Shown: positions 1 through 62,144, counted from the first letter of the whole stretch. The stretch: DNA of 62,144 nt, filler included, from Stramenopiles sp. TOSAG23-3 (GCA_900128585.1; 6 parts of 6 records of this genome joined end to end with filler, not necessarily neighbours in it), one strand, 5' to 3'. The notes: generated from the letters alone by a model not told the origin. Made by a program: numbers and translations.

Positions 1-479
1 CTTTTAGTAATAAAATTTGAAAATAAAATATTTTTTAATATAGACACAATAAGAGAAAGAAGAGAAGAAAGACTTAACAATAATAAAATAATTACCACCA
101 ATTCTTCTTATTATTATATTTACTAGTCCTAATAACCCATCATCATCATTAGTAGCTATATTATATAATAATATATAATAATAAAGAATGACATATTATT
201 ATCTATAGTGATTGAAAGTATTCATCATTCCGGGCATTTTTTATGTTTAGGAAAAGACAGAATAAAGGAATGAAATCAGAATGGGAAAGCAATTATTTTC
301 TTTTTTATTAAAATTAAAACTGATAGTCATACATATTTCGCTTTCACCCGTTAATTGTGCTTCTCTCGTTTAGCAGAGTTTGTTTGCAAGCAGGGATTAC
401 TCGGAGTTTGCGCTTGTTGGTGGTATAGAATACATACTCGGTCGGGCAAACCCTGGATCTCAGAAACAACGGTGGCAGC

Positions 480-3400
480 ATGTCAGAAACAAACGGTGAC
501 ATTATGATTGTCGACCAGGAAGCAAAGGGGCTTATTAAAAAAGTTCAATGGCTGTCTTTGACATCCTTTAGTACCGACGATAAGGATCTTGGCCATCAGG
601 TTGCGGACTTACTTCTGGAGGCCGTAGTGAACTCTTGCAAAAGCGTTAGAGAAGAAGCTGAGTTTTTAGGGTTTGAAGACCCTGATTTTGGACCAGCATT
701 GAGCGCGCTTGGGCAGCAAGCCAAAGACAATATGTACTCATGGGGAATACAAGCGAATGCAAAATTGTTCGATAAATTAAGGAGCGAAAGCAACCGGCGG
801 GAGATCGAATTAGAGGGCATGAACAAAGTGGGTGAAAAAGCAGTCTTCATGTCCGTCAAAGAGACTTTCGACGAGGAGGAGGACTCTGACGAGGAGACGG
901 ACGCGCGAGATGTTGAAATGGAAGGGGACATAAAGGATTGGAAAAAATCGCTAAAGCCAAAAAATTTTTGGAAATGGGAAAGGATCAGGGATGCTGAATA
1001 TAGAACTAGCACTTTGTTTGGAAAAGGCGCGATGCCATCTGGGCCTAAGCAGGGCTGCCTGAACGATTCCTGGCTCACGAACGCAATGTCCTTGGTTGCC
1101 ACCAGGCGCCATATGCTAATGGGTATCCGCGATACACACCAAAGTATCTTTCATTTTCCGTCATCACCTTCTGTCAATTACGACTCAAGAAAACTAGGAG
1201 TATTCGTCGTTCGCTTATTCTTCAATTTTCGTTGGCATTTTGTACTCGTTGATGATCGATTTGTTTGCACGGAGGAAGCAAACGGCAACAGGTTGCTGTT
1301 GTTCTGCCACAACGAAAATCCAAAAGAAATGTGGGCAGCATTGTGCGAGAAAGCTTACGCAAAAGCGTGCGGTAGCTACGAGGCCCTTAACTTTGGATAT
1401 GTAAAGGAAGCATTGCAATCACTTACAGGCGGAAACGTTGGCGAGTACATGGTACAAAAAATGTCCACGACTTTTCTTACGGACCAGACAAAGTCTATGT
1501 TCTGGAAAGAATTGAAGGGCAAAATTTCTCAAGGAAGTTGCTTGGTTGGCTGCGTCTTCGAAAGCGGAAGTTCTACCGCAAAAGATGCTTCCAACCCACT
1601 AGCTTTAGACACAAAGACTGGGTTAATTGTGAAGCATCCTTACATTATTGTGGATGCCAAAGACATTAAAGTCGCAAAGGAGCACGTTACTACCGAGGAC
1701 GGAACGGCTCGGGTCCTGCGACTACGGAATGTTGCTGGGCCTACGAATTGGCAAAAGCAGTGGGGGGATCAAGATAGTGTTTCGGCAAAATATAAGAAAG
1801 TCCTTCGAAAAAGTTTCAAACAAATAGAAGTAGCGCATGATGGGTTTGGTACGTCATATGTTGAAGGCTATGACTTTGAAACGTCCCAATCCGACTTTCT
1901 GATCTCATTGGAAGACTGGCAGACTTATTTTCAGAGAGCCTTCGTTGTAAACGAGAAAAGTGGGTTTGGCGTCGAGACGGACGATTACAACGTCAAAATC
2001 GAAACCGGGGAATCTAAAGGCTCGTGGGACAAAGGGATCGAATTTCGCTTGCAGCCAAAAATAGTGAGCGAGGAAGAGCGAGCTCGAAAGAGCCTTTCTG
2101 TTACTGGACAGGAAATGCAAGAATATGCAACAGTAATTATTACGTTGTGGCAAGAGGATAGGCGTATGAACGTGGGCTACGCTTCGTTGACCGAACGGCG
2201 CAAGATGAAAATGGTTGTGATGAAAAAGAGCGAATCGATAGACAATATTAGAGAGGTTATATCTGGGACCAAGCCCGCTAAAAATCAACCAAAAGTAATC
2301 GATGGCGCTTTGTTCACATCAACAATTCAGAAGATGGAAACGGGAGAGGCTTACTTTATCCAGCCAAACTTGGCAACACAGGCAAAGAAGGCCCCTGCAA
2401 TTCGAACTTGGCTAGTCGTAGAAGCAGATGCTCCCTTCACACTTAAGCCGGTGAAAGGGAAAAAAACCTCTCATATCGATTTTCTGCAAACTGTTATCTG
2501 TGAACCAGAAAAAGGTTTTGTCGTCCAATCGAGCCCTAGGGTGAACCCCCCAAAAGGGCACGAAGATTTTGTTCGAAGAAACGCGGACGTACGACAATTG
2601 TCTTTGCAAAAGTTGATGCAGCTGGGCGATGAAGAGGCAGCATGGCAGATTTCAGTAAACACAATCAAGGAGGAAAAACATGCAGTTGAAAATGCCGGTG
2701 CAAAACAAGAAGAGAAGGACAGTGATTCTGAAGATGACGACGATAAAATAGATGACCCCCGTATTCAATTGTGGAAAAGCATCAGAAAGGAAGAGTGGGA
2801 TGCTGATCCACCAGCGTTCGATGATGTCGAGGAGCGCAATGTATCCCCCAAGAAAAGACCGAACGAACAGGCTCTCCCGTCGTACGAAGACGGGTACGGA
2901 ATTATTGACGCCGAAGCCGAGGAGAGAGCACTCAAGAGCGCTGCAATGATGGCATTGCCATATGAAGAGATCAAACACGAAAATGGAACTTTTGCGCCGC
3001 CCAAATCTCCCTTCAAATCTCCTAAATTGTCAGGAGAGAGCACGATAGTTTTTAGAGGAATGCTTATCATGAATGTTGCACCCACCGATGGTGAGCCGGA
3101 GGACACTTTCGTGTTAGTGACCGTCACAGAAACGGTAGAACCATACTCAATGCTATTTGAAGTCACGCACCCTGGCACCAGCACGAGTGCTTCGAGAACA
3201 TTTACAACTACGAATATGGAAAATATTATCGCCAACAAGCCGCGATCAATGAGGTCTGTGGACGAAGAATCTGACCCAAGGTATTTGGACTCAGAAGAGG
3301 CCGTGCAGCGATGGATAGACACCGGCGATTTGCCTGACCATGACGATCTTGTCACGTGGCTGATAGGACGCATGAAGTTTACCTTGAAAGATGAACAACT

Positions 3401-5057
3401 TATAATTCCTACTATCGACAAAATCAAAGAAAGCAAGAAAGAGGAGGAAGACGGCGATTCCAGCGACGAAATAGAAATGAGCCAGTACGAGGACGAAGAC
3501 GAGTCTGATGCTGAGAGTTGGGGCCCAATTATGGACGAAATTGGCGATCAGGGCATGGTAGAGGAAGAGGATTCCGAGTCCGAAACCGAAGAGGAAGACG
3601 AAGAGTCATGGAATTCTGACGAGCTAAACGCTCAAGCGGACGCAGCAGTTCGTAAGAATATGAAAGGAAGCACCGCCAGAGAGATGATGGATACAGCTGG
3701 CGTATACTTGAAACCTACTGATCCATTTGCTCGTGCTAGCTGGGCGGCGAAGATGGACCTGAAACGCACTAAAGAGTTGGAAATCCGGAGGGCAAAAATA
3801 GCAAAAGTGCGCGAAGACACAATATACCGAAAATCTAGGGAAAAGCGAGCAAAAGAAGCATACACCAAGCACATGAAACATTTGCAAGCCAAGGAGTTAG
3901 GACGAGCTATCATGTTGCAAGAAATGGCATTAACGATAGAGGAGAAAGCAAAACGGAGTGTAGCGCGGGACATGCGCTTGAAACGTACGATGCGAAGCCA
4001 GACAAACCCATATAAACAAAATGGACAAAAAAGTTTGCCGGGGACGGTTATTGGGCCAGGACCGATCAGTGCAACGGCATATGACGATGCTGGCGCCCTG
4101 CGGCAAGCACGAGAAAATAGCAAATACGTGTTTGATATGAATGGTAGACGCCATCGGCGTAAAGACATGGGGACAGCAGACGAAAATAACCCGGTAGAGC
4201 GTGTTATAAATCGAATAAAGAGGCTGGCAGAAGTTAAGTCTGCTGGGTGGCATCTCGATTTGCGAAAGCCGTTTGCCCAATTCGATAAAAATGGGGATGG
4301 AATGTTGTCTCACGACGAATTTGTAGATGGACTAGAAGAAATTGGCGTACAGTGCAGCGAAGAAGAAGTAAACGCCTTACTGAATCATTTTGACACGAAC
4401 AACAATGGAACAATCAACTTTCAAGAGTTTGTCTGGTCTTTCTTTAATCGTAGAAATTTGATTTCACAATGGAGACTGCAAAAAGGACCAGGAAAAAGGG
4501 GAGTTAAAAGTTTTTTGAATTCATTTTATAAATACGACGTTGATGGCTCCGGAAAATTAGGAAGAAAAGAGTTCCTGTATGCCGTGCAAGATCTGGGACT
4601 GAAGTTGCCAGAATGGCAAGTTGAAAGTTTAGCAGATAGATTTGACGCAGACAGAGATGGGCTGATTTCGCCGACAGAATTCATCGCGTTTATGGACAGT
4701 CTCTCCCTTGGATTTCAGAAAGAGAAGAAAAAGGCCCAACAGGAACAGCGTCAGAAACATATGGAGTCCAAGTTAAAGAGCCCAAGAACAATACAAAAGA
4801 CAAACGAACGATTAGAATACGAAACGATGTCCCTAAAAGTGAAAGCCCAGCGCGATGAAATAAGGAGATTGAAGGCTTTTGTTGAGGCCCAAGAGAGAGA
4901 CCTAGACAAAAGACCTGGTCGCTTACAGGAGCGCTTGAAACAAACCAACGGCACAGAAAACGGGGAGAACGAAAGCTTAGATGGTTTCAATCGCAGCGAA
5001 ATATCCATGAACAACCCAGAATACAGCGAAGAAGATGGGGATGACGGGGAGTATTGA
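480..5057 (+). CDS. Calpain-like (CysPc) protein with C-terminal EF-hands; catalytic Cys replaced by Ser
   Basis: 1525-aa ORF with calpain motifs QGCLNDSWL (canonical QGxLGDCW), WHFVLVDDRF, MWAALCEKAYAKACGSYEAL, LQSLTGG, KHPY and LRLRN; four EF-hand loops (DKNGDGMLSHDE, DTNNNGTINFQE, DVDGSGKLGRKE, DADRDGLISPTE); acidic and coiled-coil stretches. Confidence 0.9.
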   Translation: MSETNGDIMIVDQEAKGLIKKVQWLSLTSFSTDDKDLGHQVADLLLEAVVNSCKSVREEAEFLGFEDPDFGPALSALGQQAKDNMYSWGIQANAKLFDKLRSESNRREIELEGMNKVGEKAVFMSVKETFDEEEDSDEETDARDVEMEGDIKDWKKSLKPKNFWKWERIRDAEYRTSTLFGKGAMPSGPKQGCLNDSWLTNAMSLVATRRHMLMGIRDTHQSIFHFPSSPSVNYDSRKLGVFVVRLFFNFRWHFVLVDDRFVCTEEANGNRLLLFCHNENPKEMWAALCEKAYAKACGSYEALNFGYVKEALQSLTGGNVGEYMVQKMSTTFLTDQTKSMFWKELKGKISQGSCLVGCVFESGSSTAKDASNPLALDTKTGLIVKHPYIIVDAKDIKVAKEHVTTEDGTARVLRLRNVAGPTNWQKQWGDQDSVSAKYKKVLRKSFKQIEVAHDGFGTSYVEGYDFETSQSDFLISLEDWQTYFQRAFVVNEKSGFGVETDDYNVKIETGESKGSWDKGIEFRLQPKIVSEEERARKSLSVTGQEMQEYATVIITLWQEDRRMNVGYASLTERRKMKMVVMKKSESIDNIREVISGTKPAKNQPKVIDGALFTSTIQKMETGEAYFIQPNLATQAKKAPAIRTWLVVEADAPFTLKPVKGKKTSHIDFLQTVICEPEKGFVVQSSPRVNPPKGHEDFVRRNADVRQLSLQKLMQLGDEEAAWQISVNTIKEEKHAVENAGAKQEEKDSDSEDDDDKIDDPRIQLWKSIRKEEWDADPPAFDDVEERNVSPKKRPNEQALPSYEDGYGIIDAEAEERALKSAAMMALPYEEIKHENGTFAPPKSPFKSPKLSGESTIVFRGMLIMNVAPTDGEPEDTFVLVTVTETVEPYSMLFEVTHPGTSTSASRTFTTTNMENIIANKPRSMRSVDEESDPRYLDSEEAVQRWIDTGDLPDHDDLVTWLIGRMKFTLKDEQLIIPTIDKIKESKKEEEDGDSSDEIEMSQYEDEDESDAESWGPIMDEIGDQGMVEEEDSESETEEEDEESWNSDELNAQADAAVRKNMKGSTAREMMDTAGVYLKPTDPFARASWAAKMDLKRTKELEIRRAKIAKVREDTIYRKSREKRAKEAYTKHMKHLQAKELGRAIMLQEMALTIEEKAKRSVARDMRLKRTMRSQTNPYKQNGQKSLPGTVIGPGPISATAYDDAGALRQARENSKYVFDMNGRRHRRKDMGTADENNPVERVINRIKRLAEVKSAGWHLDLRKPFAQFDKNGDGMLSHDEFVDGLEEIGVQCSEEEVNALLNHFDTNNNGTINFQEFVWSFFNRRNLISQWRLQKGPGKRGVKSFLNSFYKYDVDGSGKLGRKEFLYAVQDLGLKLPEWQVESLADRFDADRDGLISPTEFIAFMDSLSLGFQKEKKKAQQEQRQKHMESKLKSPRTIQKTNERLEYETMSLKVKAQRDEIRRLKAFVEAQERDLDKRPGRLQERLKQTNGTENGENESLDGFNRSEISMNNPEYSEEDGDDGEY

Positions 5058-5143
5058 AAATGCACCTAAAAATTTTGAGGAAAAAAAAACACCTATGATA
5101 TGAAAAAACAAATTATATAGTATGTTTTGATATCATAATAATG

Positions 5144-5890
5144 AAAACAAAATACTGGCGGTTATTTGCGCAAGTATTTAAAATTATGTATTAAAAAAGA
5201 AGGTGTCAGTTCAAGAGCAATATCTCCTCCAATTATAGATCCTCCCCAACTTCTGTTCAAGATTTCCAATTGGCAAGTAAACAGCGGCATAAATGTTTTC
5301 AAAGGCGCTCGTTTTCTGTTGTACTGCTCGAGATGAAAGAATGATCGGTAATGAGTTTGATCTTGTAAAGATCTTTCCCAAGTTCTGGTCAAGATTCCAA
5401 TTGGCCATATAAAAAAAAACTAATTATATTTTGGCCATATAATTTATTTAAAGTGATTGACGATCAACGAAACGAAATTAAAAAATCAAATTAAAACATA
5501 AAGACAGGACTAGGGTTGGAACTGAAATCGTAATTGATATAAAAAATGAGAGTTTTATAAAGCATACCATATAAAAAACTAATGATATATAGTATGTTTT
5601 AAGACTCTCAAGATTATCCCAATTGTAGAACTGATCTAATTTTGCGACTGCTAAAAATCATATCATTCCTACGATATTGCATACCATATATAATTTGTTT
5701 TGATTGGCTATCTAGATTTAGAATTTATTTAATTGAGCATGAAGGAATGTAAACCTTGAATGTCTAAATCTAGAGTTCAGTTCGCAGTACATTAATTTTA
5801 ATTACTTAAATTACAGGGCCAATTTTCTTGCTTTTAATTTATTAGCCTTAATGATATACTTTTTAAAATAACAGCCAACTTTTTGTTTTT
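5144..5890. repeat. AT-rich dispersed repeat element bounded by variant AAAAACAAGAAAATTGGCTGTTA inverted motifs
   Basis: Motif variants at 5144-5164 (+), 5812-5835 (-) and 5869-5890 (-); interior blocks match 21061-21205, 42773-42989 and 43390-43452. Confidence 0.75.
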
Positions 5891-6224
5891 AAAATTATAT
5901 TGATTAGTAAAACCACAAGAGCAGAGCAAAGTTCGTAGTACATGAAGGTACGTAAATCTTTAATGTGTAGATTTTCGCGGTACACGAGAAAGATTAATTT
6001 TAATAATATTACACTTAAAATCAGCCGCGATAAAATATAATATATATTTTATTGTTAAACAAAATAATGGGGCTGTTAATTTATAAAATATTAGAGTAAT
6101 AATTCTTACTCAATATGTACGATTTAGTAAATTAAGTCTTACGCGTACGAATTAGTTAAGTCTCACCAACCCAGAAGATTTTGAGACTACCAGCGCAAAG
6201 TTTCCAACGTTCGCACAGTCTACG

Positions 6225-7262
6225 CTACGGGGTGTAGTACATTGCTTTGTCCTTCTGACGTAGATCCTTAGTGGCCTGACTTTCATTATTTGGTTTTAGC
6301 CAGAGGTCTGTCTCATGCATTCGGAAAAAGACACCAAGACTTTTGCAGGACTTGAAGGAATCACCGTATTCATGGATATCCAAAAGGTCCGAGTTCATTT
6401 TCAGCCCTTTGCTTCTTTTTTTCTTGATTTCCTTCAAAGCCTTTCGCAGCTTAACTTGGGTTTTCTTCTCCGCTTTTTCGGTTCGAAAAAAGATGTCGAC
6501 CAAAGTGGGAAGCATATCTAAATCCCCTTTGGCAAGAACTGGACGCACGATCGCGGTCAAAGATTCACGATCCCAGGTTTTGACGTTCTTGATGTCAAAA
6601 GCATCTTTGGCATTTGCAGACATGGTACCACCGTTTTCAGATGAGACTTGGCTTTGCAAGGAGCTTTCGGAGGAAGCTTCACTGTTGGAACTGTCGCTTT
6701 CCGATATGTCTCTCAGGTCTGATACTGGATCCGATTTTTCCAGTTCATAGACGCGCTTTTGAGCCTGATCACGATCGGCTTTGATCTTCTGCAAATTTGC
6801 TTCAAGTTGCCCCACTTTAGCCTGGGTGTCGCACAGCTTTTGCTGAACCTGATCACGGTCGGCTTTGGTCTTCTGCAAATTTGCTTCAAGTTGCCCCACT
6901 TTAGCCTGGGTGTCGCATAGCTTTTGCTGAGCCTGATCACGGTCGGCCTCGGTCTTCTGCAGACTTGCTTCAAGTCGCTCCACTTCAGCCTGATCGTTGG
7001 TGTGGCGGCCAGTGTGCGGATAATCGCCTTCCACAGTTTTTGCTCTTTTTTGGACGTAATCTTTATCGTCATCTTGGCGCTTTCGCTTCTCCAACAAGCG
7101 CTTGATATGGTTTCTGTTTTGGATCCCTAGAATCAATGCAGTTGCAGCTGGGAGGTACCGCAAAGCATCCCCCGGTCCGATTCCACTGTTGGCAATGGCG
7201 GCACGGACAAAAGGAGGAGTCGCATCAGCCACTAGTCCTGTCACTGATTTGACTAAGTCCAT
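6225..7262 (-). CDS. Orphan coiled-coil protein with 28-aa tandem repeats
   Basis: ORF track starts at TTG 7277; first ATG at 7262 (MDLVKS). GC-richer coding-like island with a hydrophobic segment (YLPAATALILGI) and repeats QAKVGQLEANLQKTKADRDQVQQKLCDT; no recognisable family. Confidence 0.7.
   Translation of the reverse strand: MDLVKSVTGLVADATPPFVRAAIANSGIGPGDALRYLPAATALILGIQNRNHIKRLLEKRKRQDDDKDYVQKRAKTVEGDYPHTGRHTNDQAEVERLEASLQKTEADRDQAQQKLCDTQAKVGQLEANLQKTKADRDQVQQKLCDTQAKVGQLEANLQKIKADRDQAQKRVYELEKSDPVSDLRDISESDSSNSEASSESSLQSQVSSENGGTMSANAKDAFDIKNVKTWDRESLTAIVRPVLAKGDLDMLPTLVDIFFRTEKAEKKTQVKLRKALKEIKKKRSKGLKMNSDLLDIHEYGDSFKSCKSLGVFFRMHETDLWLKPNNESQATKDLRQKDKAMYYTP
6760..6995. repeat. 84-bp intragenic tandem repeat, about 2.75 units
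   Basis: CCTGATCACG recurs at 6764, 6848 and 6932; units nearly identical. Confidence 0.9.
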
Positions 7263-7657
7263 TTCAATTTGATTCAAAGAGAGAGTTTCTGTTAGTATTT
7301 GTTTATTTTTCTTCTAAAATATTAATTTGCTTAATTGCCAATTAATGAATTATTTCTTTAAATTTATGCTATATTTGTTTTCAAATCATTTGATAGATCG
7401 CTTTTTATTCAGCTGGGGTGTTGTAAAGGAAACTGTAATTTGGTCGTTCGTTTTATGGTTGGGTACGGTAGTATTATTATAAGCGGAGTGCCCAAGCCTT
7501 CTTCTTGTTTTATTAGACACGCACTCTAATTATTTTTTGTTCCGCCGTCCTCTAGTTGAAGCCCTGACCATTTCATTGCTGTGCCTATATTGAATAAGAA
7601 TGAATCAATGAATAAAATACGGAGATTTAGTGCTGTATTTTGTATAGAATATATTTA

Positions 7658-7930
7658 TCTTTTCACAATCGGTGGAAAGTTGGTTTATTACTCCTCATAT
7701 TCCTCACACCTAAAAAATAGGAAATGTCAGTACATGAACACACCACTATCAATGCGTGGTGGAGTGAAAATAAACTTAACTATTTTTTGTGAAATAAAAA
7801 AACATTTATAATATGCTAATTCGATGTATTAGTTAAAAATCACCCTTATGGTGTGTTCATAATGTACTGAAGTTTCCTATTTTTTAGGTGTGATATATAA
7901 TAAACCAACTTTCCACCGATTGTGAAAAGA
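7658..7930. mobile_element. 273-bp foldback/MITE-like element with long terminal inverted repeats
   Basis: TCTTTTCACAATCGGTGGAAAGTTGGTTTATTA (7658-7690) is perfectly inverted at 7898-7930; a second inverted block pairs ~7705-7745 with ~7848-7892; no ORF and no clear target-site duplication. Confidence 0.65.
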
Positions 7931-8083
7931 ACAATTATTCTTCTTTACTCATTTTACCGGTACGTACGTACCGGTAACGACCATTCATCAACAAAGTTTT
8001 AACTTGGTTAAAAACCAAATTGTTGAGAGCAAGCACAGCACCATTTCAAAAACCGAACTTCCCTTCCCCCTCTCTTTCACCCA

Positions 8084-11000
8084 CTAATTTTCATTATTTT
8101 TTTCCTTTTCACGCTCTTCTACCAGTTTCAAATTTTGCTGTGCCAACTCATCAAGGTTTTCAAAACTAAAAGCACGTACAGCACGAGTAAGACCAGTCCC
8201 TGAACCATCGCTCGTGTCACTGCCGTCACTTTTCATGTAAACGAGCGAGCTTGGCCCCATTGGTCGGTCACGAGACTTCCCTAGCCCTTTTTTTTTCGTG
8301 GTCGTTGGAGTCAAATGCAGATAATCTTTCGCCACGTTGGCCAGGTTTAAATCCTTTGGCGTGGGGCTCCCGTTCCGTTTCTGCACTGGGCTATCAGCGC
8401 GGTCACCAGTGCTTCCTAGAGCATCCATCGATTCAATAAATTCCAGAACGTTATTTTCACCTGAGTGCATCTTATGCAGAGCGTTCAGCATGTTGTCACT
8501 ACCTTTCTTCAATTCATCTAAATTATCTGTCGTGGCAGACTTTCCAGGAGGTGGACTCCCTGCCCTCGGCGACTCTGCCCTTAGCTTTGAAGCATCTTCT
8601 GGCGTCAGCACACTTGACACATTGCCTGAGACACCATCCCCAGCACCCTCTTCGGCACCTTCCTCGTGGACAATCGCCGAGCCACTTTCTTCGTCCTGAA
8701 GCAGCTCCTTTAGGTCTTCCAATTCTCTGTTGTCAAAATAACTGGTATCAAATGCATTTTCTAAAACAGGGATAAACGGCGGATCGCTTTTGTAAAGACC
8801 ATCAAAATCGACTCCTTCAAACACTCGGTGCGACATGATCTCCTTGGCCCCATACCGTACTTTGGGGTTTACCTGCAACAGTTTATCGATAAGGTCGTGT
8901 GCGGGTTGGGAAATATACTCTTCTCCAGGCCAACGAAAGTTTCGGGTTTTGATATTTGTAAATATTTCTTCAACTGTCTCTGCATTAAATGGTGGCACGC
9001 CGCAAAGGAGTTCATAAACAATCACACCCAGGGCCCAATAATCAACAGAAAAAGTGTGCGATTTCCCAAGTAGCAGCTCTGGGGCCAAATAGTCAGGAGT
9101 ACCGCGGCAATCATTTTCTCCCGTGCTCCCTTTCGTACCACTATCATCCTCCATTTTGTCCGCGGCCAAGTCTTCATAAGAGGAACCACGGGCACCCAGG
9201 GCGGTCAGCCCATTGACACTGCTTTCGCGTCTCATGATAAGGAGGTCTGGGAGGTTTTTATTTGACGAATCGCGGACTAGCTTGACGGAAGACGGCAAAA
9301 GTAGGGATGGATCCTCTGGGTCTAATTCGAACGATAAGCTATCCCTGGACAGTTTGAGGCTGTCGACAGATACCCTGCTAGACACCGTAGCAATGTTCTC
9401 CCTTCCACCTTCTTCCGATATCGCCGATAGTCGAGGAGTCACACTTTTTCCGGATCCTGCACTAAAACTGCTACCCTGCTCGTCCCAAGACGTCCGTTCG
9501 TTTTCCGTGGAAAACTTCTGCGGCAGCAGCCGATCGAACAAAGTCAAACCGCCTCGTAGACTGTTTCCAAGGACTTTGCTCGCACTTTCCAAAAATCCTT
9601 TGCTATCGCTTACTTTGATGGGCTGCAGCTCACTCACTCGGGTTCCATTTCGCTTTTTCCATTTGGTTGCCCCGCTCTCAGCAAGGGCTTTGCCCTCTGA
9701 ACCAGAATTGCTTTGCTCCAACTCACGTTCTAAGATCGACGAACCGCTGGTACTGCCGTTATGGAGAATGCTGGATTCGTACGCCAACCTGGATCGTTCT
9801 AAGGTAGATACACGTAATGTGCTGGATCTCGACCGCCGGTGACGGTTGGTTCTTCTCTGCACACCGTCCTCAGACAGACCAAAGTCCGTTAGCTTAATGT
9901 GACCCCCTCGCCCAATGAGAATATTGTCCGGTTTCAAGTCACGATGCACGCAGCCAGATGCATGCAAAGACTTCAAGGCCAGCACAATCTCGCCGACATA
10001 AATTCTCACAATGTCCTCCTCCAGCGCCCCTAGGTTGACTAACAGGGAGTGCAGGTCACCACCAGGCTGGTATTCCATCAGCAAGAACAAATTCTTGGAG
10101 GTTTGAAAGGAGTAAATAAGTTTCACTACAAACGGGTTGTTTAGCTTCAAATTAGTCATGATGTTCCGCTCTTTCCTCACCCGCTTAGTTTCGTTTTTGT
10201 GCTTCATCTCTGCTTTGCTCAAAACTTTCGCAGCGTAAAGATCCCCAGTGTTTTTCTTAGACACTAGATATACCCGCCCAAACGCACCTTTAGAAATTGG
10301 TTTAATGATGTTGAAGTCGTGTATAGTGACTTTTTTTGGCGAAATCTTTCGCCGGGAGCCGTCCAGCAAATTTCGGGACACAGCGTCTAAACCTTTCTTA
10401 TTTATTTTGTGAATGTTGTTGGCCTCCACCTTGGGGTCATAGTGGAACGAGATTGCTCTTCGGTAGCGTATGTCTCCACCGCCACCTCCCCGCAGCGATT
10501 TCGGGACGAGCGCGTCTAAGCACTCATCGTTATCTAAACACGGGAAGAATGGGACGTTGAATTCGGTGCGTTCATCGTTGCTGCCCCGACCCGCCGCGTC
10601 TGTAGCGCCTTCGTTCCGACCATTGCCAAATTTGGACCCCGAGTTGATCTTGGCCCCAGGGCCTAGGATCATTTTCCTTCCTTTGGTCAGGGCTGGCGAA
10701 AGGGGAAGCATCGCTATGGAGTCCAGCTCAAACGCTTTTACAACAATGGTTCTGGTCGACACATGCTTTCTGGAAATGTATGCCGAAAGCTTATGAAGAA
10801 CACCGACTAGCCTGTAATTGTCCGAGCAGCGCTTCACCAAACCTTTGACCAGCCTCGAACACTCGCCGAGGACGTGGGTCGCGGTGGGGTCGTCCGGGGC
10901 AACTTCTGTCGCGTTATCTACAACTCGGTTGACCTCTTGCAAAATGTCTTTTGGCCACGCCTTCGCGTATTTGGCTAAATAATGCGCCCTTAATTTTGCC

Positions 11001-11548
11001 ATGGCCACGTCCACGTCTTTCACGACCCGCAGAGTTTTTTGGTGCTCGACGCATATGGGTGTGTGGGCCTCCAGAGCTGCCTCGGGAATGAGGGTCTCGC
11101 AGACCCGGCAGCGCAGGTGGTCGGACCTGTTGGCGTTTATTTCTTTCGGAGAGTGCAGGGTATACTCACCACTCCTCGTCTCCGACCTATCGTTTATGTG
11201 TGACACGGAGAGGGTTCGAGAGAACCGCCCTGGCTTTCGAACATCCGACGCAAAAATTTTGGGATTGTCGGCACCGTTATCGCTTTGTTGCCTCCTCCCG
11301 CTTTTCGTGGCCCGACCGTCCGCGCCCGACTGTTCTCCCTCCAGGCTTTCCGTAGTGTGGGAACGTTTCCGCATGTCCATTCCAGACACTATGTTCGATG
11401 CAAACGTGCCTATGGAGTCTGCCACGGTTGTAAAAAATCGAGACGATATCTTAGTTCGCCTTCGCCGAACGTTACTGTTTGTCGATGCCCGCCGCAACTT
11501 CTTTTTCTTGTCCCCCCCACCGTCCCCTCTAGCTGCAAACGCACTCAT
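8084..11548 (-). CDS. Greatwall/MASTL-Rim15-IRE-type AGC serine/threonine kinase
   Basis: IHDFNIIKPISKGAFGRVYL, HRDLKPDNIL and LTDFGLS, then a long Ser-rich activation-loop insert before GTPDYLAPE; AGC C-tail PPFIPVLENAFDTSYF; N-terminal zinc finger CRVCETLIPEAALEAHTPIC. Confidence 0.92.
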   Translation of the reverse strand: MSAFAARGDGGGDKKKKLRRASTNSNVRRRRTKISSRFFTTVADSIGTFASNIVSGMDMRKRSHTTESLEGEQSGADGRATKSGRRQQSDNGADNPKIFASDVRKPGRFSRTLSVSHINDRSETRSGEYTLHSPKEINANRSDHLRCRVCETLIPEAALEAHTPICVEHQKTLRVVKDVDVAMAKLRAHYLAKYAKAWPKDILQEVNRVVDNATEVAPDDPTATHVLGECSRLVKGLVKRCSDNYRLVGVLHKLSAYISRKHVSTRTIVVKAFELDSIAMLPLSPALTKGRKMILGPGAKINSGSKFGNGRNEGATDAAGRGSNDERTEFNVPFFPCLDNDECLDALVPKSLRGGGGGDIRYRRAISFHYDPKVEANNIHKINKKGLDAVSRNLLDGSRRKISPKKVTIHDFNIIKPISKGAFGRVYLVSKKNTGDLYAAKVLSKAEMKHKNETKRVRKERNIMTNLKLNNPFVVKLIYSFQTSKNLFLLMEYQPGGDLHSLLVNLGALEEDIVRIYVGEIVLALKSLHASGCVHRDLKPDNILIGRGGHIKLTDFGLSEDGVQRRTNRHRRSRSSTLRVSTLERSRLAYESSILHNGSTSGSSILERELEQSNSGSEGKALAESGATKWKKRNGTRVSELQPIKVSDSKGFLESASKVLGNSLRGGLTLFDRLLPQKFSTENERTSWDEQGSSFSAGSGKSVTPRLSAISEEGGRENIATVSSRVSVDSLKLSRDSLSFELDPEDPSLLLPSSVKLVRDSSNKNLPDLLIMRRESSVNGLTALGARGSSYEDLAADKMEDDSGTKGSTGENDCRGTPDYLAPELLLGKSHTFSVDYWALGVIVYELLCGVPPFNAETVEEIFTNIKTRNFRWPGEEYISQPAHDLIDKLLQVNPKVRYGAKEIMSHRVFEGVDFDGLYKSDPPFIPVLENAFDTSYFDNRELEDLKELLQDEESGSAIVHEEGAEEGAGDGVSGNVSSVLTPEDASKLRAESPRAGSPPPGKSATTDNLDELKKGSDNMLNALHKMHSGENNVLEFIESMDALGSTGDRADSPVQKRNGSPTPKDLNLANVAKDYLHLTPTTTKKKGLGKSRDRPMGPSSLVYMKSDGSDTSDGSGTGLTRAVRAFSFENLDELAQQNLKLVEEREKEKNNEN

Positions 11549-12904
11549 ACCGGCCCGGAAAAAACAGGAGAGGCTTCAAACGACGGGTAAACAAAAAGAA
11601 AGACCAGAAACCAGAACACTTAACGAAAAACTGTTCTTTCCCACAAAAATAAAAAGTGAAACCAAATTCCACGCCCCCCTGTCTTCCCCGACGGGCTACT
11701 AAACCCGACCTTTCGTCCAAACACTCACTCACTCACACACGGCACGGACGGACAGCCAGAACGTTCGTCCGGGCAAGTGGGCTTGGCACACAGGACCTAA
11801 CTCACTACAGTATTTAACCAATCAAATAAATCACAAGAAATAATACAATATGATGGTTTCTTATTTCAACTCCATATATTATTTTATATGTTTTCACCTA
11901 CTGTTCAAAAAAATATAACTTTTTAAACACATACACATTCATTCCTATTACAATATGGTCAAAATATAATTTCATTCGATTATTATTTAGTTATTATTAT
12001 TATTGTACCACAATTATTATTAGTCGTCTAATATTATTATTATTATTTTGTTTTTGATTGGTACCGTTCCCTACTCCCTACACTACTGTAGCACCAACCT
12101 GGAATCATCACCGATAAAAAATAAATGTTTTCTTCCCTTCTTCTTCGGGTTTGTTCCTTCTGGTTTGGTATTATTGTACCTTTACCGGTACGCACCCGTA
12201 TTAAATACCAGGTTGATATTTTTTAAAACCTTCTTCTCTCTCCTCCTTCCTCCTTCTTTGCTTCTTTGCTTCTTCGTTCTATCTTTGTCCACGCACTTTT
12301 ATTTTCGCTCGATCCCGTCACAGCACTAGTAGTCCACATTTTACCTGCTATTACGAAGCATAATATATTATGCCGTCACAGCACTATTTTATCAATATTT
12401 GCCTGCTATTACGGTCTAAGCGAGGACGTTAAAGTGCTCTTAATTTTTTGAGAAGATCAACAATCATCGTAATGTATCCAAGCAACAAAAAAATCCATAA
12501 AAAATCATTGTGGTGGAGATGTGAGATGTGATGATAGACTACGACTACGAATATGTCGTATACTAGAAATAATAAATTGCTGTGTACGAAAACGATGATC
12601 TTATGTACGTGTAGTGCGCAAGACACGATAAGACAACAACAAGAGAAAAGAAGAACGAAGAAAGAGAAGAAGGGTAATAGAAACAAAAGTTGTTAGTAAG
12701 TATATATTCTTTCTCGTTTTAGTTTGTTTAGACGACTGAGCAATTCATTCATATCGTATCGAACTAGTACTAAAATTATCATCTCATGCGACATAGTCGA
12801 AACAATATTTTTCAAGATTAATTGTATCGTGTAAAAATCAAGGGAAGTAAAAATTTTATCGTTCAAGTAGCAAGAAACTAAACGCTCAGCATCAGTCCAG
12901 CAGA

Positions 12905-13567
12905 ATGTATCAACCGGAGGATTTTGGGGGCTTCTGGCACCCGAAATACTTGACTTTAGTACTGTTTTCTATTGCAGGCATGTGCTCTGCCATTTACATG
13001 ATCACTGCACTGACTGTAATCGGCCACTGCTACTATGAACCATGCTACGAAGGGGGTGGCATTATCTATGTGTGGAAGGTTAATGCATCTATCAGCTGGC
13101 CAGCAATTATGTTTGGGTTGGCGCTTCTGTTTACCTCGGCCTGGGGTTGGTATCAGATAGCGAAAAAGAACGTGACCGAGGACATTGCTGGCATTATGAC
13201 TGGATGCTCTGTCTGGGGACTGGTGTGTGCATTTTGCAATTGTTGCACATGGGGGACAGAAAATATCATCATGCAGGAGTTGATAAAGGACCACCCAACG
13301 CAGGAAGAAAGTCATCGTAGCATGAAAGTGAACCAAAGTTTGCAGTCCCCGTTTGTTGGACTGACGGTCTACTCAAGTTTCATCTTCATCTGTTATGCTG
13401 TTATCTGTTTCCAATTGTTGTTCAAACGAAAGCAGCTGCTTGGAAGTCCAGGAGCTAGTGCTGGGGCAGCGTATGGAAGCGAGTACACCCCATTTGGAAA
13501 TAATAACGGTCTTCCAGAAAAAGCCCATAGCACCTCTCCTGATGCGACTGGTTACAATGATTTGTAG
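12905..13567 (+). CDS. Four-pass membrane protein of unknown function
   Basis: 220-aa ORF with four hydrophobic segments and a polar C-terminal tail. Confidence 0.75.
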   Translation: MYQPEDFGGFWHPKYLTLVLFSIAGMCSAIYMITALTVIGHCYYEPCYEGGGIIYVWKVNASISWPAIMFGLALLFTSAWGWYQIAKKNVTEDIAGIMTGCSVWGLVCAFCNCCTWGTENIIMQELIKDHPTQEESHRSMKVNQSLQSPFVGLTVYSSFIFICYAVICFQLLFKRKQLLGSPGASAGAAYGSEYTPFGNNNGLPEKAHSTSPDATGYNDL

Positions 13568-13905
13568 TCCATCCAAATCATTCACTCTGTTGACCTTCCG
13601 TCACTCACAAAAAAAGTACTACAACCACCACCCGACACAATCGTCGTCGTATATAATGTTGATAGGAAAAATATTATTTAACTACATTATGCAGTATTTA
13701 ATAGTTGCTTAAAATTGATCCTCCGTCCTCCTACCGGTACGTCCTAGGGTACCTGGTACCCGTATAATACCATCCTCCACCTCTCCTCCTGATAATTAAA
13801 TAAATACTGCCAATGTATTCACGCATTTATATTATCCTGACTGAATTTGTTTGAACGATTACAACAAGGCTCCCCTATCTGTCAGACAAATTCGAAAATC
13901 GAGCG

Positions 13906-14772
13906 ATGTCGCCCAACTTCATCCATGCATTCTGCCCGTTTTCCCCACTGGTTTCAACCAGTACTATAATTTCGCCGGACACTATCATCCCAACCATGTT
14001 TACGCAAGGCGTCCGAGTGCTCACCTTCGATTTGGACAACACTTTGTGGCACACCGTGCCTGTTATTCTCGCGGCCAACAAGGCGCTTCACGCACACCTG
14101 GCATCTTTGCATCCAGAAATTTCAAAACTTTTTCCACCGGAAAAATGGAGAGATTTGCAAAACAAAATAATGGAGGATAATCCTAGTGATAGGCATGATT
14201 TGACTGCGATTCGAAAGAGAGCGTTGGAGTATACTGCCAGAGTTGCCTACCCGAACTTGGACGCTGCTGCAATAACAGGGATTAGCGACGATGCGTTCGC
14301 AGCATTCATCAAGAAGCGAAACGACACCAAAGGCCATTTGTTTCCAGAAGTAATAGAAACGTTGCAAACATTAAAAGGCCGGGGTTATGTATTGGGGTCG
14401 CTGACTAACGGGAATGCTGATGTGTTCTCAATGCCTCATCTTGAAGACCTATTTTCCTTTTCCGTGTCGGCAATTTCTGCAGGAGCAGCAAAACCGGACC
14501 GTCGGCCATTTCACAAGGCCTTTGGATTCGCACGACTGCATGGTCAAGCCAGAGAACCTAGCCAGGTTTTTCACGTGGGGGATTCTATATATAGTGATGT
14601 GGTTCCAGCAAAATTGTACGGCTTCCAGACCTGCTGGGTGAGGACGGGCGACGATCGAACGTCCGCATCTCCAACAGAAGCCGACGTGGTCGTCCAGTCG
14701 TTCGTTGAGCTGAGAGACATGTTTCCCGGCCCATTTGGAGACGGTGATGGTAAACCGAAAGGCCTTTTATGA
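13906..14772 (+). CDS. HAD-superfamily hydrolase (YigB/YjjG-like)
   Basis: Motif I TFDLDNTLW, motif II LTNGN, motifs III/IV AKPD...HVGDSIYSDV; alternative ATG at 13996; in frame with the next ORF across one TGA. Confidence 0.88.
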   Translation: MSPNFIHAFCPFSPLVSTSTIISPDTIIPTMFTQGVRVLTFDLDNTLWHTVPVILAANKALHAHLASLHPEISKLFPPEKWRDLQNKIMEDNPSDRHDLTAIRKRALEYTARVAYPNLDAAAITGISDDAFAAFIKKRNDTKGHLFPEVIETLQTLKGRGYVLGSLTNGNADVFSMPHLEDLFSFSVSAISAGAAKPDRRPFHKAFGFARLHGQAREPSQVFHVGDSIYSDVVPAKLYGFQTCWVRTGDDRTSASPTEADVVVQSFVELRDMFPGPFGDGDGKPKGLL

Positions 14773-16149
14773 AATGTAGGCTCTGTTGGCGTGCCAGCAG
14801 AGCCTAATAACACACATCACGTGGTTTTGTTTTACCTGTACAAAGAATTAGAGTCCCCAGAATCGCTCCGGAGCGACTTCAAGGCCATGTGCAACGCGAA
14901 CGACGTTACCGGCAGGTTATTGTTGTCGAAGGAGGGAGTTAACGGGAACTTGGGAACCAGATCAAAGGAGAAAATGGACGCTCTGCTCTCTTTTATAGAG
15001 ACCCACCCTACTTTGGGCGGGCAGCATATTGATTACAAGATGGACGTTTCAATGCACAAGCCATTTCCAGACTTACGTATCGAGGTTGTAAAGGAAATTG
15101 TGGCTACCGGAAACGCGATGCCGCTCAGCCTTCTCACTGAGAAAAAGCTAGGTGGCAAGCACCTGACCCCCAAGCAATTCCATGAAACTTTGGCATCCTA
15201 CTTTGAATGCACAGGCACTGAGGACCCTAATAAAAAACCCCTCTACCTAATTGATGTCAGAAACAGGAAAGAAATTAAGTTTGGACATTTCAAGAATGCC
15301 GTCGATTCTAACACAAAAATGTTTTCTGAATGGGCGGTACATTTTGCAGCGAAACGCGCGGAGGAGATGAAGAATAGCAAAGTTTTGATGTACTGCACGG
15401 GAGGAGTCCGGTGCGAGAAGGCGTCGGCATATTTGAAGTCTTTGGGAGTGGAGGATGTTAACCAACTGCAGGGTGGGATTCACAGATACTTAGAAGAGTA
15501 TGGGGCAGGGGGCTATTTCGTAGGATCAAACTTTGTCTTTGACAGCAGGGGCCTTCAGAAACCTAGGGGTGCCGAGACAATCGCACGGTGTTTTCATTGC
15601 CATGGGCTAAATGAGCAGCTGTCAAGCGATCGCGTTTGCGCCGTATGCAGGGATTCTATCGTAGTTTGCGATGCGTGCCGCATAAAATTTAAAGGCGCTT
15701 ACTATTGTGATGCGCACAAAGAGTTGCAGGGGGTTTACTTTTATTTTTTGGAGGATTTGTTTACGTTTGAAGAGCTTAAACAGCAGGCCCAAGAACTAAA
15801 AAAGCTATGCTTGCCGGGCGGCGCGTATTTTGGCGTTGCTTTTCGGAATCGCCGGCGCTCAATTCGAAAGCAGCTCGATCGAATAGCGGGAATCTTGAAC
15901 AACCCGGAAGAAGAATGGGTCGTGGAACGAAAATTAAAGTCCCAGTCCAGATGTAGGTCATGCGGGTTGCCGAGTAGGGCGTTGATGTCGATGTTGGCAC
16001 AGAAAATGCACACACGAGACTCAACTAAGGCCGAGGATAGTGTCGAAGAGTATTGCGATGGGAACTGCTTTGGTTTTTTTATGCCAGAAAGAAGGAAGAA
16101 AGGTTATATCAATTTGTTGGCAAAACAAACGGACGGAGAGGGTACATAA
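14773..16149 (+). CDS. TrhO/YceA/TSTD2-like rhodanese-domain protein; no ATG before its conserved N-terminus
   Basis: VVLFYLY...GRLLLSKEGVNGNL N-domain, PFPDLRI, IDVRN, MYCTGGVRCEKAS, QLQGGIHRYLE, GSNFVFDSR and a Cys-rich C-terminus; frame is open from 14773; first ATG at 14887. Confidence 0.88.
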   Translation, partial: NVGSVGVPAEPNNTHHVVLFYLYKELESPESLRSDFKAMCNANDVTGRLLLSKEGVNGNLGTRSKEKMDALLSFIETHPTLGGQHIDYKMDVSMHKPFPDLRIEVVKEIVATGNAMPLSLLTEKKLGGKHLTPKQFHETLASYFECTGTEDPNKKPLYLIDVRNRKEIKFGHFKNAVDSNTKMFSEWAVHFAAKRAEEMKNSKVLMYCTGGVRCEKASAYLKSLGVEDVNQLQGGIHRYLEEYGAGGYFVGSNFVFDSRGLQKPRGAETIARCFHCHGLNEQLSSDRVCAVCRDSIVVCDACRIKFKGAYYCDAHKELQGVYFYFLEDLFTFEELKQQAQELKKLCLPGGAYFGVAFRNRRRSIRKQLDRIAGILNNPEEEWVVERKLKSQSRCRSCGLPSRALMSMLAQKMHTRDSTKAEDSVEEYCDGNCFGFFMPERRKKGYINLLAKQTDGEGT

Positions 16150-16282
16150 ATTTGATTGAAAAAGAAAGATCAACAATAAATTGATTGGATTGACACCGCA
16201 ATCTCTTGCAAACTTACATTTATTTCTTCAAAATTACGAAGATGCCCTCGGGGAGATATATTAATTCTTACGTAAAGTTTTT

Positions 16283-18196
16283 CTAGCCCAAGGCATAGTC
16301 CAAGTCAGCAATCAAATCTTCCACACTTTCGATTCCAATGGACAAGCGCAAAACGTCGTCTCCTGCACCGCAGGCTTCTCTCTGTTCTGTAGTCAACTGT
16401 CTGTGTGTAGTAGAAGCCGGGTGGAGTACCAATGATCGTGTGTCCCCAATATTAGCGAGATGACTGAACAATCGGCACCTTTCGACGGCTCGAACTCCAG
16501 ACTCAAAGCCTCCCTTCAACCCAATAGTAAACACTGAACCTGGACCTTTTGGGAGGTACCTCAGGGCGAGGTCATAATATGGACTGCTCTGCAGTCCCGC
16601 GTAAGACACCCAACTGACACCATCGTGCTGATCGAGGAAATCAGCAATTTGTCGAGCGTTGGCAACATGCCGGTCCATCCGCAAGGGCAGGCTTTCTATC
16701 CCAGTGAGGGTTATCGAGGCATTCATAGGAGACTGCGTCGGCCCTAAATCCCGAAGGGAAACCGCATGGGAAAACGTAGTAAACGCTAGGTTTCCAAATG
16801 TCTCAAAAAAATTAAGACCGTGGTACGCTGGCTCTGGCTGGGCAAGCGAAGGAAACTTATCATTCTGCGCCCAATCGAACTTTCCAGAGTCAACAACGCA
16901 GCCTCCCATGGCGTTTCCGTGACCAGAGATAAATTTTGTGGTGCTGTGTACTACCAGGTCGGCACCATGCTCAATGGGCTGGCACAAGTACGGGGTTGCC
17001 ATGGTGTTATCACATATCAATGGGACCCCCACCTCACGGGTCAGCTCTGAAAGCCTCTCTAAATCTGAAACTACACCGCCCGGGTTGGCCAGCGATTCGC
17101 ACCAAAGCGCTTTCACACCCTCTTTTTCAAGGGCAGTACGGACCGCGTCAAAATCATCGACATCGACGAAGTCGCAGCTCCACCCAAATTTTCCTATGGT
17201 TTTCCCAAACTGAGTTATGGATCCACCGTATAGTTTGTTGCTAGACACTATGCGATCGCCCGGTTCCATCAGGGCAAAGAGGGCAAGCAACTGTGCGGCA
17301 TGGCCACTGGACGTGCACGTAGCTCCTCGCCCGTTTTCCAGGTTTGCCACTCGCTCTTCCAGCACTGCGGTGGTAGGGTTAGACAGGCGTCCGTAAATGT
17401 TTCCAAAAGTCTGCAAATTAAATAGCGAGGCTGCATGCTCGACATCATCGAAGACGTACGACGTGTTCTGATAAATTGGGGTTACCCTAGCCCCCGTGGT
17501 GGGGCAAGGCGCCGCGCCAGCGTGGATTGCCCGTGTTGCGAAGCCGTCAAATTCCGGAGGCAGAGTTTGGGTATCGCTCGCTTCGTGATCGCTAGGCTTT
17601 TTCAGTTCGGCGTTTCCGCCACCAATAGGCCGCCGTTTACTAGAAATCACCTTCGAGTTAAAACCATGCCACCCAAGCTCCCCAAAAAGTCGGCTGAACT
17701 CAATTTTGGGACACCTGTCCATGACCACGTTCAACCCTGCATCTTCTGCCCGCTTCCGGCTGTCCTCGCACACAACCTCCAGCTGCATCCACACAGTCTC
17801 TGCCCCGATTCGAATGGCATCGTCAACAACACCACCAGCATCGGATGATTTTCGAAATATGTCTACCATGTCAATCTGTTCCCGAAGGTCGTCTGGGACA
17901 TCGTCCAGGGATGCATACACCGTCTCTCCCAGAAGCTTATCTCCCTTAGCCGCGGCGATGGGGTTAATGGGGAGTACACGGTAGCCCTTTGCTATCAGGT
18001 ACTTCATCGCAAAATAGGACGGGCGATTCCAATTCGTCGATGCCCCAACCATGGCTATTGTTTTAGTATCCCGTAAGACACGTTTGATGTAATCATCATG
18101 GTATATGATAGGCGATGCGCTCGAAGACAGGCACGCCACACACCCCTGAACGGTGAACGTCGCCCGTCCAATCGCCCGTACCCTGGTTAACAACAT
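16283..18196 (-). CDS. metY: Fusion of CoA-binding (YccU-like) domain and O-acetylhomoserine/O-acetylserine sulfhydrylase
   Basis: N-part TIAMVGASTNWNRPSY...DMVDIFRKS...VWMQL...MDRCPKIE; C-part TRAIHAG, PIYQNTSYVF, YGRLSNPTT, PLP-Lys motif HSTTKFISGHG, HLANIGDTRSLVLHPASTTH, RLSIGIE. Confidence 0.93.
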   Translation of the reverse strand: MLLTRVRAIGRATFTVQGCVACLSSSASPIIYHDDYIKRVLRDTKTIAMVGASTNWNRPSYFAMKYLIAKGYRVLPINPIAAAKGDKLLGETVYASLDDVPDDLREQIDMVDIFRKSSDAGGVVDDAIRIGAETVWMQLEVVCEDSRKRAEDAGLNVVMDRCPKIEFSRLFGELGWHGFNSKVISSKRRPIGGGNAELKKPSDHEASDTQTLPPEFDGFATRAIHAGAAPCPTTGARVTPIYQNTSYVFDDVEHAASLFNLQTFGNIYGRLSNPTTAVLEERVANLENGRGATCTSSGHAAQLLALFALMEPGDRIVSSNKLYGGSITQFGKTIGKFGWSCDFVDVDDFDAVRTALEKEGVKALWCESLANPGGVVSDLERLSELTREVGVPLICDNTMATPYLCQPIEHGADLVVHSTTKFISGHGNAMGGCVVDSGKFDWAQNDKFPSLAQPEPAYHGLNFFETFGNLAFTTFSHAVSLRDLGPTQSPMNASITLTGIESLPLRMDRHVANARQIADFLDQHDGVSWVSYAGLQSSPYYDLALRYLPKGPGSVFTIGLKGGFESGVRAVERCRLFSHLANIGDTRSLVLHPASTTHRQLTTEQREACGAGDDVLRLSIGIESVEDLIADLDYALG

Positions 18197-18682
18197 GGTG
18201 CGTTGTAGTCAAACGAATTTACAAAAATAATTTGGTAGCCAAGGCAATAGTATTCACAAACTGGCTAAAATATTAAAACGCAAAATTGAGTTGAATACAT
18301 ATATTGTTGATCATCAAAGCATTCCTTTTTGCTGTTGGAATCGTCATAAAAGAAAGGGGAGGCCGCAGCGGCCGACCGCGGTGTGCATGCATTCGCCGTG
18401 TGTTGTTCGTTGTTTGTTGTTTTCATTTCTTCCTCCTCCTCCTCCTCCTCAGCAACAAACAAGTTGTGTGTTGTTGTTGTGTGTGAAGAAAATAATATGA
18501 AATACCCTTATGTTATCACCAATCCTAGGGGAGTTCGTCTTCGACTCCTCGTTCCTCGTATGGTATTAATGAATTAAACGACGGCGTACGGTATACGGTA
18601 TACGGTACCCTTGGAGGCCCTAAATCGGTCCGAAACGCGTAAGTTTTGATGCTACTCCCATGCTATTTTCTGGATATTTTCT

Positions 18683-18782
18683 NNNNNNNNNNNNNNNNNN
18701 NNNNNNNNNNNNNNNNNNNNNNNNNNTTAATTAATTAANNNNNNNNNNNNNNNNNNNNNNNNNNNNNNNNNNNNNNNNNNNN
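18683..18782. other. Artificial contig-joining linker
   Basis: 44 N + TTAATTAATTAA (stops in all frames) + 44 N. Confidence 0.97.
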
Positions 18783-18961
18783 TAGAAAAACACCTACGGT
18801 TATATATATATATAAATATATATAAATTTGGATGAATTAATTACAAGCGATAAGGAATAAAATGTCAATGGAACATGTTGGCAGTACATTAGAAACAAAA
18901 CGTCCCTTGCCTACCTACCGCCTTTGGGGTGCTTTTGTTCAATTGCAAGTGAATTCAAATC

Positions 18962-20962
18962 ATGAGTGGCAGTACGATCATTCCACCGTTGCTGTCGACC
19001 CCCCATGCAAAATTGGTCTCTGACACGAGGGAGATGATGCTTTCGGATTCCCCGAGTGGGGCCGTCACGGAAGACGAGCCTTTTCTGTCCCAATCGTACA
19101 AAAAGCGAACTTCGCCGACCGGGGGCCGTTCCAGGCGAGAGAAGAAAAATAGCCCCCACCGGAAACGATCGTCCATATCCGGCAGCCAGACCATGAAACC
19201 GACATCCAAGCTGATGACCTACGAAGAGGCCCTTGACATACTGATAGCGGGGCCGCCCGACCACGGGGACGACGAAATTTTTGCAAACGACGGCGAGGAA
19301 GAGGCCGACTCGCACTACACACCGCAGATCGTCAAGCTGCTGGCTGGAAAGTGCAACATAAAATGGGAGTGGACCACCCAAGACTTAGAAACCCCGCATG
19401 GTTCAAAGCGTAACGCCCGGCTGTTTAAAACAGGAAAGCCCGTGCCGGTGTGCAAGCCCATCCGAGGGAAGGCGTTTGGGCGGTGGGTGGTAACCGCGCT
19501 CATCGACGTGCAAGAGACACTGGACCCCAAAACGGTAAAGACGGCTGGGAAGGGAGAAATAAAATGCCTTGCGGCGTTGCCGACAACCACGATCGCGGAG
19601 GTGTCTGAACAACTGGGAGGCATGGCGGGACCCCTCTTGGCCCCGTCCCAGCAGGCAAATGAGAAACGCAAAAACGATGAATGGTGCAAGACCCCGTCCG
19701 GGGCAATTATCGTGCCCCACTCCGCGGGTGGGGTGCACGAGGAAAGGCAGACCCGGCACCCTCTGTTCTACAAAGATTTTGACGACATGCTGCACGGTTC
19801 GAGCGCTGAAAACGCCGATGGGCAATTGAACCCGAAGCTGTCCCTGACGGACTATAACATCGGGGTCGGCGGAGTGGCCTCCAACGGGCTGTGGTCTCGC
19901 ACGCTTCACCACTGCAGTATCAATGGCGCAATCGCGGCAGTCCCCGAGTGCAAACAAGGATCCTTGGATTTGTCTAGCCGTGGGCTTCAGGAGATACCAG
20001 AGAAAGTATGGGCGTTGCGGGATACTTTGAGTGTGTTGAACTTGTCCGATAACCGCCTCGAAGACTTAGATGAAAACGAAGTGGCGCAAATCGTGGGCCT
20101 GCGCGCTTTGCTGTTGGGGGAAAACCGCCTGACCAAATGTCCCGATTGTATAGACGAGCTGGTAAACTTGCGAGTCCTGCAACTGAGCAACAATAGAATT
20201 CCTTCCATTGTGCCCGAGCTGTCGAAAAACCATTTGCTGACAATGCTGTGCATCGACGGAAACGAGCTTACAGAATTGCCCGACGAGCTGGAGACGCTGA
20301 CAGGCCTTACACACTTTTTGGCTCACGAAAATTGTTTCATAGACATCCCAAGAGTCATTTTCACCTGGACGAATTTGCAAGAACTGTACTTGCAGGGGAA
20401 CCAGTTAGAGCATTTGCCAGGGGATATCGGGGAGAACCTTACCAAATTGAATTATCTGGATTTGGCAGGAAATCGCATCGCTACGTTGCCAGCCGAAATT
20501 GGAAATTTGAAGCGCCTGGACGTCTTGTCGCTCTCTGCCAATATGCTGTTGCTCGAAGGGATCCCGTGGCAGCTGGGGATGCTCACGGATTTGAAGAAGC
20601 TGTACATGCACGGCAACACAAAGCTGAAGAAAGAGCCCCCGGCCGTGTCCCGATTGATCCAGTGCGGTAGCTTAGTCGAGTGCGAGTTGGGGCTTCAGAC
20701 CGCTTTAAAAAATGCGGTCACGCGGCGCTTCTCCACATTTGGGGGGGCCACAAACCTGGCTGGAATAGCTACCCACGCGTTTAAAAAATACGACTCGGAT
20801 GGAAGCAAATGCATCGATTACATGGAATTCAAAGCCATCTGCGTTGACTTGGGGCTAAGCCTTACCAAGGCAGAGTTAAAAGACGCGATGGAACATTTGG
20901 ACGAGAACCACGACGGTACAATAGGGGAAGGGGAGTTTATTAATTGGTTCGTAAATCGGTAA
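18962..20962 (+). CDS. Leucine-rich-repeat protein with C-terminal EF-hand pair
   Basis: About ten LxxLxLxxNxL repeats (e.g. LSVLNLSDNRLEDL, LQELYLQGNQLEHLP); EF-hands DSDGSKCIDYME and DENHDGTIGEGE. Confidence 0.9.
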   Translation: MSGSTIIPPLLSTPHAKLVSDTREMMLSDSPSGAVTEDEPFLSQSYKKRTSPTGGRSRREKKNSPHRKRSSISGSQTMKPTSKLMTYEEALDILIAGPPDHGDDEIFANDGEEEADSHYTPQIVKLLAGKCNIKWEWTTQDLETPHGSKRNARLFKTGKPVPVCKPIRGKAFGRWVVTALIDVQETLDPKTVKTAGKGEIKCLAALPTTTIAEVSEQLGGMAGPLLAPSQQANEKRKNDEWCKTPSGAIIVPHSAGGVHEERQTRHPLFYKDFDDMLHGSSAENADGQLNPKLSLTDYNIGVGGVASNGLWSRTLHHCSINGAIAAVPECKQGSLDLSSRGLQEIPEKVWALRDTLSVLNLSDNRLEDLDENEVAQIVGLRALLLGENRLTKCPDCIDELVNLRVLQLSNNRIPSIVPELSKNHLLTMLCIDGNELTELPDELETLTGLTHFLAHENCFIDIPRVIFTWTNLQELYLQGNQLEHLPGDIGENLTKLNYLDLAGNRIATLPAEIGNLKRLDVLSLSANMLLLEGIPWQLGMLTDLKKLYMHGNTKLKKEPPAVSRLIQCGSLVECELGLQTALKNAVTRRFSTFGGATNLAGIATHAFKKYDSDGSKCIDYMEFKAICVDLGLSLTKAELKDAMEHLDENHDGTIGEGEFINWFVNR

Positions 20963-21015
20963 AATGTCGAGTAGTGTGTGGCAAAATACGAAGTGTAATA
21001 TTAAGAGGAGAATTT

Positions 21016-21473
21016 AAAAAACAAGAGAAACTGGCTGTTATCTTTTATAGTAATAAAAATTAAAGAAAAAAGAAGGTGTCACTTCAAGAACAATATCTCC
21101 TCCTATTGCAGATCCTCCCCAAGTTCTGGTCAAGATTCCAATTGATTGGTCTTAAAAGTACAAGATAGGATCAGGATTGGAACTGAAATCGTAATTGATT
21201 TAAAATGTACTAATTATAAATTTGTTTTTTACTTGTTGCAGTGAAAGTTTAAAAATGAAAAATTGTCTGTTAATTTATTAAGTTTTTTTTATTAAGTGTA
21301 ATTAAAACACTGATCTTACTCAGTTAAAGTTTAAATTTTAATTTTAAAAAAAATGAGAAGTTGAATTTTAGATTAAAAACAAGAAAATTGGCTGTTATTT
21401 CCGATCTTAGATTTTTAATCTTCAAAGAAAGTTTCTAATTACTCTTAAAAATATTAACAGCCAATTTTCTTGT
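21016..21473. repeat. Dispersed AT-rich repeat element between convergent genes
   Basis: Motif at 21016-21040 (+), 21375-21397 (+, exact) and 21455-21473 (-); 21061-21145 matches 5191-5272; 21161-21205 matches 5501-5545. Confidence 0.8.
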
Positions 21474-21572
21474 CTTCAAAAGAAAGTTAATGTTTTGACT
21501 ACACAAAAAATTATTTTGTTTTTACATGTATATTGTGGGTCTTTAAAAAGTAAACACGAAGAGCGTGTACGA

Positions 21573-22997
21573 TCAATTAATATGGGGCTTGAAAAACTCG
21601 CTGTAGTCCGTCCAGACACCGAACAAACGCTTTGAAAACAGTTTCCGCGAGTCATCCAAGTTTTTTCTCATCGCGTCTTCAATGTTGTTGTTTGTAACGT
21701 CCAAGCGTTCAATAATCCTGTTGGTTTCCAACGATTCTCCTAACTTCATCACGCCCTCCCACTGCATTTGGTTGTTTTCCAAGTCCACCATGAGCAAGGC
21801 CACGTTGTTTTTGACGCACTCCGCCATCGCGGTCGCGCCTTCTACGCCGATGGCATTAAAACGCAGGCGGAGCACCTCCATGTAGGTGTTGCCGACAAGC
21901 TGCTCGGCAAGAGCGGTGGCACCCTCTGGCCCCAGCTTGCAACCGTACAAGTCCAGTTCTCGCACGCCCCCCCTGCGATTGTTCCGAAACGCTTTTGCTA
22001 TCGCAGTCACACCTTCCGGTTTTATGTCATTGAATTTCAACCCAAAGTGTTCCAGCGCCCGGTGCCGCTTTAACCCGGGGGCCATGGCCGTGCAGCCTTT
22101 TGGGCCAATCTCGGAATTAATTAAACGCAGTCGTTTCAAATACTTATTCTCTAACAGGCACTTTCCTATCTGTGTTGCGCCTTCGTCCTTCTGGCTGTAC
22201 ACAACCATGCGATTATCTTCGTACGCCTGCCTTTCCTTTATCTTTTCTATTTTCTTCCTCAATTGGCCGATCGACTCGTAGTAGTACTTCAAGTAAATAT
22301 CGCTTTCGTACTCGAAGAGTTCTGCCTCCGTTTCTTCCAAATCCACCTTTAGCTTCGCCTGTTCGTTTAAAATGTCCTCACGTACCTGTGTGGTGTGAAT
22401 GCGCAAGCTCCCGCACGCCTCTTTGAGAATCACGCGCTTCACCCCGGGCACAGGCTCAGACTCATCCGAGTCCGAGCCGTTGAGGACGTTCACTTCGAAG
22501 GCCTTTACCAAGTCGAGCATATTTTCTACTTCCTCCGAGTAGTATTCGACTTCTTCGACTTCGGACGAAGAGCTGCTGCTGCTGCTGGACTCTTTCTTCT
22601 TTCCACGCAACTTGTTCAGAAAGTTAGCCCCAGTGACCTTTTCCTTTCGCTTCTTTCGCTTTTCTTTTTGCTTTTGTTTAATCCGTTCCCTGGCCTCTTC
22701 GCTATCGGTGGTGTAGTCGCTCCCACTTGTTCCGCTGCCACTGCCACTGCCTTGATCCTCCTCCTCCTCCTGTTCCCCCACTTTAACATCAGCGGTACTT
22801 CCTTCTTCTTCGCCCTTTGCACTGTCGTTTTCATCGCTATCCTTGCTTTTCACGTTGTTGGTTTCCTCAGTTTCCGCCGCTGCGTCTTCAGCCTTTTCCC
22901 TCTCCTCATCGACGTCCTCGCGTTCGTCATCAGCTTCGGCATCTGTCTCCACGTCTGCAGTAGATAGGGCCGCCGCCTCTTCCGCAACCAACGCCAT
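21573..22997 (-). CDS. RNI-like LRR protein with acidic low-complexity N-terminus
   Basis: 28-aa repeats (LRLINSEIGPKGCTAMA, LDLYGCKLGPEGATALA, LRLRFNAIGVEGATAMA); first ATG at 22997 (ORF track uses GTG 23012; frame open to 23111). Confidence 0.85.
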   Translation of the reverse strand: MALVAEEAAALSTADVETDAEADDEREDVDEEREKAEDAAAETEETNNVKSKDSDENDSAKGEEEGSTADVKVGEQEEEEDQGSGSGSGTSGSDYTTDSEEARERIKQKQKEKRKKRKEKVTGANFLNKLRGKKKESSSSSSSSSEVEEVEYYSEEVENMLDLVKAFEVNVLNGSDSDESEPVPGVKRVILKEACGSLRIHTTQVREDILNEQAKLKVDLEETEAELFEYESDIYLKYYYESIGQLRKKIEKIKERQAYEDNRMVVYSQKDEGATQIGKCLLENKYLKRLRLINSEIGPKGCTAMAPGLKRHRALEHFGLKFNDIKPEGVTAIAKAFRNNRRGGVRELDLYGCKLGPEGATALAEQLVGNTYMEVLRLRFNAIGVEGATAMAECVKNNVALLMVDLENNQMQWEGVMKLGESLETNRIIERLDVTNNNIEDAMRKNLDDSRKLFSKRLFGVWTDYSEFFKPHIN

Positions 22998-23628
22998 TGG
23001 ATGGGTGTTCACTGACGCTGTAATGCTTTCCAGCGAACTATTGTTGTCTTTACTCCTTCTCGTATTGCTGCGCTGCTCCTTCTCTGCCGTGATTTTTTCT
23101 ATTTGAACTTGTCACACAATGCGGCAATATAATAACACCTGACCGTAGCAGTGTGAAAAAATTAAGACTAACTCGGTTTTCAAAAAAATATTTAAAAGGA
23201 GGAGGGGTTTTATGTTGTTGAATTTAATAAATACATAAGAATAGTATTAATAATAATTTAAGTATATTTATATTCACATATGTACAGTATTTATTATTTT
23301 CAACAATAAATAATATAACTATTTATAATTTAATAAAATAACGAAGTGATAAATATACAAAAGGAGCTAATCTTCTTTCTTTCTTCTTCCTTTCTTCCTT
23401 CCTTCTTCCTTTTCTTCCTTCTGGGGTAGTGCGTCCAACCCTGTTGTTGTTTTGTTTTTGGTTTTATAGTTTTCAATGCATCGTCTTAGTTGATCATTCG
23501 TGTAATAAGTTTGGTGCCTGGGGTGAAGGGTAAAGATCGGAATCGAATAAAGACGAGGGGAGCTTATCATCCGATGGCGCCCGATGATGAATCGATAAAA
23601 AGGCAAGCAAGGAGAAGGAGTTGCTTAG

Positions 23629-24711
23629 ATGTTAGTACGGTTTTTACCAAATTTGTGCGGACGTCTGAAAAAAAGTTGGTTCGCTATGAGTTCAAAGACA
23701 GTTGGGCAGTTTAGTACCGGGGGGGTGTATCCCACTGGGATAACTGAGAAAGGTTTGAAAGTCAAGGAATCGGCCACGGTTGTGCTAGTGCGACAGTCGG
23801 GAAATTTGCCGCCGCGAAAAGTTTCAAGGGGCGATTTTGGAGCGGCTGGCGCGTTGTATGATAAAGAAAGTAGGGTTAAATGCGTTTTTGGAGACCAACA
23901 AGAAGCCGAGTTCCTTCACGGTTGGGAAGTGCTTATGATGCAACGCCAGGCTATCAATTGGATCAGGTCGACTGCAGTTGACGTTGCGCCAATGAGGTAC
24001 CCAGGCGAGTATACATTTCCAGGCGGAGGCCGCGACGAAGGCGAGACCATTAGAGAAACAGCGCTCCGAGAGCTGACGGAAGAGTTAGGGATCGACGTTC
24101 CGGACTCGACCCTTCACTTATTCAACGTCAGGCAAACACGTCCGGTTAGGGGTGTCAGCTACATCATGTACAATTTCGTCATGCTTGAGAGTCAGAACGA
24201 ATGGATAAAGGCATTAAATATTGAACGTATCAATGCATCTCTGCGGGAAAAGGAAGAAGCTTTTGAAAAGATGCGAGAAAGTGGGGAGTTTTTCAATTTG
24301 TCAGCCGAACAGAGGCACCACTTTTCCCCAGAAATGCATGATGTACAGTGGCTGCATCTCTGCGACGCTGCCGTCAACGCATTTACGTCTATGAACCCAA
24401 ACTTGACGTTTGTAAACAGATGGCAGGAGGAGAAATTTCTTCGTTATAATTTTCAACGACGCGACCCGATGTTTGTAACGCTGCAAACAATCGTACAAAT
24501 GGACGCATTCCACAGCCCTTCCGCGTTGCTAGATTTTTGTAAATCCCTTGGATCTGCGGAAGATGAATTAGGGAAAATCCAGTATTTGTACGATGGTATG
24601 GCAGAAGAGGCCGTGTTTCAGACTTTTCAAGGAAAGCGGGGTGGGCGCAACGAAATAGCATCCATGGCTGACTTAAGAAAACATCAATGCGATCAAAAAA
24701 GCAGAATGTGA
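23629..24711 (+). CDS. Nudix hydrolase
   Basis: Nudix box FPGGGRDEGETIRETALRELTEELGI; second ATG at 23686. Confidence 0.88.
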   Translation: MLVRFLPNLCGRLKKSWFAMSSKTVGQFSTGGVYPTGITEKGLKVKESATVVLVRQSGNLPPRKVSRGDFGAAGALYDKESRVKCVFGDQQEAEFLHGWEVLMMQRQAINWIRSTAVDVAPMRYPGEYTFPGGGRDEGETIRETALRELTEELGIDVPDSTLHLFNVRQTRPVRGVSYIMYNFVMLESQNEWIKALNIERINASLREKEEAFEKMRESGEFFNLSAEQRHHFSPEMHDVQWLHLCDAAVNAFTSMNPNLTFVNRWQEEKFLRYNFQRRDPMFVTLQTIVQMDAFHSPSALLDFCKSLGSAEDELGKIQYLYDGMAEEAVFQTFQGKRGGRNEIASMADLRKHQCDQKSRM

Positions 24712-25002
24712 CGTGACAGAAGGATTTTCGATGTTGCCTCCGTATATATCAAAGATATTTTACGAGGAGTACACGAAGTTCTCGAAAAATTTCAGATTCA
24801 TAGATACAACATTTTCATACGTAATAGAAGTACAAATATAAACACAATTATTCAAGAATACATAAAATATATACTTATAATAATATATACAACTATCAAA
24901 ATCAACATTGAAAACAACCAACGTACACTTTTCTTTCTGTACTACAAATGCTATTCTGAGTATCTACTACTGTACCGTTCGTATAGATGTATTAATATTT
25001 AA

Positions 25003-25025
25003 TAACAGCCAATTTTCTTGTTTTT
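25003..25025 (-). repeat. Solo exact copy of the 23-bp dispersed motif
   Basis: TAACAGCCAATTTTCTTGTTTTT is the reverse complement of AAAAACAAGAAAATTGGCTGTTA. Confidence 0.85.
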
Positions 25026-25517
25026 AATATTTAGTCTAAGTAAAAGTCCATGCTGCTTTCTGCTTTCTGTTTCATTGATTATTTAAATTATTTTTATTGC
25101 TTCTTCTTCTTCATGTAAAAAATAGTCTGCAAAACAAAACAACAATAACCCATTTAAAGTATGCTATGTCCCTGTGAAAATTACCGCAACAGCGCAGGAG
25201 CAGATATTTTAGCTAGCGGCGAAGCAAGCAGCAAAGAAACCACATCAATGTTGTCCAACGTTGTGTGTATGTAATAGTGGTGGTTAGGATGAATAAAAAA
25301 AAAAAAAAAAGAATAAAAAAGTGCGCGCAAAAAAAGAAGAGTTTCGGTTGAATTATTTGTTTGGAGAACATTGGGTATTCGACGCGTGCAAAATTGAAGA
25401 AATGTGGGATGCTAATTCTTGCTTTCATGAGATTGCAACGACCTTTGAATATCAAAAACATAACGTAACGCCACCCAAGAGAGGTTTAAACTACGGCACG
25501 AGTCGCTTGTACGTATT

Positions 25518-26678
25518 ATGCCAGGGGTGGTAACTCTAGATGCAATAGGGCCAGGGTCCCCCGAAAAACAGAGGCTTGACGAGGAGTCGTCACCCCAGAA
25601 GCGCAAAAGCTTTTTTAAAAAGACTGCAGTGAGTCTCTCCTTCAGCCCATCCAAAAAAGCTGGAAAGTTGGCGCTGAAAAGAAAGGAACAATTCAAACCC
25701 GAGACGCCAGGAAATATTTCCGACTCGACAGTATCAGAGGTATCGGACTTTGAAAGAGACGAGGACGCGGACAATAACGTTTCAACTGTATATGATGTAG
25801 GAAACGATGCTATCCCCGAAACGATCGTGGAAACGGAAGAGGAAGCTGACGAAGATGGCCCAGAAACAGACTGGATTGAAGAAAGTGATAAGAAGCTGGA
25901 GTCCAGACTGGACAAGCTTTGCAACAATTGCAACACTAGAAATTGCGTTTGGTACTGTCACGGCTGCAATTATCAATTCTGCCACGGATGCCACAGCACA
26001 ATCCACAAGACCTTTGTATTACAGCATAATTTTCGCACGGAACACTTTATAGAACGCGTGGATGGAAAGAATATTCACTGCAGCCACTGCCGTAAATCGG
26101 TCTGGGACTTGCACCAAACAGGTTTTGCATCCTGGCAAGAAAAATACCAGAAAAAATTCGACAAAGCGCTGGCCCAGGCTCTGAGGAAAGGGGAGAAGAA
26201 AGCGACCAGCAGATGCAACGCCGATTGGGCTTCTCGGGAGGCTCAGCTCAAGAGAACAATACGACAGAATGTGAAAGAACAGGAATTGAAAGATGCGCTT
26301 GGGGAGATGAACGAACGTGTCGAACGTGACCTTAAAATAGAATACAAAAGGCTACTGAAACCGTTCAAGTTTAATGCAAAGCAAATGGTTCCATCTGAGC
26401 GTTTCAATGAACACGGTTCAGCTTTTCAGTTCTGCTTTCAGAGAATGGACACGTTGTGTAAGTCTTGCATACGTTACATGGAATCTAACCCAGCGGGAAA
26501 GAAGAGTCTAAAAATACACGCCTATGCAGCACCACAGCCACAAATTGACCCGGATGTTGTTGCAAAGAGAGTTTTAAAACGGCTAAAGCTTGAACGAGAA
26601 GCTAGGATGGCGGCCCAAGCTTTGAAAGTGACAAATGCAGAGAAGCCGAAAAAATCTAAATTTTGTTCGATCCAATGA
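25518..26678 (+). CDS. B-box zinc-finger/coiled-coil protein ending in polybasic + CaaX motif
   Basis: CNNC-x8-CHGC-x4-CHGC-x3-H...H B-box pattern; coiled coil; C-terminus KPKKSKFCSIQ*. Confidence 0.8.
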   Translation: MPGVVTLDAIGPGSPEKQRLDEESSPQKRKSFFKKTAVSLSFSPSKKAGKLALKRKEQFKPETPGNISDSTVSEVSDFERDEDADNNVSTVYDVGNDAIPETIVETEEEADEDGPETDWIEESDKKLESRLDKLCNNCNTRNCVWYCHGCNYQFCHGCHSTIHKTFVLQHNFRTEHFIERVDGKNIHCSHCRKSVWDLHQTGFASWQEKYQKKFDKALAQALRKGEKKATSRCNADWASREAQLKRTIRQNVKEQELKDALGEMNERVERDLKIEYKRLLKPFKFNAKQMVPSERFNEHGSAFQFCFQRMDTLCKSCIRYMESNPAGKKSLKIHAYAAPQPQIDPDVVAKRVLKRLKLEREARMAAQALKVTNAEKPKKSKFCSIQ

Positions 26679-26884
26679 TTGTAAGAAGTAAACTTATGGG
26701 AGGGCACGCGTGAAAAGTGAAAGCATGTAGTGCAAAGAGACCACGAATCCAGGGCCGCGATGCCACTGCGTGTGCGACATTTTTGCTCTCTTGGACTTGT
26801 ATTTAAAAATTTAAGAATTCTGAAAATAGATCATAATGTCTCGCTCTGTATTCGTACATTACTTTTTCTTGCCCTCGTAATTTT

Positions 26885-28018
26885 TCACGCAGTGCCGTCG
26901 CTTTCGGCACGGTCGCTTTTGCCCTTCGCTGCCTCCGTGTCCACGTCATGTTTCACCTTGTAAATGTCAATAATGACCGGAAACATACGGTATTTGTTTG
27001 CTGCATTCACAAACGTAATATCGTGTTTTTTTTCTTTATTCCCTATTTTAAACGGCCGTTCTGCACCGCACACCTCGCACATTAAAAACGAACCATCTTG
27101 ATTGAAAAACGTACAGGATCCACAAGTCCACCCCACACTCTGCTTGTCCTCTCCGCCGGTCGCTGCCGACTCTCTATCTTCATTCTCTTCTTCTCGAACA
27201 CTCTTCGTCCCATTCGGGTTGCCGCTGCCTGCCGTGTTTTCTGCTGTCCCCCGATCCCCTTTCCTTGCATTTCTTTGGTTAAAAAGACGGCCTTTCGCAG
27301 CGAGGCGTGCAGCATGGACGTCGCGGATGTCTATTGACGCCCTGGCGATACCGGAAGCATCATGGCAGTGACCAAATAAATGCAACGTTGGGCATGCTCG
27401 TACCACGTTATCAAAAAGCGCTGTGCACCCCATAAAAGTAACCTTTCCTGATTTTTCTTTTCTATCCAATATACCATAGGGGGGGCTGTGGGTAATCAGA
27501 ACGTCAACGTCACACGGTATTTTGCTCCAATGACGTGAACAGTCTGCAACAGGGACGGAGAACGCGTTGGCGCGTTTAAAAATGTCCCTGTCCTTGTTCC
27601 ATGGTCCCCCCCAAAACGTAAAGCCGTTCAGACGGAATCCATCGCCCTCCAAATAAATTGCTTCGGAAATGGTCTTCCTATTGTCTTCTTTCTTCTTTCC
27701 AAACAAAGATATCTCGTGGTTTCCGGAGACGCATATCTTCACTGGGTGCTGCTGTTCGCCCATCCAAGAATTAAAGTCCTGCGTATCTTTCTGCGTCGTT
27801 GCCCAGTTCGACCAGTCCCCACAGTGTATCAAGACGTCCCCATCGGGCAACTTTCCCAGCTCACGGTGGCGTTTGTGGGTGTCCGAAACTACGATTATGC
27901 GCATCTTAACTGCACCCGGTGCATCTTTTGGCCCGACGACAAGGGGTACATTTTCTTCGCAGGAAATTCGCTGCACTGGTATCACAGGCCGAGTACCTTT
28001 CGCAGACTTGTTTCCCAT
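26885..28018 (-). CDS. Calcineurin-like metallophosphoesterase (MPPED-like) with inserted RanBP2-type zinc finger
   Basis: SDTH, HCGD, GNHE, THSPP, FGHCH and TFVNAA motifs; WTCGSCTFFN...CEVCG; first ATG MGNKSAK at 28018. Confidence 0.88.
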   Translation of the reverse strand: MGNKSAKGTRPVIPVQRISCEENVPLVVGPKDAPGAVKMRIIVVSDTHKRHRELGKLPDGDVLIHCGDWSNWATTQKDTQDFNSWMGEQQHPVKICVSGNHEISLFGKKKEDNRKTISEAIYLEGDGFRLNGFTFWGGPWNKDRDIFKRANAFSVPVADCSRHWSKIPCDVDVLITHSPPYGILDRKEKSGKVTFMGCTALFDNVVRACPTLHLFGHCHDASGIARASIDIRDVHAARLAAKGRLFNQRNARKGDRGTAENTAGSGNPNGTKSVREEENEDRESAATGGEDKQSVGWTCGSCTFFNQDGSFLMCEVCGAERPFKIGNKEKKHDITFVNAANKYRMFPVIIDIYKVKHDVDTEAAKGKSDRAESDGTA

Positions 28019-28499
28019 GCGTTTACTATATATATATATGCCCCTGCGCAATTTCGCAGTAACTAACGGCGCACGCACACGAAAATACAAAATGAGAAAA
28101 TTACCACAGTGGATGAAATCGGTTCTGGCTTGTAATTATTGCGATCGAATTTTTCTTTTTCAGAGTTTTTTCAGAGCAGGATCTTAATCTCTATACGACC
28201 ATACATAATGCAACTATAAATCTTTGTCCACAAATATATTATTTACATCTGGACTACGAGGTAGTTCTCTGAAACGACTTTGAACTCTTTTGTGCTTCAA
28301 CAAAATGTAAAATATTATATACTAGAAGATGATGATACCAGAAGACGACTCAGTATTACCTGTACTGGTACCGTACCTGTAAATATTAATAACTATATTA
28401 TTAGTCGTTCTATTATTATTATATTATTAATACTCGTACTATCCTCGTCATAATACGAGGCTAATAATAATAAATAAATAATAAAATAATATTTATAAA

Positions 28500-28982
28500 A
28501 AAATAAAAAAAGGAGAGGGGAGGGAGGAGGAAGAACGGAAGAAGAAGAACGGAAGAAGAAGAAGAAGGAGGAGGAGGGAGGAGGGAGGAGGGAGGATCGA
28601 AGATCGAAGAAAGAAGAAGAAGGCTCCCTCTATTTATATAATAGAAACAGAAGCAGAGGAAGGAGAAAAACAAATAACAGGAAGACAATAAAAGATTTTT
28701 TATTATTTATTTTACTACAGTTATTAATACTATTTTATTATTATGTAATAATACTATTTATTTATTTTTAAGATCGAATATTTATTATATTTATACTAGA
28801 CTATTATTATACTACCTTGGTATGAGGATTTTATAGAAGAAAAAGGAAGAAGAGAAAGAAGAAGAGCAAAAAAAAGAAAGAGGAAAGAGAAGAAAGAGAA
28901 GAAAGAGAAGGAAGAAGAAGAAAAGAGAAGAAAGAGAAGAAAGAGAAGAAAAGAGAAGAGAGAGAAGAAAGAGAAGAAGAGA
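28500..28982. repeat. Purine-rich (GAA/GAG) low-complexity tracts in a divergent intergenic region
   Basis: GAAGAA/GGAGG/AAGAG runs at ~28510-28620 and ~28835-28982. Confidence 0.8.
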
Positions 28983-29254
28983 CCAAAAAAATACTCCACC
29001 GCCACTCTCTCTTCTCTTTAAAAAAATATTAATATTAAATAATGTCTCTCACCTACCTATAATACCACATTAACGATCAAAACAAACAAGGTTCTTCAAG
29101 CACTAAGAAAATCATTATTAACAACAGTACTTATAAAGAAGAAACAGCAGCACTATTCGTTTTCAAGAACGAACAATGAAGGCAAATCCTGTACGGTGTA
29201 ATACTGGGAAGGCATCGTTTCTTTTGTTTTTTCATTTTTGGGTTATAATAGGCG

Positions 29255-29959
29255 ATGAGGAATCGCGCGGCGGGTGCTGACTCTTCGCCAGCAGTGGGTA
29301 AAACAACGAAGGCGCCTGCAGTCGCATTTTTTGATGTAGATGGGACGCTTTACCAGTCCAATGCTTTGCGGATCGTATGGTACAGTCTTTTTCATGGAAC
29401 TTGGAGAGATCGGCTTATTGGATTAATGGCGGCAATGCTTTCCCCTTTGTTTGTGTTTTTGTATTTTTTTGTGAGTGTCAAAATCGCCACCCTTGTTATC
29501 TGTTTACCATATTATGGCGTTGATATTTCAAGAGTCGAAGCTTTTTACAGAGAGTACAGCGCGCCAATAATCAACGAGGCCATTGAAGCGTTGAAATGGC
29601 ACCTTAAAGAGGGGCACTTTGTTTGCACGATCACGACGTCGCCCACCTTTTATTTTGAGCAAAAGTTGAAGTCTTTGGGAGTCCATCGTGTTTGCGGAAC
29701 GAAGATCTCAAGAAAGGATGGTAGGTTTGGGATCCTGGAAGAGGTAATCGACGGTGCGGGGAAAGCGAGTTTGGCGGAATCAATTTTGACTGAATTCGAC
29801 CTTTCGTGGAGTGATGCGTATTTTTACACCGACTCGCACCATGACTTGCCGCTTTTGACAAAGGTGAAACACCCGCGGCTTGTGCGCCCAAGTTTTGTTT
29901 TAAAACAATTTGCGAAAAGGCATCCTGAATTTCAAATCTTGCCGACGGCTGACGCGTAG
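29255..29959 (+). CDS. HAD-IB family hydrolase (SerB/phosphoserine-phosphatase-like)
   Basis: AFFDVDGTL, ITTSP, GAGK, YFYTDSHHDLPLL; hydrophobic cap segment. Confidence 0.85.
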   Translation: MRNRAAGADSSPAVGKTTKAPAVAFFDVDGTLYQSNALRIVWYSLFHGTWRDRLIGLMAAMLSPLFVFLYFFVSVKIATLVICLPYYGVDISRVEAFYREYSAPIINEAIEALKWHLKEGHFVCTITTSPTFYFEQKLKSLGVHRVCGTKISRKDGRFGILEEVIDGAGKASLAESILTEFDLSWSDAYFYTDSHHDLPLLTKVKHPRLVRPSFVLKQFAKRHPEFQILPTADA

Positions 29960-30070
29960 GGGCCCCTGGAGAACAGCGATGGTTATGTCCCATTCTTTTT
30001 TGTTTGTTAAAATTAAATACTTTTCGTACTGTTCTTAAGCTAATGTTACAATATATCACTGTATTCATTC

Positions 30071-31774
30071 TCACCCGGTTCTCTTCCTTGATTTTCTATA
30101 CCATATTGACGCATACCCATGGTGCTCGCTCGCGTCCGCGTCCCCTTTCAAGTGGCTGTGGAACAGGGAGGTGACCTTTTCATACCCGTGCCGTTGAAAA
30201 AAAGGAAGCAACGACCGTTCGAAAGAGTCAAATGTGACCATATGGCTTGGAAGTTCATGATGCTTCCATTTCACCCATACGCCTTCCGTACTAATGGCTG
30301 GATCTGTTTCTCCTCCCTTCTCCACGCTGGAATAAATTTCATTCACAAATGCAAGAGGGTTTCTTTCAAAATACTTCACTTGCTGAAGGTCCCGTCTTGC
30401 CGATGGCGGCTCAACCATGTACGGGGGAGAGCAGTCGATGAACCACATTGGAACGTTCCGGTGCAAATGGCTGTAATAGGGCGTGCTATGGCATGGCATC
30501 AAAAAGTGAACCCTTTTCAGATCCCTACTGTTCGAAATTCCTTCGTTTCGCAAAAATCTCATGACACTTATCGGGCTCTTCTGGTGCACGAACGATAGGT
30601 AAGCCGCCATAACGGCATTCACAGCGACGATGACAGCGACACTCCTCTGCCCCCATTGGACAGCCGCCGGGGATGGTGATTTTTCTTTCCATTTGCTAGC
30701 AGCTCTACAAATGACGTCTAGTGCGTAGCCGCAATACACCAGGGCCATGGGAAGCAGCGGCAAGACAAACCGGAACTCTTTGTGCCCGCCAAAGCTGTAG
30801 ATTATCATTGCCCAAAGCATGGCATACCCCAGAACCCGGGGATCGCCGCGTCCCGCGTCCCGTTGAGACGCATCCTCGCGGGGCAGGGCCCACGCTTTTC
30901 TAATCCCATGGAGAAGAAACGGTACGAAAACCCCCAAGACCGTCGTGAACCCTTCCGTAAAGTACCAATAAAATGGGTGGGTGCCATACAGTTTGTCCAA
31001 ACCTTTGAAAACATTAAACTCCAAAAAGTTCCAAATAACGAAGGTCCATTCGCCATAAAACACCCTGTCAATGGCCAAGGATAGCAGCAACAGCCCAAAG
31101 GCCATCGGCAAAGCCAGCTTCAACACAAAATTGAAACGATCGATCCAATTCCTCATTCCGACCATCTCCGTCAGAGCGATGTATACCCACACGACCCCAC
31201 TTGTAGGCCGAAGGATCACCGCAAATCCAGCAAAGAACAGGGCTTTTACGTAGCTTTCGACGCCCTGGTCCCCAGCGCCCCGCTTGGCCCCCAGGGGCCA
31301 GTGAAACAACGACACCACGGTAACGACCGACTCGACAGAATTCGAAAACGTCCGGACGGTGCAAAAAAAGTTGAACCAGGAACACACGGAACAAAACAGT
31401 GCCCAGCTAGCGCTTTCGCGGCCAAATATCTTAAGCGCTAAGTAGTAAGTGTAGTAGTCCCCCACAGCCGCCACTACCCCCTGGATTACCCGTGGCAAGT
31501 ACGCAACCAGCGCCGGACTGTCCAAGCCAAGCAGTGCCAACATTTTGTAGGGAATGGCAAAAAATAGAAAGGGGTGTGCAGCGCCACGAAGTTTTGCCCT
31601 TGCTCTCCACTCCCATGTCAAATGTCCGTACCCAAAAACCATATTATGCGCCACTTCTGGCCCTTGCCAAAACTCATCCGGGTTGAAGTACGTGTCAACA
31701 ACAAGTGCATTCAACACCCGAAAGAGAACCAGGTAGAAAAAGTTCGGGCGAATACCCGACAGGCGCTTTAACAT
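30071..31774 (-). CDS. PIGB: GPI mannosyltransferase 3 (PIG-B/Gpi10)
   Basis: TYFNPDEFWQGPEVAHNMVFGYGHLTWEW, RTFSNS, LYGTHPFYWYF, HKEFRFVLP, FLMPCHSTPYYSHLH; multi-TM; likely ATG at 31774 (ORF track starts at TTG 31885). Confidence 0.95.
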   Translation of the reverse strand: MLKRLSGIRPNFFYLVLFRVLNALVVDTYFNPDEFWQGPEVAHNMVFGYGHLTWEWRARAKLRGAAHPFLFFAIPYKMLALLGLDSPALVAYLPRVIQGVVAAVGDYYTYYLALKIFGRESASWALFCSVCSWFNFFCTVRTFSNSVESVVTVVSLFHWPLGAKRGAGDQGVESYVKALFFAGFAVILRPTSGVVWVYIALTEMVGMRNWIDRFNFVLKLALPMAFGLLLLSLAIDRVFYGEWTFVIWNFLEFNVFKGLDKLYGTHPFYWYFTEGFTTVLGVFVPFLLHGIRKAWALPREDASQRDAGRGDPRVLGYAMLWAMIIYSFGGHKEFRFVLPLLPMALVYCGYALDVICRAASKWKEKSPSPAAVQWGQRSVAVIVAVNAVMAAYLSFVHQKSPISVMRFLRNEGISNSRDLKRVHFLMPCHSTPYYSHLHRNVPMWFIDCSPPYMVEPPSARRDLQQVKYFERNPLAFVNEIYSSVEKGGETDPAISTEGVWVKWKHHELPSHMVTFDSFERSLLPFFQRHGYEKVTSLFHSHLKGDADASEHHGYASIWYRKSRKRTG

Positions 31775-32354
31775 TTTTGGGTGAAACAGAAAACTTCTCT
31801 GCCGTATATACAGAAACAAACTGACAAGCAAACAAAAACAAAAAATCGGCTCAAGTAACACAATTCCAAAGGACAATGAAAACAAGGGCAGATTGAAAAG
31901 AGGAAAGAGAAGCGAAAGATAGAAAATTGCAAACTTACAACATGTTAGAACGACTATTCACATCGGTATTACTATATTTATCATAAGATTCTTATTTTCT
32001 TCACCAGACGACAGACACATTAATTATGATGAGGAGGAGGGAGGAGGTGCTTCTTCTTCTTCTTGGTTATTACATCTTATTTTCTTTTTTTTCACTTCTC
32101 TTCTTCTTCTTCTTTGTTCTTATTAATATTACTTCTTTTGGTGGTGGTATTTTATTATTAATTATTAATTATTCATCGTCACAGAAGAAATTTGAAATAA
32201 AAAGTAGAATAGACTTCTTTAAAAAGGAAAGAGATTTTTTGTTTGCCTATGACTGTATAATCGTGTGGTAAAATGTATTGAATGAAACCGTAAGGGCGAA
32301 CACCGTTGCAATTGCGCAGGAATACGTTTTAAGTTTAAAAGGGAGAGCACGTCC

Positions 32355-35315
32355 ATGCAGATGGGTACAGGTGCTTCATCAACCCTTTCTGAATATACGC
32401 CAGACACGGGGCCAACGGTGTGTTCGCCGTTTGACCTTGACTCGGCGGCGTCAATTGTCGATGGGATACCGTTGGATCGTCGGATTGTGCTTTTGGGAGA
32501 GTCTACCCATGGCACGGAAGAGTTCTATAGAACTCGCGTTGCTATCACGAAACGGTTGATTGAAGAGCGTGGCTTCACCGCGGTTGTTTTCGAAGGGGAC
32601 TGGCCGTTCTTTGAGACTGTGGCAAAGTATGCCAAGGGAAAGACGCAAAATCCTTCCCCGTATCCTGCGAAGGAGATATTTCCACCTTGGATGTGGCGAA
32701 ACCAGTGCATGAAAGAATTTTTCGACTGGTGCAAGCTTAGGTCGGACGAAAAAACACCAGAACTATTTGGTATGGATTGCTACGCATTGTTTGAGTCAAA
32801 GCGTCTATTGTTGGAGTTTTTGGAAAAGCACGACCCGGTCTTCCACAAAGAAGTGGCGGGGCGCCTGGCTTTCATTGACAAATTTACAGACGCGCACGCT
32901 TACGGGGATGCGGTGGTCAACGGCAACCTTGGTCGTATTGCACATCATGTCCAAGACACGCTGACGAAAATACAGTCTCGGCTTCAATGGAATTCGGACA
33001 AGTACGAGTGTACTCCCTTAGAGCGGTTGAACGCCGAGCAGAATTGCGAAGTCGTCATTGCTGCAGACGAATATTACCGCAAATGCGTCTCCGAGCCTGC
33101 GGGTTCCCAGGCCTCTTGGAACGCCCGGGACCAGCACATGACCACTACGCTACTTCGAATCCAGGCGCACTTGAGCGACCCAAAAATAATTGTGTGGGCG
33201 CACAACTCTCACGTCGGAGACTCTACTGCGACTACTAGAGGCGGAGATTCCTTTGAAAAGAACGAGACATGGAATTTGGGACAAATGGTGCGAGCCACAT
33301 TTGGGCACCACAAGACTTGGATCGTCGGGCAATACACGTACGGTGGGACTGTGACGGCGGCCCAGCGATGGGGAGGCGAGCATGAAGATCGCAAGTTAAA
33401 CCCTGCGCTTCCAGATTCGTACGAAGGTGCCCTTCATCGTGAAGTTCAGCCTCACATGGGCAATGCGATTGGGTTTTATTTCGCCACCGCCCCGTTCGCC
33501 GATCCTGAGGGGAAAGAAGAATCGAAAGAGGGAGCCGTGGGGGGCACTTTCAGCGCTGCGCGCGCCTGCGTACGGGCGGCATTGAAGGCGAACGAACCCG
33601 TTGCAAGAGCGCTGACAGAAATTCTTCAGCCGAGTGTCTCACGGTTGCAGCGGTGGGTCGGTGTCAGCTACAAAGCGGACACGGAACGGCAAAGCCACTA
33701 CGGGGCTTTGGTGTTGAGTCAGTGTTACGATCAGATCGTGTACGTGCACTCTACCCGCGGCCTTCTCCCGATCGTGAAAGTGAAAAAAATTGCCGATGCG
33801 CCTGATCCGAAGGGAAAGAGTGTGTCAGCCACGTCCATAAATACGCGCTCTACAAACAAGCGGTTGCTGAAGGAATACCGCCGAATCTTAAAGTCAAAAC
33901 CGCCAGGGATAGAGGCGAGGCCAAGTGAGACCACAATGCTGGAATGGCATTTCGTGTTAAGTATGGACAAACCCCCGTACACTGGAGGCAGTTACCACGG
34001 CCTTCTTAAATTTCCACCAGAGTACCCCATGCGACCGCCCGAATTTCGCATGATAACGCCAAGCGGAAGGTTTGAAACGAACACACGATTGTGCCTTTCC
34101 ATGTCTGACTACCACCCCGAGTCTTGGAACCCAGGCTGGAGCGTAGAAACGATGCTGGTTGGTTTGCAGTCGTTCATGTACGAGGAATCGCATGCGATTG
34201 GGTACATTTCGGCGTCAACAGCGACGCGGCAAAAGTTTGCCAAGCAGAGCCACGAGTTCAACGCTAGCAACCCTACCTTTGTCGAAATATTCGGGGACTA
34301 CGATTATGAGGCAGCAATTGCGGCGTGCGGGAAAGCGCAGCACGAGGAGGAAGTGGGCGTGCAAGAATCCGTCTGTCGATTTTGTTTGTCATCAGAGGGG
34401 GAGTTGATCTCGCCATGCATGTGCCGTGGGTCGAACGAATGGGTTCATTTGGAGTGCTTGCGCCAATGGCAGAAAAACGTTCTGTTGACTCAATCAACGC
34501 ACCCCAAGTACCAAACCTCGATTGACCGCATCTGCAACGTTTGCTTGGAACCATTTACGGGGAAGGGCATCCCGATTAGTCGACACGAGCAGATCATGTC
34601 GTACATTGGTGGCGAAGAGATTGCGGGGATGGTGAAAGCGGGAAACCTGTTGGTGTCTACAAGGGAGTCTTCGCGCGAAAATTTAGAACTGATTGCCCAG
34701 CATCCCGAAATAACATCGCGGCTCATGACGTGGACAAAGGCCGTTTTTCTCATGATAAACAGGGGCAGAAATGGCGGCCTGTTGGCGGTGTCATGCTCTC
34801 AACCGATTGACGACCCTCCGGCAGACAGTATGCTCAGTAGAAAAGAAAGAAAGTTGTGGGCAGAGAGGAAGAAGAAAGGGGCGAAGAAGGGCTGGACCAT
34901 CCAGCACTATGATGGCGGGCCAATGGAACGGGGAGAGGGAATGTGCGTTGTGCACGTGAAAGCAGAAGCAGAAGTCGATTTCAATAGAAAGGGCCTGTTT
35001 GTGCCTCCCCATTTTGTGTACGGCGAGTACGAAGTTGTTGAAAAAATCCTGCAGAAACACAGCCTTTCGGCTGGCAACGATTTTTCGACCAAAATTCATG
35101 TTATTTGGGGATGTGGGGGCTGGGGCGGCACGCAATTACTTGCCGAGATTGCCAGAGGGGGCTGGGGATTGGTAGAACGCAAAGATTATTTAGCGAGCAG
35201 GCCAGACCCCGCCATGCCAACGGATTTCGAATTGGATTTCGATTGGAGCAGGATGATATCCATGGCGAAATGTGCCCCCAAAACGGAGTACACACGAGGG
35301 CGAAAGAAAAGGTAG
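32355..35315 (+). CDS. Erythromycin-esterase-like + Ubc6/UBE2J-type E2 + RING-CH + DUF179-like multidomain protein
   Basis: Ere: LLGESTHGTEEFY, EGDW, FPPWMWRN, SWNARDQHM, VWAHNSHVGD; E2: KRLLKEY, YPMRPP, TPSGRF, RLCLSMSDYHPESWNPGW; RING-CH: CRFC..CMC..H..C..CNVC; DUF179-like: GGPM..WGCGGWGGTQLLAEIARGGW. Confidence 0.9.
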   Translation: MQMGTGASSTLSEYTPDTGPTVCSPFDLDSAASIVDGIPLDRRIVLLGESTHGTEEFYRTRVAITKRLIEERGFTAVVFEGDWPFFETVAKYAKGKTQNPSPYPAKEIFPPWMWRNQCMKEFFDWCKLRSDEKTPELFGMDCYALFESKRLLLEFLEKHDPVFHKEVAGRLAFIDKFTDAHAYGDAVVNGNLGRIAHHVQDTLTKIQSRLQWNSDKYECTPLERLNAEQNCEVVIAADEYYRKCVSEPAGSQASWNARDQHMTTTLLRIQAHLSDPKIIVWAHNSHVGDSTATTRGGDSFEKNETWNLGQMVRATFGHHKTWIVGQYTYGGTVTAAQRWGGEHEDRKLNPALPDSYEGALHREVQPHMGNAIGFYFATAPFADPEGKEESKEGAVGGTFSAARACVRAALKANEPVARALTEILQPSVSRLQRWVGVSYKADTERQSHYGALVLSQCYDQIVYVHSTRGLLPIVKVKKIADAPDPKGKSVSATSINTRSTNKRLLKEYRRILKSKPPGIEARPSETTMLEWHFVLSMDKPPYTGGSYHGLLKFPPEYPMRPPEFRMITPSGRFETNTRLCLSMSDYHPESWNPGWSVETMLVGLQSFMYEESHAIGYISASTATRQKFAKQSHEFNASNPTFVEIFGDYDYEAAIAACGKAQHEEEVGVQESVCRFCLSSEGELISPCMCRGSNEWVHLECLRQWQKNVLLTQSTHPKYQTSIDRICNVCLEPFTGKGIPISRHEQIMSYIGGEEIAGMVKAGNLLVSTRESSRENLELIAQHPEITSRLMTWTKAVFLMINRGRNGGLLAVSCSQPIDDPPADSMLSRKERKLWAERKKKGAKKGWTIQHYDGGPMERGEGMCVVHVKAEAEVDFNRKGLFVPPHFVYGEYEVVEKILQKHSLSAGNDFSTKIHVIWGCGGWGGTQLLAEIARGGWGLVERKDYLASRPDPAMPTDFELDFDWSRMISMAKCAPKTEYTRGRKKR

Positions 35316-35821
35316 CACGTGCTGCTTAGTGGCGTTCAAGACAAATTTACGTACGAAGAGATAAGTAACCAATACAAAAAAAATTCAAAATCGACGTGAT
35401 AGATATAATAAATAATATTATATAATATCCTGTATTATTATAATATATCCTCCTGTATAATAATATGTAGTAATAAATAAATAAGTTCTTAGAATAATAA
35501 TAAAAACAATCTCCTATAATATTAATAATAATCCTAAGATTATAAAAAATAAGGTCACACAGCATCAAACAAAAATATTATAAAAAATATTTAATTTTAT
35601 TATTATTATTACTGTATTATATTAGATAAATATTAGATAAATGGGGAGTAGTAAGGTTTAAATTTAAATTATACCTCTTGATTCTTGATGATGGAAAAAA
35701 TCGGTGTGTTCGAAAGAGGTGAAGAGAACAGAGTCGTATCAGTAGCCACCAATTGAAACCGTACACCATTAAAGCAAATTGGAGGTTGTTTTGGCTGTAA
35801 CATCTGCGTAGTAGTACTAAA

Positions 35822-37120
35822 ATGGCGGGGCGGTCGGCGGATATCCCAGGCTCTGTGGGCGAAGCTGCCGTGGCAACCCTTAGAAACACCGAGTCTCACA
35901 ATAGTTGGGTGGAGCCCAAGTTGCAGAAGACCGGGGCAGGCCCTCCGCCCGCTCTAATGTCGAACAATGAACCGGTTTTGAACAAAGCGGAACGGTACAG
36001 TTTGCCCAAGGAGGCATATGTATTTTTGACGTGCATCAGTGTTTGCAACCTGCTTGTCTTTATCGAGCGCTGCATTATCCTGCTGGCAGCCCTGGCGGAC
36101 GATGACGGTGACCAGTTCTACGGAATGTCGGCGTTCGCTTTGGCACTTACGTTTTCCCTATGTGTCGGAAACCAGTACATGGCATGGGTGTACGTTACAA
36201 GAGTAAACGTTTACATGATGATCAACTTCTTCTTGTCCTTCACTCTCCTGGTGGGGTACCACTCCCTGTATGCACTGAACCACGAGGCCCGGTGCTCCGA
36301 GCGCGACCGGATAGAAGATGTGTGCCTCCTTACCTTTTACCTTTTGGTAGCCTTCTACGTCGTGATCGCAGTCATCTTTGCTAAACTCCGGGAGAGTATG
36401 GCATGGCTATTTTTCAAACGTGCAGGGGCGAACCCAAAGTTGAGGAAACTGTACAATGCGTACCTTTTGATTCGGAGTTCCTTTTCTTTGAATATCTTGT
36501 GTGCAGTGCTCGTGCTGGTGTCTACATGGAAACTGGTCGTCTTGCAGCACACCGTAATGAAGGAGGGTCTGGCGTTGGGGATTGTCGCCATGGTGGGAGT
36601 TACGGTCGTGATATCAATGGCAGAAATATACGGTAAGATTTGGCTCAGGAGCGGGATCGAGGGGGAGGACCATGGTTGGATCAGACGGTACAAATTTTGC
36701 AGTTGCGTTTTGCCACTGTTCACCATCGGCGTGCTCTGTTGGGGCAACATTGTCCATGTAGAATTGTTTAAATCTGGCAAACTGGTGTACAATTCGACGG
36801 ACGAAAGTACCAAGAAAATAGAGACGCACTCTGATGCTGAATTTTTGTTTGCGTTGGTGTCGACATCATTGCTCTGCTGCATCGTCCTTGTGATGCGCGT
36901 TTTAGTGTGGTGGAAGCTTGCTTACCTAACGAACAACTTTGGCAGCGGTTTGCCCGAGAAAGTGTTGCAAGACAAGTTCTTCTTTTCATTCGAACGCACG
37001 TGCCCACTGGTTGCAAAGCACTTGTGCTGCAATGAACAAAGCACTCGAACTGATGAAAACCTTGGGCGAAGTTCGCGTCGATACAAAAGCAAGCCCAAGG
37101 TTGGCGGCCATGGAAGCTAA
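35822..37120 (+). CDS. Multi-pass membrane protein of unknown function
   Basis: 432-aa ORF with roughly eight hydrophobic segments. Confidence 0.78.
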   Translation: MAGRSADIPGSVGEAAVATLRNTESHNSWVEPKLQKTGAGPPPALMSNNEPVLNKAERYSLPKEAYVFLTCISVCNLLVFIERCIILLAALADDDGDQFYGMSAFALALTFSLCVGNQYMAWVYVTRVNVYMMINFFLSFTLLVGYHSLYALNHEARCSERDRIEDVCLLTFYLLVAFYVVIAVIFAKLRESMAWLFFKRAGANPKLRKLYNAYLLIRSSFSLNILCAVLVLVSTWKLVVLQHTVMKEGLALGIVAMVGVTVVISMAEIYGKIWLRSGIEGEDHGWIRRYKFCSCVLPLFTIGVLCWGNIVHVELFKSGKLVYNSTDESTKKIETHSDAEFLFALVSTSLLCCIVLVMRVLVWWKLAYLTNNFGSGLPEKVLQDKFFFSFERTCPLVAKHLCCNEQSTRTDENLGRSSRRYKSKPKVGGHGS

Positions 37121-37456
37121 CAGCAAACCAAAAGACGAGTACGTGTTAATGTAAAGATTGAAATTCGTAATAAGCCTCAATCCTCCTCAAAAAATAATAC
37201 CGTCGATGATGAAAATGGTTCTTCCTCCTGTATGTATTATCAATGCTGTGTAATGTAATATATTTTAATGCTGTATAATGTAAAAGATACATGTAATTGA
37301 ATTCAAAAAATACATTTAAAAAAAAAAAGAAAAGAAGGAAGACGAACGGAATATATTATTGACTAACTAGTCTATATTAATATTATACATAGGAATACCA
37401 TATAACAAACAAGAAAGAAAATTATTTAAATTATTTTAATAATATTAATAATAATA

Positions 37457-37556
37457 NNNNNNNNNNNNNNNNNNNNNNNNNNNNNNNNNNNNNNNNNNNN
37501 TTAATTAATTAANNNNNNNNNNNNNNNNNNNNNNNNNNNNNNNNNNNNNNNNNNNN
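37457..37556. other. Artificial contig-joining linker
   Basis: N44-TTAATTAATTAA-N44. Confidence 0.97.
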
Positions 37557-37558
37557 CG

Positions 37559-37840
37559 AAAACGCATTCTATCGAAGCGAGTGATATCGACGACATTCGA
37601 GTATTCGGTGAAAAATCTGTGCACCACATAATGAAACCCATGGTCAAATTACTGAAAGTGCGCAAAAACGCTAGACATGTCCATGGTGCCATTGGCCTGA
37701 TAGTTGGCGATTACATAGAACGTGTGTCCACTTTTGCAGTTGGTCCTGACCGTGTTTGCTCTTTTCTTCTTTGCGTTGGAAGTGAAGTCGCATGGAAATC
37801 CTTCAAAAAGTCGTACGAAACTGAATCGACTGAATTGTGA
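37559..37840 (+). CDS. 3' fragment of a gene truncated by the contig start
   Basis: Frame open from the contig edge (KTHSIEASDIDDIRVFGE...ESTEL*); composition turns AT-rich right after the stop. Confidence 0.6.
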   Translation, partial: KTHSIEASDIDDIRVFGEKSVHHIMKPMVKLLKVRKNARHVHGAIGLIVGDYIERVSTFAVGPDRVCSFLLCVGSEVAWKSFKKSYETESTEL

Positions 37841-37944
37841 AAGTATTACACACTCCTAGTACCAAGTAGTAGAGATATTATTTTCACCAAGAGATGTTTT
37901 TATAAAAAGTATTTAAAAAAACCAAAATATAAAGTATTTAATAC

Positions 37945-38041
37945 AACAAATTATATAGTATTGGGTATGTTTTAATAAGCAAAAAAAGAAAAGAAAAAAG
38001 AAGGTAGTTATGATAAAACCGTTCTTCAAGAACCCAAACTC
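37945..38041. repeat. Dispersed repeat block, inverted copy of 56236-56312
   Basis: GTATGTTTT..CAAAAAAAGAAAAGAAAAAAGAAGGTA..AAAACCGTTC..AAGAACCCAAACTC matches the reverse complement of the start of contig 4. Confidence 0.75.
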
Positions 38042-38626
38042 CTCCTTGTAAAACTAGTATTTAATTAATTATACTGAGATTAATATGTGTTCTCTCTGTG
38101 TTCCCAATGCTAAGCCAATTGGATTAGGCATCCGCTTTCGAAAACGATTACAACACACACAATCTGTATTTTACTTTTTGTAGTAGTTGCCGAAACAATT
38201 TGATAATATCTTTATTTATTATTATTTTTTTACAAAACAAAATTGAAAAAAAAAAACAAAAACAAATCTCATCAATCAAACACAACAATAAACAAAGTCC
38301 TTCTTTTTGTTTTTTGGTGGTCGGGCGGGATGAAAAATCAAATTTTAATGCTGTGCCCATTCTACGTTTTTTTTTTTTTTCGAAGGCCAAACCTCCTCCC
38401 ACAGGCGCACAGCGGAGCGAACGTTTGAGATGAGATAATACGCACACACTCGACGAGCCCTCTCTCTTTTTTTTAATATAACAATCGACGAAGAAAACGC
38501 GATTGCTGTGTGTTCATAGAATGGAACTGAAAACTGAGCAACAAGTAGTCTTCTTTCTTTTTCTACCATCTACTCACTGCAGGAAGACGGGAGAATTGAC
38601 CATTGAAGTGCGCGGCCCGTTGAGCC

Positions 38627-39223
38627 ATGGGCATTTGGTCCCGGTTCAACCGCGCCGTGGTCGCGAACGCGCTGGCTTTTTCAATTGCGTTTGGGGGGTT
38701 GAAGAATGCTACCGCTGACTACATGATTCAAACTCGCTTTGAAGACGCAAAAGAGAACGGGGGTGTTTCAATGAAGAGATTGGTAACGTTTACTACGTTT
38801 GGGCTTTTTTATGTAGGCGGTGTTCAGTACATAGTTTTTAATCGGATGTTGCCAAGATTTTTGCCGGGTTTGTTGGAGGGAAAAAACATAAAGGCGGCTA
38901 TTTCTGCAGTTGCGTTTGACCAGGCGATACATATGCCGTTTATGTACTTGCCTTCGTTCTACTTATTTCGAGAATGTGGGTTAGGAAGTGGTACTTCGCT
39001 TAGCTCGATTGGGAAAAATGCGTACAATGAGTGGACCAATGGCTTTGGGTCGGACATGCTGGCGTCCATGTGTGTGTTTATTCCTGTGCAGGGTTTGAAT
39101 TTCTTTTTCATCCCTCCGCACTTTAGAGTTCCGCTTTTGACGTCTGTCGGGTTCGGTTGGGTCATGGGGCTTAGCTACTTTCGAGGAAAGTATGGGAACG
39201 CTGATCAAGGAAGTGCAGAGTGA
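38627..39223 (+). CDS. Mpv17/PMP22 family membrane protein
   Basis: ADYMIQ, KRLVTFTTFG, FDQAIHMP, FIPVQGLNFFFIPPHFRVP...GWVMGLSY. Confidence 0.9.
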   Translation: MGIWSRFNRAVVANALAFSIAFGGLKNATADYMIQTRFEDAKENGGVSMKRLVTFTTFGLFYVGGVQYIVFNRMLPRFLPGLLEGKNIKAAISAVAFDQAIHMPFMYLPSFYLFRECGLGSGTSLSSIGKNAYNEWTNGFGSDMLASMCVFIPVQGLNFFFIPPHFRVPLLTSVGFGWVMGLSYFRGKYGNADQGSAE

Positions 39224-39565
39224 GCGTGGTAGCAAAGAAGAAGTTCTGACATTTGTTGTGGAAACATTCGCTAACTGCCCCTTTATAGAGCCAGTGGTTT
39301 GCAAAAACTGGGACCTGAATAATCGAAGGAGTATGGTGAAGTTTTAAATTTAAAAAAATAAAATAAAAGATTGCATCTCACATCACAATCTCACAATCGC
39401 TTCTATTGCGTACACAGTGCACGCCTGTTTTATTAAAAAATATTACCCTGTTAGCAGATAGTTTTAAATTTTAGGGAAAAGTTTACAACGATCCAATTTG
39501 AAATGCACTATGCATTTTGGTTTTTGGTTTTTAATTTTGTTAATTAAGAGAAAGTTATACCTAAA

Positions 39566-39961
39566 CTAGGCAAACAGGCCGCCGAAAATGTTTCTGGTCG
39601 TTCCAAAACTTCCCTTCTGGTCGGATATTTTTTGGTTTACAGAACCTTGGAAACAACTGACATGACTGACAACCACTGGTGCTGTCGAGGGTCTGTCTGC
39701 CCTCATCACAATGGTCGACTGTGTGCTATCACCGGAGAGGCGAATGTCAGCACTATTCTTGAGCTTTTCGATCCTTCGTAGATATGCTGTATTCGGCCTT
39801 GCGCTTGCACCTTTCAGTGGGCACACCGTGTTCATTCCACTTCGGCGCAAGCCTTGGTTTGAGTTTCTGCTGCTCCCCCGACGTTGCTGAATGAGATAAG
39901 GCGACCTTTTTCTAAAGTTTTTCGTTTTCTCAACGTACAATCGATCCCATACGGACGACAT
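39566..39961 (-). CDS. Small basic hypothetical protein, possibly a first exon
   Basis: ATG-initiated 131-aa ORF (MSSVWDRLY..., RPSTAP) in a GC-richer island. Confidence 0.5.
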   Translation of the reverse strand: MSSVWDRLYVEKTKNFRKRSPYLIQQRRGSSRNSNQGLRRSGMNTVCPLKGASARPNTAYLRRIEKLKNSADIRLSGDSTQSTIVMRADRPSTAPVVVSHVSCFQGSVNQKISDQKGSFGTTRNIFGGLFA

Positions 39962-40344
39962 GCTGATCCTTTTCTTCCTTGTGAATGCGATTAAATAAAG
40001 TTAGTGGACCTCGTACACTCCTTGACTCGTTTAAAACGAAGAAGGCGAAGAAGGCGTCTGTTGGTATAAAAGATATATGAAAATGGATGAATTGTGTTTG
40101 AAAGAATTCGATAAGAAGGATTTGACTTGTTTTATGTTGTGTTCAAATCATCATGCAGCATGATGCTCCTCTATCTAAATAGGCAAGCAGAGGCATGGCC
40201 ATTTACTTCTTTTTGTGTTGTGAGTTGTGAGTGAGGAGTAATGTGGAGAGTGTGTAAGTTTATTCTTTCCTTTGTTTTATTATGGTGTGTGCATGTAAAT
40301 AATCTTCATAAAATAATAAGCAAAAAATGTACAAAAAAATGAAT

Positions 40345-40575
40345 GAAGAAGAGAGAAGAAGAAGAAGAAGAAGACAGAAGAAGAAGAAGAAGAAGAAGAA
40401 GAAGAAGAAGAAGAAGAAGAAGAAGAAGAAGAAGAAGAAGAAAAAGATGAAGAAAGAAGAAGAAGAAGAAAAAGATGAAGAAAGAAGAAAAAGAAGAAGA
40501 AGAAGAAAGAAAAAGAAGAAGAAGAAGAAGAAGAAGAAGAAGAAGAANNNNNNNNNNNNNNNNNNNNNNNGAAGA
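40345..40575. repeat. (GAA)n microsatellite containing a 23-N scaffold gap
   Basis: Long GAA run; N at 40548-40570. Confidence 0.95.
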
Positions 40576-41318
40576 ATTTTGGATATTTTGTTGTTTGTTT
40601 GTTGAGCTTTTTTAAAACAGCACATAACTGGAAAAATCAATCAATTTAATAAAAGAAAAAAGAAAAAAATATTTAAAAAAAAAGGGGGGGGGAGGGTTGG
40701 GAGTTGTACTACGTACTTCGTACAAATAGACATGTGCCGTGTAGTTAAGATAAGAATAGAATGAGGAGGGGGGAATTGATGACTTAATATGTAATATAAT
40801 GTAGTTTAAAGTAGGTAATATAGGGTTAAGGTTAGGGTGATGCGATGCGATTTTAAGAGGCGGGGGCGGAGGAGGGTATTTAATAGAAGATTTATTTATA
40901 TCTAATATAAGTGAGTCATACTATCTCTATATATATATTTAATTAAATTTCATTTTTTATATACAGAATACAGATAAAATATATTTATTAATTCCCCATT
41001 CCCCATCTCAATGTGATGTTGTGTCTATATTCAACTATTTTTTTCCTCTTTTTGATCCATCCTTCCCTCCCCCTCATCACTCAAACAAAAATGTGAAGAA
41101 TGAAGAATGTGATGATGATAAAATGGTAATAAAATATATATAAAATATATAATTATCCATCCGTCCCATATATTTATTATCTCTCTCCGCCTTACATTCC
41201 ACTGGGTTATCTTTTTTAAACGTTTCCATCCAGTAGAACAACAGTTGGTCACAGCGTTTAAATAACAAAAAGGCATTTGTAGGAGGAGAAAGTTTGACCC
41301 CACCACCACCGTCGAAAC

Positions 41319-42596
41319 ATGGCCTCCACCACGAACAACCCAGTCTCTCCCTTTCCAGCGACCCCCCCTGCTGAACATGCTGCTGGTGGTGTGACAAACC
41401 CTATTGGGTTGCGACATGCAAAACAGCAGGTCGCACAGACAACGAATTTTAGTAATACAAATGAAATTCTTCGCCACGCATGGTCGAAATGCAATGGTTT
41501 GGTGCTGAAACACCATCTCGAGTCGTGCAACAAAGGGGCAGGGTGCCCGTTTACTTTAAAAGAGCACATCTTGCTCGTAATTGCCAAAGCGTGTGTGAAC
41601 AGTGCTAACTCCGGCAGAAAAAAATCCGGAGACAGGCTGGGGAAAGAGGGCACCGCAGAAGAAATTTGCGAAAAGATCTTGTCTTTGGAATCGCTGGTGA
41701 CAAGCGGAACCGGCGAGAAGGCAACCGCGATGCACTCGTCCGCGCCGGTGGCCATGACTGGCGCCAAAGTAAAGCAGCATAACGATAGCGAATGCCCTTA
41801 CAACAATTTTATCCTCAGAGGCACGGCCCCTCTCGACGACCTGAAAGCATTCTACCAGTATTTGACCGTAACGGAGACCCATGATATTAGTGAAAACGGT
41901 TTGCGCCATTTCATGCATTCCGGGTACAGCCGTACCCATCGCGTATATTTGCATTGGAGCATTCATTACGGGAAACGCCGCATCGGGGCCAAAGCAATAT
42001 CTGTCACTCCAAACGATGTCTTAAGTCAATTTAAAGGGGGCCTGTCCTCAAGTAAGCTTCCGCGGTCTCCGCGCGGAAAAAGACGCAAAAAGCAAGAAAA
42101 GGATGGTGCCCCATCTCATGCACGCGGGAGTACACCTGCGCAGAAACGAATAGAACGCGGGCAGCACATTGTTATGTACATCAAGCCAAAACAGCAGCAC
42201 TTCCTTGCGCGCGTCGTTTCCTTTGTGGAGGGCACGACCTACCAGTTAGGGTTTCAAGATGGAACCATCGAAACCTATGATTTGAGCAAAGAACTTTATT
42301 CGCTGGCCTCGGGGGCAGATGCTCGAAGCAATGGTCGGGTGAGCCATATAACCACACCTCTGAGCTCTGCAAGAAAACGAAGCCGAAACCCAAAGCTGTT
42401 GGCGACAAAAAAAGAGTCCCGTTCGCTTGCAAAGGAAATCGGAACCAGTGTTTGGAACGATTATAAATACGAATTAGGCCGGATGGGCTGGTCCGAGACC
42501 AGTGCAAGTGACTACCACCATTCCAGGTCACCAGCGTTTGATTTGCTCCACCAAGCGGCACTACTTTTGTCAAAAGAAGACAACACTCTTCAGTAA
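41319..42596 (+). CDS. Hypothetical, probably nuclear, protein with a possible Tudor-like domain
   Basis: 425-aa ORF; basic NLS-like RGKRRKK; GQHIVMYIKPKQQHFLARVVSF..YQLGFQDGTIETYDLSKE resembles Tudor-like beta-barrels (inference). Confidence 0.7.
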   Translation: MASTTNNPVSPFPATPPAEHAAGGVTNPIGLRHAKQQVAQTTNFSNTNEILRHAWSKCNGLVLKHHLESCNKGAGCPFTLKEHILLVIAKACVNSANSGRKKSGDRLGKEGTAEEICEKILSLESLVTSGTGEKATAMHSSAPVAMTGAKVKQHNDSECPYNNFILRGTAPLDDLKAFYQYLTVTETHDISENGLRHFMHSGYSRTHRVYLHWSIHYGKRRIGAKAISVTPNDVLSQFKGGLSSSKLPRSPRGKRRKKQEKDGAPSHARGSTPAQKRIERGQHIVMYIKPKQQHFLARVVSFVEGTTYQLGFQDGTIETYDLSKELYSLASGADARSNGRVSHITTPLSSARKRSRNPKLLATKKESRSLAKEIGTSVWNDYKYELGRMGWSETSASDYHHSRSPAFDLLHQAALLLSKEDNTLQ

Positions 42597-42710
42597 AACA
42601 ATTTGAACAGCGTGTTTTAAGTCCACACCACGCGCGATAGTCCCCCAAGATGTAAGATGGAATGAGAGAAGTATTTAATAATTACGAGTTAGTTTGATTG
42701 TGCGTTAATG

Positions 42711-42989
42711 AAAAACAAGAAAATTGGCTGTTATTTATGCTAAAACATACTATTATCATTAGGTTTTTTTTATGCGAACTGAAATCTACTAAACATTCGA
42801 GGTTTACATTCCTTGTGTGCGTTAATTAAGAAGTAAATTTTGTGGAAGACACAGAACGGCAAATTGTATTTTAAAACTTGACCTAAACCTCGAATGTCTA
42901 AAATTTAGAGTGCAGTTCGCAGTACATTAATTTTAATTACTCTAAATATAATTAGTTTTAAAAAAAATAAAAGCCAATTTTCTTGTTTT
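42711..42989. mobile_element. Foldback/MITE-like copy of the dispersed element
   Basis: Terminal motif at 42711-42733 (+) and 42972-42989 (-); internal inverted pair 42773-42806 / 42884-42921; matches 5741-5830. Confidence 0.7.
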
Positions 42990-43389
42990 AAAACTTGACC
43001 TTTTCAAGTTTTATCAAATGTCACTTTTTTTTATCAAATGTACGCGTAAGTTTACGAATTGAGGATTGATATTTCACACGTTTGTGTTCAATGTTAATGA
43101 ACGGGTGTGGTAAACTTAATTAACCCCATTAATAAAAACCTTTAACACACACATTAAAAGGTTGTCCCTTCAAATGTACTGCGAACATATCTCTGCTCCT
43201 GTAATCCATTAATCAATAAAATTACTCTTGTCACTTACTTGCTTTAGTCTTGACTAATCATTCTCTGGTGTGCTCCATGCAAATGATCCTTGTAACTTGG
43301 TTTCGTAACTTTTAAGATGTTTTTTCAAGAATTTCTTTACTAATGTGTATATTATCCATATATATAAAATCAAATTAAAAAACATCAAA

Positions 43390-43484
43390 AGATAGGATTA
43401 GGATTGGATTTGAAGTAGTATTTGATTTAAAATGAGAGTCTTAAAACATACTACTATATATAAAAACAAGAAAATTGGCTGTTA
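43390..43484. repeat. Further copy of the dispersed repeat family
   Basis: GATAGGATTAGGATTGG..TGATTTAAAATGAGAGTCTTAAAACATAC matches 5501-5567 and 21161-21207; exact motif at 43462-43484. Confidence 0.75.
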
Positions 43485-43592
43485 TTTAAGTAATTGATTT
43501 GTTTTTTTTATAAATTTGTATTTCTAAAAAGGTCGTAAAAAAAAGTTAAATTAAAACTTATTTCCACAAAAAAATATCGCTGACACCTTCTT

Positions 43593-46500
43593 TTATATCG
43601 TGGATTTCGGCAAAGTTCCCGATTTAAGCTGTCCAAATTCTTTCTTGCGCCTCGCTGATTTTTTTCTCGGTCTCTGTGGGGCAGCTACCGTAAGTGAGGT
43701 AGTGTTCCCTTGCTGTTTAGCCTGCCGCAGCCGCAGCATCAACAATTTGTTTTGCTCCTCGTTTTGAGCCACCACCGCTTTCATATCCGCTAGTTTCTTC
43801 CTGTTTTTCTCCTTCCGCTTTTCTGCCGTCGCAGAATCGGCTGCCAGGAGCGGGTTATGAACCAATGTAAGCTCGAACATGTTGTTTTCAAGATCAGGAT
43901 CAGTCTCAGTGGATTTCCTGTTACGAAACCTTGCTGCCCCCCACATACGCGCGATGACCTCTGGCGTTTTGCCGTAGATCTCAAACACAAAGACAATCAT
44001 ATAATACGTTAAACTGAAAAAGACAACCACTAAAATCAAATACGTTATTAAATCCCGCTGCCATGCATACGCGCCTGATTTATCGTTTTCAAACCGGTCT
44101 GACTCGAACATGACCCCCGCCAAAGCAACGAGAATCGCAGATGCAAGAAGAACTTGCTCCACAGTGTTGTAGTCCCAGAAATAGTGCCGCTGCTCTTTTT
44201 TCCGATAACCAAAATGTTTGCCTTTTCCGTCGGCGAGACCATACCGTCCAAACTTCACGTCACCCTTCCCGCGCCGTATGCTGTTCTTTCTCTTGCCTGC
44301 TACATAGGACCTAGCGTTTTTTATTCGTTCGTGGATACGGACGTGTTCTGGGTCCCCTTCCTTGGCCTTTAGGGCGTGATTGGCGAGAGCCTCTTGCCGT
44401 TGGGAAGTTGACATGTAAGGTTTGTGCTTTACTTGCAAGACATATGCGATGAACAGCACGAGAACTACCGTTGAGAGCTGAAAGCCTGGGTTGGCCCGGA
44501 ATATCAGCGCCGCCGCAGCGATGGCACCTTTTCTTGCTATAATGAATATTATCCAAAAGGACTTTCCGGGCAAAAAGTGGTAGTACATTTTGTGCAACGC
44601 AACTCTAATCTGGTACACGGCAAAGTTAGAAGACGTCTCCACAGTGTTCCCGATCCCAGCGGCCCGAAGCAGTTGGTCCTCCTTTATCAAAAGCTTCTTG
44701 GAACGAAGAAGGATGAGCATTCCGGCTGGAAACCCGAATGTCATGCCCACTATGGCGACAAGTGCTGGCGTTTTCAGCTGCATCTGAATGTGCCGGGGAT
44801 CATCGCACCGACAAGGGCCACTATCGCAATCGAAAGAGGTGAATTCCGTGTAGAGGTACCCGTCATACGCTCCTGGCAACGGGTTACAATTAAATATCTC
44901 CAACGCTTGCCTTGTCACTGTGACGTAGAGGAAGTACAGCATCAACAAAAAAGTTGCAGTGTAGCGAGAACCCAAAAACTTATCTCTGTTCCTCCACGGC
45001 GTCCCCCTGATTACGTGCTCGTACGTAAGAGTGCATAGCCATGTAAACATCAAGATGCCGCAGCAAATTATCGGGGAGTATATGGCCATATAGAACTTCG
45101 TTACGTACGGAAAGCCTGGTATTAAGCACTCTGGCGCGACTACGTCTATATCGAAGCTAAACACGCTCAAAACACGGTACAACGATTTCAATGTCGGTGG
45201 CCAATCGACATCAGCATCGGAAAACATCGACAAGACTTGGAAATAGTCCCAACCGATGTTGATGAATGCCAGATTAAACTCTTGGCGGTCAAGCTGGTAT
45301 ACCATCACGCAAAGAGCTATTAGCCCGAGCAAAATTAAAACTAAAAATAGTATCGGGTTGCTTGGGCACTCTTCGCATTTGTTGTCAATTCGGTGATGGG
45401 TCCCAGAAGTGCACATGGCACACCGATACCCTGGTGTGCACGAGCACTCGCCGTAAAACTCGCCCGATGACGAATTTCCCTGCGGTGCGCACGATGCGCA
45501 GTCTTCGGGATTCCCGGCTCCACATTCGACCCGTGCCATCACATTGTACATGTTTTCGAGGGTGCTGCCTAGCCGTCCACCGAATTTACTGCACGCACTA
45601 ACCAGACCTGCCGATTTTTGAGAATCTCGGAGGCAGGCTTTCAAACACGATAAACTCTTGGAACGCGGCAACCATTGCGCTTCGCATTGGCATATAGATT
45701 GGACTGCTGCAACACACGCCTCTCCCCCCGATCTAACGCGACACTGCAAGTCTGATGTACATGACGTTTTTCCGGCATTGTTCCGTTCTTCCCAATCTGT
45801 GCATTTATCCTTTTCGTGGAGGTATTCTGGCGCGCAGGAATTGTTTCCTTTGCAAGCTTCTTTCGGGATGCACGCAATGAAATCAAAACACTGCTCTTTT
45901 TGGGTCAGAGAAGGAAACTGCTTTGTTATTGTAGGGCTCGTAAGAAGTCGCGACTTGGGGCATCTCTGTTGTGCTCTCTTAAAATCATCCTTTGCTTTCA
46001 GACCCATAATATCGTCCACGGGCTGCCCCTGGCCTTCTGTGATATCTAAGGGCTCCCTCCAAAAGCCGGACGAACTGCTTGGCCTAAGGGCCGTATTCGG
46101 TACACAACGAGCGCCTTGTGGGCACAGTGCACACAGGTCGCCTTCTTCGCCCCAGTAAACCTGTTGTTTGCCGTTGTTTAAGACTCCCCCTATCTTGCAG
46201 ATTGCATAAATTAAAGACGAATCCATCATTTCCAGAATGGGTATCGTAGTACTTTCTTGGAGAGCAACGGCGAGCGACATGTTCTTTGCCCCCACAACGG
46301 TTTCCGGGGTGGTGCAAGTAACATACGGCAGCCCGTCCATTGGGTGGTATTGGTGCCACTGCGCGTCTGAGCAAGATGTTCCAAACATGGACAGTGTTGC
46401 CTGGGACGGCACCCCTCCAAAGTTTGTGCCTCTGACTTCCAATGTGTCAGCCTGCGCATTGTAGGGCCTTGGGTTCACTTGCTGGATTTCGGGCGGTTGG

Positions 46501-49500
46501 TAATCCCATGGAACATGCTCCGTTGAATCGCGCCCATACACGCTGACTGTAACGGTTAAGTTTCTTCCAAAGCCCAACGGTGCGCATATCGTTATTGTAT
46601 CATGCGCAAAAACGGATTTGCACAGGCACTCATGGTACCTTGTTTGGGCGTCCTGGCACGTTAAGTGGTCTTTTTTAGCCGCTAATGATCCATCAAACGC
46701 AAGAAATGGACCCCTAGAGTCCCACCGCGAGTTTATGCACTTTTCATTTTTCCAAGAGCACTTGTCCGAGTCAACAAGGCTGCACGTCTCCTCTGACTGG
46801 AATAAGGAACACTTTCCCACCCATACTTTCAGGATATGCTTTGCCGGTCCAAAATTAATGCCTTGGAGTGTGATCATTTTCCAATTAGTGCACCTCCGAG
46901 CAAATACATCTGGGTTGTCATTTCTCTCCTGTGCCGACGCAGAGTACACCCGACCTTTCCACGTGTGTAAATTTTCCCAGTCCTGTGCATCACAGCCGTC
47001 AGTGGGGCCTGTGGCGGGAGAAACCGACATGATTGAGGGCGCACCGTAGGAAAATGGCGCGCCTTCGCTTGGAACCCCTGCGACAACGATAACTAGGTGC
47101 AAATTATGCCCAACCCCTTCCGGTATTCTGAACGTAGCCTCCGTATGTGATTTTGACCACTCTTTAGTCTTGTTAATTCGAATGGAACTATCGGGCTCAC
47201 AAAACTTTGAGCTATTCACACAGCGCAGTTCCAAATATGCCGTTGAAAGCGTGGGTGGTCCAAAGTTATCCCCTGCAATCGTGTATGTCAAATAGTCTCC
47301 TGTTTCAGGGTGCCTTCCTGACGTTGGGCTTGTCTTGTTTGGTGTCAAAGAATATATCACTGCTCGGCTGTAAGTAAATGCATCTTCATGCAGATCCGAC
47401 TGCAACGAGCTTGCTTCTACTAACGCACTCATTAATTTCCCTTCCCCTGGAGCAACTGTGCACTGTATGTGTTTGTGGTCTAAAACGTTTGGCGAAGCAC
47501 AGTTGTATGAATTAAGAATGCCGTACTGTTCTTCGGGGAACTTATTTGTGTTTGGGACAAGTCTGACTTCCTGCCCACCCCCACAAAATGTGCCGGTAAG
47601 GAGTTCGTTGTTCTCCGTTAGTGAGCACCCGAAGTTATCACCACGAATATCCAGCAACGCCCCCCCCCGTGGTACTTCCACTCTTTGGAGTAACTGAATG
47701 AATGTTCGGCTTGGAGTACGATAAACTAATCCCACGACCTTCGGGACTCTGCTCGTTGACGAATAATTTCAATAATATGCCTGGTCCCTGGCCGTCCGGC
47801 ATCTTAAATATAATTTTTTCGTCGCTCCAACTGACGATCCTTTTCTCTTCGACTAAATTTAGATCGTCGAATGTTCTTGACTCCCCTTTTCGATAATCAT
47901 TCTGCGAGTCGATTTTCACCGTTATGTTTCCGAAATTCTCAGTGCCAAAGTTTTCTCCTTCAATAACGTAGTTTAGATTACTGTCTTCGCCCTCTCTGCC
48001 ACCGAATGTGCTTACCGAACTGGCCACCTCCCCGGTATGATTTACTCGCATCACTTGTTTCCCGTCAACTACGTAGTTTGCATTTAAAGTCGGGGGCAAA
48101 AAATCAATTTCTGCTTTAACCCCACCCGTGTCTTCTCCTTCTGTCGACGACTTTTGCGACCCTTTCCAGACATGCAAAGGCTGGTGCAACCCCGCCCCTG
48201 CCGGCATTCGAAATACAACCATTACAATATTGCCATCCGCATTCTTTAGGACCGATAATACGTTGCTAAAGTGCCCTGTCACCTTTTCGTCGGTTTTACA
48301 CTCGGCGTTATAAACACATTTCCCCGGCCCTGGGGGCTGCAGGCACATTCCAACGCTTACGCACAATTTGCTTGGGTCCTGGTCAAACCTGTCGCCAGCA
48401 ATCCATATGAGGCTATTGCGAGGATCAGGCTCGTCTTCAACAAAATATTCGTCATCGTAGGATTTTGTAGTGAATTTCAGTTTTCTTAAATTCGTGGCGT
48501 TGTCGCTTATTATAATTGGCGCTAACGTATCGAAGGGGAGAGTGTTTGACCACGCTCTCCCTTTGCTCTCTTTCCCAACTGAAACATTGACGTAGCCGTT
48601 ATTATCGTAAATGTTTGCTTGAATGCTCTTGTGACCATACTGTACAAGGGCGTCAGGGTCCTTGAACACATCGACACCGTTTACATGAAGCTTTCCACAC
48701 CCTTTATTGTTGGTTACAGGTTCCACAGCTGCTGACTCACAAAAATTGTTTCCCTCAATTTTCAAGCGTTTTTGGCAACAATCTTCACCGGAACAATCAC
48801 CTTTGCACTTCGCATTTTCGAAAGTCTCAAGCCGAACGTTGTAAATAACAGGGTCATTGTAATCAAAATATAATTCTTGTCCACCATACACTTCATCGTT
48901 GTTGTCTGCTGAATTTATTCTGACCCTCACGCGCCGGGCTTTCCCAAACCCAACTGGCATATTAAAGGTTAGTTTTTCTATTCCTCCAAACGTTGAATTT
49001 TTACCGACGGGTGCTGTTCGCGGTAAATCTGGGGCAAGAATTTTGTAATTTTTTTCGACGGAAAAATCATCGAACAAGATTTCAACCGTGTTGGGGGCAC
49101 CGGCTTTGCTGTAAAACCCCATGTTTATACCACTCAAAGTAATTTTAATATGTGTTTGGCTCCCTTGCGATTGTTCAAACCCATGTGTTGGGCCAGACTT
49201 TGGTGTAAGGCTGATCAGTTTGGGTTTGGCGTATGAAGTTGTCGCTTTGACATCGTTATTTTTAGCGGACCTTTGTCCGCGGACTTCTATGTACCACAAG
49301 TGTCCTACCCCTTCTTCATCTTGTCCACCAATCCCTGGACTGGTTCTGCAAGTGATTTCCACTGAATCTTTGGTAACCTCGCAGTCTTCAGTTACGTCAT
49401 AGAAATTACCAGCAACGCCGTAAGATACTTTCCCCAAATACGGTCCCGGTGTACCCATGGGCCCGAAGTTTTTCCCTTTCAAAACAACCGTCTGGTTTCC

Positions 49501-52500
49501 CATTTGCGTTAGTTCTTTCCGTTCGGCATCTGGTTCGATAGACTCTAACTCTGGTGGCCCGTACGATGTTGTCGGGGAAACATTTTCTTGACCTCCCACA
49601 TACAGTTTCCACTTCAATTCTTTTCCGGCCCCAGGCCTCAACTTGCATTGGATCTCGGTGTGCGGCGTTAGCATTTGGCAAGCCGACGTCACATTTAGCT
49701 GGTATTCTAGTATTGTTTCTTTGCCGTACGAAATGGAATCTACGTTTCCAACAACAGGTCCAAAGTTGCTTCCACCAAGGATGATGAAGTCGCCCCCCTC
49801 GGTGTTGAATTCGTCAATCTCCACGTTTACTTTCCTGTATTCGCGTATGACGGGCTGGGCATAGCTGCTGGTATGACTGGACTCATCAGATGATTGGCCG
49901 CCAATAGTAATTGTCCAGCTATGCCCTTTTCCCACTCCTGGCCCTGTTAGACACTCCGCCAGAGTATTTGACAATACTTTACAGCATTGGCCTTCGTATC
50001 CATTCCCGTAGTGTACTGTCGGTTTCGATGGGCTGGCAGTAGGGCTGGCAGTATTACAATCAAAAGGCAAAGGGGGGCCAAAATTGATCCCTTTCAGCTC
50101 AATAATAACCCCGCCATCAGTAGGCGACGGGTTAGTCATTCCGGGGCCCGTCACTTCGGTGATTACAGGAGCTTCGTAGGACAAAGTCGTACTGCTTAAC
50201 TCTCCAAGGAGGCCAGAAACGGTGACTTGGACCTTTAGCTCTCTCCCCACTCCTGACTTCGATGTGCACTGAATTTTTGTGTGGTCGGAAACTACACAGT
50301 CTGTGGCAATGAAGCTAAAATCACTGTTAGAATACTCCACAGAAACAATGGTGCCATTAGGCCCAAAATCTTCCCCTGTTATAGTTTGGTTGTCACAGTA
50401 GATGCTTTATAGCTTGACCCAATTAACGGCTCACTTTCAAGGCTTGCAACACTGACGACCCATTCTAATTCTTTCCCCGCTCCCACCACAGAGTCACATT
50501 TAATTTGCGTGTGGTTAATTGCTAGGTGACAACCAACAGCATGGTAAGTCTCACCTTTGTTGTTTTTGTACCTAACTACTGGCTTAACGGCACCATTGCC
50601 AAAATTATTGCCTAATATTGTTATTTGGATCGGCTCCCCCGTAGGAATGAAGTTGTCGAGAGGCACCTCGGTAATTGACGGGGGACTATATGCAGTCTTC
50701 AACTCCGAAAATGGACCGGTTGCGTTGCTGTAGGAAACTCTCCAGCACAGTTTCTCGCCTACTCCAGGCTTTGTCTTGCATGTTATTTTCGTATTCCCTG
50801 TGGGGTCGACATCGCAGTTGTATATTACATAATTAGGAAACTTGGTATTGTACGACGTGTCATTTATGCATGTTGCATATTCAACGATTACAGGAGTAGC
50901 CGCTAGAAGACCATCCATGGCGATCTTAAACCGGGTGGGTCCATAATTGATTCCCTCTAACACAATGTTCTCGTTGCCAGCGGTCTCAAATTTTTGATGT
51001 TGTTCAAAAATTGGCCGGCCAATGTCATTTATGTCCTTTATTTCTATTGTGAACATTGCTTCGTACTCCAATGCTGCCTCGACCCCTTGGCAGGTATTCT
51101 GACCACAATTTCCCCCATCGTTCACCAATATAGATACGCTATATTTGGTGCAATTTTCGTAATCAATGTCGTCGTTTGTGACAAGGTGTTCGTTGTCCTT
51201 TATTTTAAACACGGAAGTGCTGACGTTCGCTGTTGTGTACACACAGAATTCGGACGGTTTGGAAAATGTATACGCTTTGAGTGCATCCGGGTCGAGTGTT
51301 TTCTCTAGAACGTCTAGAACCAATGTCCCGGTAGCTGTTCCTTCGTTCAAAGCAATTTGGGGGAGAAGATCCATGGACGGAGGCTCGTTTCTGTCCAAAA
51401 TCGTTATGGTGACGTCAGCACTTGCACTCGGCGAGCTACGACTCCATACTTTAACCTTCAACACCACTCTGTCCATTGCTTCAAAATTGTACGCAGGGGC
51501 CGATATGTTGTAAAATGTCTGCTGCTCCTGTAAGCTGTACATAGATTTTGAGTGGTTGCCGACTGTACTACTTCCTTTGTATGCTATGACGCTGTCGATT
51601 TCGTAATTACACTTGGTTAAACAAGGTGGGGCGTTGCCTTTCTGGTTGCCCCACTTCTCAACGCTGCTGCCATCGTCTTTGTCATCTTTGTCCACGTCCA
51701 AAGCTAAGAAAGACAATTGATTCTGGTAATCCCTTACTCCATGGGATTTCCCTATACTTGACTCCCATACGGATATTGTGTACTGTTCACTCTTCCAGAA
51801 AGGCGCCTCGTTCACATCCTGCACAATAACTTCGACAATCGCAGCCTTTGATATACTTTCTCCGACAGCACAAAGTATAGAAATGTTCACTGCCGGGGGG
51901 GTGGTCCAGTCCCCGAAAAAGCCCCCTCGCTCGAAATCAAGCCCTTGGGAACTTTTAACCCGCAACTTTCCAGTTGCACGATAATTGTCTCCTCCCTGGT
52001 CTGTCTCTACAAGGTCTTCCACATTGAAGAAAGTCTCCAGCTGGGCTGGAGGCATCTCTCCTGGAAAGGTGTTTCCATTAGTGTGCACGTTAAAAAATAA
52101 ATTATCCGTTGGCGAAGATATCTTCGTCGAGAATGAAATTCCGCTTTTTTTGCTGGAGCACTCTATGCTAGTCACTAATACTTTATTTCCCGTGACGTTC
52201 TCGTCCATATCGACTCTGTAGAACAGTTCATTGAAGATAGGTACGACCGTAGTACTATTAATCGTCCTAATATAGACATAGACAGTATCCGAGACCACAT
52301 TATCTGGGATGGCTTTATCGTTTCTTGTTCGAATTCCCAAACGGTACTTTGTTCCAACAGCTTCTAATCCAGAGGCCTTTATTTGTTCCTGGCTCAGCGT
52401 GTCATTTACTGATATTTTTCCCTCTGTGGAGGACGCCACAAACGTGCGCAGTGTGTCGTTTTCCCAGTTACTGCCATTTTTCTTTTCCCAATTCAATATT

Positions 52501-55500
52501 TCAAATATATAGGTTTTGTTGTTACCTACTTTGTCCTCATCCGCTTGCACAAACGTAGGAGACGATTTCTCTGCGACTGCGCCTGGTGCTGATGCGCACG
52601 TGGGTGACAAAGGCTGTTGTCCACATGCAAATGCTGAAAGATGTTCGCTAACCTGCAACCACGAAGTTTCGTCGGCCTCCTCCGTTGTAGAGCTTAATGT
52701 TGGCGGGTCGTTTACATCTTCCACCTTCAAAACAACCGTTGTCTCCGCGCTCTTGTTGCCCGCATCAAAGGCATTTACGTCAAGGGAATAGATATTCTTT
52801 TTCTCATAGTCAAGGGTGCCACCGCTGTTCAACTTGACAATCCCGTCTGGGGAAATTACGAACAATGGGGTGGTCCCGTCACTTTGATAATATTCCATTG
52901 CAGTATCCATTGCAGGATAATCGAACCTGTACGTAATTTCCGTGCCTTCGGGATCCTTCGCCCCCTTCCCGCTGCTCATATCTAACAATGTTGTGAGCGC
53001 TGCAGAATTCTCTTTGATGCCGTCGACTGTCTTCTCGCCTTTTGTGGTTTTAGAGAAGCCATGACTTACATTGAAAAATGGCGGCTCGTCCTCATCTGAA
53101 ACGTTGACCACAAAACTGCAGTTGATGGCGGGTCCAGCACTTTTGTCGTTATCATCTATCACTATCTTTACAGACAGTTGATCTTTTTTGCACAACTTGC
53201 TCAGTGACGATGGGGAATGGTCGCTAAGAACATCTAAGTGACCACCCAATTTAACTTGGCCTGTAATTTTGTCGATGGTAAAACACGCTTGATCGTCGAC
53301 GTGAGCCAGGTCGAACCGAAACCTACCACTGTCGCCTTCGGGGTCGGTGTAATTAAACGGTGTATCAAAGTCTAAAGCCAACTCCGTGCCGATTACAGTC
53401 GTTTCTGAAACATTTATCTGGACGTTAGAGAGCGCCGTCGGGGGTTCATTTACGTCCATTACCTTGACTGTGATAGTACCGTCCGCTGACAAAGGATCAC
53501 TGCACCCTGGAGAAATACAATTGCTGTGAACTATCCCCGAGTCGTTTACCCTAATCAGGACAGTTACGCTGTTTTCTTCTTCATAATTGAGCCCCCCAGT
53601 TTTTGTCACGTAAACCGTGTAATAGTTCGTTTGGCCACCAAGGACTCGCGTGGTTTTAAAATTTGCGGTTCTGGATTCGTAGGTCAGCCCCGTTGCATTT
53701 TCTTTGTCGGTTGCACGGAATGAGCCGGGGCCTGCCAAATTGGTAGGGCCTTCCAGGTTTTCTTTAATTTCCAAAGTGATGCCAGAAGGAAAAGAGGGTG
53801 CCTCATTTACATCATTCAGTGCAATTTGGAAAGTTTTCGCAGCCACCAAATCACCGTCTGTCACAGTGACTTTGATATTGTACATGTTTGTCCCCAAAAA
53901 ATGATACCTGTCGCTGGGTAAATTTGTTTTAAATATCCCATTTTGCACGGAAAATGGGGCCAGGCGAACTTCCCCGCCTTCACCTAGATTCAAGGATTCA
54001 AAAGCTTTAACATCTTTGAGTTCAAACTCGTTATCGCCGGTGCGTGTAATGTTAAAAAAAGGAGGGAACCTCTTACTTGACGCTTGTCCTGAGTTTACTT
54101 CAGTCAACCCAGTCACGCCGGTAAATATTACCCGGTCATTGTCTTTGAAATTGTGATTTGTGGTCGTGGTCACCTTAGGCTTGATGGGGGGGTTGCTACC
54201 TTGGGCTTGAATTGGTTGCGAGATTGTGCTTACTGCGACTGGCAAGCACGACATACATTTCGCTGACCACTTTAGCGGATCGCCATCTGGGTCTGAGGCC
54301 AGGCGACTAATGTTTGCTTCGCCCCCGGTGTGTAAGTTCGGAACTGTGTTTAAATTTGACAGTTCGTCTACCCGGCATCGATGAGAAGGCCCAACGCAAT
54401 ATTTAGGTGTTTTGCTGAAGACGGGACGCCTGTTCACCTCTATTACGTATATTGGTAGGCACAGGCCGTTCAGCGCTTTGCACTCCGCGGTAAAACTGGC
54501 GTTCGTGCCACACGTAACATTAGTATTGTACTGAGTGGCATTTGCACAAATGGATTCGAACTTTTTGCCTGGTTTGTTTCCAAAGTAGCTGGGGTCATCG
54601 CACACTTTAATGCAAAGGTTCTGCTGTGTCCCGGCACCAGACCGTAGCAAATCAGGGGATTGAACGTATATGTCACCACTGCACTGTGATATCCCGAATG
54701 TGCCCGAAAAAATGGCCGGGGAGGAGGCTACAATGCTATACAAAATATCTTGACCTTCGTCGGGGTCCGATGCCATTGCATCTTTTATTTGAGCGTCCAA
54801 AGCCCATTTCCCATTATTTTCCTTTTTCAAGCTGTAATGCACCCTTTCCCCGGTTTCAGCAAACTCTTCGATTCCCCTCGCGTCCTTTATCCCATCGATT
54901 TCCCATGTCGGAGCATCGTTTACATTCTTCACGTCTACTGTTACCGTACATGTTGCAGAAATATTGGTCTGGTTTCCATCAGGCATATTGACTACCTTGA
55001 CTGTTTTAACGTCGATTTCATATTGTTGGCAGTCGGCAATAGAAATTTCGCCCTTCGTCTCCAACGATCGCCCATTCAGTTGAAAATCGGGGGGGCTACT
55101 GCTGGCCGCCCCTTTCACACATTTTTCACCCTCAATACTGAAGCTTGCGTTGGGGAGCAACGAATTGTTAAAGACTGCATACAGATACCCAGCTGCGACT
55201 GTGTATGTACTTTCCCCGTTCTTTAATGCCACTAATGTATCATAGTTGGTTTTCTCGTACACATGCCCCACCCCCTCGGCATCTTCTCCCTCGGCATCTT
55301 GTCCCTCCTCTCCTGAAGCACAGATTGTTTTCTCGCCCCCGAGCATCTCCCAATGAATAGAGTGCCGCACACCTTCTATACACACGCTGTTTCCCGGGCA
55401 TGGCGTCTGCTTTTCACGGGTGGCTGCTGGGCAGAATGGCTGCTGATCAGAATTTACGTTGCATATGGACATGTGGTTTAGTGAGACTAATGTGGGCTCT

Positions 55501-56135
55501 GTTGACCCTTCTTTGCAAAACACGTTTGCTCCGCCGCACGGTAAACCATCTTTATCATTTGGATCTGTTGCGCCTTTTTTGCTTCCCGCGTTTTCATGAT
55601 CCTTGCTAGGGTCGCCATATCTTCCCGCCGGGCACTCGTGATGCCACCCGTCATATTCAGGGTCATCGGCACCCCCTCCCATACAGTACTCGTAGGGTGG
55701 GCAATCTATTTCGTGGGTTCTTGTTTCCCTGCTCCCATCTGCTGACCCATCTGCAAACGAACCTGCGCTAACCACCTTACTGGAGGACGACCCGCTCGGG
55801 CAAAAACATTTGGAGCCCTCAGTCTGGTTAGTCTTGCACATTGGGTTATCATAACATTTGTGATAACATCGACCGTCATTTTTTTTTTTTTCATTCGAGT
55901 CTACCGGGCCAGGTTTATCCGAGCGTATTTGGTTATCACAGATTTGGTCTCCGCTGCCTTGAAGGCAGTAATAACCTTGTGGGCATACCTTTGCCTCGGA
56001 GGACGATTCCATGGCTCCGCCATAATACCCAGCTTGTATTTCTAATTTACTAATATCGTTGTCCCCGCCCGTCTTGTACGTGTTTAATGTGCCATTATTG
56101 TCCGCGGGGTCGGGGCAGTAGAAACCAGCAAGGCA
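43593..56135 (-). CDS. Giant cadherin + IPT/TIG-repeat + Cys-rich + nine-TM protein (nonagonal-cadherin-like), split into three ORFs by two frameshifts and 5'-truncated
   Basis: Cadherin linkers (NVNDAP, DVNEAP, DVNEPP, LDYE, DPD) in 50379-56012; TIG repeats (G.NFG...C...G.G..L.W) across all three ORFs; nine hydrophobic helices in 43593-47735; frame stays open upstream of ATG 56012 to the contig end (CLAGFYCP...). Confidence 0.88.
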
Positions 56136-56235
56136 NNNNNNNNNNNNNNNNNNNNNNNNNNNNNNNNNNNNNNNNNNNNTTAATTAATTAANNNNNNNNN
56201 NNNNNNNNNNNNNNNNNNNNNNNNNNNNNNNNNNN
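56136..56235. other. Artificial contig-joining linker
   Basis: N44-TTAATTAATTAA-N44. Confidence 0.97.
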
Positions 56236-56343
56236 GAGTTTGGGTTCTTGAACGGTTTTACCTTCTTTTTTCTTTTCTTTTTTGACTTAAAACATACTAA
56301 TATATAATTTGTTTAATTGTTATTAAGTTAGCCAATTTTCTTG
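56236..56343. repeat. End of a dispersed repeat element abutting coding-like sequence
   Basis: Matches 37945-38041 inverted; ends in AGCCAATTTTCTTG at 56330-56343. Confidence 0.7.
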
Positions 56344-56721
56344 ATATCATCAACGGAAACAGCTACCCTTCCGGCACGTACATGGACGAAATGGACGACG
56401 ACGAGCTAGTTGGGGGGGATCCATGTTGGCCCAATGTGTGCCAAATAACTCCCACGCGCCCCATCCATGGCCAGGAAATACCGTGGCAATTCAAAGATGA
56501 AATGGAAGACGAAGAAGCCGGTGGCTTTAGCGTCGAAGCTGGGTACGAGAAAGATGGAGCCAATTTCAAAGTGAAGTGGGAGCAGGAAAATAAGGACTGA
56601 AATGGACGACGAAGAGGACGAGGTCATTGGACTTTATGGACCAGGGGGTCCTCCCAAGCCTCATTGTTGGACAGACCACTCCGATAAGTTCAGACCACTC
56701 CGATGTGTTTATCGTATCTAG
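56343..56721 (+). pseudogene. Fragment of a modular protein (acidic DEM-D/E spacers separating unrelated short peptides) with a 1-nt frameshift
   Basis: DEMDDDELVG, DEMEDEEAGG and, after removing T56598, DEMDDEEDEVIG; ends at TAG 56719-56721. Confidence 0.55.
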
Positions 56722-57048
56722 ATATCTTCGTAATTAAGAAGTATGATAATATGATATTTTACTTCTTAAAAATACGACGGTTCCTTTCATGTTTAATAAA
56801 CGATTAAGCTTAAGGGTAAAGTTAAAAGGAGTTGAAATTCTTATAAACCAAACCTTTACTTCCATTAAAAACCGCACCTTTACCACAGCAGCAAAGCCCC
56901 TCAATGATGATTTTGAATGCCGACCTGAACAACACTTCCCCGCAATCCGAACACTGCTGATCTTTCTTTGAACAATTTCCAAAACAGAAAAACGAGCACC
57001 CTTAAAACATTTACGAAGAAAACTGGTGTGGCGCACGGGCTTCATTTT

Positions 57049-57610
57049 CTAGGTCGATCCGAAAACGCAGGATGTGCCAAAATTCGAAAGCAAAGCGTCA
57101 CAGGCCCCATTCGGGTTCATCCACCCGTCTCTCATTCCGCCCATCCCAGAGATAGCATTTTTCGACTTTCGAGCACAGCCGGTCAACCACGTCTGCCCTT
57201 CCCCGTTGCAGTCCGGTGCCCCCCCCCACAGCCTGGCCCAAAGACGGATCCCACGCCTCCATGCCCTCGGGTTCGTCTCCCCCCATGGATAGAGCATTTG
57301 GCAAGGGCAACGCCGCCGCTCGCTTGAGATTTGTGCTGCCGGACAAACGTCCTTGGCCTGCATCGCCGTTTCGCCGTATCTCTATCAAGGCTGCGGCTCG
57401 TGCTCCACTCCGTTTCACGCGCAACAAATTATGGTACAGTTGCTGGACCACTTCATTTCTATCTATGTTTGGGTAAGCTTGTGCATTCTTTGCGACGGAA
57501 TGTTCTATGCGATCGTAGAGCTCCTTATCGTACATACCCTTGTCCGCCACGACCGTACCAACAACAAGGACCAGAAGAACGGACGCAACAATAGCACGCA
57601 CGAAAACCAT
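57049..57610 (-). CDS. Putative secreted protein with an uncertain C-terminus (possible frameshift at a G9 run)
   Basis: ATG 57610 gives a signal-peptide-like start MVFVRAIVASVLLVLVVGTVVA; this frame stops at 57098; a Cys-spaced alternative frame begins at the C9 run 57219-57227 and stops at 57049. Confidence 0.6.
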
Positions 57611-57956
57611 CCTTCCCTGTAAAACGTATAAAACAAAAAGAAGGGGGAAACAAAACAAAAACCAAATACAGCACGTACCCAATCACACCAAACCAAAGCG
57701 CGCCATAATGGTTTTCGCGAACTACTGAACACAATTTATTCCTCTGGTTTACTATATATAATAATTTATATATAAAACAAACAAAGAAAGAGAAGAAACA
57801 TGAAATAATTGTTATAAAAAATATAATAATAATAATAATAGAACCGACTACACAACACCGTATATTACATACTCTTCTCATACTTACTTTTTAAATTATA
57901 TACTATCCCTCTCCCATCTCCCATCGTCCTCCTCCTCCTCCTTTTCCTTCATCTTA

Positions 57957-58138
57957 GAGAAGGAAGGAAGGAAGGAAGAGAAGGAATAGAAGGAAGGAAG
58001 AGAAGGAAGGAAGGAAGGAAGGAAGGAAGGAATAGAAGGAAGGAAGAGAAGGAAGGAAAGAAGGAATAGAAGGAAGGAAGAGAAGGAAGGAATAGAAGGA
58101 AGGAAGAGAAGGAAGGAATAGAAGGAAGGAAGAGAAGG
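57957..58138. repeat. (GAAG)n-derived microsatellite/minisatellite at contig end
   Basis: Repeated GAAGGAAGGAATAGAAGGAAGGAAGA units. Confidence 0.9.
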
Positions 58139-58238
58139 NNNNNNNNNNNNNNNNNNNNNNNNNNNNNNNNNNNNNNNNNNNNTTAATTAATTAANNNNNN
58201 NNNNNNNNNNNNNNNNNNNNNNNNNNNNNNNNNNNNNN
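58139..58238. other. Artificial contig-joining linker
   Basis: N44-TTAATTAATTAA-N44. Confidence 0.97.
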
Positions 58239-58260
58239 TAAGTTTATGGTTGATGTGTTT

Positions 58261-58446
58261 AAAAACAAAACATTTGGCGCTGTTATATTTTTTAAGTGTA
58301 ATATTAAAAATTTTACCTTTCCTTCTTCTTCACGTCGGTGTTTTTAAATAAAATGTTGTAGGGAGCAGATTCATTTTCGCGGTACATTGTAGTCTAATGA
58401 GGAAGACAAATTTTAATTTACTTTACAGCCAATTTTTTGTTTTTTT
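58261..58446. repeat. Short degenerate copy of the dispersed inverted-repeat element
   Basis: AAAAACAAAACATTTGGCGCTGTTA (+, 58261-58285), TACAGCCAATTTTTTGTTTTTT (-, 58424-58445), internal TTCGCGGTACATT. Confidence 0.65.
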
Positions 58447-58535
58447 ATCAAAAAATAAAATAGTGGCGAACAACCAACGGAAGAAGAAGAAAAACAAAAC
58501 AAGTGAAGAGGGTCGGTATGAAAAAAGTGTGTTTT

Positions 58536-59861
58536 TTAATGTTGCTTTGATTTTCCTTTTTTAAAGGCAGAGACGGCGTGCAATTTAATGAGCGCATGGT
58601 GCGTATGAAAACGCCCTTCGATGGGTCCAATGTTTGGGTCAAAGGCTTCGGTCAACGAGTGCAAAATTACGAACAACAGGCCAAAGCATAGCATGTGGCA
58701 GCCTGTCATGCCCATGGCCTTCAAGTTGTCCGCCATGAACGGCAGTACTAACAACGCGACCGTCGTCAAGAATCGGCAGAGGAGCATCTTCCAGTTGCTC
58801 CAACGCTCCCCCATTTGCATCCACTCCACTGTTTGTCGCAAAACAGTGTGCGTTGCCAGCGAAAACGAGAACAAACAGATCACTGGAAATGGCGGCGCAG
58901 TGTGCAAGTACCGCTGCAGCAACATTCGCAAGCCTACGCCAAAGGCAACAAAGATAAAGGCCTGGATGTACTTTATGTGCATCCAAGAGACCCCCAGTGT
59001 CCCAGATCTTCGGAGAACGTGGCGGTCGGCGTGGAACTCTGCTGTGGAATACTCCGTGAACATCAGGCAGCAGGTGAGGAGAACGCCGGCGATGAACGAG
59101 GCGTAGAAACTCCACAATATCTCGTGGTTTACGGATGCCAAAGTGAGGGAGAGCACACCCTCCCCGATCATCAACATGATGAGCTCGCCCACCCGGTGGG
59201 TTAAGTACGTAATGTGCAGCGGGACAATGCACTCCCGGGACAGTTTTATCTGAAAGACGATTCTACCAAACATAATTAGCTGCTCCAACAAGAAGCTGGC
59301 GTAGCAAAGCACCAGGACCCAGTGGACGTTCGACTTTTTCCTGCTCTCCTGGATTGCCCAGGCGTCGATGCACACGGTCAGTGCCTTCAGAACAAGTTGA
59401 AACTGGGAGAACGACCTTTCGTTTGCGGCGGTGGCGAAGAACGAGATCTCTGACCACTTCAAGATGTACAAGACCTTGTGCAAAAAAAGCCCCACGCAGA
59501 ACCCCTGTATGTTTGCCGTGGCAACATCCTCGTCGTGCGAGTGTAAGCTTCCTATGTGCACGGCAATCAACGCGACGAAACAGAACTCTAACAGCTCCGC
59601 GAATTTATGGACCATATCGTTCACATCAAAGCGCGCAGTCAGCGAAAGCTTGCTGTGCCACGCACCAATGAGTATCAAGAAAACCATCATGCTATCAAAC
59701 ACTCCCCAAGCGCTGACACCGGTGTGTTCGAGCATATGCCCCACTGTGAACGCTACACCAACAAATATGAGATCAAAAAACAGATCGCCCCACTGCACGT
59801 GCGGCGCCTCTTCGGTTTCCCCCCACTGCTTTATCGCAGCCGGCGTGTCGTAGAACTTCAT
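58536..59861 (-). CDS. Low temperature requirement A (LtrA)-like membrane protein
   Basis: WGDLFFDLIFV near the N-terminus, ARFD, HRVGELIMLMIGEGV; many TM helices. Confidence 0.82.
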   Translation of the reverse strand: MKFYDTPAAIKQWGETEEAPHVQWGDLFFDLIFVGVAFTVGHMLEHTGVSAWGVFDSMMVFLILIGAWHSKLSLTARFDVNDMVHKFAELLEFCFVALIAVHIGSLHSHDEDVATANIQGFCVGLFLHKVLYILKWSEISFFATAANERSFSQFQLVLKALTVCIDAWAIQESRKKSNVHWVLVLCYASFLLEQLIMFGRIVFQIKLSRECIVPLHITYLTHRVGELIMLMIGEGVLSLTLASVNHEILWSFYASFIAGVLLTCCLMFTEYSTAEFHADRHVLRRSGTLGVSWMHIKYIQAFIFVAFGVGLRMLLQRYLHTAPPFPVICLFSFSLATHTVLRQTVEWMQMGERWSNWKMLLCRFLTTVALLVLPFMADNLKAMGMTGCHMLCFGLLFVILHSLTEAFDPNIGPIEGRFHTHHALIKLHAVSAFKKGKSKQH

Positions 59862-60141
59862 GCTGGAAAAAAAACAACGGTTGTAAAGAGTGTATTAATC
59901 ACGACCGTTAGTACCGAGCGTGCGTGTTTGTCTGTTTTACCTTGTAATGAATATCACGCACCATCGTGACATAGCCAAAGAAGAATGGAAGTAAAGAAAC
60001 GAAAGAAACGAAAGAAACGAAAGAAAAAAGGACATAATGGGGGAGGAGAAGAATGATTGTATATGTGATTGGTATGATAATAATAATACGGAGGGAGGAA
60101 TGGAGAAGAAGAATGAAGAAGAATTAATAAAAGAAGAAGAA

Positions 60142-60241
60142 NNNNNNNNNNNNNNNNNNNNNNNNNNNNNNNNNNNNNNNNNNNNTTAATTAATTAANNN
60201 NNNNNNNNNNNNNNNNNNNNNNNNNNNNNNNNNNNNNNNNN
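60142..60241. other. Artificial contig-joining linker
   Basis: N44-TTAATTAATTAA-N44. Confidence 0.97.
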
Positions 60242-60496
60242 GAATGCAAAGATTGCGTTGCCGAAAAATGTTTACGAAATTCAACGGCGTGGTACTGGGG
60301 AGTGGAGCGTCCGGCAGGCGACAGCCCAAGCGCTTACATGGCCCCCACTCCTTTTCAGCCCTATCGAAGTGTCAAAATCTATCGCCAGGACACTTCATCG
60401 TACGAATGGTGTCTTTTCATCGCTAGCTGCGTTCTGGCGTTTGTGTGGCAGAAACTTGGACAGCTCCTTGTAGCCACGAAAGTGAAGGAGTTCTAA
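60242..60496 (+). CDS. 3' fragment of a membrane protein with a KxKxx ER-retrieval tail
   Basis: Frame open from the contig edge: ECKDCVAEKC...WCLFIASCVLAFVW...TKVKEF*. Confidence 0.6.
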   Translation, partial: ECKDCVAEKCLRNSTAWYWGVERPAGDSPSAYMAPTPFQPYRSVKIYRQDTSSYEWCLFIASCVLAFVWQKLGQLLVATKVKEF

Positions 60497-60661
60497 AAAT
60501 GTACCGATTAAAATGTGTAACTTTTTATGATAAAGTTAAGCTTTCTCTGGCTTTTTTAAAAAATTATTGTGCAAGAAGCTTAAAACACATAAATTATGTT
60601 CATTCTTATTATATGATTCTTACTCTCTTGTCTTTTCTTTTTGCAAACGGCATGGGCGTGG

Positions 60662-61921
60662 TCACTCCTGTTTCAAAATTTTCTCGCCCGCAAAGCGTTC
60701 CTCTTCCGTGGAAGCACTGGTTACGTCTTTCTCCACTAGGCACGGAGAGAGAATCGTAACGGCAAGAAAGCAAAAAGCAGCAAGAAACACTGGAACCGTC
60801 ACCCCTTGCTTCTCCACGAGCACACCGTTAATGGCCGGGGCACCGGCTCGGCAAATGCTAACTACGCTCCCGGCAACGCCTAGCACCTCCCCGTAAAACC
60901 CTTTCCCCCCCGAATTTGCAATCAACGTGGTCATTGTCACTTTCACTACAGCACTCGCAGTGGCCATCAAAGCCAGAAACAGCGCGAACGTAACCAAATC
61001 CTTCGTTACAGCCATACCCACGCAGGATCCAGCCAAACAGAGCGGGAAAAAAATCAACAGCTGCTTGGCGCTGAAGCCTTTTGTCAAGGGCCCCACAAAA
61101 ACAATCTGGGCAAGAACGCTGATGATGGAAAAGAACGATATGATCTTCCCTTTCATGGCTACATCCAGGTCATCGTGGTGAAACTCCAAAAGCATGAAAA
61201 CATTCGCACGGAACATGATGACACCACAAGACATGAACAGTTTAATTATCATTAATTTTTGAACGCTCCATTTCAACGATGCAAATTTCGACAGAAACGA
61301 CTTTTCTTCAGATGATGTATCGGTCTTTGACTTCTTCTCGGGAAAGCCAGCCTTGGTTTGGATTCCTGGTGGATTCTGAAGAAAGACCATAATGATCCCT
61401 GCATTAACGAAAAATAGCGCAACAGCAATGAAAAATGGAACCCTATAGCCAAAATTCTTCGCTACGTACCCCCCGCACATAGGGCCTATCATAAATCCTA
61501 CTGAAATTGCAGCGCTCAAGTGCGACAGGTCTTTCATCTGCGTGCTGCTGGTGGTAATGTCGGAAAGCCATGCCTTGGCCAACGTCTGCGTTTGGCGCAC
61601 TACGCCCACAACAACGCGACTGACAAAAACCATGAACAAGGAGGTTGCTGCCCCCAGGAGCCCGTACCCAAACGCGCCGACAACAACGCAAATAATTAGA
61701 ACTTGCTTTCTGTCGAAACGGTCCGATACGATTCCAACAAACGGACCAGAGATCAACTGGACAATGCCGTACAAAGAACCCATCATGCCCATTGTAGAAG
61801 GGCTTGCACCGAGAGTCTCACGCATAAATGGGGTCAGCAAGGGAACAATCAATCCCACGGCAAGCATATCCAAAGCTACGACTGCCAACAAAAACTTTTT
61901 CTCTTTCCCACTACACGGCAT
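60662..61921 (-). CDS. Major facilitator superfamily transporter (DHA1/MFSD9-like)
   Basis: LDMLAVGLIVPLL, MFS motif A GIVSDRFDRK, SRVVVG, GFMIGPMCGG; 12 TM; likely ATG at 61921 (MPCSGK). Confidence 0.92.
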   Translation of the reverse strand: MPCSGKEKKFLLAVVALDMLAVGLIVPLLTPFMRETLGASPSTMGMMGSLYGIVQLISGPFVGIVSDRFDRKQVLIICVVVGAFGYGLLGAATSLFMVFVSRVVVGVVRQTQTLAKAWLSDITTSSTQMKDLSHLSAAISVGFMIGPMCGGYVAKNFGYRVPFFIAVALFFVNAGIIMVFLQNPPGIQTKAGFPEKKSKTDTSSEEKSFLSKFASLKWSVQKLMIIKLFMSCGVIMFRANVFMLLEFHHDDLDVAMKGKIISFFSIISVLAQIVFVGPLTKGFSAKQLLIFFPLCLAGSCVGMAVTKDLVTFALFLALMATASAVVKVTMTTLIANSGGKGFYGEVLGVAGSVVSICRAGAPAINGVLVEKQGVTVPVFLAAFCFLAVTILSPCLVEKDVTSASTEEERFAGEKILKQE

Positions 61922-62144
61922 TTTTCTCTTCTCAGAAGATTTTTTATTGTACAATAACAGATGGGCGTGTTGTAGATAGAACAAACGATTATTATTATTA
62001 TTCTACCAGTTCAACAACAAACTGAGAAATAGGTGAAATAAACAAAATGTCATTTCTTATATATATACCTGCGTTTGATTTCTTTCATTAATTTGGTTTG
62101 ATTTTTTTTGATTTTGATTTTGATTGCGTGAACTATATTATAAT

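What the first reader, a model, noticed from the sequence alone, without database searches (positions are those of the whole stretch)
32355..35315. Single-polypeptide esterase-E2-E3 machine: erythromycin-esterase domain fused to a Ubc6-type E2, a RING-CH E3 and a DUF179-like domain
Seen: one uninterrupted 986-aa ORF with an Ere-like domain (~32430-33770; GESTHG and HNSH intact), an E2 with its catalytic Cys (TGC 34092-34094 in RLCLSMSDYHP, plus TPSGRF, diagnostic of Ubc6/UBE2J), a complete C4HC3 RING-CH (~34374-34545) and a YqgE/AlgH(DUF179)-like tail. No TM segment is evident. Known: Ubc6/UBE2J2 is the partner E2 of the RING-CH ligase Doa10/MARCH6, both normally ER-anchored; Ubc6/UBE2J2 can also form Ser/Thr ester-linked ubiquitin; Ere-family hydrolases are largely bacterial. 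Inference: a soluble, self-contained ubiquitin ligase coupled to a bacterial-type hydrolase. The hydrolase might sense or cleave a small molecule and control ligase activity, or might reverse ester-linked ubiquitin. I know of no described protein with this architecture.
Basis: partly seen in the sequence, partly recalled or inferred. Interest (0 to 1): 0.85.

Follow-up and report, generated by a model that had tools for sequence, protein, structure and literature searches.

The report
Esterase–E2–RING–DUF179 fusion ubiquitin ligase
A marine protist gene encodes one soluble protein that joins a bacterial-type esterase, a Ubc6-type ubiquitin-conjugating enzyme, its matching RING-CH ligase domain and a domain of unknown function, a conserved but undescribed machine that also occurs, split into two neighbouring genes, in giant viruses.

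Summary
The 986-aa ORF at 32355-35315 (+) carries four domains confirmed by HMM and by predicted fold: an Ere-family hydrolase with an intact catalytic tetrad, a J2-type (Ubc6/UBE2J2) E2, a C4HC3 RING-CH and DUF179/AlgH. No transmembrane segment is found.

It is not a chimera. An independent metagenome and RNA-library contigs tile it without mismatch. With my own domain HMMs, 58 of 269 collected proteins (the window's own included) share all four domains. Named sources include stramenopiles and dinoflagellates.

Three findings are new here:
- RING-CH+DUF179 is the common core architecture: 95 of the 150 best cluster representatives.
- Contigs listed as giant-virus MAGs carry E2-RING-CH-DUF179 as one gene. 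An Ere gene lies upstream on the same strand in 5 of 6 loci. None lies beside 49 stand-alone viral J2-type E2 genes.
- The residues that Ubc6 needs to ubiquitinate serine hydroxyls are conserved.

Best reading: a soluble cis E2-E3 ligase with DUF179 as the targeting or partner domain, and a hydrolase that works in the same pathway. The hydrolase's substrate is unknown; ester-linked ubiquitin is my leading guess, at about 0.25.

None of my ten literature searches found a description of this architecture. It is a new variant of known kinds.

The parts
32355..35315 (+). Whole ORF, 986 aa including the stop codon. A possible alternative start is the second ATG at 32361 (MGTGASS, an N-myristoylation-like MGxxxS pattern; the consensus is recalled).
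   Evidence: the start context is; homologue P0001 begins MGAGASS
32412..33770 (+). Ere-family (erythromycin-esterase-like) two-lobed hydrolase domain, aa ~20-472. Catalytic positions: E49 (32499-32501), H52 (32508-32510), E80 (32592-32594), H283 and H286 (33201-33212).
   Evidence: Pfam 1.7e-76. VIA-align: BcR136 2qgm Z 31.7, rmsd 2.8, 366 aligned; EreC 6xcs Z 28.2. The catalytic positions are conserved in 34-35 of 35 sequences. The EreC catalytic residues E47, H50, E78 and H289 are from PMC7979712 passages.
33777..33842 (+). Low-confidence linker, aa 475-496, between the Ere and E2 domains.
   Evidence: pLDDT below 50. Covered by DNA contigs X7 33528-33827 and 33801-34827, and by RNA-library contigs X15 33618-33795 and 33772-33976.
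33843..34313 (+). J2-family (Ubc6/UBE2J2-type) UBC domain, aa 497-653. It contains the GRF loop G571-R572-F573, catalytic C580 (34092-34094), the active-site loop S582, S584, D585, Y586 and H587 (34113-34115), and a flap of the same length as in Ubc6.
   Evidence: PDB sequence search: Ubc6 3.8e-47, UBE2J2 2e-44, next E2 about 1e-12. VIA-align: Ubc6 Z 23.3, rmsd 2.1, 48% identity; UBE2J2 Z 21.8; other E2s at most 17.3.
34374..34544 (+). RING-CH (RINGv) domain, C4HC3, aa 674-730.
   Evidence: Pfam 2.4e-9. PDB sequence hits: c-MIR 2d8s 5.8e-5 and Doa10 RING 2m6m 9.2e-5. All eight ligands are invariant.
34599..35273 (+). DUF179 / AlgH / YqgE (UPF0301) domain with inserts, aa ~749-973. The GGP motif is G854-P856 (34914-34922).
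   Evidence: Pfam 4e-8. C-terminal AF2 model: pLDDT 90.5, pTM 0.85. The six best Foldseek hits are all DUF179 structures. VIA-wide: 2gs5 Z 13.1, rmsd 3.5, 170 aligned.

Best explanation
The ORF is a real, conserved gene of a marine protist. The sequence is present in RNA libraries. Its nearest named relatives are stramenopiles. It encodes a soluble single-chain ubiquitin ligase.

Shown here: the four domain identities, the intact catalytic or ligand residues in each domain, the lack of any transmembrane segment, and the genetic coupling of the parts.

Inferred mechanism:
1. E1 charges C580 of the J2-type UBC domain.
2. The RING-CH, about 20 residues downstream, engages that UBC domain in cis, or that of a second molecule in trans. 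This mirrors Doa10/MARCH6-type RING-CH ligases working with Ubc6/UBE2J2.
3. The GRF loop, S582, S584 and the general-base His587 are conserved. Ubiquitin can therefore go to Ser/Thr hydroxyls as well as to lysines.
4. DUF179 is predicted to pack rigidly against the RING-CH and is its partner in the commonest, two-domain form of the family. I infer that it is the substrate- or partner-binding module, possibly a link to an AAA+ unfoldase or protease.
5. The Ere hydrolase is catalytically intact and acts in the same pathway.

Odds for the Ere step:
- about 0.25: it hydrolyses oxyester-linked ubiquitin, as editing or as self-protection of an auto-ubiquitinating cis ligase;
- about 0.25: it acts on a small-molecule ester or lactone, as a sensor or for substrate preparation;
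- about 0.1: it acts on an ester or cyclic imide in a damaged protein;
- the rest: unknown.

The confidence given below is for the core claim: a real gene, a cis E2-E3 ligase, and a hydrolase and DUF179 that are functionally coupled to it.
For: Domains and folds.

Catalytic conservation in 35 full-length homologues of 36-82% identity:
- Ere: E49 34/35, H52 34/35 (one sequence is truncated), E80 35/35, H283 35/35, H286 35/35.
- E2: C580, G571, R572, F573, S584 and H587 all 35/35; S582 33/35.
- RING-CH: all 8 zinc ligands 35/35.
- DUF179: GGP 35/35.

The J2 determinants S89 and H94 are needed for Ubc6 activity, and H94 for serine modification (PMC11649903, sections read).

Not a chimera:
- Contigs of an independent metagenome (X7) tile 32129-35800 with 0-1 other letters per piece inside the ORF. 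One 1027-base piece, 33801-34827, runs from just before the E2 through the RING-CH into DUF179.
- RNA-library contigs of three studies (X15, X16 and oligo-dT X19) lie on the ORF with no other letters and no joints.
- With my own domain HMMs, 58 of 269 collected proteins have all four domains. Named sources include Incisomonas, Gymnodinium, Symbiodinium, Effrenium, Amoebophrya, Odontella and Copromyxa.

Coupling of Ere to the ligase, beyond the fusions:
- Six distinct giant-virus-MAG loci carry E2-RINGv-DUF179 as one gene. An Ere gene lies upstream on the same strand in 5 of them: directly adjacent in 4, and 1.9 kb away in 1. The sixth locus has only 545 bases upstream.
- 0 of 49 viral loci with a stand-alone J2-type E2 have an Ere ORF in the fetched flanks.

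RING-CH+DUF179 as the core:
- 95 of the 150 best cluster representatives have only these two domains, and 45 of them are complete.
- The C-terminal model has pTM 0.85.

DUF179 and proteolysis:
- Plastid DUF179 proteins are CLPC1-trap interactors (PMC8889267, passages).
- In an E. coli metG* screen, knockdown of yqgE, like knockdown of lon, shortened lag time (PMC11634777, passages).
Against: - No biochemical datum exists for any member.
- The full-length model has pTM 0.51. I could not read inter-domain geometry, so cis engagement of E2 and RING is inferred, not seen.
- The Asn of the TPN(GRF) element is Ser in 31 of 35 sequences. The Thr-flap threonines of Ubc6 are not conserved, and the position of Ubc6 E119 is S/T/N/C in 33 of 35. 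The chemistry may therefore differ from Ubc6.
- The Ere domain is only 16-18% identical to solved Ere-family structures, so its substrate cannot be read from them.
- L004, L005 and L006 are close relatives. The viral linkage therefore rests on about three independent lineages.
- The viral assignment rests on IMG/VR bin names, AT-rich compact gene content and an ESM Atlas lead with score 0.76. No capsid gene was seen in the flanks.
- RNA-library contigs show presence in RNA libraries, not proof of transcription.
Confidence: 0.72

Rival explanations
1. Ubiquitin-esterase reading. The Ere domain specifically hydrolyses the Ser/Thr oxyester ubiquitin linkages that the J2-type E2 makes. It would act as a built-in editor or eraser, for instance protecting the cis ligase from its own auto-ubiquitination.
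For: The J2 determinants for hydroxyl ubiquitination are conserved. Ubc6 auto-ubiquitinates strongly, and faster with Doa10 (PMC11649903, section read). The Ere catalytic tetrad is intact. Ere is linked to the E2-containing forms: fusion in 58 proteins and adjacency in 5 of 6 viral loci. Among the 150 best representatives, no protein has Ere joined to RINGv+DUF179 without an E2.
Against: No Ere-family enzyme is known to act on proteins; that is recalled, not searched. The fold's characterised members hydrolyse macrolactones or small esters (PMC7979712 passages). No docking or complex evidence was obtained.
Confidence: 0.25
2. Small-molecule reading. The Ere domain binds or hydrolyses a lactone or ester metabolite or toxin. 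The purpose would be to gate ligase activity, or to expose a hydroxyl that the J2 E2 then ubiquitinates, which would be non-protein ubiquitination.
For: The nearest relatives of the Ere domain outside the family are a large set of stand-alone bacterial Ere-family proteins: 33-36% identity over 90-100% of the domain, 2068 hits in all. Characterised members act on small esters or macrolides. The authors of PMC11649903 raise as an open question whether J-family E2s modify non-protein molecules (Discussion).
Against: There is no ligand information. It is not obvious why giant viruses would keep such a sensor next to the ligase gene. The domain is only 16-18% identical to EreC and BcR135/136.
Confidence: 0.25
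3. Protein-damage surveillance reading. The Ere domain recognises or hydrolyses ester or cyclic-imide lesions in proteins, and the ligase tags what cannot be repaired.
For: Among longer bacterial relatives of the Ere part, 7 clusters are fused to protein-L-isoaspartate O-methyltransferase (PF01135), which makes protein methyl esters, and 8 are fused to a phosphoribosyltransferase domain. DUF179 is linked to Clp and Lon proteolysis in two papers.
Against: This is purely guilt by association. Most bacterial relatives stand alone. The chemistry is not demonstrated for any family member.
Confidence: 0.1
4. Artefact reading. The ORF is a chimeric assembly or a read-through of two genes.
For: No single laid contig in the four runs spans the whole ORF. 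Neighbouring pieces at the Ere-E2 linker overlap by only 24-27 bases. A split form does exist elsewhere, in viral contigs.
Against: The tiling is mismatch-free in an independent metagenome and in RNA libraries, with no joints. Fourteen runs hold at least half of the sampled words. The same fusion occurs in 57 other proteins, including transcriptome ORFs marked complete. The window protein sits in a 15-16-row clade in which every member is fused, with 99-100 SH-aLRT support.
Confidence: 0.01

Closest known systems
Ubc6/UBE2J2 working with the RING-CH ligases Doa10/MARCH6 (ER-associated degradation)
   Same: The E2 subfamily is the same: Ubc6 3.8e-47, Z 23.3, 48% identity, with the GRF loop and S89/S91/H94 equivalents conserved. 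The RING class is the same: C4HC3, with the Doa10 RING among the best PDB hits.
   Different: Here E2 and RING are one polypeptide. There is no tail anchor and no membrane domain. Asn is replaced by Ser in TPxGRF, and the flap threonines are not conserved. There are two extra domains, Ere and DUF179.
E2/E3 hybrid enzymes UBE2O and BIRC6 (recalled, not tested here)
   Same: A single chain carries both the conjugating and the ligating function.
   Different: As I recall them, those proteins have no RING and use a different UBC subfamily. They have no hydrolase and no DUF179.
Erythromycin esterase family: EreC, B. cereus BcR135/BcR136
   Same: The two-lobed fold is shared (Z 28-32), and the four catalytic positions E47/H50/E78/H289 are conserved.
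   Different: Identity is only 16-18%. Macrolide hydrolysis is not implied. The domain is fused to, or genetically linked with, ubiquitin machinery.
DUF179 / AlgH / YqgE (UPF0301) proteins of bacteria and plastids
   Same: The fold is shared (2gs5 Z 13.1), as are the signature motifs GGP and WG..GW..Q...EI.
   Different: Those are stand-alone proteins of about 185 aa, of unknown function. Here the domain carries inserts and is fused C-terminally to a RING-CH.
Viral RING-CH ligases (KSHV K3/K5, poxvirus LAP)
   Same: They share the RING-CH fold: K3 Z 4.3, and many LAP/MIR hits in BFVD. They are also carried by viruses.
   Different: Those are membrane proteins without an E2, Ere or DUF179. BFVD held no protein combining RING-CH and DUF179.

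Membership tests
Erythromycin esterase family (Pfam PF05139) | Match to the family HMM above the curated cut-off | tested here: met
   258.7 bits against a cut-off of 26.4; the match covers profile positions 1-358 of 358.
Erythromycin esterase family (Pfam PF05139) | Two-lobed Ere fold | tested here: met
   2qgm Z 31.7, rmsd 2.8, 366 aligned; EreC 6xcs Z 28.2, rmsd 3.5, 375 aligned.
Erythromycin esterase family (Pfam PF05139) | Catalytic residues E47, H50, E78, H289 (EreC numbering; PMC7979712) | tested here: met
   E49, H52, E80 and H283/H286 are conserved in 34-35 of 35 homologues.
Erythromycin esterase family (Pfam PF05139) | Macrolide lactone hydrolysis | not testable with these tools
   A sequence search of the PDB finds BcR135/136 only, not EreC, at E<=0.01.
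J2 family of E2s (Ubc6/UBE2J2) | UBC fold with a catalytic Cys, closest to Ubc6/UBE2J2 | tested here: met
   C580 is present in 35 of 35.
J2 family of E2s (Ubc6/UBE2J2) | GRF loop in place of the HPN loop | tested here: met
   G571, R572 and F573 are present in 35 of 35. The preceding Asn of TPN is Ser in 31 of 35.
J2 family of E2s (Ubc6/UBE2J2) | Three-residue insertion after the Cys, with the conserved His (H94), plus S89 and S91 | tested here: met
   The alignment to Ubc6 across the active-site loop has no gaps. H587 35/35, S582 33/35, S584 35/35.
J2 family of E2s (Ubc6/UBE2J2) | Thr-flap joining helix 2 to helix 4 | tested here: inconclusive
   The length is the same (ungapped), G616 is 35/35 and S617 is 33/35. 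The flap threonines are absent, and the E119 position is S/T/N/C in 33 of 35.
J2 family of E2s (Ubc6/UBE2J2) | C-terminal tail anchor in the ER membrane | tested here: not met
   No hydrophobic stretch is found; the maximum KD19 is 0.92. The RING-CH and DUF179 follow the UBC domain instead.
RING-CH (RINGv, MARCH/Doa10/K3 type) | C4HC3 zinc-ligand pattern and HMM match | tested here: met
   37.6 bits against a cut-off of 21.6. All 8 ligands are invariant. PDB hits are c-MIR and Doa10.
RING-CH (RINGv, MARCH/Doa10/K3 type) | Membrane-spanning segments, typical of MARCH, Doa10 and K3 | tested here: not met
DUF179 / AlgH / YqgE (UPF0301) | HMM match and fold | tested here: met
   33.8 bits against a cut-off of 27. 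The six best Foldseek hits are all DUF179 structures. 2gs5 Z 13.1.
E2-E3 single-chain ligase (functional class) | E1-dependent, E3-independent ubiquitin transfer | not testable with these tools
   This needs biochemistry.

The most novel reading that the evidence does not exclude
The protein is a write-and-edit machine for ester-linked ubiquitin. A J2-type E2 and RING-CH in cis place ubiquitin on hydroxyl groups. The Ere domain is then either a new class of ubiquitin oxyester hydrolase, unrelated to known deubiquitinases, or it opens an ester or lactone to create the acceptor hydroxyl. DUF179 is a degradation-adaptor domain. That would also give a first molecular function to the bacterial and plastid AlgH/YqgE family. 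The module is traded between protists and giant viruses.
Probability: 0.2. Interest if true: 0.85.

Novelty: new variant of a known kind. Interest (0 to 1): 0.66.

Why it matters
- It is a natural 'Rosetta stone' for the Ubc6/UBE2J2 and RING-CH partnership. Because it is soluble, it could make J2-type non-lysine ubiquitination much easier to study than the membrane-bound Ubc6-Doa10 pair.
- It ties DUF179/AlgH/YqgE to a ubiquitin ligase. This domain is widespread in bacteria and plastids and has no known function. Together with its reported Clp and Lon connections, the link gives a testable hypothesis: that it is a degradation adaptor.
- It ties an Ere-type hydrolase to ubiquitin machinery by two independent lines of genomic evidence, fusion and conserved adjacency. 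This opens the possibility of a new kind of ubiquitin esterase.
- The module is carried by contigs listed as giant-virus MAGs of marine protists, so it may act at the virus-host interface.

Tried and rejected
- No whole genome is held for the window. I could therefore not ask whether the organism also has a canonical tail-anchored Ubc6 or a Doa10.
- The viral records are not held for whole-record searches. I scanned the fetched flanks by Pfam instead. They hold topoisomerase IA, a UvrD-like helicase, acyl-CoA dehydrogenase-cytochrome b5, dihydroxy-acid dehydratase, a glutamine-synthetase-like protein and a RING protein. No capsid gene was found.
- Complex prediction on the Ere part against the E2-RING-DUF179 part gave no answer, score 0.00. 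This is no evidence either way.
- Inter-domain geometry of the full-length model could not be read. No coordinates or PAE are available, and the second-look alignment listed single-domain matches only.
- BFVD held no viral protein combining RING-CH and DUF179. It gave separate RING-CH proteins and one phage DUF179.
- The ESM Atlas gave one lead at score 0.76: a 121-member viral E2-RINGv-DUF179 cluster. That is below the level that counts as more than a lead.
- The careful tree search did not finish. Only the quick IQ-TREE tree (SH-aLRT support, midpoint-drawn) is used. Rows P0015, P0057, P0256 and P0260 were dropped, 4 of 67.
- Ten literature searches found no description of the fusion. A call before these failed on a too-short term. 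One search was swamped by unrelated words that begin with 'Algh'. The passages checked in PMC4327156, PMC3239186, PMC8762339 and PMC7213576 were irrelevant.
- Supplementary files of papers could not be seen. Domain-architecture tables in the supplements of ubiquitin-system surveys such as PMC4327156 might list this combination.
Full report
**Observation.** The window is eukaryote-like and intron-poor, with long ORFs: a calpain with EF-hands, a kinase and an Alg9-like mannosyltransferase. The ORF at 32355-35315 (+) is uninterrupted and encodes 986 aa. GC content in the two 2-kb windows over the gene is 0.50 and 0.46, within the window's range of 0.37-0.50.

Pfam finds four domains above their curated cut-offs:
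- Erythro_esteras, aa 69-467, E 1.7e-76
- UQ_con, aa 503-612, E 1e-14
- RINGv, aa 674-730, E 2.4e-9
- DUF179, aa 793-946, E 4e-8

No 19-residue stretch is hydrophobic enough for a membrane helix. The maximum Kyte-Doolittle mean is 0.92 in the window protein. Of 21 other family members checked, only P0029 exceeds 1.6, at 1.94.

**Domain identities by structure.** The full-length AlphaFold2 model, built on 35 sequences, has mean pLDDT 83.7 and pTM 0.51. Its low-confidence linkers are at aa 475-496 and 662-669.
- The Ere part matches BcR136 (2qgm: Z 31.7, rmsd 2.8, 366 aligned), BcR135 and EreC (6xcs: Z 28.2, rmsd 3.5, 375 aligned).
- The E2 part matches yeast Ubc6 (Z 23.3, rmsd 2.1, 48% identity) and UBE2J2 (Z 21.8). 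All other E2s score 17.3 or below. By sequence, Ubc6 scores 3.8e-47 and UBE2J2 2e-44, against about 1e-12 for other E2s.
- A separate model of aa 651-986, built on 32 sequences, has pLDDT 90.5 and pTM 0.85. RING-CH and DUF179 are therefore predicted as one rigid unit.
- For that model, the six Foldseek hits with E<=0.001 are all DUF179/AlgH structures. In the search that does not depend on Foldseek, 2gs5 scores Z 13.1 (rmsd 3.5, 170 aligned), well above the next rows: 2gzo at 6.8, the RING-CH of c-MIR at 5.3 and the Doa10 RING at 4.9.

**Catalytic integrity.** I aligned 35 full-length homologues of 36-82% identity.
- The positions equivalent to the EreC catalytic residues E47, H50, E78 and H289 (PMC7979712, passages) are E49 (34/35), H52 (34/35; one sequence is N-terminally truncated), E80 (35/35), and H283 and H286 (35/35 each).
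- PMC11649903 defines the J2 family by a GRF loop replacing HPN, a three-residue insertion after the Cys carrying a conserved His, and a Thr-flap. It shows that S89 and H94 are needed for activity, and H94 specifically for serine modification (sections read).
- Here GRF, C580, S584 and H587 are 35/35, S582 is 33/35 and D585 is 31/35. Position 586 is aromatic in all 35.
- Three features deviate. The Asn before GRF is Ser in 31 of 35. The flap has the same length as in Ubc6 but lacks its threonines. The E119 position is S/T/N/C in 33 of 35.
- All eight RING-CH ligands and the DUF179 GGP motif are invariant.

**Is it a chimera?** No.
- Fourteen public runs hold at least half of the sampled words of the stretch, and six RNA runs hold part of it.
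- I laid four of the 24 listed runs. Contigs of an independent marine metagenome (X7) tile 32129-35800 with 0-1 other letters per piece inside the ORF. They include 33528-33827, which crosses the end of the Ere domain, and a single 1027-base piece at 33801-34827, which runs from just before the E2 through the RING-CH into DUF179.
- RNA-library contigs without any other letter lie at 33618-33795, 33772-33976 and 34179-34372 (X15), at 33398-33638, 33609-33759 and 34723-35018 (X16), and at 32294-32444, 32833-32983, 33918-34065 and 34208-34347 (oligo-dT library X19). No joint was seen.
- Caveats: all four runs are stored as contigs. No single piece spans the whole ORF. Neighbouring pieces over the Ere-E2 linker overlap by only 24-27 bases. 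Presence in an RNA library is not proof of transcription.
- The stronger argument is conservation. Of 79 hits to the whole protein, 56 carry Ere, E2 and RINGv by precomputed Pfam. With my own domain HMMs, 58 of 269 collected proteins, the window's own included, have all four domains.
- Named sources of four-domain proteins are a chrysophyte, Incisomonas marina, Odontella aurita, Amoebophrya, Symbiodinium, Effrenium, Gymnodinium smaydae and Copromyxa protea, plus a 616-aa sequence labelled Didymoeca costata. The last two names come from transcriptomes, where contamination cannot be excluded.
- In a quick tree of 63 rows, the window protein pairs with P0001 (81% identity) inside a clade of 15-16 rows in which every member is fused (SH-aLRT 99-100).

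**The family is modular.** A search with the C-terminal 336 aa found two sub-architectures. One is complete proteins of about 476 aa with E2+RINGv+DUF179, starting MSNKRLL at the E2 N-terminus. The other is proteins with RINGv+DUF179 only, from Achlya hypogyna, Seminavis robusta and Amphidinium massartii.

An exhaustive HMMER search of 1.84 billion cluster representatives gave 1236 hits at E<=1e-3, 297 at <=1e-10 and 39 at <=1e-30. The best 150 break down as follows:

| Architecture | Count |
|---|---|
| RINGv+DUF179 only (45 begin with M and have a complete DUF179) | 95 |
| DUF179 only (mostly fragments) | 19 |
| E2+RINGv+DUF179 | 13 |
| All four domains | 10 |
| RINGv only | 10 |
| E2+RINGv | 2 |
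| Unusual domain order | 1 |

The soluble RING-CH-DUF179 protein is therefore the common core, and the four-domain protein is an elaboration of it.

**Split form in giant-virus MAG contigs.**
- Scanning IMG/VR with the three-domain alignment gave 56 loci. Six distinct loci encode the full E2-RINGv-DUF179 protein: L001 (the same contig as L002) and L003-L007. All six are on contigs that IMG/VR lists as giant-virus MAGs. A further 49 encode a stand-alone J2-type E2. One, L057, gave only a short match.
- An Ere gene lies upstream on the same strand in L001 (gap of about 340 bases), in L004, L005 and L006 (30-41 bases between ORF boundaries), and in L003 (1.9 kb away, with two ORFs on the other strand between). 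L007 has only 545 bases upstream and cannot be judged.
- L004, L005 and L006 are close relatives of one another, so about three lineages are independent.
- As a control, 0 of the 49 loci with a stand-alone E2 have an Ere, RINGv or DUF179 ORF in the fetched flanks.
- The two halves of L001 align end to end with the corresponding halves of the window protein: 30% identity with E 8e-79, and 39% identity with E 7e-112.
- These contigs have 20-28% GC and compact genes: topoisomerase IA, a UvrD-like helicase and others. No capsid gene was seen in the flanks.
- An ESM Atlas lead at score 0.76 points to a 121-member cluster with the same three domains, whose members with a taxon record are viral, with Nucleocytoviricota the commonest phylum.
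- In the quick tree, the forms without Ere in the same chain fall in at least two places, and the label needs five changes. Fusion, fission or transfer therefore happened more than once. I cannot give a direction.

**Origin of the Ere part.** Outside the family, its nearest relatives are a large set of stand-alone bacterial Ere-family proteins of about 430-453 aa, at 33-36% identity over 90-100% of the domain. Examples are Leptolyngbya and Gemmatimonadales, among 2068 hits in all. Among longer bacterial relatives, 8 clusters are fused to a phosphoribosyltransferase domain and 7 to protein-L-isoaspartate O-methyltransferase.

**What is known about DUF179.**
- Plastid DUF179-1 and DUF179-3 are CLPC1 interactors. 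DUF179-3 was enriched 4.6-fold in the CLPC1 trap and is co-expressed with ubiquitin and autophagy genes (PMC8889267, passages).
- In an E. coli metG* screen, knockdown of yqgE, like knockdown of lon, shortened lag time. The authors call YqgE uncharacterised (PMC11634777, passages).
- Both papers place the domain near regulated proteolysis. Neither gives a mechanism.

**How it most likely works.** Shown here: domain identities, intact active sites, solubility, and genetic coupling of Ere with the E2-containing ligase by both fusion and adjacency.

The rest is inferred from established knowledge of the Ubc6/UBE2J2 and RING-CH pair:
- E1 loads C580.
- The RING-CH, tethered about 20 residues after the UBC domain, activates E2~Ub in cis or in trans.
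- His587 and the rewired active site allow transfer to hydroxyls as well as to lysines.
- DUF179, rigidly attached to the RING, selects the substrate or recruits a partner.
- The Ere hydrolase acts on the product or on the substrate.

My odds for the hydrolase are about 0.25 for ubiquitin oxyester hydrolysis and about 0.25 for a small-molecule ester or lactone. I give about 0.1 to esters or imides in damaged proteins, and the rest is unknown. A cis E2-E3 should auto-ubiquitinate strongly, as Ubc6 does with Doa10. A built-in eraser of ester-linked ubiquitin would therefore make biological sense, but nothing here shows it.

**Comparison and novelty.** Each of the four parts belongs to a known family. 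The protein fails two features that define the canonical relatives: the tail anchor of Ubc6/UBE2J2 and the membrane domains of MARCH and Doa10.
- It works like an E2/E3 hybrid, but unlike UBE2O and BIRC6 (recalled) it contains a true RING.
- My ten literature searches found no paper describing an Ere-E2-RING-CH-DUF179 protein, a RING-CH-DUF179 ligase family, or the viral split pair. Supplements could not be read, and most subscription papers are outside the library.
- Public databases do hold many members under automatic names.
- I rate it a new variant of known kinds. It is real, widespread and uncharacterised.

Noticed in passing
L008-L056 (viral contigs): 49 IMG/VR loci, many on contigs listed as giant-virus MAGs, encode a stand-alone J2-type (Ubc6/UBE2J2-like) E2. 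They match the family E2 HMM at 1e-32 to 1e-46. Some ORFs are longer (248-333 aa) and may carry tails. I found no paper holding both 'Ubc6' and 'giant virus'.
   Followed up: partly
window 32361 (second ATG): If translation starts at the second ATG, the N-terminus reads MGTGASS, and the closest homologue starts MGAGASS. This fits the MGxxxS N-myristoylation pattern (recalled consensus). It could give peripheral membrane attachment in this clade only, because other homologues start differently.
   Followed up: partly
window 32026-32271, especially 32082-32114: A CT-rich low-complexity stretch lies just upstream of the gene. Many unrelated metagenome and RNA contigs pile up and break off there (depth 44.8, with many loose ends). 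It looks like a simple repeat shared among organisms.
   Followed up: no
window 16283-18196 (-): An ORF of 637 aa fuses a CoA_binding_2 domain (2.5e-34) to a Cys/Met-metabolism PLP enzyme (8.3e-118). This is an unusual combination.
   Followed up: no
window 50379-56012 (-): An ORF of 1877 aa has cadherin-like repeats and a weak match to the E1 FCCH domain (2.5e-8). The preceding ORFs at 43593-47735 and 47638-50340 are also very long, and the first of them has a TIG domain.
   Followed up: no
window 30071-31885 (-) and 35822-37120 (+): The flanking genes are an Alg9-like GT22 mannosyltransferase (5.5e-102) and a 432-aa multi-pass membrane protein with no significant family match. Neither has an evident link to the ligase.
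   Followed up: partly
L001 461-1207 (+): The giant-virus MAG contig that carries the split pair also encodes a separate RING-H2 finger protein (zf-RING_2, 3.2e-16), an ATP-grasp protein, a HAD hydrolase and a glutamine-synthetase-like protein.
   Followed up: no
alignment A1, between window aa ~384 and 430: Alveolate members (dinoflagellates, Amoebophrya) carry an insert of roughly 100 residues in the C-terminal part of the Ere domain. In the window protein the corresponding region is a short helical segment.
   Followed up: no
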